DNA of 60,143 bases, counting the filler, from Platydemus manokwari (taxonomy: Eukaryota): NCBI GenBank assembly GCA_037951405.1. It is 5 parts of 5 records of this genome, joined end to end, with 100 filler letters (N's around TTAATTAATTAA, not from the genome) between each part and the next. Parts side by side here need not be neighbours in the genome. Positions count along the whole stretch, not along the records: positions 30,326 to 47,248 come from JBBMOY011133661.1; 4 more parts are not named here. One strand, written 5' to 3'. The notes below the pieces were generated by a model, which made no database searches, had not been told where the DNA came from, and saw only the letters and a program-made list of their open reading frames with translations. A program made the position numbers and the translations under genes. Shown here one piece after another: positions 1 through 60,143 of this stretch (position 1 is the first letter of the stretch; each line of letters begins with the position of its first letter).

Positions 1-13272: not shown

Positions 13273-16200
13273 TTACCTTTTTGGAATATCTTGGTTGCTA
13301 AAACAGTTTGAAAACATTGTTTTAAAAATAATTATAATTTCAGCTGAAACCAAAGTACAAATTCCAGTCCACAGACCTAAAACCCCTCCAATGTTACAAC
13401 ACAGATTAATTAATGGATATGTCATAAATTCGGAAATTTTCGTTTTCTTTGATAAATCATAGCTGATATGAATGTAAGACATTTCGGTAATATCACAATA
13501 AGTAAACAGACGCTCGACTCTAAAGAAATATTTCGCCCAATTTTTTTTAATAGCTTTCCAATTGAAAATGTTGGATTGCACTTGAAAATCCTCACGAAAA
13601 CAAAAGTCAGGGCAAATTTTATTGACTATTTCAATATGATCTTTACGATTAATATTGTTCAGAAGACATTGACTCATTTTCAATGATATTGTCCTATTCA
13701 TTTCTTCTAGCATATTAATCATTTGACCGAATCTATTTTCATACATGATTTTTTCTCCTGCTCTGTTATATTGCATTCTCTTCAAGTATTTGATATCCTT
13801 TATCTTTGCATATTCGGTGAGTAAGTCGGAATCTGTACACCAAATCATCACCGATTTGTTATGCATTGTGAAGTTGACTACATTTCGTGATAAAGGAAGC
13901 AAAGGGCTGAAACATCCACAGATTTTGGAAAACAATTTTTGCCATTCATCAACGAAACAATCTTCTCTGGTAAATTTTGAGAATTTTTCTTTGAAAGAAT
14001 ATGTGTAGTAATCGGGATCTGAGAAATTGGTAAAAGGCTCAATAATTTCATATCCATTTCTTGGAAGTACCTCATTCTAAATTTATTTTAGAAATCACAA
14101 TTGAATAAAATGGTTTAAGTAAAAATATCGATTAATATTAAATCCTTCAATTAAATACTTGATGTCATATTGAATGAAAATCTCCTTTTCTTAAGTAAAA
14201 CCAATTATATACACAATAAATAAATCACGAATTTAAATTAAGAAAAGTGGTCATTTGATCCAATTTCATTATTGTGAATTTTCGCTTGTGATTTGATTTT
14301 TAATTTAATTTTAATTATATTTTTCTAAAATTTAACTATAAAATTTAATTTTTTTAAACATTTTAATTTTAAACTAAAATAATAAAAAACTACAATGAAA
14401 TTGTATGTCCTTTGCAATTCATTTTTCTTGATATAAATATCACGATTTTCTTAATTGACTAAGTACTTCGGATGGTCAATAGTGCTTCATAGACTTTATT
14501 TTGTAATTATAGCTTCTAGAGTAATCAGAATTCGGTCTTTGGTGGGAAATAAGAAGCAATTGTCAAATCGACAAATTTTTTATCTTAATAAATAATTTAA
14601 AAATATTTAGCTCCATTGTTAGAAACATTTGAAACTGTTTGTGACTGTTGATTTACTCATAGAGTTTCTTTGATGGTATGTTTTGTGTGAAAATGTTTAA
14701 CATGTTGTATCGAGATAAAATAGAATTATTAAACCTAGTTTTTATTCTATTGATAACGCTTCTCTGTGGCATCACCATATATACAATTCCTTCCATTTGG
14801 AATAAATCTTTATAGAATTTCAATAACTACATGTTTTTAAGCCTTGTATATATTTTTTAACTTGTAACTAAACTTAACAAACTCGTGGTATGTTTTATGT
14901 AATATAACTTTTTATAATAAAATGATTTCAAAAATTGATAGTATCTTCCAACTTTGCTCTAATTTTAAAAGAATAGGTCCTGATTAATTTTCAATAAATT
15001 TTAAAATATTGGAGATGGGTGACTTGAAATAATATGCCAACGGCTCAAACTCTATATACACATTGATTTAACTGTTGAATGGATTATAAAATAAATATTT
15101 TGATATAATGGAAAATATAAAAATATGGTACTTTGGTCCAGTACTTCTCCACTAATTACTGTGTATGATCTGATAATGTGGAACCACAGAGGTGTGTGCA
15201 AAAGTGCTTTATGTTAATGAAGTTGAGTGAAGTGATCGTGGGTCCAAATCAATAGTGAGTGATTGTTGAGTGATGAAATTGTGAATACAAAATCTTTTTC
15301 GATACTGATTATCAGAAAATATTAAAATTAGATCGATCGATGACCACCTCTTGGAATTATCAAAAGCTCAATCATCAAACTCCCTTAACCCTTGTCATTG
15401 TAATTTAATATATTTTCATTGTTATTATTAATTCTTCGATGGCATTTTAGTTCCACGAAAGAAAAATTTCATAAAGCATAAAATGAAAAAATTATACATT
15501 CAAAGTTATACATGTCATGTTATGAATTAAAACAAATATAATCTATAAAAAATACCTGCACACATTGATCATGTTTAGAATGCATTTGATGATGTTCCGT
15601 TTTTTGGACATCAACTTTTATTAACCTACCATTAGTTTCAGTGATAACGTTGTTGGTAAACGTAGGTCTGGTTCCAGGTAAGTGCATTTCTAGGATGAAT
15701 GAAGAGTCTCTAACCAATGACATTGTATTATGGTCACCTTGCCTATTCACAGGATAAGTATTAATGAACATTATAAAATCTATTTTGTCCGAGCTTAATG
15801 TCAAAGAATGACTTTTTATAAAGTTCTGTGAGTCGAAAATGTAGCAATGATAATAAACTGGATGCCAATGTCTGCGAAAATGAGTATGTCTACATCTTAT
15901 TCCGCTGAATTGACAATAAAGAAGAAATTCGGGTAATTTAATAGTGGAGTTGCTTATAGCAGCTAAAAATACTCGATAATATTCATTACGTTTTAACGTC
16001 TCATAATATTCCATCGATTTCCTTTGCTGGAATTCATAAAATAATAAATTTATGCGCATTTCAACTGAGTGCAATAAATTATCAGGGATTTGCCCGTCGA
16101 ACTTATCGATTTTGGAAAACATAGCTCCATCACGAGCATTTTGAAAATAATCACTTGTTGTGAGACAAAAGGTGATTGATGGAAAATCGGAAATATTTGA

Positions 16201-16813
16201 TGAAATATCAGTAACTTCTGTATCAATTGACATTTCTTGGTAGTTGGAGATTTCGTACGTAAGATGCATGGATACACCAATAATGGTACCTAAAAGTTAT
16301 TTGTGGTTTATTAAGTATTTTTATTTTCATAATAGGTTGATTACAATTTAGAAATGACTTCATTATGAATAATTATAAAATTTTGTACTTTTTATACTTA
16401 TCGTTTATAGATCCTGAATTTGCTAATTTTAAAGTTAGTTTTTGAAAATCTCTAATAAATTTAAGTACCAAAATTCTAGTTTTACATACACTGTAACTCA
16501 GTCAATATCAACTCGTAGGTTCGAAGGAAAACTAGTGTCATTAGCTAGCTTTACCAAAGCAAATAACAGAGCTTGTCTCAATTTATTTACTTGAAAAAAC
16601 CGGTATCATTTAAGAATATTTTGATTATATTATAAAATTTTCATTTCTAAAATTGAAAAATAGATAAACGAAAATTTTCAAACCTATCCAGATGCACAAC
16701 CAAAATGTGAGAGAAAAGTAATTTTTTGATTCCATTATTTTTCTAATTGCTGGAGATGATGTTGTGGTCATTATAATATTTTTTAATGATATTATCCATG
16801 TTCTAAAAGTCAT
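13273..16813 (-). CDS. second DEG/ENaC family subunit, 3 exons (16813-16684, 16289-15556, 14076-13273)
   Basis: Phase-consistent GT-AG splicing: ...FWLCIWIG|TIIGVSMHL...FPSITFC...CQFSGIRC...HPVYYHCYIF...CVQ|NEVLP...EDCFVDEWQKLFSKICGC...CPDFC...NIGGVLGLWTGICTLVSAEII. Confidence 0.9.
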
Positions 16814-17599
16814 TGCAAATGACTAAAAATGTAGCAAAAAACCGTAATCAAAAGTAGTTTAAATAGTTTGGTAGTCATTGATTGAACTTGATGTCGGAAT
16901 TATTTGTCACGTCAGGGTGTTATAATTTCCGTAGTTCATTGCAATGAATTGGGGCGTACGATGTAGATAGCTTTTCGTTATTAGTAAACGATTATTGTCA
17001 ATTTGTTATTTTTAAGGTTTTCTTTTTTTACCATTAGTCTTATTAATTACTGGTTTCGAAAACATGAAAACAACGCAAATGATTTGTTGGATTAATGCCA
17101 AAACCGACCAAAACGCTTGAAATTCAGAATTTATATACGCCCTTCAATCAGAATAGCAACAAACAAATTTAAAATATTTGATTGGAAATTTTGGTATTTC
17201 GTTCAATTAAAGAACTCAATGAGAAAGTTAAATTAGCCACCAAATTCCACCTTGTTATTCGACCTAAGCCGGGATGAACCGGAATATATATATAAACAAT
17301 ATCTTCATACTATATTATCCAATCTAAGTTTCCATTCAAATAAAATATAAAATAATCTTAAAAACTGTCAATCTAAGTCAACAACTACTAGTGAGTCGAT
17401 CACTATGTTTGCGGCAGCCTTTGGTCGTGCAAGTATCCTTTGTTTATAAAGTCGATTTATATTTTGTTTATTATTTATTTATAACGTCGATATAATACAT
17501 TTATGATAATATTAATGCTAATATAGTTGTATTCAAGTACAACTTCAAAGAACCATTATTAGTTAGTTAAATTGTAATCTTCGTAAATTTTTGATGTAT

Positions 17600-18090
17600 T
17601 TTATAACAATTTTTCACATTGCGTATACCGAGATATAATTTTAAATTCAAATTCAAATTTCCTTATAATTCTGTTAAGAGTACCTCGGTAAAGTCTATCA
17701 AATAAAAGTACACAAAAGACACGATCATTCGAGATATATGTCCAGTATATGATGATGAGTATGTATGTAAGTTCATAAATATAATAAACTCGTTAACATG
17801 TTTTTGATTGGTGGGTTAAATATTTGTGTAAGTCTGCTGGAGTGCCTGCGTGTCGTGATTAGTCAAAAGGTTTTCTGAGAATTATTTGAAGTTAATTTTC
17901 GGCGATAAACTTCTTCTAATATTAACAATAAAATATCAAAAACAAACATCAATAACATAAACAATGAAATAAAAACGTTAAATTGATAATGTCATTTCTG
18001 ATCAATTTTTTGAATCATGTAAATCATGAAACATTATAGAAAGTACTGATGAGACTTAGGAGATCCGAAACTAACTGAATTGAACTTTTA
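17600..18090 (+). mobile_element. degenerate Penelope-like 3' fragment ending in a hammerhead-like motif
   Basis: ICPVYDDEYV (~17735-17765) resembles the GIY-YIG 'I.C..C...YIG'. CTGATGAG-N12-CGAAAC lies at 18046-18071. Confidence 0.4.
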
Positions 18091-19780
18091 CAACTGATTG
18101 ATATGTCATTACCAAGAAAATATCTACATGTCACCAATCAATCAAATCATGGTAATGAATAATTAATAAAAATAACATTTTGAAATAGTTGGCCATCTCA
18201 GTGTTGTATAAAATTTTCTAAAACGTTGAGTTTTACATCTTTTCTTTCAAGACGAAATCTTTATTGTTGAAATGTTAAATTTAATACAGATAATGAAAGC
18301 TCAAACAATCCAATTTAATTACGAAGGTGGACTTACAAATGTATTAATTCTTTCTTTTATAAAGGCTGTACCAAAAAGAATGAAACTGTAAATAGTGAAT
18401 TTAACAAATCTAAATATTCACATGAATGTGCTGAACTCTGCTTCTTTTTGTTTCTGCTGCTTCACAAGCTTTGCTTTGCTTTTCTCCTTGATTTGATATT
18501 GGTATTATTATCAGTATAAACAAATACATTGGGACATTTGAAATACACTTCATATTGCATTAACTAAGTTCCTATTAAGATCCAAATTAAAAAAATATTG
18601 TAGAAAAAAAGTATATTTGTTTCAAATAGTACAAAACAAAATTTTATTTACAATTACAATAAATTATAACCAATTATAATCAACCACTTTGGTTCTCATA
18701 ATATTATAAAATCATAACTTTGGTTATAATATATAATTTTTTGTTAATATTTTTGTTTCTCAAGTATTAACCGGTGTACGTACATTTATATGTAATTAAT
18801 ATATTAATTATTATTAATCATATGATCATTATTATTAATTTGAATTATTATTTTAAATGAAAGATGTTACCTCACTGTGTAATGATTATCTATCAAAATC
18901 GTAGCTCAGTTTCCAATTCATAAAAAATTATTTTACTAGAAGCTCAATTTATATCTTGAAATCTATATGAACAACAATATTGCTTTAAAAATTATTAATT
19001 GTCAAGATTTTTAGATATTTTCTATGCTCGTTTTTAATTTCAATAATATAATATACCAGGATTTTATATTATTTGAAATGTCATTTGCTAATTTGTTTTC
19101 AGTAACTTTATAAAATGATAATTTTGCTCCAATATCTCTTCAGTATGTGTCATTTAGATAAAACAATGACAAGAAGTAGGATTGTACATAATAGCTCCAA
19201 AAATTGACAATGCGATTTCATGCTATTTTAGTATATTTTGAACAAACTCATGGAACTAATGAGCCCTCAGACATTGATTACAAGAATATTTAATAATTAA
19301 TTTAATAATGGAGAACCTGATAATCCATCAATAGAAACTCTCTGTGAGAATTTAAAAACGAATATACTGTTTTCCTTACTCAACACAGTTGAAATCGTGC
19401 ATGAAAATTTGACGAAATTAAAGCTTATACACTAATGAGTTATGTAAAATTTAGTACTAACAAAACTTTCTTTGGATTTAAATTAATTAATTATAATTAA
19501 ATTTATTTCTTTTTAATAAAATTCCAATAAAAATAACAATTAATTATAAAATTTATTACCAATGTTATTTTGAAAATACGATATTGGTTACCACGAGTTG
19601 CATACTTGAACAATGAAATGGAGAAATAAATGTATGATTTCTACTCCGCGAAAACATTGTTTTGTAAAACACTATTTTGTTTAAATATTACTTAATTTTT
19701 TATTAAAATTTCAACTTTGCCTAAGTAATACGTCGTAAGGTTAATTAAATTTTCTAGATCAAATTTAAGATTAAGTTAAG

Positions 19781-20777
19781 ATGTCTGAATCAGGAGATAT
19801 TAAGAAATTAACTCGTCGTGAAAAGAAGAAACAAAAATTTTTAGAAGAAACAAATGAAGATAATACAACAGTTGAAACAGATGATTTAAATCAGTTTGCA
19901 TTGTCACAGGTAAAATACATCATATTTAAAAATTCTTATGATTTCAACAGGCCACCACAAATACTAATGTGCAACAAGATAATGCTATAGACATAAAAAT
20001 TGAAAGGTTTGATTTAAGCGCTTCTGGAAAAGAATTGTTCCGAAATGCTTCATTGCAAATAACACGTGGTCGCAAATATGGTTTAGTTGGACCGAATGGG
20101 TAAATTTGAAGTCGTGCATTTTAATTAATTAATATTTTATAGTCACGGCAAAACTACATTACTACGACACATTGTAACCCGCAAACTGCAAATTCCTTCA
20201 AACATCGATGTATTACTTTGTGAGCAAGATGTTGTTGCAGACGAAACAACTGCTCTTGATGTCGTTCTGAAATCCGACGTTAAAATGATGGAAGTTCTAT
20301 CGAGAGTAGAGAAATTGAAACTGGAAATCGAAGAAAACAGTGATGCTACCGATGCCATTGATAAACTCAATGAAGGCTATGAAGAATTGAATGCAATGGG
20401 CTCTAATGCATCGGAAAGTAAAGCCCGTAGAATATTATCCGGATTGGGATTCACGGAAAAAATGATGTTGAAAGCCACGAAAGATTTTTCCGGTGGTTGG
20501 AGAATGCGAGTGAGTTTGGCGAGAGCCCTTTTCATTGAGCCGACACTATTGCTTCTCGACGAACCGACAAATCATCTCGATTTGAATGCTGTTATTTGGC
20601 TGGATAAGTATTATAGTATGATGGTTTGGATAATCTTTTGACAGATTTCTAGTTATTTACAACGTTGGAAGAAGACTATTCTCATCGTTTCTCACGACCA
20701 ATCTTTCCTGGATAACGTTTGTACCGATATTATCCACCTCAATAACAAGAAACTCGATTATTATAAAGGGAATTACT
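19781..20777 (+). CDS. ABCF1: ABC-F family ATPase (ABCF1/ABC50-like), 5' exons only; truncated by contig end
   Basis: [17 protein letters not shown]...KYGLVGPNG|HGKTTLL (Walker A), [67 protein letters not shown]...YYKGNY. Confidence 0.93.
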
Positions 20778-20931
20778 GTGAGAATATTTTTTATTTATTA
20801 ACAATTTTTACCTTAATTTTTTAATGGGAAGATTTTTTTATTGATTATTTAACACTCAAAAACCGTTTCAGTAAAGGTTCAATTTAATATTCATTTTCTC
20901 AATAATTATATTAATATTATTTATTTATTCA

Positions 20932-21031
20932 NNNNNNNNNNNNNNNNNNNNNNNNNNNNNNNNNNNNNNNNNNNNTTAATTAATTAANNNNNNNNNNNNN
21001 NNNNNNNNNNNNNNNNNNNNNNNNNNNNNNN
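20932..21031. other. artificial contig-joining linker
   Basis: N-TTAATTAATTAA-N spacer. Confidence 0.95.
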
Positions 21032-24000
21032 TGTCAATTAAAATTGTTTAATTACTACTTTTATCAATATTAAAGATTACACTATACATTCATAAACATT
21101 AAAGACTACATTATACATTAAAAAAAAATATTTGTTATTGATTACTACTTCTATACATTTATAAAAATTGTTTACTACAGATAAAACGATATTATTCACA
21201 AAAAACAATAATATAATTTATTTTACTTCATCACAAGCTACAAAATGAATGATTCAAATACCTTTTTACAACAAAAATATTTCAAATCCCTGTTATTCAA
21301 TAATTGATTATACTTATTCCCCAATTACACTTAATTTCACAATTATTTAAAATTACAAATTTACCCAATCACACTGTTTAAAAAACAGAGTCAACTGGGG
21401 GAGACCTTATTACTTCCTTCGTGTTTGAAGATATATGATTTTAAATATAGACATTAGAATATGGATGAACCCCTAGAGTTGTTATATTTATTCAAATTCG
21501 TACTTATTATTTATTTAAGCAATAATTTTTTTATCTTTCTAAATTGTTCCAAAGTTGCAATTGTTATAGAATTTTGTTATCTGTTCCAAAGTTTCCCTTT
21601 CAGTCAAAAATATTTTTTGTGTATATTTTTTTGCATATTTTGCATATTTTGTATATATTTTCTATTCCTTATTTAATGTTTTCTATGACGGACTATGAAT
21701 AATTATTTTAGTTTATTATTTTCTTTTCTCCGATTGGATTTCAAAATTATTTTACAAATCCGTCTACATTAATAATTTGAATTTCTTTTTCGTCCGCATT
21801 TTAAAATTCCGATTTCACCCAAAAATACGCCCACATTTTAAATAAATAATTTTAGCCCACATTTATAATTTTGCTTATAAATTTAATTATTATTTATGAA
21901 TATTATTATAATTTCGTCTTGAAATAAATTATTTTTTATTTTTTTGGTTCATTTTTATAATTTTTTGTTATTGTTTCATTCATTATTTTCAATAATACTG
22001 TATTTTTATACATCATTGTAAAAAATATAATTTTTGCCCATTAATAAATTTTTACATGATTTATTTACATTTTCATAAATAACATTATCAAAAATATTCA
22101 CAAATAAATCTTATCCATTTCATGCAACGAGTTTAATTATACAAAAAGTTAAAATAGAATCACTAAAGAGTTAAATAAGAGTCAAAATATGATCACAAAT
22201 TGTCACCATCGATATCCACCATCCACTTTGATCTTTGCAGGCCTTGGTAAGAAGATTGAGACTGAAATTGGTGGGATTTGCACGACAGTTAGAGGAGAAT
22301 GTACTAACAAGCGGTATGTAGACTGCTTTATCGACTAGAATACTTTGAGCCAACAGGTAAGCAGACATACCATGTCTATAAAATGAGTAAGATCTGAGAA
22401 GTAACTGCCAGTCTTTCTTGTTCGATAATTTTTGTCCGTCTAACTCTTTCACTTGATTTTCAAATGGCAATTCTTTTAAGGTCATTGTTACTATTTCTGC
22501 TTTATCTTTTGGATGCTGGTCCAGTTGTAAATCGATTATTGTCTTAAGTTGAGATAATGGCTCTTGATTATTCGATTTAAAGTGTAATATTGTGATTGTA
22601 AAATTGTAAGTTTCGATATTCAGCATTAGTAAACATACGTAACGATTATATAATTGTTATATAAGCTGTTTATAACTAAAATGATATAGAGTTAAAACAA
22701 AATGAAACAATATAATTTAAAGAACAGAGTCTATTTAAAAGGGGTAGCCTACTGAGTACGCACTTTAGCAACCTAAAGATGAGAACATAAAGTAAAATAA
22801 AACATTACCAACATACTTACTATGCAGTGAATTTAGACGAGATTTTTGTGTGATTTTATATAATATTTTTCAACTATTTAAACTAGTTGATAATAAGTAT
22901 CTTATATAATAATTATAATTAATAATAATTTAATTATTATTTTAAATTTATTATCAAATAGAGCAACGATCACCCATAATACTTGCAGCTCAAACTGAAA
23001 ATTTTCAGATTCAGAGATTAATGTCTGACGATTGATAAAAAATTTACGAGTGAGCTGAATGCGTGCGCGGACATAGTATTTGCAATATTTTATCCTTAGG
23101 GTAATGAAGCTAAATTGGAGGGATATTATTACTATTCATCATAGTAAACATATTGCTAATGAATATCCAATTAAATAACTGAATAATGTGATCACAATTA
23201 GCCGACCGATGTTGTACTATGTTGAGATCGATAAAATATTAAATTGTTTGGTCTGTTTTATTATCTTTTTACCTGGTTCTAACTTTAGTCTCTCAAGGAG
23301 TTTCGACAATAAGTATGATGATTATACTGTTAATAAACTGCATGTCTAAAGATCTTTTTAATAATAATTTAAATCATAGCACTAGATGTTAACTCTATTA
23401 AATATAACCAAGACGTCGATCTTTTTACTACATAAGATTAATGAGCAATAATAAATGTTATGTTGATAAGGATACAATAAACAATGCGATTGTTAAACGT
23501 AAATTAGAACTGATTATGGTCAACGAATGAGATTATTGCAATGTAATTGAAATTATGTAACAACAAGACTAATTCAAGCGCTCAAAAATCGATCGACGTG
23601 CAATTGATAAATTCACATTCTAGCCGATACAATATTTGTGATGAATTATAATGTATCTCCGCACACCGATTGATCCGAATGAATGTCTATGATTCTTCGC
23701 TTTTAAATATCATTAAATATTTAGCTGTGTGATGTTGTGCGATTTTCGCTGTGGATTTTAGTGAGGTGGTTTTGTGGGTGTTAGTTGACATTTTAACGCA
23801 TACGGTGCGTGGGTGATCGTGTTTATTGATCTCTTAATTATGCAAGTATTTTGCATTTCCACTGTTATATGACTTTATTAATTATCTTTATTAGTAATTT
23901 CTATATTTATTAATTATTTATATACTTTATATTTATTTATATTTATTCGCTTTGCTTTTTACAACCCAAATAAATTCCCTTACTCCTACATAAAAATAAT

Positions 24001-25012
24001 AAAACGCAATCAAAAGTGTTTCTCATAAATACGATTAAAACAAAGACTGTTAAATGGAAATAAAAGACAAAGAACTTTCAACGAAAAGAAAGGAATTAAA
24101 GATAAACAAACCCAAAGTGTCGCTGAAGGATAAAATATCTGAACTTAGTGAATTACTACGCATAATAATGCCAATTCAAGACTTGATATGAAATCATTTA
24201 ATCCAATAGTATCCAAATAAGAGAAATAGTACATAATTATATAATTTTTAAAAATTTTGAAATTTTTTAAAGGATTTTTAAGAATTTTTATTGTTTGAAA
24301 TCAAATATTAAATACACTAGAACTTCGAAATTTCCTAAAATTTGCTTATTTAACATTAGAAGTAAATCGAGAGATGCTCTCAATTTTAAAAATTATTTTA
24401 TAAAAATAAGCAATGGTATTATTAATCATGTCTGTAGATAACTAACTCGATTTATAATTTTAAAAATAATTTAAAAACTCAAGAAATCATATAAAAGTGT
24501 TGTGATCATAATTTGACCTCGTATTTTTCAAAACCTAACTTTGTCCTTGTTAGACATCCTAAAAAGTGAGATATAAGCTGAATTAAACGAATAAATCAAA
24601 CATTGTAATGATATATAATTAATTTATAAAATGATCTCATGCGCAAAAATTCATGTTTACGAAAGTAGGTCAAAGGACCCCTTTTTAACTTAAGCCTTGT
24701 ATTGTTATTTATTTATAAAATTAATAGTTGTTATAAATTTAATTAATTTTTTATTAAAGTGAATATAGACTAATAGTATCTTAATGGTCGTTATTTCTTG
24801 ATTATTATTCTTTTATTTCATATTGTTATTATTTTCGCTCTCCCCACTTAACCCGTACGATAAATAACATAATAAAACCAAAAAATAATATTGCCATCGA
24901 AGACGCAATACCAAAAATGTATAACACAAAAATTCAAGAATTCATAAAAAAAATTGTGCTCAAATAAAATTGGATTTTCGTGAAAATCATGTTAAGATTG
25001 AAGGATACGGAC

Positions 25013-25478
25013 CAGTGATTCCCAGTGTGGTCCATATCGACTCCCAGGGGTCACTTAAGACCTGCAAGGAGTCTACGTGGAGTTAAAAAATTGGGGATCA
25101 ATGGGAAGAATTTTTCAAAAATTCCAAAAAACGGTATAATCGATACAATTTTAATATTAAAAAAAATTATAAACTTTTAACCCTGCATCATTATCAAGTC
25201 GGGATATTCGCTCGTTGTCTTATATATATACAGCTAATCGCACTGATGCTAAGCTTCTTCAACGGCAATAAAACTAACATTACTTATGAGATCATTAGTT
25301 TTAAAAAGAAAAATATTTTATAATCATATAAACTAGTCATTAGGCACATGTATATAATATTAAAATGTTTTATTTTTTTTGCTTTTTCACATTATAGGAA
25401 CTTCATTACTGTTGAAATTTAAATCTTTTATAGTGTATAGCAAGGGGTCTACGAGAGAAAAAAGTTTGAGAACCTCTG
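25013..25478. mobile_element. hAT (Charlie/Buster-type) MITE, old copy
   Basis: Imperfect TIRs CAGTGATTCCCA... / ...TGAGAACCTCTG and internal GGGGTC/GTCTACG subterminal motifs. No clean TSD remains. Confidence 0.6.
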
Positions 25479-25779
25479 AGATATATCATCAGCTTGATAG
25501 TGTAGAACAGAGAAAGGTTCAGAATGATTTTAAAATTCTATGGTAAATTTTCTATAAAATTGAGTCTGATATTGATTAAAGGACAACGGGTGGTGGAGCT
25601 ATGAGGTTTTTAGATTTGGATTAACTTTTTGTTTTGTATGTCGAAATTTATATTGTCATCTTTAATGATTAATCTAATAATGTTACAAATGTTACATTTA
25701 AAATTTTTTAATGGTTTTTGTTTTGTATCTTTAGGACTTATTAATCAGCACAACAGCAATTTTTTGTTTACCTGTAATG

Positions 25780-25971
25780 ACGAAATTACGTAAACAATGA
25801 AATTTAAATTATTTTTCGATAATAAATATAGAAATTATTTCACAATAAAAACTATTCCTAAATTTTATTAATCAGTACATCAATTTTTGTTTATCTATAA
25901 TTCACGAAATTACGTGAACAATGAAATTTAAATATAGAAATTATTTCACAATAAAACTATTCCTAAATTTT
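25780..25971 (+). repeat. local direct duplication (~70-85 bp)
   Basis: ACGAAATTACGT(A/G)AACAATGAAATTTAAAT...ATAGAAATTATTT..CACAATAAAA..CTATTCCTAAATTTT occurs at ~25780 and ~25904. Confidence 0.85.
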
Positions 25972-26472
25972 GAATTTCTACTTATTTCCTTGCCTTCAAT
26001 TTAAGTTACACATAATTTCAAGAAGATAATTTCAGAAAAAAAAATAATAAAACATCCAAAACAATTAATTAATTTAATTTTAGATATAATGAATGGTTGA
26101 CATTATTTTACATTATATAGTTATTTTTTGATAATTTAGTTATAAAATAAAATTAAAATTCGTGCATTGTCATAGTTATAAATACTTGCCTTTGTATCAC
26201 TACTTCAAAATAAGCTCCCAATATCATACGATTGAATTAAAAAAACATTAACTTGTGATTATTGATGAATTTTGGTACTCTTATGTTATATAAAGTCGAC
26301 GTCACTGTAGAAACATGAGTTCATAAAAACGTAAATAAACACTTATACACTTAAAATAATTACATAACATTCATGAAATATTTTTCAATAACTATTTATA
26401 AAACGCTCCTCATAAATAATAAATTTACATTAAATAAAAAATCGGTAAGTAAAATAGAAAATGTATTAAAAA

Positions 26473-27189
26473 TTATCCGATAGCAAGTTTCTTTCTTCTT
26501 CTGGTTCTTACATGTTCTAATTTACGATGAACAATGTTTTTCAGTTCTGGTGTTAAACACTTAAAATATGATGCCAAGATCATGTCTAAAAATGGTTTTC
26601 CCAGATGATGTGTACTTAATAAAGTTGATTCCATAACAAACAGATCAACAGCGAGATCTTCTGGTAATACTTGCTTCAAACCTAGACCAAAGTCTATAAA
26701 AACTAGAGGGATTTCTTCTGGCTTCATCTGAAGCAGTTCATCAAATTTATTATCCTCGTTTAATCTAATTAACATATTTGAAGTGGTTAAATCCCCGTGA
26801 ATCATATTATTGGAGTGCAACATGGATAAATACATTCCTATTTTTGTAGCAAGCATCTTCTTGGGTGTTTCGTGCGTTTCATTATTTGACAATAGTAAAA
26901 AATTAAGATAATCTTTAACAAGTATTGATGGATAAATATATTCCAAACAGATAATTCGACGATCAAAATCCATATGATAAATATTAGGTACATCTAAACC
27001 AAGCTCTGAAGACCACACTAAGCATTTGATTTCATTTCGCATTCTTTGTGATATAATTAATTTATCTAACAAAGGGTGGCGATATGTTTTTGATAAAACT
27101 TCTTTAATAACTGCCGGCTTACCATTCCATGAAATAGTATAAATTTTAGCCTCTGCTCCTTGTTTAATAAGCTTCCAATCACTTTCCAT
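26473..27189 (-). CDS. TP53RK: KEOPS/EKC complex kinase Bud32/TP53RK (PRPK), intronless, 238 aa
   Basis: LIKQGAEAKIY, KTYRHPLLD, IHGDLTTSNMLI, FIDFGLG, EDLAVDLFVME and a basic C-terminus (RTRRRKKLAIG). The first ATG is at 27189. Confidence 0.95.
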   Translation of the reverse strand: MESDWKLIKQGAEAKIYTISWNGKPAVIKEVLSKTYRHPLLDKLIISQRMRNEIKCLVWSSELGLDVPNIYHMDFDRRIICLEYIYPSILVKDYLNFLLLSNNETHETPKKMLATKIGMYLSMLHSNNMIHGDLTTSNMLIRLNEDNKFDELLQMKPEEIPLVFIDFGLGLKQVLPEDLAVDLFVMESTLLSTHHLGKPFLDMILASYFKCLTPELKNIVHRKLEHVRTRRRKKLAIG

Positions 27190-29162
27190 ATGAATATCAA
27201 AAAAAATTGAAAATCTCAGAAAAAATTGACGAAACTTTCTACAGCGTGATTTTAAAAATTTAGTTAATTTAAACAAATGTTTTATTAAAAATATAACATC
27301 TCCATAGTAAATTGATAAAGTGATTAATAAAATAATTAAGATTTGCAGTATAATTAACTTTTTTTAGTAAATAATTTAATTACTTTAAATTTTTTTTACA
27401 ATTAAATGAAATATCATTTCGATTTTATTTATTACTCTAAATTAAAAACATTTATATAATTTGACTTATTAAATTACGGTAAAGCTATAAAATTTTTATT
27501 TAAAATATGTGAAATTAATAAAATTTTATTATGGAATCAATTTATACATTTCCAATAAATATGAATAACTTCAATAGTCATGCTGAATGCACTGCCACAT
27601 ATATAGTAGCATAATAAATCGGAACAATTATTTGGACATGTCAGAAATTAAACAATACTTATTGATATTAACTAAACTTCATATTAGCATTTTAAAAGCG
27701 TTTAAAACGAAAGAGAGAAATTTTAACTGTCGACAATATATTTTATTGGTCACTCATTACAATGACCCTGAATCTTTACATGGAACTTGACTTTTGCATA
27801 AAAGCAATAACAGAATTATTTAGTTGTCAGGAATATTCTCTCAAATATTAATGTTAGATAGCTTTCTGATAACCAGAATTGTTAAAATAATCGTTGATGT
27901 GCTAAAAATTCCTTTCAACACAGAAAATTGAAGCTATAATGATTACCTTACAAATGTAAAGCTTTATCAAAAATATGCGCAAAAAGAAGCATATCGAAGT
28001 ATTTATGAAAGCTCAGTGTTTGAGAACAAATGATGAATTTTATAAATTTGATTGTCATTATTTTCAAAGATTTGCTTGCCATGTAATTTCATGACAAAAA
28101 ACCTCTGATAATAAAATAATCAGAATGATGAAACAAAATAGAATTTTTAAAATTTAAAATCTTTTCTCTTTTAAAATCCGTTAAAAACTCACTTTTTATT
28201 CTCGACTTTCATTTTTTTAGTTTAACCACTTCGATATCGCGTTCTTTACTGTTTTATTAAGAATAAACTTTTAATATTTGTCTGCTGGTAGTCTAAATTT
28301 ATATTTAAATTAGGTAAACAAATTTCGTAACAAAATCGTATATAAATTTAGTTATTCCCTCCATATTATCCATGAAATATTTTCTTATCATTTATTTTTC
28401 TGTTTAAGGGTTAATTTATTATTCATCAAAAATAATACGAAAAATCCAAATATGTGTTTTAATGAAAATCGTTCCGTGAATTAGTTTTACTCTCTGGCAT
28501 CAAATGCCCCATGAATGAGACAAAATTAATAGAGAACATCAATCAAAGAGATGTAAAAATATATGAAAATTTTTTAAAAGAAACAAAAGAAACAAGCCAA
28601 AATTCATGGTCGAACTTCTCAAACCTTGGATGAATTTGAAAATAAAATTTATGGTTTACCTTAGAGTTTTTAGAAGAGCTGCATTGGGATATATTTTATC
28701 GATTTGTTGAAAAGAAAATATGGTATCTTTAGTGAAAATCAAATTTGCTTGATTGAATCAGATTAGTGGTTTGCTGTACACCACAATGTGTATATATTAT
28801 TGATTAATTGATATTTGATATTTCTCGTGTTAGGGTACAACATACTATAAAATTATATTCATTCGATGACTATTGTCATTGTCTTTAATTGTCATTGCTC
28901 TTGGAATAAATGAAATATAACTAATCAAATAAAATAATAATAATAATAATAAAATCAATTGTTTTTTATTATTATTAATACATTTCTGCACTAGTGATTA
29001 TTGCATAAAACAAAATGTTGTTCATTATTTCATCATATATGTCTTAATTCTAGATACTAATGGTATTGGTTTATTGTTATTCATCTATTAATTAAATTGA
29101 TGCATTTATATCGGTTTGTATGAGCATAAATTATATCATAATTACCTTATTTTTAAAATTAA

Positions 29163-30073
29163 ATGGTCGCGTTAAATCATCGTTTATTTTTGCTGTTAAT
29201 AATTTTCGAATTAGTATTTTTAATAGAAGAACCTCTAATGCCATGTGACAAAGGATATTATCGAGATGAGGGAAGCTTATGTCAGAGTTGTAAACGCGAT
29301 TGCCATAATCTTTATGAAGGTAATCAATTATTATTATAAATTAAATATGAAAATTTAATCTCTACATTGTATTTTCGGTTCTACAATTATCACAATTCAC
29401 CTTTGGAAAATCCCAAAAAGATAAAATCATGATATCAGCAAATTTTATCTGATTCTAAATATTTTATTATGTCTGAGACGTTCGTGTAGTTCAGTTGATA
29501 GCTCATTTTTTATGATATTAAATAAGGACAAAACCGAATTGCTAAACCAATTTCACAACATGATCACAATATTTTCACAATGTTTTTTGATTTAAAAATT
29601 TAGAATCAATTAATCGACTTAATGATCTTTTCACTTGTGTAATCATATAATATCTTTAGTTTAGAAACATTTGTTAAAATTATAAAGCTCTACTTATGGT
29701 ATACTCGAATTAAAATTTTTAAATGCTTTTAATGAATATATTTGAATAATTTAGTTTTTTGCAATACACTGAAAAATTTATGAACCATTTCAATGGCTGC
29801 AATAAAAACCAAGCGTTATTCTGACAAAATATTTTTAAATTATACTTGACGAGTGATATCTTAAAATTAAACTGTTTTTATTTCTTTTACATTTTACATT
29901 TAAATATTGATTTCAGGAAAAATTAGATTTTACAATCAAAATGTTGAAGAAGAAGCAAAGCGAATATGCAAGGAAATTTGCTCAGGTAATGATTATATAG
30001 CTATAAATACATTATTTCAATCTGATCCATATGAGAGTCTGATTTTGTAGGTAATGATAAATTAGCAATGTAA
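29163..30073 (+). CDS. small secreted Cys-rich protein with one TNFR-like cysteine-rich domain (exons 29163-29319, 29917-29985, 30051-30073)
   Basis: MVALNHRLFLLLIIFELVFLIEEPLMPCDKGYYRDEGSLCQSCKRDCHNLYEG|KIRFYNQNVEEEAKRICKEICSG|NDKLAM*. Hydrophobic signal-like N-terminus, six Cys, phase-1 GT-AG introns. Confidence 0.6.
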
Positions 30074-30225
30074 ATTATTCTGCAAATCTAACACGATTAT
30101 ATAGCAGAAAAACCATGGTTGCAAATTACAGTACCTCATATCATTGATTTTAAACTAAAAAATTTTTTATCGGTTATAATAATACAGATTATTTTTATTA
30201 AATTTATGATTTTTCATTGTAACCA

Positions 30226-30325
30226 NNNNNNNNNNNNNNNNNNNNNNNNNNNNNNNNNNNNNNNNNNNNTTAATTAATTAANNNNNNNNNNNNNNNNNNN
30301 NNNNNNNNNNNNNNNNNNNNNNNNN
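30226..30325. other. artificial contig-joining linker
   Basis: N-TTAATTAATTAA-N spacer. Confidence 0.95.
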
Positions 30326-33300
30326 TTAATTCTTCGTCCAAACAATATTTCAAAAGGAGAATATTGAATTGAACTTTGATATGTTGCATTGATGATGAAT
30401 TCTATCCGCAGTATTAATTTATCCCAAGCCTGTTTCTCTGATGCCATCGTTGTTACCACCATGTCTCTGACCGTTCTAATAATCCTTTCGGCTAAGCCAC
30501 TTGCCTGATGTTGGTACGGGGAGATAAATTCTTGTTTCATTCCAAATCGTGTTGCTAATTCTTTCATTTCCCTTCCTTCGAAGACTCTACCCCGATCAGT
30601 GAGCATTTATTTTGGAGCACCATGTCTGTAGATCCATTTATTTATGATGGCCTTCAAAATAGCAGTTTCGTCTTATCGAATAAGTGACACCAAGCTTACT
30701 AACTTACTGAATCTATCTACTATAACCAACAAATATCTCGTTTTAGTCATAAATTCCCCAAAGTGCGCAATATCAACAACGATCTGTTCCAGAGGCCCAA
30801 ACTTTTCCTTTGGAATCATAATTTCTTAAGTTTACCCAGTGTATACCTTCCGTTTAGCACAAATATCATAATTCCGTACTTCATGTTCGATGCTTCATGA
30901 CATATTTGGCCAGAAGTAAATTTTTTGAATATAATCTACCAATTTCTTATTATCAATATGGCACAACTCTTCATGAAAATATCTCGTAAGTTTTTGTGAA
31001 TAAACCTCTAGTACAATAATTAGCTTTTTTCCATTCTCATTATACACCACCATATCTTCAAACAATTCATATTTCTCTAAACTGTTAAAATATTTTCTTT
31101 TCTTCACCTCTGAATTGACTTCTGCTTCTGTTTTCCTTAACCATTTTCGAATGGAACCAACGACAGTATCTTTTTGTTGAATCTTTCTTAGTTCGTCATT
31201 ATTTTGCAATTGAGTGCTCGACAACATTGATAAACCGAGATTTTGGTTTAGCTTTTTTAGCGTCTTGATGCTGAGTTAAGCATTGTGAACAAAATTCTTC
31301 GCCTATCCTTGAGAGTCCATCTGCATTTCCGTGATCTAATCCTTTCCGATATTGAAGTTCAAAATTGAATCCAGATAACTTTGCAAACCATGTTTGAAAC
31401 TGAGGGCTTATCGGTTTGTTAGTTTTCTTCATGTATGTCAAGGCTTTGTGATCGGTGCGGGTCACAAATTTCTTTCCCAACAAATAATGTTTAAAATGCA
31501 TAGTAAACTCGTGGATTGCCAAAAGCTCTTTCCTCGAGACGCAATAACTTTTTTCATGGCTGTTAAGAGTTCTAGAACCATAGGCTACTACTCTCTCTTT
31601 TCTATTGTCATCCAGCTGGCTTAGAACGCCTCCAATCGCTTCAAAACTAGCGTCGGTGTCTAAAATCATCTTTTTGTTTGGATTTGGAAAAGCAAAAATC
31701 GGAGCTGTGCTTAATTGTTCCTTAAGGTTTCCAAAACTTTCCTCACACTCTGTACTCCACTCCGATTTTTTGTCACTTCCAGTCATCATCGCATATAACG
31801 GAGCTGTAATTAATGCATAATCCTTGATAAATCCTCTGTAATAATTACATAATCATAGGAACGACCTCAACTGAGGGATGCAACCAGGTTTAATTGCTTC
31901 CTTAATCTTCTTTACTTTATCGTCATTAGTTTGTATACCTTCTGAACTGACCGTATGACCCAGGAAATCCAATTATCTAATGCCAAAAGTGCATTTCTCG
32001 GGATTGGTTTTTAAACCTGATGATTCTATTATCCTGAGTACCTTGTCCAATTTCTCATTGTGTTCCTTTACTGTTTTTTCATGCACTAAAATATTGTCCA
32101 GATAAACCAGAACCCCTTTGTAAATCAATTCCTTGAATATTGTATATATTAGACTCTGAAACGTTGCTGGCGCGATACATAATTCAAAAGGTAGTCTGTT
32201 AAAAAAGAATTGCCCAGTTCTTGTGCTGAACGCCGTTTTCATTTTAGAATCTTCCTCCAGTTCACCCTGATAATATACTTGGATTAAATCTATCTTGAAG
32301 AAAACCATCGCTCCATACACTGAGTCCAATAACGTTTGAATGTCAGGTACCGGAAAAGAAAACTTCTCAATCTGTTCGCTTAATTTTCTGAAGTCTAAAC
32401 ACATCCTGATCGATCCATCGTTCTTAGTAACCACGAGCAAAGGAGAGTTTCAAGGGCTCTTGCAAGGTGTTATGACATTACTTTCCAAAAGATTTTCTAT
32501 CAATTCTTGAATTTTGGTTTCTAAATTTATTGGCTGCTTTCTGAGATTTTGAGCAATAGGTTCCCTTTTTGTACGGATTTCGTGCTTCACCAAATCTTAT
32601 TTAGTTCCAAATCGAACCGAGAAGCCATAAAATTGAGCCATTTTCTTTATTACACCTATTCAATGAAATATCATTCTGGTCAGCATTACTCTTCAGTGCC
32701 ATTTCGATTCTATCTTGGTCGCTGTATTTCTTTCCCACATCCTTGGCATCAATTGATTTTATCCCTGCATGGAATATTCCACAAGTCTTCATCATATCAA
32801 CTCCTCCGATAAATAATGGTGAAATTTCTTTTACTACAATGATCTCCTTTACTAGAATTTTGTTGTTCCAAACTATTCGGATCCTTATTTTACCTAGACA
32901 CGATTTGTGCGTATTGGAGAATACGCCAGCCAATCGAACATCCGAATTTTTAATCTGCGCCTCTCCAATGCGCTTCTAATTGCTCTTGTTCATTACTGTT
33001 ATTGATGCACCAGAATCCCATAAAATTTCAATATGTGTACCGATGCACCCAATTTACTCCACTGTCTACCATCTGCTTTCTGATACATCTGTGAATGCTT
33101 CCTTTTCTTCTTGGCGTCTTCCTTCTTTACGTCTATTCCATCTTTAGCTGATATGTCCTATTGACTCAAACCTACTGACGAGATAGGCACAGGAGGTTGA
33201 TTCCAGTTTTTTTGTCTTCCATAGAGAGTGAGCTTACACAATCACTTGCTTCACTTTCAGTTTGAATATTAGCTTCATCTTCTCCCTCTTGAATGCACAA

Positions 33301-34296
33301 TATTCTCCTTGAACTGTTTTAACTAGCCTTACTGGTAAATGACATTCTCTTAACGAATGTCCTTCTATCCGCATATCAAACATTTATTCCGAAGTGGACA
33401 TTCAAACTTCCGGTGTCCAAAATCACCGCATCAAAAACAAGCACCTTGTTTCAAATAATTGCCACGTGGTGTGGGTTTTCCTCTACAATCGTTGTAGAAT
33501 TTAGAAGCATTGATCTTGTTGGTCTCTCATTGTTTGGAGATTCAGTGTGATTAACTGATGTTCGATGATATTCTTTTACACCAAAATCCCTTTTCTGCAC
33601 AATTGTACTTGGCTTTTTGAACGACGTCTCCTTCTGAAAGGTCTTTATTGGTTTACTTTGAAATACTGACTGAGCATATGTCTTCTTGATGGCTTTTATG
33701 GGCTTCGTCGAAGTCAACTTCTCAAAATTGACAGCCAGCTCTCTTCTTCTATCGTCGGACATTGCAGGGTCGAGAGTAAATGACTCTTTCAATTTCTTGC
33801 TATTTAGACCTTGCAGAATAAATAGTCTTGAAATTTCTTCAAGAGTGTTTTTCTTGTCAAACACCTCCAAAACTAGCTTCTTTACTCGAAGTTCATAACT
33901 GCGATATTTTTCATCTGGTCTTTGTTGCATTGCTGCCAAATCCTGAACCTTGTCATATACTGTTTTGGCATGAGAAAATGTTTCTAAAAACCATTTCTCA
34001 ATTTCTTCATTTGAAACAGCCTCTTTGAAACTGCTGAATTCTTCCCACAGTTGTTCGGCGTCATCTCTCAAAAGCATGTCAAATGAGAATGATAGTTCCA
34101 TTTGATTAAATGCCTCGAAATCTTTGGTTGTTCGGATCCATTTCTTACCGTCTTGGAATGATGAATCGAAGAATGATGGTTTCGGAATTAATAACTCCTG
34201 CGTTTTTTGTGGCAGATTCGCAAAAATTTTCTGCCTCTCCTCTTGTTTAGCTCTAGTCAGAGCGTTAATTTCTGTGTGGTAAGTCGTGTCCATCAA
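30326..34296 (-). mobile_element. decayed Ty3/Gypsy LTR retrotransposon A (gag-PR-RT-RNaseH-IN); 3' end cut by contig end
   Basis: gag ORF 33451-34296, protease LWDSGAS (~33010), RT IRMCLDFRKL...VYLDNIL, RNase H ILDTDAS...TRTDHKAL...NADGLSR, integrase TDRGRVF...GLAERIIR. PR-RT-RH-IN order is Gypsy. Frameshifts and stops throughout. Confidence 0.95.
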
Positions 34297-35009
34297 TATT
34301 TTATTCTATTTCAAAATCACACGCGTTTGTTTTTAATATTAAAACAAATCTCAATTTTTTATCTAACTTTTATAAATATCAGTATATGCTTTGTACATAA
34401 TTATTTCATAATATCAAAATCATAAAACAGTTACAAATCGAATATTATAAATTTTTCATAAAATCAAATATCCCAAAAATATCAGATAATCAGATAATGT
34501 CATATCAGATAAAATTCAAAAGATTGATGATCACACATATTTAATATTTTAATAGGAGAACTTCTGATTTGAGATTCTTTAGTATTTGATTTGGAATTTG
34601 AAGATGAATGATATTTGCTAGCCTTAGTCGTCCAAACCCACGCTCCAATTCTTCTTTCCCAGGACCCCTTGTTACTTTTTCTCAATATAATGAATACAAT
34701 AAAAATCTTATTATTTATTATATTATTTTGATGAGCTTACGTGCGTATTCGTTACGTGTTGGAGAAAAGGTCAATAAATTTTTTAAATTAATTTATCCCA
34801 TAATTATTAAAAATGAAATTAATTTTCTTTTATTATTTTTTAATGCTATCTATTAAAATTGTTGATATTTTTCGATGATTTAATTCTTACAGATTGTGAT
34901 TGATTTGACACACACTATTCGTGCTGTTCTTCACTGCTTTGAATTCAATAGTTTTTAATATCAAATATTTAATCGAATATTTTTAATTTTTATTATTAGA
35001 ACTAATTGA

Positions 35010-35117
35010 ATCACTGACACTTGTAGACACAATATATTTATTGAAAAAACTAAATTAATCCGCCTTTCAATTATTTAAACAAATACAGCGTGTTTGATTA
35101 TTTAACCACGTTGCTCA
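35010..35117 (-). repeat. 3' terminal direct repeat (LTR) of Gypsy B
   Basis: Aligns by eye with 39030-39135 (shared AATTATTTAAACAAATACA...TATTTAACCA). Begins TG immediately after the PPT. Confidence 0.8.
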
Positions 35118-38100
35118 CCTCCTCTTAAGTTCCGCTCCATTGTTTCACCCACTCTAATAATCTGAATTTTATCGCATGAGGGAATTGAATCTCCACTAGT
35201 ATCCATTCTTCTTCCTTTTATGGCATTGTCTCTCCCACCTGAACAATTCGATGTGTTCTTCTTCCCCTGTCTGGCTTAGACATTATGTTGGCTGCCACTT
35301 TAGAATTTTCTCTACCTGCTAGTGCAATACCATTTCGAGTTTGGTTCTTGTGACTTACATACGTATGGACATTGATCTTCCCTTCGTAGATTATCTTCAA
35401 AGGCGAGAACTTCGTTGTTTATTGATGTGTTGCGTTTATGTAGAACTCTATCCTTGACAACAATTCAGCCCAACTTTTCTCGGTCTCTTACCCTTTAAGG
35501 AAGTTTTTATCATATCTCGTACTGCCCTGATGACTTTTTCCCCTATCCCGTTCTTGTTTTATTCAAAATTTTGAACACGCCTCTCATATAAATTTACCTC
35601 AAAATTGTTTCCCATTATCAGATAAATTCAAAACGATAAATCCACGAGTTCAAGATGACCTGGAAGATTGTATTTTCGTTCTGCTTAGATGTAGCAGTGA
35701 ATCTCACCAGTTTGCTGAATCTATCGATAATGCCTACTTGCCTAAGTGGCGGAGTTCCTCGTGACCTGTCTTGACAAATTAAGCTGCAAAAAATTTATTG
35801 GCATTATAGCAGCCAAACCCTTATCTTTCTCCAGCATCAGCGTATTGTCCACCACCTTCAGCTTATTTTTAATTCTCGAAAGTGAATGTTTATTCCTGAA
35901 TTCCGTGCTCATTAAAGTTGTTTCATCATTTTGCAATCTGAACGTCTCCACTTTTAATGCATCTTTATGCTGTGCTTCCAACATTATCTCCGATTTTATT
36001 AATATTTGGGCTAAATATTTGGTCCACCGAGTTTCGTCTTGCTTTTTTCGGATTTTTTCCGTTTTTGCATCATCATGACTCGTCTGCATATACTGTCTCG
36101 TTGATCCTAGACAACCCATCTGAGTTCCTACGACTCTCTCCTTTTCTGTATTTTAAATCGAAATCGTATTCTGACAGCGCCGCCATCCGTGTTTGAAATT
36201 GAGAGCAAATCCGTGTTCGTGTCTTGTACAAGAATACAACTGCTTTGTGATCGATCCTTGCGATGAATTTCTTTCCGTACAAGTATTGTTTAAAATAAAT
36301 AACATGCTCGTGGATAGCCAGTAGTTCCTTCCTGGTAACACAATCCCCGTTCTCTTGACTAGTCAGTAATCAAGACCCATAGGCTATAACTACCTCTGTT
36401 CCTTTTTCAGTAACTTGGCTTAGAGCAGCCCTGATTGCACCAAAACTCGAGTCCTTATCGAGTACAAATATCATATTTTTCTTGGATAATTCTAAATTGG
36501 TGATTCACATAGTGCAGACTTTAGTTTCAAAAAACCTGTTTGACACGACTCTGACTATTGCATTCCTAATCTCCACATGCGCCCGCGGTGTATAGTAGAG
36601 TCGCTATTAAAGCATAATACTTTATGAATCACCTGTAATAGTTTGTCAGCCCTAAAAATGATCACAGTTTGCTCGTACACTGTGGTGCTGGGGTAGCTCG
36701 TATCTGTTCGATTTTGTCGCAATTAGTTTGTATGCCCTTGGCACTGACTATTTGGCTTAAAAACCTTACTCTATCTTTAAATTGCGTACATTTCTCCGGA
36801 TTCACTTTCAGACCCGACTCTTGAATTCGTAGAAACATGGCTTCCAGTAGATAGTCATGCTCTTGCTGAGTTTTTCCGTATATTAGCACATCTTACAAAT
36901 ATAGCAAAAGACCCTTAAGTAACAATCCATCCAACAGCTTGTGCATTAGTTTTTGAAAGGTTGCCGGTGCTGTAGATAAACTAAACGTGAGTCTGTTGAA
37001 ACAGAATTGGCCAGTTCTTGTGCTAAAAGCTGTTCAATCCTGAGATCTTGAACTTAGTTAGACTTGGTAATAAGTCTGTCCCAAATCTATTGAGAAGAAA
37101 TATTTAGCATCCGCAAAACAATCTAGAAATTGATGGATATCAAGCATAGGAAAACTAAATTTTTCTGTCACTCCGCTGAGTCTTCAACAATCCACACACA
37201 TGGGTCCTTTTTTCCTACGATGACCAGTGGTGAATTCCAAGCACTCTTGCATGGTCTTATTACTCCTCTTTCGAGCAGGTTTTTTATCATATCTTCAACT
37301 TTTGCTTATAAGCGCATAGGCTGTCTTTTGGGTTTCTGCGAAATAGGATTTCTGGTAATTATAATATCCTGAACAACTAGGTTGGTACTGCCTAGATTCA
37401 ATTCCAAAGCCCTGAATATATTTCCGTATTCATTGATGGATTTTCCAATTCTACCCGTGTTCCCAAAATTGATCTTTTCCAATGCGAGTCTGGATCTTTC
37501 CTCATCTGTATAATTTTCATTAAATTGTGATGAATCGATTGTGGCCATCTCTTTCAGCTGAATCTCGAATGCATTTATCATGTCAACACCTTTGATAAAG
37601 TCGAGGCAAATTCTTTTTGTAATAAAAACTCTGAGTTTCCGTTTCTTTTCTTTCCACTAGGCAATCACATCTGAGTAACCCAGAGGACGTTCGGTATCCG
37701 TTGAAAAAAATCTACTAAGTTTAATCAAACTATCCTGCAATTTTGAGCTTCCCACTTTCTTCCAATAGTTCTCGCTCATCACTGTGATAGACCCCTTCGA
37801 ATCCCACAACATTTCTTCTTCAGCTCCGTTGATCAACACGTTACTCAACACCCTATTATCGTCTTTCTTAAACATCTCTTCACATTCGGTTCCATTTCGA
37901 ATTTCCTTGTTATCTATTGATTCAACCCCACCGACGAAATGTATGCGGCGGAGCTGCCATGGTTTATTTGGTCTTCTACCTCGTGCATTACTGGGTCTTC
38001 GATTGAATCAAATTGATCCTCGTTTTCGACCTGAATACATAAAATTCTACTTTTTACTCTGTGTCTGTTACCTCGTATTAAATGGCATGACCTGAAATGA

Positions 38101-39029
38101 CGGTCTTCTTGTCCACATACTAAACATCTGTGCCTTAGAGAGCACTGGCCTCTGTAATGTTTTCTTTTTCTACAGCAGAAGCAATTGTCTCCGCGCAAGC
38201 TATATTCTTTTGAATCTGGCATGCCTAGACACTTATTGTGCAGTGTCTTGGCCATGTATTTCATTGAATACACTCTACCTGAAGCGAATTTATGTTCCGT
38301 GTTCTGATAATATGTGATGGTTTATAATTACTTGATTCGTTTCTTTCTTTTTTGAACTGGTTATTCCACCTGTAACTTCTTCCAGTTTTTAGTGCTTGAA
38401 CATCGCTGTCTCTACGGATTGCATTCACTCCCTGGGGATCTCGTTGAAAACTTTGTTTTCGATTTTCGAACATCTTTTCAACACTTCTAACTTCTATTAT
38501 ATCCATGTTTGAATTTAGGTCAAGATCATCTTTTAACCCATTGGATCGTGTTCTCTTGCTGATGATATCTATCACCATGGAATCTTGCTTCAATTCGGAA
38601 TTAATCACCGCTTAAACCAATCTGTGAACCCTCAAAGGTGGCAAACCGTTCGCTCCCCAATTGTTTAACATTAGCAAGTTCGACAATCATATCCATTATA
38701 GATTTTTTGATTATAAATGTATCTTCAAAGCACGATTTAGCTAGCTCTTCTGTGGTATCTTCCGATTTGAATTGGAATTTCTTCCATAAAATGCCTTCCT
38801 CGTCTGAAAGCACTAAATTAAAAGCATTAATCAGGCTGAGACTATTAATTAATTGCCACTCCCCTTTATCTTTCATCCACTTTGCGGCCTCATTTGAATT
38901 TCTTCCATCGAATTTTCGAATATTGAAATTGAGAGCTTCCTGCCCTTCTCCCGCCAAGCTTTGTAGTAGCTGTGTCTTCTGCTAATTCCTTGTAATTACA
39001 TTGATCTGTAAGGCATAGTCGACAGTTAC

Positions 39030-39135
39030 ATCACGGGCATTTTTAGACATAATACTTATTCGAAAAACTAAACTAAGTCGCCAACGAATTATTTAAACAA
39101 ATACAATGTGCTTGTTTATTTAACCATATTATAAC
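39030..39135 (-). repeat. 5' terminal direct repeat (LTR) of Gypsy B
   Basis: Partner of 35010-35117. Confidence 0.8.
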
Positions 39136-39539
39136 CTATTTCATGTATTTTAGACACCAACAGAAGCGACTTCTGTCTACTATAATACCGAAGTAGCAAC
39201 GCGCAATATATATATATATATATATATATATAACGCGCAATAATGAAATTAAGATATAGTCACAGGATCACTAGTTAAGTCACCTGACATCTATTTGCAA
39301 TTTCTGGTGCTTGTATGAACCTAGGTGGGATCTATGCTCGGCTTTGCTCTTCAAACTAATATTTTGATAGTTATAAGACCTATTTTAGTTTACTAATTTT
39401 AAATTATGAATTCAAACATTGTTGTTATTATAAGTAGTAAGGTTTAATTTATATTCAATTGCCGGAAACCATTCCTTATTTTTGTTCTGATGATGAACAA
39501 CGCATGCAATCAATCAATTTATTATCTTTGACAATACTG

Positions 39540-39800
39540 CGTTGATTATATTAAATTTAATATGGTTAAATATATCTGAATATCTTTCTTGCTTAGTTTT
39601 GTTTTAAAGTTACCTGGTACTCAGACACCACTTGTAGTTTTATCTTTGAGGATTTCAGATGTGTTAACGTATTTAATCATGTTGTATAATTTTGAGTTTT
39701 CTAAAATCATAACACATTCTATTTTTGTTATTGTGCTTATTGATCACAATATTGATATTTTGGGTCAGCTAATAATGGTTGATTAATCGGTTAATATAGT
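39540..39800 (-). mobile_element. highly decayed LTR-retrotransposon RT fragment
   Basis: Minus strand IVINKHNNKNRMCYDFRKLK resembles the RT motif 'VV.KKDG..RMC.DFRKLN'. Confidence 0.4.
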
Positions 39801-40527
39801 GGGAAACTTTTCAACGTTTCATAAATATCTTTTGAAGTCAGATACATAGGTTAGTCGCTGAGAATTATTACACATTTTAACGTCTTTACAAATTGTACGG
39901 TTATACTGAAAACTTAAATTATTCACATGTTGATAAACAAAATAATATTGTGTTGGAATCTATTGTTTCTTTAGTAACAATATATCGCCGCATATTGCAT
40001 ATCTTACATCATACATATCGAAATATCAACAGTGCTATAATGAGATTTTAAATCAAGTATTATTGTGTTAATTGATTATATTATATAATAATTTATAACA
40101 CGCAAAAATAACTTGACTGCCAATGGTCAAATAATTGGTGGAATTCAGTCATCAATTATCGATCTTTAGCAATTTTTTACACGATAACAGTTCACATTAT
40201 CATTGCTTTCCATGATTAAAAATAACTTAAATTTGACCACGTAGTTGAGATAAATATTTATTCACTAAATAATGTCCACAACCTAAACTTGTATTAGAAA
40301 TAAATTAATGGATGCGTTACAATAGTACTTGATATAGAAATAACATCCCAGTTGGAATTATTTATAACAATAACTCTTACAATAAAAATATCGAAAAGGT
40401 GGTTGGCCAGTAAAAAATTTTCTTCCATATAAAACATCAATATTAAATATAGACAGTTTAAAATAAGAAAATCTGTTTCATTGAATAAAATATATTACAA
40501 AAACATCAAAACTTATATTAAAATTAA

Positions 40528-43500
40528 TTACAAAAATGCTCTAAGGTTCAAATAAGAATTCTGTAATAGTTCGGAACTTGGTTCTTTCGAGTGTTGCTGG
40601 TATTGATTTTGAGTCTGTTGCAGTAAATGTTGATTCAAGTCACCACTTTGGATGGGGAAATTATCCATTTTTGGAAGAATAAAGCATGGATTATTGTTTA
40701 TTGGTGACAGCGAGAGTGGCTGTTGTGTGTAATATGGTTGTTGCTGCTGCTGTTGTTGTTGTTGAAGTGGAACAGTGGGAATGGAATTGAAATTCTGTGG
40801 ATTGGCATTGGCAGTGTTATATTGTTGGTATGGAGGCTGTGAATGTTGTACCTGATGATTCTGATAAATAACCACTGGATTATTTAAATTCAACGATTGA
40901 GGTATGATATTGGGATGCATGACGACCATTTTATTTTGCTGATAACGAGAATGAAGCACAGCCGCTAATTGCATCCGTGAAGCATTTTTATTCGTCAATG
41001 CTAATTGAGAATTAGGACATATTGGCAAATAAGTAGACATGGTTTCTGATGGATTGGAACCGGATATTACATTTCCATTATTATTGGTGATTTGTGGATC
41101 GATTGGACCGGGATTTCTTATTTGATTGAGTGAGTTGTGGAAATTTTTATTGGTCAATGAATTTTGATTATTCATCGAAATATTGGGGATCTGAGTATAA
41201 CTATTCAATGACATGGTCGGCACATTTAAATAATTGCGTAATAAAGAATTATTGGATTCGATTAATAAATTATTTGTGACTGGATTTGATGAGTGAAGGC
41301 TGTTATTTAAAGGATCAGTGGAAGAATTGGTAATATGTTGAGGATTTACTGCGGGACTCATTGTGGGCTGTTGATTGTTGCCCATTACAATGAAATTGTT
41401 TAATCCAAGAGCATTGAATGATGATATTTGATTATTCAGTGATGGATTTGTGATTGACATGCTTGGATTTGGAGCTGGTGTAAGATTAGGCATTGAACCG
41501 ATTTGTTGAACACCAATTAACTGAGTCGTGTCATGTGTGACAGCATTTAATGGATTGATATTATTTGAATAAAATGATTGGATGGAATTTGCTTGAGGCA
41601 TATTAATCAAAGGTGCACTTGGAACGGGTCTCATGTTGTTATTGAGAGGAGTTTTGCGAGGAAGTTCAGCTCGATAATCGTTAATTGTTCTCAACACTGG
41701 TACTTGAGTCGGTTTAGGAAGCTCAATTTTAGGTGGAGTAAGTTCTTTGGGAATATCTCTCGATTCATAATGTCGAGAACTGACAAAATCATCATCAACT
41801 GTGGATATTTGTTCTGGTTTTTCCTTAATGGTTTGTATTGGCGGTTTGGGTTGATCAACCACTTTTCGGTTCTTAAAATTTTTTATCAGATTCATCATAC
41901 TTTCACTACTGGTACCAGTAGTTGGTTTCAGTTCATTGGTTTGTGAAATAAGTTTCTTTTCAATATTTCGATATGTTTTTAATCCTTTCGATTTCAAACG
42001 AATCGGTGGAACTGATAAGGTTTTTGGTGATGTGAACGATTTCGATTTTACTTTAGGTTTGATTGGTAGTGGGTGATTTTTATTGGGCGATTTGAGGCCA
42101 ATTCTAGGAGAAATTGGTAATTCTGGATTATTCGATGTATCATTAATTATATTCGTATTAGTCTTGTTGACTTTTTCCTCGACTAGTGTATCTATCTTTT
42201 CCAATGGCATTGGCGTTATGGTATTATCACTGTTTCTCCAACATAAATGATCCTCATGGAAACGAATGACAAGCTGTGGGCATTCAACATTTGCTCTACG
42301 AGCAGAAACCAAATTAGCAGAATCTATATTTTTCCTGCAAAACATCCTCTAATAAGACAAGGGACACATTTTGGTACAATATTAAACGAAAGGAATTTAT
42401 CATTTATTTCAATCAAAACATTAACTAATATCAATGTTTAGTGATAATTTTTAATAAAATATTAAAAAAACACAAGAAATTATAATAATATTGTAATAGA
42501 TGATTAAGCTCAGTTGCATCAATAAAGCGAACCTTATTTACAAATGGTATCTAAAATGTTTGGCCATTTCGAAATATCATATGTTTAGAACAGTGCTTGT
42601 CTAAGAGTGCTCGAATACATATAAATAATTCTATGAATATTCGATGTTTATTAAATAATAGATATCAAGTTAACATCTGTACGTAGTGAAGGATTAATTA
42701 ATCGGGATCGAAGGACATGTCAGATGACGATTAGAATCTAATAGATTTAACAAATATGAATTGTTCCAATGAAGTATGTTGGGAAAGATTGATTATATTT
42801 GCTAAAATACACTAAATTAATTTATTAAATTTTATAAAGCCAATTTAATTGAAGCTTTATAGACGCACTGGCCATGAATATAGTTAACCAATTAAGGGAC
42901 CTAATTATAAATCTATCTATCTATTTATAATGGACATCTCGCAATAATGAGTATCTTGGTAGGAGTTTTTCAAAAAATGTTAAGTTCTTGTAAATTGATG
43001 AAATCTTAATATTTTTGTCGTTATTACAACTTGATAGCTTAAAATTATCAAGCCCTTAATATATAATAATAATGATAATAAAAAATCATTTTTATAGGAA
43101 AGTAAATTTATATAAAATTATATTTGATATTTATAAAAAGTACTTAATTGAATAATTGATGAAAATGATTATTTTCAAACATTTTATAACGCTGTTGGCG
43201 ACCACATTTGTGGGGGGGGGGTGGCAGGGTACATGATTTCTGTGAGTGCGTGTAGGCACCCAAATCCGATCTCACAGCACTCAACAAATTACATCATAAA
43301 ATGATTTCAATAAATTATGAAAAATCTGATAAAAATCAATAATGAACAATGAAAAAATTCTAGAAAAAACACTTCTAATAGACATGAAAAGACGATAAAT
43401 TTGACAGAAAATCATAATGATAATAAAAGCATAAAATATTGATAAATTTCAATGATATTGGTTTTTTAATTTAATTTTTTTTTATCAATGTGCACCTCAA

Positions 43501-45037
43501 GACCGTGCTGAATTGGAAAATAATATCATTGTCAAGCATCAAAGGTTTGGCTAAGCCATTCGAGGATTTTATTTGTTGATATAATTCTTAGAACGAATTA
43601 TTTTACATAATAAATAAATGGATGGAAAAAATTACTAGTGGAAACATTTAACATCAGTTTGCAAGACAACCAGAATCCAACAGTGCCCTTTTAAAAATTA
43701 ATTTAATCATTTGACAATTTTTTCTCCCTCATCATTTCAAATACTGAAAAAAATCTAATCAATATTTGAGTACTGAATTAATGGTAAGAAAATATTTATA
43801 TCAAATCAAAATAATTCAATCAATCGTACTCACCATTTTATCAGAAACATTAATTGATCTTTAATAATACCAGCTGACAAAATCGCTTCCGGTTCTCGCG
43901 ATCGCGGAAATCCTCGCGGCTTTACAGGAGGCTCCTACAAAATTGGTTCTAAGCTTATTTCATGTTTCAATGCGTAATACTTTGATCAAGACTTCTTCGG
44001 GTAATTCTTCGAGCACCAATGAGTCGTCCGTTGAAATGGATTTTCTTTTCTTCAATTTTTTTAATTTCTTTTGTCGTTGAAGAAATTCCTGAATCGGAAA
44101 ATAATCGAGTCTCAATATTCATTCATCATACTTTTATCAATTCGGGACACTCTAGATTTTCTTCTGGTTCCCATGTATTTTCAGAATCAGGAAAACCTTC
44201 CCATTTCAGGAAAAATCTGCGAACACCATTACAAACTCTCATTTTCAAAATCTTTTCAACCATGAATATCTCTTGGACATTCTGTGGCATGTTTTCGGGG
44301 AAAAATGAATTGGGATCTTTGGAATTTTTGCTTTCTGTTTTTTTCGACGATCGTACCGATTCGACACTACAATCAGATTCATTTCCTGACCGATTAGCAA
44401 TCGATGATTCCATAGATTTATTTTTATTGTCAGAAGAAGTTATTTTATCTTCATTTTCATTTATTTGAACATTATCATCATTATTAATTATTTCCGTCGT
44501 TAACGATTTCAATTTGACAGAATTATTCTCGCTTTCATCTGAATTCAATTTAAATTTTTTCTTCTTTTTGGATTTTTTTGTTTTTTTCTTTGAGATTTTG
44601 TGGATTTTTACTGGCTTAATGATATTCGATTCGGGTGGACAATCTGTTAATTTCAAAGCAGATCCTTCACCATCGTTGTTACCATTTAAACTTTCAGAAG
44701 TCAGACTAATCGGAATGGAATTCTGAATGTGAACATCATCAATCGAAGCGTGATCGTTATTGTCCGTATTATTTTGAATGTCATCTTTATTATCATTGAC
44801 TATATGTTCACAATTTTCAGATTCAGCTGGAATGACTTTCTCGTTATTTGTTGATTCAGTACTATTTTCAATCTCATTAATAACAATATTTTCATTTTCA
44901 TCACATTCATTCCTTAATATCGTTACTTCTTCATCACTCTCATTATTACTGATATTATTTTCAATTTTTTCTTGGTCTTGATTATTTTCGTTTTCTCGAC
45001 TTTGAGCTTCTTTATTTTCCCAATTAAGAAGAAATTC
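40528..45037 (-). CDS. HP1-like protein: chromodomain + chromoshadow domain + very long N/Q/P-rich C-terminal tail (exons 45037-44132, 44088-43981, 43934-43834, 42334-40528; 5' exons missing)
   Basis: CD: [46 protein letters not shown]|EFL. Basic hinge [13 protein letters not shown]: [30 protein letters not shown]|[32 protein letters not shown]. All junctions are phase-consistent GT-AG. Confidence 0.9.
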
Positions 45038-45140
45038 CTTGAAAAAAAGGAAATACAAACATGAAACCAAAAAATGATAGTTGTGGAAAAAATAAAACAT
45101 TATATAAATGGAAATTTTATTGAAAATCATTATCTTAGAG

Positions 45141-45423
45141 CAGTGGTTTTCAACCTTTTTGCTGGAGACAAACCCCACGGAAACAGTCCTCTGGCTCGAG
45201 GAACCCCTATGCAATAATGTAGGGAGTTTAATTCTGTTAAATTTAGTATATTTAAACAATAACTAATGATAAAATGATATAAATAATAATAATAAAATAG
45301 ATTTTCGAAATTGAATTTAACATGTTATTTATTTGTTCGTTGTTCTAATTTAGAAATTGCGGAAACCCTGGAGTGTAATGGTAGAACCATAAAGTTCCGC
45401 AGAACACTAGTTGAAAACCACTG
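45141..45423. mobile_element. hAT MITE (283 bp) in the HP1-like gene intron
   Basis: Perfect 14-bp TIRs CAGTGGTTTTCAAC / GTTGAAAACCACTG and an 8-bp TSD tcttagag / tgttagag (7/8 match). Confidence 0.92.
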
Positions 45424-47248
45424 TGTTAGAGAGTTCATTTTCATTGATGTTGATCATTCATATGCAGAGTCACTGGTATGATATGATGTCAATAATTATA
45501 CTGAATAACTAGAACAGTATATGATAAAGCAGGTTTAAAATGTTGCATTCTGTAAATCTATTTAGAAGCCAACCTTGATTAAATTTGTACAAATAATTTG
45601 AGAATATTTAAATAAAAAGTCAATTTTATAACAATTTAAATGAAAATTCGAGATTAATTATCATTTGACTATAAATTTCATTTTCCTGCAGTATTTTGAA
45701 ACATGAGAATCACTTATTATCATTATAAAAAATACTGACATGATCCAATTCTATCAATGTATATGATATTTTATTAGGTTATAATTGGATTCAGAACGCA
45801 GTAAAAACACATCGAAGTAGGGAAAAATATATCAAACTTGTTTTAAATGATCTTCATTTATAAACTTATTAATAATATTAAAAGATTATTTAAAATTTAC
45901 AAGTTTATTATTGTTTAAAAATTTTTCATTAACCAATATCTACGACTAATTCCATTTATTGTTTTCGAGAATAGTGTGCGTAAAAAGCAAATTTAGTCTG
46001 GGAATTCTCAGAAATACAATATTATGTGCTGTAAAATATTTAATGCCAATATTATGTTTTCATGTAACAGGATGAGTTTACGAACGCTATCACCGTTTAC
46101 CACATATTTTTGACGCTCAAATTGTTAAATGTTATTCATAAAAGATATTAAATAAAAAACAATGTCACCATAAATCACGGGTTATTGATATTTAATAAAA
46201 ATCTGATTGTGTTTAAATATTCGAGGCCAGAAAGGATTATATATTGTAATTACTCTAAAGCACAAATCATAAAGGGAGACTACAATTGTCTGAAATCATT
46301 GAAAACCTAACACTGTTCATGAATCATTGAAATGAAATGTATTCATTTTTGGAAAAAAAACATTTCTTATGCTCTAAATTGGATTGGAATAAATGTGATT
46401 TCAAAAAATTATAAATATCACGAATAAAAAACTAATTAGTGAGGAATAACCAAAATCATTACAAGCTTTATTTGTAGGACATTTTAATGGCAAAAATTGA
46501 ACTGAATGATTTATTTGTGACTCCCATTCAAATATAATCAATATGATTTGTAAATAAATAAAATTATACACGAATAAAACGTGCAAAATATCAACGAAAT
46601 GTCTATCATATAGACCAAGACCATTTAATCCATTTTCGCTTTATCTTATCTCTATCATTTCAAAGGGTTTCTTGAAGGTCTAACTATTTATCAAATTGGA
46701 AATAACTGATATTTTATTTATCAATAATTTTGAATGAAAATTTTTTTCCATTATTTCTCGTGTCTCTCATAGAATTTTAGTCGAGGATTTAGTTGTTGGA
46801 GACAAAGAAATATTTATCATCAAAATATATGGGAAGAAAATAATATGGAAATGAAAACAATACCAAATAATGTTGAAATAGTTTGTAAAATAATGAAATA
46901 ACAATTCATTTCATTCTCATTTATTATTACGTAATTTTTTATTAAGGAAAATAATATATTATATAGGCTAGCTTTGTAATAGAATATATTATATCCATAA
47001 AATTATAATTATGTCATCAATTATATCATCTCAGAATAAATTCAATTTTCAAAACATTTCAAATGACAAAGCGAATAGTAAAAAAGTTAATAAATAATTA
47101 AATTAATCATTTAATACTACTCACAGAATTATTGATAATAAGTAGTACTAAAAACAAAATCCAATAATTAAAAATACATTTACAAAATACGTCCAATATC
47201 TAATTCAGTGCAGCGTTTTACTAGAATTTCGAGACAAATTTGCAGTTT

Positions 47249-47348
47249 NNNNNNNNNNNNNNNNNNNNNNNNNNNNNNNNNNNNNNNNNNNNTTAATTAA
47301 TTAANNNNNNNNNNNNNNNNNNNNNNNNNNNNNNNNNNNNNNNNNNNN
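47249..47348. other. artificial contig-joining linker
   Basis: N-TTAATTAATTAA-N spacer. Confidence 0.95.
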
Positions 47349-50149
47349 AATGTTATTCAAGTAGATAAAAATAAAAATCCAATATATAATGTTTCTATAG
47401 AACCTGATAAAGCAACACTTAAATGTTAATTAATCAAAAAATAAAATTTATTTATTTAGATATTAAATAATTTTAATGTAACAGAATAAAATAAATTTTC
47501 GCGTTGAAATCAGTGTTTCTTCAATTATTATTTACCTTATCGTTGACATGAATGAGTAAATTTGTAAATTATAATTTTGGTTATTAATTATTTTTACTAT
47601 TCTGGTAAAGGATTGAAAAATCGATTAAATTATCGATCTATTCGTAATATATGTGATCAGGATCCTTGGTATGTAATTCAATAAAATGCTATCAACAAAT
47701 ATTATAAAATCACATCATTTCATTATTATTACTTTTTAAATTATTCATCTATAATTATTTTTTTATTTTCATATTTTATTTATTCCATAGCTAACAGAGA
47801 TTTCAAATTTAAATTTCAAAATGCACTCTATTTTCATTAATACTATTAGGCATGTCACAAATCAATCAAAAGGGTCACAAAAAACTAAGGAAAGAACCTT
47901 AAAAAGGTCAATACACACAAATCCCATAAACACATGTTCGGTTAACCAATCAGATTCATTCTAATGTTAATCCATATTTAAAAGCTAAGAATCGACAGGC
48001 ACATATCTACAATCGGCGCCAAGCTCAAATATCCGCCAATAGCACAAGAGATATAAGGAAAATCTTAAATAAATCGATACACAAACAAATTCAGCGAATT
48101 GAAAATGAAGATCCGTGACATTAAGCAGAAGACAATTAAGCAGGTGGGTCTGTGGATTCCTGCCAGTCTTTTTTGATCGGTAACTTCAGTGCTTAGAATA
48201 TGTATGATTTCAGTAATCAGTTTTTTTGATTAGTCTTCATATTGTTTTTGACTTTTGGGTGCTGATCCCATTTTGAATGATTTTCTATGTGAATTGAGTA
48301 GAGATTTGTTGTTGTACTCTGATAATTGAAAATTTTGGTATTATTTTAGTTAATACAGATTTTCAGATTTAAATTGTTGTTTGATAACACAACAATACAA
48401 AAACAAATTCAAGACAAATTTTATTGTTAACGGCTTTCCTAATGAAATATGCTCAGTGAATCCTTGCACCGAATTCCCATAGAAACAGTGACAAAGCTTG
48501 GATTTCGTATGAAATTAATTTGGGTTTTTACCAGACCAATGAGCACTAATGTGATGTTTAAGAGATTTCGTAACATAGAAATCAGCTTTTTCTTTTGGAG
48601 TACGTGTCAAAATCTGTCAACAGTAGTTATTGAAACTATGACAAAAACCATCAAACCGACAATACATACAAGCACAGTAGACATGCTAGCCAGAACCTAA
48701 TTATTGGACTTAGATTATCAATATCTCATTGGATTTCGATTCTCAATTGTGACTCAACTCAAAAAACATCGACATCCACAAATACAACATTATATAAACG
48801 AAGTCGAGTCTCGGAAACAACTGTCAGTCTTTCGTTGTCCACAAAAGATATCTATCTTTTATTCCTTTTGGTGCTAAACCCACTTTGTAATCTGACATTT
48901 GACGCATGATTTTTGGAAAACTTTTATCTGTAATTGTGCTTTAGTAATTTCGATAAAAAGTGTTTCGATCTCAATAAGCGCAACATTCTGCCTAAATAAT
49001 ATTATCAGATTGTTGCTGATCTTGTTGTAGTAAAGAGATAAAATCTTTACAGAAGCACTTTTGTCGATCAAAGTCATCCTCATTAACCTCTTGACGAAAA
49101 GGAAATTTATATTTTTGAAAACTGTTCGTTATAAGATTGCGTCGAATAAAATATTTTGAAATCCTAAAATTATTAAATGCCTTTTGTATTGTAAATGCAT
49201 CATCTATATCATTCATATCATTAGCAACTGCATCATATATATATAGTGGTAATTATCATCACAAGGTTTGACTTGAGCGCTTTGGACAATTCTCCATGTT
49301 TGTCGAGTATGTTATAAAAGCAAGCCAATTGAAAATAACCCTCACGGGGTCGATAAGCACAAGTACCAATAGCCAATCAGATGCTTCTTATATAGCAATA
49401 CAAAACTTATGTAAAACTCAATAATCACTTGACACAAACCATCAACAGACACGAAACATCGAAATACACTTATGACACGAGATCTACGAGAAAATCTGCT
49501 GATAAACAGACGAATGAGCGGTCTTATCCAATGAAAAGTAAAGCTTTGAAATACTAAATGAACACATATGATTAGCCTATAAAAGTATTTTGATCTCACG
49601 AACACTCACCAGTCCGTCTTGGACAGTGACTGTTATCTGTTGTGACTTTATGCTATTTTCTATCAACTGGTCTTTGTAGGTATTTTTATCGTTGTCCCTC
49701 TTTAATCATTAGATGCTCATCCCACTGTATTTGATTATTGATTTGACCATTTTGAGTGTGATTCCGTACCGTGGTAATTTGATGATTAGCCTATGGAAAG
49801 TCTCAATTTCATATATCAGACGCGTGGCGATCTTTTTAGCCAAATATTTGGTAAATAAATGCTTCCTGTATGCTATCAAATAGGGTAGTCTCTAGTATAA
49901 TATTATAATTTCTGATTATAACTTTTAGCTTTCATAAATATTATTAACATCTAATCAGCATATTTAATGGCTTAATGAAACCGTCACCGCAAATTGTAAA
50001 TCACCATATGGCAAAATCAATGAAAAAATCAGTTAAAATAAGAGCAATTTCCAGAACAATTCTGAACTATCGGCACAGAAAACACTACTGACCGTACAAC
50101 TATGTGATGTACGGTGCTTATTTACAAATAATAATCATATTGAGTGAGA

Positions 50150-50645
50150 CAAAATCTTGCAAAGGTTAAACGAATTTTTGACCTTGAAATCCTTGTTATA
50201 GCACTTAAAGCATTTGCATGCCTACACAACCAATTATAGTTGACTTAGATGGAAAACGATAATTGGAAAAAGGATATAGCCACACAACAACATACATATA
50301 GGGACTCACCAATCCCGCATATACAAAAACCAATAAAAAGCATAAGAAAGTAAAGATCAAATCAAAATGTGGTACAAACGTGACAGAAAAATTACACACA
50401 GATCTCGAGTATAAATACCAATGTAAAGAAGACAATTTCTATTTGGAAGCCAAGTTTTGATTTTCTATTTTCAGACATTGTGTTAAGTTTTAAAGCCGTG
50501 GTGATTACCACATGTGCCTGTTAAAAGCCAAGTTTTGGTTGAATTTTTGTGATATTTTGTGAGTCATACTGATTAACACGTAAGTTCGAAATAAAGCTTA
50601 CAACTTTCGATTTTTGGAGTCAGCAATTATTTGTTCATTCAGGAA
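50150..50645. repeat. dispersed repeat copy 1 (unclassified), paired with 57568-58040
   Basis: Shared blocks AAATCTTGCAAA, ACATA..TAGGGACT.ACCAAT.CCGCA.ATACAAAAA, TCGAGTATAAAT, TTGGAAGCCA, AAAAGCCAAGTTTTGG, TGAGTCATACTGATTA, CAACTTTCGATTTTT. Confidence 0.85.
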
Positions 50646-51363
50646 TCAATGCCAACATCACCATCAAATATTGGAGCATGGGAGGAAACACTTGAAAATT
50701 AATTAATATCAAAATCATTTATTACTATCGAGCTTTACGTTTATACATTTATTCTCATTCTGATTTTATGTAATTAATCTGTTTTTAGAAAATTTAAATC
50801 AATAAAATTAATAAAGTTTATTTAGTAAATTCATTGACAACGAAACAACCGATCTCTCTAGGGCCACCTTGAATTAATATTCATAGAATCTCAGATATAA
50901 TATTGACGATATGGATGTATAAACCTATTGAAAGGTAAAATTATTTAGTCCTAAATTTTGTTTATGCAAAATACAATAATTTTATTGGGTCGGCAGATTA
51001 GATTTAAAAATGCATGAAAATTGCTTGAGATTTTGATAAGCGTTTTTTGCGGAATTTTCATACGAACATAAATTGATTTACAATTTTTTGAGAAAGTAAT
51101 AATTGGAAACACGTGGGGCTGTTGGTATGGATATGGGACAAATTCATTATAAAATAACATGAAGTGATTTGTGAAAAATTGAAAAATAAGCAAACGTGTT
51201 TTAATTAAACAATTAATTGTATAGAAAATCAATATTTGATTGTTAGTATTTATCTAGAATAAAAATTACCCCAATTTAGAAAATATTATTAATTACAAGA
51301 TATTAGTAAAATATTATTGTAATACATTTATACAAGTCGTCTCTGCGATCAAATAGTCTGTGG

Positions 51364-51651
51364 CAGTGGTCTTAACACATTTTGTGTTGCGACCCACTTT
51401 ACGTGTCCAAATTTTTTCGCGACCCCTAGGGACTAAAATAAAAATAATAAAGTAATTTTTTTTAATAATTTTTTTAAAAAATTAAAATATATTTAATAAT
51501 AACAACGATTTGGCATATTCTGGTATGAAACATCAAATTTTTCTGGTTTAAATATTAATTCCAGATCTTTAAAATTCGATCGATATTTTGTCTTAATATA
51601 AGCCAGTGTCGAAAATGAAATTTCTCGCGCCCCCCATTTTGAAGAACACGG
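51364..51651. mobile_element. hAT-type MITE, decayed
   Basis: CAGTGGTCTTAA... / ...TTGAAGAACACGG imperfect TIRs and GCGACCC subterminal motifs. Confidence 0.6.
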
Positions 51652-51740
51652 ATTTAAAGAACATTTCGAGAACTATTAGATATAATAAATATCCGACAAT
51701 AGTTTGATAAAGATATTATTTTCATTCAATAATAACTCAC

Positions 51741-54700
51741 TTCTAAAAATTTCAATTCTTCTTGGCTGAATGTTACCGGATTTATTGTTCTAATACTATC
51801 GGAAAAAATCGTTAAATTTGTTTCAATGATATCAATATCGCGTATGATTTTGTCTTTCACAGACAGATTTTGATCAGGATTCATCGGTGCAGGACAAACT
51901 GCAATGGATTTACCAATCAACAATACACACGTATGTATATGCATATAAACGATAACAACAATATTTACCAAAATTGATTGCATTCGTTGGATAGATACAC
52001 TAAAATAGATCATCAAAACGGATTGTTAATAAAAGCTATATTGATCATTTAACCTGATTTTGTTTTGTGTTTTTATTTGCTTGACATTGGATATTGTTAT
52101 AATATTTAACTAAATTCTGGTACCCAATTACGTTTACTAATGAAGAGATCCAATCCTGATCATTAAATGATAGGATAAATTTATAAATTACGAACAACTC
52201 AACAAAATCATTGTTAAAGTCATTAAATCATAGAAAATCGAATATTAATCAATGGTAATATTCCTTGCCGAGTTTATAGTGAATAAAAACAAATATTTTC
52301 GCTCTCCCACTGTTTTACTTTTTAACCAATAAACTGAAGTGGGAGAAACTCAAACAAAATATCGATTTTCAGGAATTTACTTCTTGATAAAATAATATAA
52401 TACAAATTTATACTAAATTTTGGAAACATTCTTTAACATGTATTTACGAATTTATTTATTCTTTAAATCGATGTTTATGAATGTGTAACTAAAATTAATT
52501 TTTGATAATTCAATCTGTCTTTAATACAACCCTGAAACTATTAAACCAATTAAAAAAATCAATAACTATTTCATCCATTAAATCATTGAAAAAACTCAAC
52601 GTTCAGTATTTTTGAGTGAGTGCAGAGAGAGATCAATACTCATTTTACAGACACAGACACACACACACCGATAATCACCCGACATATTGAAGTTTACGTA
52701 TTTCCTATCCAACAATAATTCAAGAAACATGTTTTATGTTAGTCTAGCAATATAATATTAAATACTGTCAACCAATGATATCAACTTAAATATGTACTCA
52801 ACACAGTGATTAATAATAAACAACGCGAATTTCCAAATGCCAAGAAACTAAGAATTACTTGAATATATATTGAAATGTCACTGTTAATTTCAATTCATTC
52901 GTTGGAGATCAACGGGAAATGAATGAGACCACGAATAAAAGAACATTGAATAAGGCACAATAAAAACATCCCATCAAAATAATAACATAGATGTACATAA
53001 TTTTCAAATGTTTTTTAGATGATTCGACTAAAATTAATTCATACTTCAAGTAAAAATCTGTTTTCTAAAGCTTACAGAAAGTTATAAGGCATTTTGAAAT
53101 AAAGAGACAACAAAGGAGTCCAAAATAACAAAGGCTTCCAAAATCTTACATACAAAATCAAAATACATGTTTATAATTCTTAAATCACTGGAAATACTGG
53201 CAAGTGTAAGTCGAAGTTAATTTAACCGTATTTTACAATGCGCAAAACTGCGAAAACCACAAGTACTGCTTCGTATCTATTCCACAAAAAGTGCTTGCAA
53301 AGATGAAAGGTAGTATTAGCAGAAGTACGTAATACCATAACTACGATAAACGATAAACACACTCACGTTACGAATCCTTTAATTATTACATTGTAATTGA
53401 AATACCCAAGTTTCAAGGAAACTTAACATTTTAATCCTAAAAAATTATTTAACTAAACAAAAATAGTAACATCTGTTGGAGGACAACATTATAATTAAAA
53501 GACTGTTAAAAGCTTGTATTTTGTTGACAGATAAGTGGGCAAATTAGAGATAATTCCTATCAACTGATGCTCTAAATATACTTCAGTATTTGAAATAGTT
53601 GAGCTATTTTGGAGATTACATGAGCGAATATCATTACTAAATACCTACATATCACAGAGGACACAATATTATCGATATTTTCAACCGATACTATTTTTAT
53701 TACATTATTTCTAGTTAAGGATGAGAAAATTAATTTTAAAACATTCAAATGAGCTCATTAAAAATGTGAAAATTAAAAAGGAACACCACGAAAATTCGCA
53801 TAAAATAGTGATTCATCAATAAAGATGAAAAAATTACCTTTTCTAATAATGAAATTAATGAATTTACCATAAATAAATAAATAAAAATATCTTGTGCTAA
53901 ATATGAAAAATATAATTTTTGTTTTAATGTTAGAATAAATTATATAAATATTTTCAGTTAAAAATTAATTTTATCAAACCGTCAAAGTGTTAAATGACGT
54001 CATTATTTAAAAACACTTTCAATTAATGAGAGTTTAGTATAAAAGTAAAAATAAACCAACACCGTTTTATTGGATTAATTAATTTAGTTTTAAAGTTTCC
54101 CATCAAAGAACTTATAGATTAATTAAGAAAATAGATTGATTCGAGGATAATTTAGTCACATCTCAAATGTTTCGAGCTTATATCTGTCGATCTTCCGAAT
54201 CAGGAAAAAACATTTTCAAAAGTTAACCTATGAGCACATATATGATATTTGCAAGTTACCGACAAACTTTCGAATAGTCTGTTTAGACTTTTAATAACCC
54301 AGTAATCCAACATAATTTAAATAAAACATTATATTTATTATTTGTTGCCTGGAGTAATATTTTATCAGGTTTATCATTTCCTGTTGAGGACACAGTTGAA
54401 AAGGGTACATCAATGAGAACTTAAAAGCCTCAACTATAATTGTTCAACCAAATAATGTTCCTTATTTCATGATTTTTGTACTACCAAATACACATAATAA
54501 TGTTTTTAATTACTGTGTCATAGCACCGTGATCAGAACACCGCTTTCCGATGATAACACCTTGTAAATTATAGTTTCACATGATAATTACATCATATTTA
54601 AAAACGAGCTTTCAATATTATATAATATCGTACACGGTAAAACGATTTTTTCATCAATTTTTTTAATAATTAATTAATTTAATTTCTTAATTAATTAAAT

Positions 54701-57014
54701 ATATATATATATATATATATATTCATTTTCATTATTTCTTTCTGAAATTCATATTATTTGCAATACAAAATGATATATTTCTGGTTTATAAATGACATAA
54801 ATAATACCAAATCAAAACTATTAGAGCCAAACTAATACTTTGAGTTGACATTTTTAAAAAAATATCAATGAGTGCCATTCTTCTAATCTCAGGGCAATTA
54901 CTGAAACAGCTTAATCAGAAAATTACCGCAATAGTATAAAGCGTTCCACTTGTTGAATTCAACAAAACAGCTTCATTTTAATATGCTTATTTCAAATCAA
55001 AACAATGAGATTTTAGTTGTGGTGAATGAAGACCATAATCGATTTCATAAATATTCTTCAAATCAAAAAATGCTGCCACATCTTTCGATGAAAAAGTCAA
55101 AATTTTTCATGTCAATTTTAATTATATTATAAATGGATTAAATTCTTCAACGACATAATTATATGAGTTAACCATATGAGAGATGATTATTTTGTATCTA
55201 TCGATTTTTAAAATATCTTTTTGAGGGATTTATGTCAAATATTAAATAAATAATTGGTATCAAGTAAAACAACACATTTCCAACCTCAAGAATTATTAAT
55301 CAAATAAATAGTTTCTTAATTCTTATTATAATTATTAATATTATTATAAATATTAATTATTATGAATATTAATTATTATTATGAATATTATTATTACTAT
55401 AAATAATGATAATAATAATTATTATTAAAAACATGAAACCTGTATTTATATTACCAAAATTTTATTATTATTATAAATATTAATTATCATTATTATTATT
55501 AATATTATTATTACTATAAATAATAATTATTATCATTAAAAACATAAAACCTGTATTAATATGGCTCAAATCTGTGTCTACATCCAAGTAAACAATAGCC
55601 GATATTTCTCCTCTCAAACCATTGGAGGAATCAACATAATATTATTTATTTTAAAAATAAATTTCCACCACGTTTACTGTTTCATAAAACATAACAATGA
55701 TGATCAGAATGAAGCTAAATGGATCACGCGGATCACAAATTGAGCTCACATCACAACATTGACGATCTCATTAATAGTTTGGATTTTGAAAGATTTGTTG
55801 TAATTTTTAGTTAACAAATGATGATATTAAGGGGAAAACTTTCAAAATCGAAAGATAAAGATCGTTAAGAGCAGATATATAAGATCACAGATCAGTATTG
55901 AAAATTTCCACACCATAACAGATATCAAATTAATTTGTATTGACAATACTTTCTCACGGTCAACGAAGAGATTTTATTGGTTAATTATTAAGTAGTAAAT
56001 TTCATTTATTCCGATTTGCGTTCAATGGTGAATGCAATGATAACCAAATGAATTTGAGTTCACAGGTCAAGATGGTAGTTAAGAACTCCGCTCTTGCTTC
56101 ACCCTCGGCATTTTCCTCAATCATCAAAGCTTATTAACATTCTTTAGGAATTGTATTAACGACGAAAATCGATTAAATCATTACTATCAACGAAAATGGT
56201 TAAATGACGTCACGGGTTACATAATAATCAAATATTGGTGCAAGAAATCCAGGCATAGTTCAACAAGTTTTTACAAGGACAATTAGGTCTGTTTAATATT
56301 TCAAGCACAATGAAAAAAAAATAATAAAAATCAGCTAAAACAAATAAATATTTTGTTATTTAATTTGATTTATATAAAATAAAAAAAACATATTTATCAT
56401 AAAATTTTCAATGTAGCGAAAATTAATTATAACAAATTAAACTAGAATAAAATTCTAAAAAAAATATTTACACATTTATTAAACGATAATAATCAAATAA
56501 CCTTCATGATATAAAATAACTTTTCTTGAACAAATTCCGGAACGAAATATTTCGGATCAACAATTTTAACCAAATCACCAAGAAATTCTTTCGTTAAAAT
56601 AAAAGCACAAAATCGTGCATCGGTATTTTTAACAGCATAATCGACGAGTAATAAGCAATACCAAATCGACTGAAATCGATGAGCAGGTAAAGATTTATTT
56701 ATTATTTTGATAATTAACTTCGCCGCTAATTTCGATCTTAACAAATGGTAATGAAAAACAAATCATTCGCATTCTTTACATACGATTCTAAATTACGTAA
56801 AATTTCAGAACAGATTTTATTATTCGATTCCTCATCTTCTGCTGGTAGAAAATTGTCGGTGGAATTATCTAAAATAAGTTTATTAGAAATAAGTACAGTT
56901 TAAATACAAATATATTTATAAAATAATAGTTCAGTTTTGCTTACAAATTAAAGTATATAACGGATGTGACTTCTTCGATAATTTATTCATACCGAAAACA
57001 GAATGTTTATCCAT
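51741..57014 (-). CDS. TOM1/TOM1L-like VHS-GAT adaptor, multi-exon; 3' end unresolved
   Basis: ATG 57014 MDKHSVFG...HPLYTLI | STDNFLPAEDEESNNKICSEI | VHS core (CLLLVDYAVKNTDARFCAFILTKEFLGDLVKIVDPK...VQEKLF) | WISSL... | GAT-like KIIRDIDIIETNLTIFSDSIRTINP...EELKFLE. Confidence 0.75.
55320..55560 (+). repeat. (ATT)n-rich low-complexity tract with an internal duplication
   Basis: ATT/AAT reiteration; ...ATTAAAAACAT.AAACCTGTATT occurs twice. Confidence 0.8.
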
Positions 57015-57567
57015 TATATTTGAATTGATATCTGTTGACTTAAACCAGATAAACAAAACAAGAATTTAAGTATTACGGAAAAATAGCGATTTAATTACAA
57101 TAAAAGTTAAACAGAAGATTCTCCGATATTTATTATAATTTTATTAATAAAATAAAATTTAAAAATCTAATTTTAATTAAAAAATTACTTTTATTTCTAG
57201 TTTTTGAAAATAAAAGAAAATTTTTATTTGGATGACTAAATCAGTTCAATTTATTTTTCCAAAGAGCTTTCGAGAATAAGATTCTATAAATAATATTTTT
57301 ACTGAAAAGTTATGACGTTATAAAATTTGTAAATAATATTTGACTATTGACTTATTGTCACATTTTTAGTTATTTTATTTTATTTAAACTTCAGTACAAT
57401 AAGTACAGACAGTAAATAAAATATTCAATCAATTAAATTTAATCAGATAAATTCTCTGTGTAATAAATTTAATTACATTGAATAATTAAGTTTAGCTTGA
57501 AAACAAAAATGCATGGCATTAAATTATAATCCTAGAGAATTTCGATAAGTGATCAATCACTGTGAGA

Positions 57568-58040
57568 AAATCTTGCAAAAGGAAATCGGATTTGCACTTT
57601 GGAATAATTGTTTTAGCACTTTAAGCTTTCGTATGCCTCCACAACCATACATGTATTGAAATCAACTAACCATAGTTAGATGGGAAAAGATAGCTGGAAA
57701 AAGAGACAGCAACATCATACAAACATACATAGGGACTGACCAATTCCGCACATACAAAAATTAAAAGTCCAATAGAAACATTAGAAAGTGACGATCAAAT
57801 CAGTCGAGTATAAATGCCTATGTAAAAATAACCAACTGCCACTTGGAAGCCAGGGTTTGGTTGCATTTTTTGAGATGTTGTATTGAATTTCAGAGTCGTG
57901 CTGAGTTGTACGTGTGCCAGTTGAAAAGCCAAGTTTTGGATGTAGTTTTGTGTAACTTTATGAGTCATACTGATTAGTACGTGAGTTTTAAAAGCTTTCA
58001 ACTTTCGATTTTTGTAATTAGTAATTATTTGGTTATTCAG
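57568..58040. repeat. dispersed repeat copy 2 (same orientation)
   Basis: Same blocks as copy 1. Confidence 0.85.
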
Positions 58041-60143
58041 AAATTAACTCCAAAAGCTGTCTAAATAAGGTTGTAGTCACAGTAATTGCATGCACAATTG
58101 TTATATACGGGAATAGGACACGATTTAGAAATTTTTATTACAAATTATAAATATACAATTTGAATAGTTTTATACGGTTATTGCGCAATTTTAGCATATC
58201 TTACCATTTTTAGTTTTAGTGTCTATTTTTAGAAACTAATGTTGTTATCTCTGTTTTCCTTACATCGTAAGTTCTATTTTTAGATTTCAATGCGGTTTTT
58301 CCTGATGACCTTAGTGGCGATTAGTTTTGGTGCAGTAAAACAAATTTAAAATTTTTATGGATATTTATGTCTTTTTTTAATTAAAATGTATATATTATTA
58401 TTTCTATTTATTTTACACTTTAGTTGAATCAAAATGGCCAGGTTAGTTCCTCACAGTATCTTTCACAAGAAATTTGATAAATAGTGTTGAATAAGTTATT
58501 GGTTTGATTAGATTTTTGGTTCCCAGGGCTTCAGTAATCGGTATGAGGACCAAATTACTGGGAATTTAATTAATTGCTCTAAAGGTCTTGCTAGCAGAAA
58601 AACAGGTGTTGCGTCTAATTTGAGCTGTGCTCCGTGTCCTGCAATCAAATTCTCCTTCCGGCGAATTCTTCTTTTCAAAGATGAGAATGTCGTTATGCTA
58701 TGCGTTTCTGTCACGACGAATTTTTCTTCGCCTAACTGCTTCCACTTGATAATTGATAACTGGCACTAAAGTGTGTAGTGAGGGTAATTCCACGTATTGA
58801 GAATCCGAAACGCTTAATGTCTGTGATTGAAGTGATAAGTGCAGCAGTTAGTATTATTGTGTTTATTTTCACTCACCGAGGTTGACCTTATGTTTGATTA
58901 TGACTGCACTTAAATAATTCTTAATTTAACTGAAACATATTTTTCGAACGAATTTTCTCACCATAATCTATTATAATAATTACCATTCTTTGTTGTACTA
59001 ATATTACCTATTATCATTTATTATTTATAATTTTATAATTATTCCATCTTAATTGTTTATATTAACGAATCATCTCTAAATATTAATAATTTTTATTTAG
59101 TTATCTCTTCTCATTCAATTGGTTTTTATTAATTAATCATTTCTTAATATTCCAAGTGTCGACACCTCTCCTCCACTCTGCTTTTTACACACATTATAAA
59201 AATAAAATGAAATAGCCACAAGATATAATGATTACATTAATAAAGCGTTTGATACATTGATTCAACATAGAACCATATTGATAAAGCACAATATTGTACT
59301 ACAAAATGTCAACTGTAAAAAGATTGTCCCAGAATACACAGAAAGTAATGAGTCTTTTAATTTTCAATGTCATTGATGCTGTTTGATTTGTCTTCATACT
59401 TCTCTTTCTCCGATCAGCAATGTCACTCCAGCAGGCTTAGGTTTTCTATAATAAAGGTGTTATATTCTGTGTCTGTATTGTATTTATATATTATGCACTA
59501 GGTTTGATATTTATACACTGGTTTATATACTGGGTTTGTTAGAAGTTAGGTTTGATGAGCGGGTGCTCATGCTCTCAACAATAGGAAGAATGTGGCGATA
59601 TAGATATTTTATATGGGATTTTACACAACTTATCTTACTTTACTTTTGATCGTCGGCAATGAGAGTATTTCAATTCTCTTCCTATATAAAACTGCTTGGC
59701 TTGAAGAGTTGGTTCTGCTCGGGAAAAATGAATGAATGTTCTATGTCCTATCTTTTGTTTTGATAATAAGGCAATATACTGAGTTGCCGAGTTAATGAAA
59801 AATAATGATATCCAATTAAAAATGCGGGCTTTACTTCCATTTTATTGTTGTTGATTTTGTTACTAAAATGGAATTTTTTTAAATCGGTTGTTGTTCTGGG
59901 AGTTTAATTATTCTCGGGATAATGGGTTTGATTTTATTCACTGTTATTGTGAGGTTTAAAATTAACATTACGATTAATTATTAAAAAAAATTTTAATTGA
60001 TTACATTAAAAATATTTAATATTTGTATTTATCTTGCTCAAACCATTACTGTAACCTCTCAAAATTTTTTAAAACATAATTTATAAAATTTAAAATAAAA
60101 ATGTGTTAAAAAATAATTTTTAAATTGATGGTAATTTGAATTT

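What the first reader, a model, noticed from the sequence alone, without database searches (positions are those of the whole stretch)
40528..42334. HP1-like protein with a ~570-aa N/Q/P-rich (prion-like) tail fused after the chromoshadow domain
Seen: the exon that completes the CSD (…[15 protein letters not shown]) stays open for ~570 more codons, first K/P/S-rich and then N/Q/P/M-rich with a polyQ run. Established: canonical HP1s are ~170-220 aa, end a few residues after the CSD, and form condensates through CSD dimerisation and short IDRs. Inference: this is an HP1 derivative with a large low-complexity domain that could act as a transactivation or phase-separation module, possibly a lineage-specific (Rhino-like) neofunctionalised reader.
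Basis: partly seen in the sequence, partly recalled or inferred. Interest (0 to 1): 0.75.

Follow-up and report, generated by a model that had tools for sequence, protein, structure and literature searches.

The report
Planarian HP1 protein with giant disordered tail
A flatworm gene for a heterochromatin-reader (HP1) protein really does carry about 570 extra, unstructured amino acids after its last domain; a planarian relative already in GenBank has the same layout, so it is an unusual lineage-specific HP1 variant, and whether it is expressed could not be checked.

Summary
On the minus strand, a GT-AG intron (43833..42335) splits the chromoshadow domain (CSD). The last exon (42334..40528) finishes the CSD in 33 codons and stays open for 568 more, against 39-53 stops in other frames (P about 1e-17). 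An independent contig of the one public run holding this DNA matches it without a difference. The upstream exons encode a roughly 250-aa acidic N-terminal region, an HP1-type chromodomain with the aromatic cage kept, and a basic hinge.

The tail has two parts:
- About 230 aa are basic and K/P/S-rich. They align with the only relative found, Dugesia japonica "HP1-like" QEP99640.1 (808 aa, about 480-aa tail), and share two conserved short motifs.
- About 340 aa are almost uncharged and N/Q/S/L/P-rich. They include a Q9 run, meet the 30-Q/N-per-80 criterion and are not conserved in Dugesia.

AlphaFold confidence is very low, which fits disorder. An exhaustive HMMER search with the proximal tail found only the Dugesia protein. 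No RNA run holds the locus, so expression and the splice junction remain untested. The same architecture is already deposited, but I found no paper describing it. The "Rhino-like" reading is not supported, and function is inferred only. I rate it a new variant of a known kind, of moderate interest.

The parts
44132..45037 (-). Exon encoding a ~250-aa acidic N/E/S/K-rich N-terminal region (net charge -20) followed by most of the chromodomain (Pfam match 44266..44132). The acceptor is tttttcaag|GAATTT and the donor is AAA|GTATGA. There is no usable ATG inside, so at least one 5' exon lies upstream and was not found.
   Evidence: Open frame and sequence. Pfam Chromo E 3.4e-14. PDB CBX3 E 2.1e-18 with cage residues F/W/F aligned. 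The same acceptor (..FK|EFL..) appears in the related genomic contig L001.
43981..44088 (-). Hinge exon of 36 codons: [36 protein letters not shown]. It holds the end of the chromodomain helix, a basic patch and an acidic stretch. It is flanked by mini-introns of 43 nt (44131..44089) and 46 nt (43980..43935).
   Evidence: Sequence. tblastn with the Dugesia protein ([15 protein letters not shown]|EPAVKPRGF) fixes both junctions.
43834..43934 (-). First half of the chromoshadow domain ([33 protein letters not shown] + TG). The donor is ATG|GTGAGT, phase 2.
   Evidence: Pfam Chromo_shadow positions 1-20 (13.4 bits, E 0.08, below cutoff on its own). 70% identity to Dugesia residues 251-293.
42335..43833 (-). 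Intron of 1499 nt (GT..AG) that splits the chromoshadow domain. It is AT-rich (GC about 0.25-0.27).
42235..42334 (-). Start of the last exon: the second half of the chromoshadow domain ([34 protein letters not shown]).
   Evidence: Pfam Chromo_shadow positions 21-52, E 1.9e-7. CBX5 147-179 and CBX1 alignments, with the I of PQ-VI and the final W kept.
41554..42234 (-). Proximal tail, last-exon residues 34-260. It is basic (net +14) and K/P/S/N-rich, and it is conserved with Dugesia japonica HP1-like residues 330-545 (about 36% identity).
   Evidence: Composition.
41872..41910 (-). Conserved motif 1, [13 protein letters not shown] (Dugesia SSNSMMDLINNFK). It is the only tail segment with pLDDT above 50 and is predicted helical.
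   Evidence: Alignments. AlphaFold2.
41671..41769 (-). Conserved motif 2, [33 protein letters not shown] (Dugesia [35 protein letters not shown]). It contains a PxVxL-like PKIEL that is PKFEL in Dugesia.
40531..41553 (-). Distal tail, last-exon residues 261-601. It is N/Q/S/L/P-rich and nearly uncharged. At least 30 Q/N per 80 aa is reached in windows starting at residues 452-513. A Q9 run lies at 40764..40738. It has no convincing counterpart in Dugesia.
   Evidence: (the GTT repeat on the + strand is the polyQ).
40528..40530 (-). Stop codon TAA. A candidate AATAAA lies about 270 nt downstream (40262..40257); it is unverified.

Best explanation
This is a real protein-coding gene for a lineage-specific (planarian/dugesiid-type) long form of heterochromatin protein 1.

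Shown:
- The gene has at least four exons on the minus strand.
- It has a canonical HP1-type chromodomain with the methyl-lysine aromatic cage kept.
- It has a basic hinge.
- Its chromoshadow domain keeps the dimer-interface Ile and the peptide-binding Trp.
- About 568 further codons follow in the same exon, so the tail cannot be skipped without an unconventional internal donor.
- The tail has two parts. A basic proximal module of about 230 aa is shared with the Dugesia japonica HP1-like protein and carries two conserved short motifs. A distal low-complexity module of about 340 aa is uncharged, N/Q/S/L/P-rich and lineage-specific.

Inferred:
- The protein reads H3K9 methylation through its chromodomain and dimerises through its CSD, like other HP1s.
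- Because the tail starts directly at the canonical C-terminal extension, it probably alters or occupies the CSD peptide-binding platform.
- The basic module would add nucleic-acid or nucleosome contacts and partner docking through the two motifs.
- The Q/N-rich module would add weak multivalent self-association (condensate-like) or act as a glutamine-rich activation-type surface.
For: - Open frame: 601 codons against 39-53 stops in other frames, P 1e-17 to 1e-23. Third-codon-position composition matches the chromodomain exon while positions 1 and 2 differ.
- Domains: Pfam Chromo E 3.4e-14 and Chromo_shadow E 1.9e-7. PDB alignments to CBX3, CBX5 and CBX1 keep the key residues.
- Splicing: GT-AG junctions restore the frame and match the Dugesia protein residue for residue.
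- Relative: Dugesia japonica QEP99640.1 has the same order of parts, and its tail aligns at 38% over 262 aa, E 8e-34.
- Second genome: a second planarian genomic contig (L001) has the same exon structure through the first CSD exon.
- Assembly: the contig of X1 is identical across the exon.
- Disorder: mean pLDDT 32, with only motif 1 above 50. The tail has no Pfam domain.
- No GTRAG donor-like site lies inside the last exon.
- The Q/N criterion is met.
Against: - There is no transcript evidence for this species. The only public run holding the stretch is DNA-like, so the splice junctions, the 5' exon and translation of the tail are inferred.
- The distal 340 aa have no homologue anywhere, so their maintenance rests only on the open frame.
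- I assume the Dugesia record is mRNA-derived but could not verify that.
- The AlphaFold run used only two sequences, so low confidence is weak evidence of disorder.
- Every functional statement (H3K9me binding, dimerisation, condensates, activation) is untested.
- Orthology to the published Smed-HP1-1 and Smed-HP1-2 (PMC3639387) could not be settled.
Confidence: 0.75

Rival explanations
1. The tail is translated, but its distal N/Q-rich half is a neutral, mutation-driven low-complexity expansion (replication slippage plus AT bias). It would have no specific role. Only the chromodomain, the CSD and perhaps the proximal motifs would matter.
For: - The distal 340 aa have no counterpart in the Dugesia orthologue, which has a different, charged C-terminus.
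- The N-terminal region of the same gene also diverges almost completely between two planarian genomes, which shows fast-evolving flanks.
- The local genome is 25-37% GC.
- The tail has no domain and no confident structure.
Against: - 341 codons remain open where about 6% of random codons would be stops (roughly 3e-10 from the rate). The frame is therefore at least being kept.
- The polyQ is encoded by mixed CAA/CAG, and only that 27-nt stretch scores as a tandem repeat. This is not a recent pure slippage product.
- The very low charge over 340 aa is a consistent feature rather than random AT-biased composition. The AT-biased N-terminal region of the same gene is, by contrast, highly charged.
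Confidence: 0.35
2. The main product is a canonical short HP1. Transcripts would usually end or splice shortly after the CSD, and the long open frame would be used rarely or only in a minor isoform.
For: - There is no RNA data for this species.
- Canonical HP1s, including the schistosome SmCBX (CSD at residues 167-218), end just after the CSD (PMC6023120).
Against: - The open frame is far too long for untranslated sequence.
- The proximal tail is conserved at protein level with Dugesia, whose deposited protein reads straight through.
- There is no in-frame stop and no GTRAG donor-like site in the exon.
Confidence: 0.08
3. The locus is a decaying paralogue (pseudogene) or an assembly artefact.
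For: - The gene sits next to broken retroelement fragments and a very high-copy repeat.
- The 5' exon was not found.
Against: - All exons are open, all junctions are GT-AG and in frame, and the key CD and CSD residues are kept.
- An independently built contig is identical over the last exon.
Confidence: 0.03

Closest known systems
Dugesia japonica 'polycomb group heterochromatin-associated protein HP1-like protein' (QEP99640.1 / UniRef100_A0A5J6BTI0, 808 aa)
   Same: - It has the same order of parts: N-terminal region, chromodomain (79% identical), basic hinge, CSD, then a long tail.
- The first 230 or so tail residues align, including SSxSMMxLIxNFK and [22 protein letters not shown]..LRxINxYR.
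   Different: - The Dugesia tail is about 480 aa, against about 568 aa here.
- Its distal part is charged and not Q/N-rich (at most 24 Q/N per 80 aa, against 33 here), and it does not align.
- The N-terminal regions are unrelated in sequence.
- I found no publication describing the Dugesia protein's tail.
Canonical HP1 proteins (human CBX1/CBX3/CBX5, Drosophila HP1a, Schistosoma SmCBX)
   Same: - The chromodomain and the CSD are clearly of this type (E 2e-18 and 1.6e-9 to PDB chains).
- The aromatic cage, the CSD Ile and Trp, and the basic hinge are kept.
   Different: - Canonical proteins are about 170-270 aa and end about 10-20 residues after the CSD.
- This one adds about 250 aa before the chromodomain and about 568 aa after the CSD.
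Schmidtea mediterranea HP1-1 / HP1-2 (Zeng et al. 2013, PMC3639387)
   Same: They are planarian HP1-family genes. HP1-1 is neoblast-specific and linked to transcriptional activation through FACT and Pol II. That is the kind of role a Q-rich tail could serve.
   Different: - Their sequences and lengths were not available to me.
- None appeared in three word searches covering lengths of 167-1414 aa.
- Orthology is therefore untested. The paper states that the genome has only two HP1 genes.
Drosophila Rhino (HP1D)
   Same: It is a lineage-specific, fast-evolving HP1 paralogue that is longer than canonical HP1.
   Different: - Rhino's extra length lies in the hinge, not after the CSD.
- This chromodomain is much closer to canonical HP1 than to Rhino (2e-18 against 4.7e-10).
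Polycomb-type CBX proteins (CBX2/4/8) with long disordered regions
   Same: They combine a chromodomain with a long low-complexity region. From general knowledge, that region drives compaction or condensates in CBX2.
   Different: They lack a chromoshadow domain and end in a Pc box. Here the CSD is present, and the chromodomain scores better against HP1-type chains.

Membership tests
HP1 / chromobox HP1 subfamily | N-terminal chromodomain (Pfam PF00385) | tested here: met
   E 3.4e-14, 52.9 bits against a cutoff of 25.1. The best PDB matches are CBX3, CBX5, CBX1 and HP1a.
HP1 / chromobox HP1 subfamily | Aromatic cage for methyl-lysine (F/Y, W, F/Y; positions known from the CBX3/HP1 literature) | tested here: met
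   The alignment to CBX3 chain 3tzd_A pairs query eiFmvek...lkWegF with EFVVEK...LKWKGF. Which residues form the cage is from my own knowledge. Binding itself was not tested.
HP1 / chromobox HP1 subfamily | C-terminal chromoshadow domain (Pfam PF01393) | tested here: met
   The domain is split over two exons, which were searched separately by reference. The second half scores 31.4 bits, E 1.9e-7 (cutoff 22.4). The first half scores 13.4 bits, E 0.08. Together they cover profile positions 1-52. The Dugesia orthologue's contiguous CSD scores E 6.4e-20. The joined sequence was not built or searched.
HP1 / chromobox HP1 subfamily | CSD dimer-interface Ile and peptide-binding Trp | tested here: met
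   [14 protein letters not shown] aligns to PQIVIAFYEERLTW of CBX5 and PQVVISFYEERLTW of CBX1. The Tyr of FYEE is His here. The role of these residues is from my own knowledge.
HP1 / chromobox HP1 subfamily | Protein ends a few residues after the CSD (short C-terminal extension) | tested here: not met
   568 codons follow the CSD in the same open exon. This feature is typical of the family rather than strictly defining.
HP1 / chromobox HP1 subfamily | H3K9me2/3 binding and homodimerisation | not testable with these tools
   It needs peptide pull-down, ITC, or SEC-MALS.
Rhino-like (HP1D) germline readers | Chromodomain closer to Rhino than to canonical HP1; germline piRNA-cluster role | tested here: not met
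   Rhino chains score E 4.7e-10, against 2e-18 for CBX3. Expression and function are not testable here.
Prion-like / Q/N-rich domains | At least 30 Q+N in an 80-residue window (Michelitsch-Weissman criterion, from my own knowledge) | tested here: met
   The maximum is 33 per 80. There are 57 qualifying windows, starting at last-exon residues 452-513. Residues 241-450 reach only 19-26 per 80.
Prion-like / Q/N-rich domains | PLAAC-type HMM score; self-templating aggregation or phase separation | not testable with these tools
   PLAAC and IUPred are not available. Hydrophobic content is about 27%, which is higher than I would expect for classic yeast prion domains. Behaviour needs experiments.
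Polycomb-type CBX | Chromodomain plus C-terminal Pc box, no chromoshadow domain | tested here: not met
   A CSD is present. 'Polycomb group' in the Dugesia record's name is the depositor's wording only.

The most novel reading that the evidence does not exclude
Planarians may have evolved an 'activating' or scaffold HP1. The conserved proximal tail motifs (an amphipathic SMMxLIxNF helix and the YESRDIPKE...PPKxELPKP block, which has a PxVxL-like core) would either fold back on the protein's own CSD platform or recruit planarian-specific partners. The uncharged Q/N-rich distal region would drive condensate formation or act as a glutamine-rich activation domain. That would give a molecular basis for the non-silencing, FACT/Pol II-linked HP1 function reported in planarian stem cells (PMC3639387).
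Probability: 0.15. Interest if true: 0.65.

Novelty: new variant of a known kind. Interest (0 to 1): 0.4.

Why it matters
HP1 proteins are small, highly conserved adaptors. Their behaviour, including dimerisation, partner binding at the CSD and phase separation, is tuned by short disordered segments. A natural HP1 that places about 570 disordered residues directly on the CSD's C-terminal extension, plus about 250 acidic residues in front of the chromodomain, is an extreme test of how far that tuning can go. It occurs in animals whose stem-cell biology already points to an unconventional HP1 role. If the tail is expressed and functional, its two conserved short motifs are concrete handles for finding planarian-specific HP1 partners. 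If not, it is one more example of low-complexity growth in an AT-rich genome.

Tried and rejected
- RNA evidence: the look-up of sequencing runs returned only one DNA-like run and no RNA holder. Read laying could therefore only confirm the assembly.
- More orthologues of the tail: none turned up. The searches were the word search with the last exon, the exhaustive HMMER search with a two-sequence profile of the proximal tail (only Dugesia) and the word search with the Dugesia chromodomain-to-proximal-tail region (only fusions and unrelated chromodomain proteins).
- Chromodomain search: it gave a second planarian genomic contig (L001), but that contig ends at the first CSD exon, so it says nothing about the tail.
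- Dugesia's distal C-terminus and N-terminus: tblastn against the piece found no hidden downstream or upstream exons.
- ESM Atlas feature search of the proximal tail: the best score was 0.77, below the chance level.
- Literature: searches for a described long-tailed planarian HP1 found nothing specific.
- Rhino-like reading: rejected on chromodomain similarity.
- Internal alternative donor: there is no GTRAG in the last exon.
- Exons were handled one by one by reference.
- 5' exon: it was not located.
Full report
**What is there.** The piece (30326-47248) is AT-rich, with 25-40% GC. On the minus strand, between about 45037 and 40528, lies a multi-exon gene.

- Reading the minus strand in three frames and inspecting the sequence gives four exons: 45037..44132, 44088..43981, 43934..43834 and 42334..40528.
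- They are separated by GT-AG introns of 43, 46 and 1499 nt.
- Each junction keeps the frame. Each junction also reproduces, residue for residue, the contiguous sequence of the one related protein found (CPELIK|EFL, EEV(L/I)IK|EP(P/A)VKPRGF, FLIKW|KN).
- The first of these exons begins at an acceptor (tttttcaag|GAATTT) and has no plausible start codon. At least one 5' exon is therefore missing and was not found in the 2.2 kb upstream.

**The observation.**

- The last exon is open for 601 codons and ends in TAA at 40530-40528.
- Its first 33 residues are the second half of a chromoshadow domain. They match Pfam PF01393 positions 21-52 (E 1.9e-7, above the gathering score) and CBX5/CBX1 CSD chains (E 1.6e-9 to 2e-8).
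- The preceding exon supplies profile positions 1-20.
- The remaining 568 codons have no Pfam domain.
- The open frame is not chance. The exon's own base composition gives a 6.2% stop probability per codon, so P is about 1.6e-17 for 601 codons. The other frames have 39-53 stops. 300 shuffles never gave more than 192 open codons in any of six frames. Third-codon-position composition matches that of the chromodomain exon.
- A 3057-nt contig built by Logan from the only public run that holds this DNA is identical over 40300-42966. A frameshift hidden by mis-assembly is therefore unlikely, although that run may be the window's own source.

**The rest of the protein.**

- The large upstream exon encodes about 250 residues of acidic N/E/S/K-rich sequence (net charge -20), followed by a chromodomain (Pfam E 3.4e-14).
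- The chromodomain's best solved relatives are CBX3, CBX5, CBX1 and Drosophila HP1a (E 2e-18 to 5e-15). Rhino (4.7e-10) and Polycomb-type CBX proteins (about 1e-9 to 1e-7) score clearly lower.
- The three aromatic cage positions align as F, W, F, as in CBX3 (the identity of the cage residues is from my own knowledge).
- The hinge exon has a [10 protein letters not shown] basic patch.
- In the CSD, the Ile of PQ-VI and the terminal Trp are kept. From general knowledge these are needed for dimerisation and PxVxL-peptide binding.
- By its domains this is an HP1-family protein, not a Rhino-like or Polycomb-type one.

**Anatomy of the tail.**

- Residues 34-260 of the last exon are basic (net +14) and rich in K, P, S, N, I and T.
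- Residues 261-601 are 17% N, 13% Q, 11% S, 10% L and 10% P, with only 19 charged residues in 341.
- Windows of 80 residues starting at 452-513 hold 30-33 Q+N, which meets the classic Q/N-rich criterion. Residues 241-450 hold 19-26.
- The Q9 run (40764..40738) is encoded by mixed CAA/CAG. It is the only tandem repeat in the exon.
- AlphaFold2, run on the last exon with the Dugesia tail as the only other row, gave mean pLDDT 32. Only residues 141-154 exceeded 50, as a predicted short helix. This fits disorder, but the alignment is very shallow.

**Relatives.**

- A word search with the last exon found one protein, Dugesia japonica QEP99640.1 / A0A5J6BTI0. It is named [quoted passage not shown] and is 808 aa long.
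- It has a chromodomain (residues 181-227) and a CSD (274-325) followed by about 480 further residues.
- Its chromodomain is 79% identical to this one.
- Its CSD second half plus tail aligns at 38% over 262 residues (E 8e-34).
- Two blocks stand out: SS(E/N)SMM(N/D)LI(K/N)NFK and YESRDIPKE(L/Q)TPPK(I/F)ELPKP.Q..LR.IN.YR. The first block is the only confidently modelled helix.
- Beyond about residue 300 of the exon the two tails do not align convincingly. The Dugesia distal part is charged and not Q/N-rich, with at most 24 Q/N per 80 aa.
- tblastn with the Dugesia protein found no hidden exon for that distal part in the piece.
- An exhaustive HMMER search of 1.84 billion representative proteins with the proximal-tail profile returned only the Dugesia protein.
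- A further word search with the Dugesia chromodomain-to-tail region found no other long HP1.
- A chromodomain search found a genomic Logan contig from another planarian-like genome (L001). Its chromodomain region is 88% identical, and identity is 79% over the 91-aa alignment reaching upstream of it. It has the same acceptor, hinge and first CSD exon. Its N-terminal region is almost entirely different, and the contig stops before the last exon.
- The family is thus visible in three planarian-type genomes. The tail is visible in two of them, and both flanking regions evolve fast.

**Expression.** No RNA run holds the stretch, and the single run laid is contigs of DNA. Indirect support for read-through comes from three points:

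- The length of the open frame.
- Protein-level conservation of the proximal tail with a deposited Dugesia protein. I assume that record is cDNA-derived but could not verify it.
- The absence of any GTRAG donor-like site inside the exon.

**What it most likely does (inference).**

- The chromodomain and CSD features predict H3K9me reading and dimerisation.
- The tail starts exactly where the short C-terminal extension of canonical HP1 helps clamp PxVxL peptides. It should therefore modify partner binding.
- The conserved block contains a PxVxL-like PKIEL, but it is PKFEL in Dugesia, so self-binding is only a lead.
- The basic module could add DNA, RNA or nucleosome contacts and partner docking.
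- The uncharged Q/N-rich module could add multivalent self-association or act like a glutamine-rich activation region.
- The main rival for the distal half is neutral low-complexity growth in an AT-rich genome. I give that about 0.35.

**Comparison with the literature.**

- Zeng et al. 2013 (PMC3639387) report two HP1 genes in Schmidtea mediterranea. HP1-1 is neoblast-specific and acts with FACT and Pol II. The text gives no lengths, and neither protein surfaced in my searches, so orthology is open.
- The schistosome SmCBX is canonical, with its CSD at residues 167-218 (PMC6023120).
- I found no paper describing a long-tailed flatworm HP1.
- The architecture is therefore deposited but, as far as I could search, undescribed.

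- The spliced protein was never joined. Exons were searched and folded by reference only.
- Retroelement fragments were only described.

**Verdict.** This is a new variant of a known kind, an HP1 with a bipartite disordered C-terminal extension of about 570 aa that is shared in part with Dugesia. Interest is moderate (0.4), limited by the lack of expression data and by the non-conservation of the prion-like part.

Noticed in passing
window 30328-32440 (minus strand), probably extending to ~34300: Fragments of an LTR-retrotransposon pol gene lie on the minus strand, broken into separate open frames. The order along the minus strand is reverse transcriptase (RVT_1, E 9e-22), then RNase H (E 5e-33), then weak matches to the integrase zinc-binding and core domains. 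A 281-aa open frame upstream (33454-34296) has no Pfam match and could be gag-like. I only described these fragments.
   Followed up: partly
window 35745-38957 (minus strand): A second cluster of 90-125-aa open frames on the minus strand has no Pfam match. One of them (37917-38273) has a CCHC-like Cys/His pattern. It is possibly another decayed retroelement.
   Followed up: no
window 45088-45400: This is a very high-copy repeat just upstream of the chromodomain exon's acceptor. Summed word depth in run X1 is 7,800-23,700, against about 14-25 elsewhere, with many short contigs and loose ends. Two copies of a gtggttttcaac-containing segment lie in opposite orientation at about 45150 and 45420, which looks SINE- or MITE-like.
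   Followed up: partly
window 44089-44131 and 43935-43980: Two mini-introns of 43 and 46 nt sit next to a 1.5-kb intron in the same gene. The related contig L001 has introns at the same places.
   Followed up: partly
L001:366-1502: In the related planarian contig, the roughly 270 aa before the chromodomain are unalignable with the window's N-terminal region. The 90 aa around the chromodomain, by contrast, are 79% identical. The N-terminal region therefore turns over very fast.
   Followed up: partly
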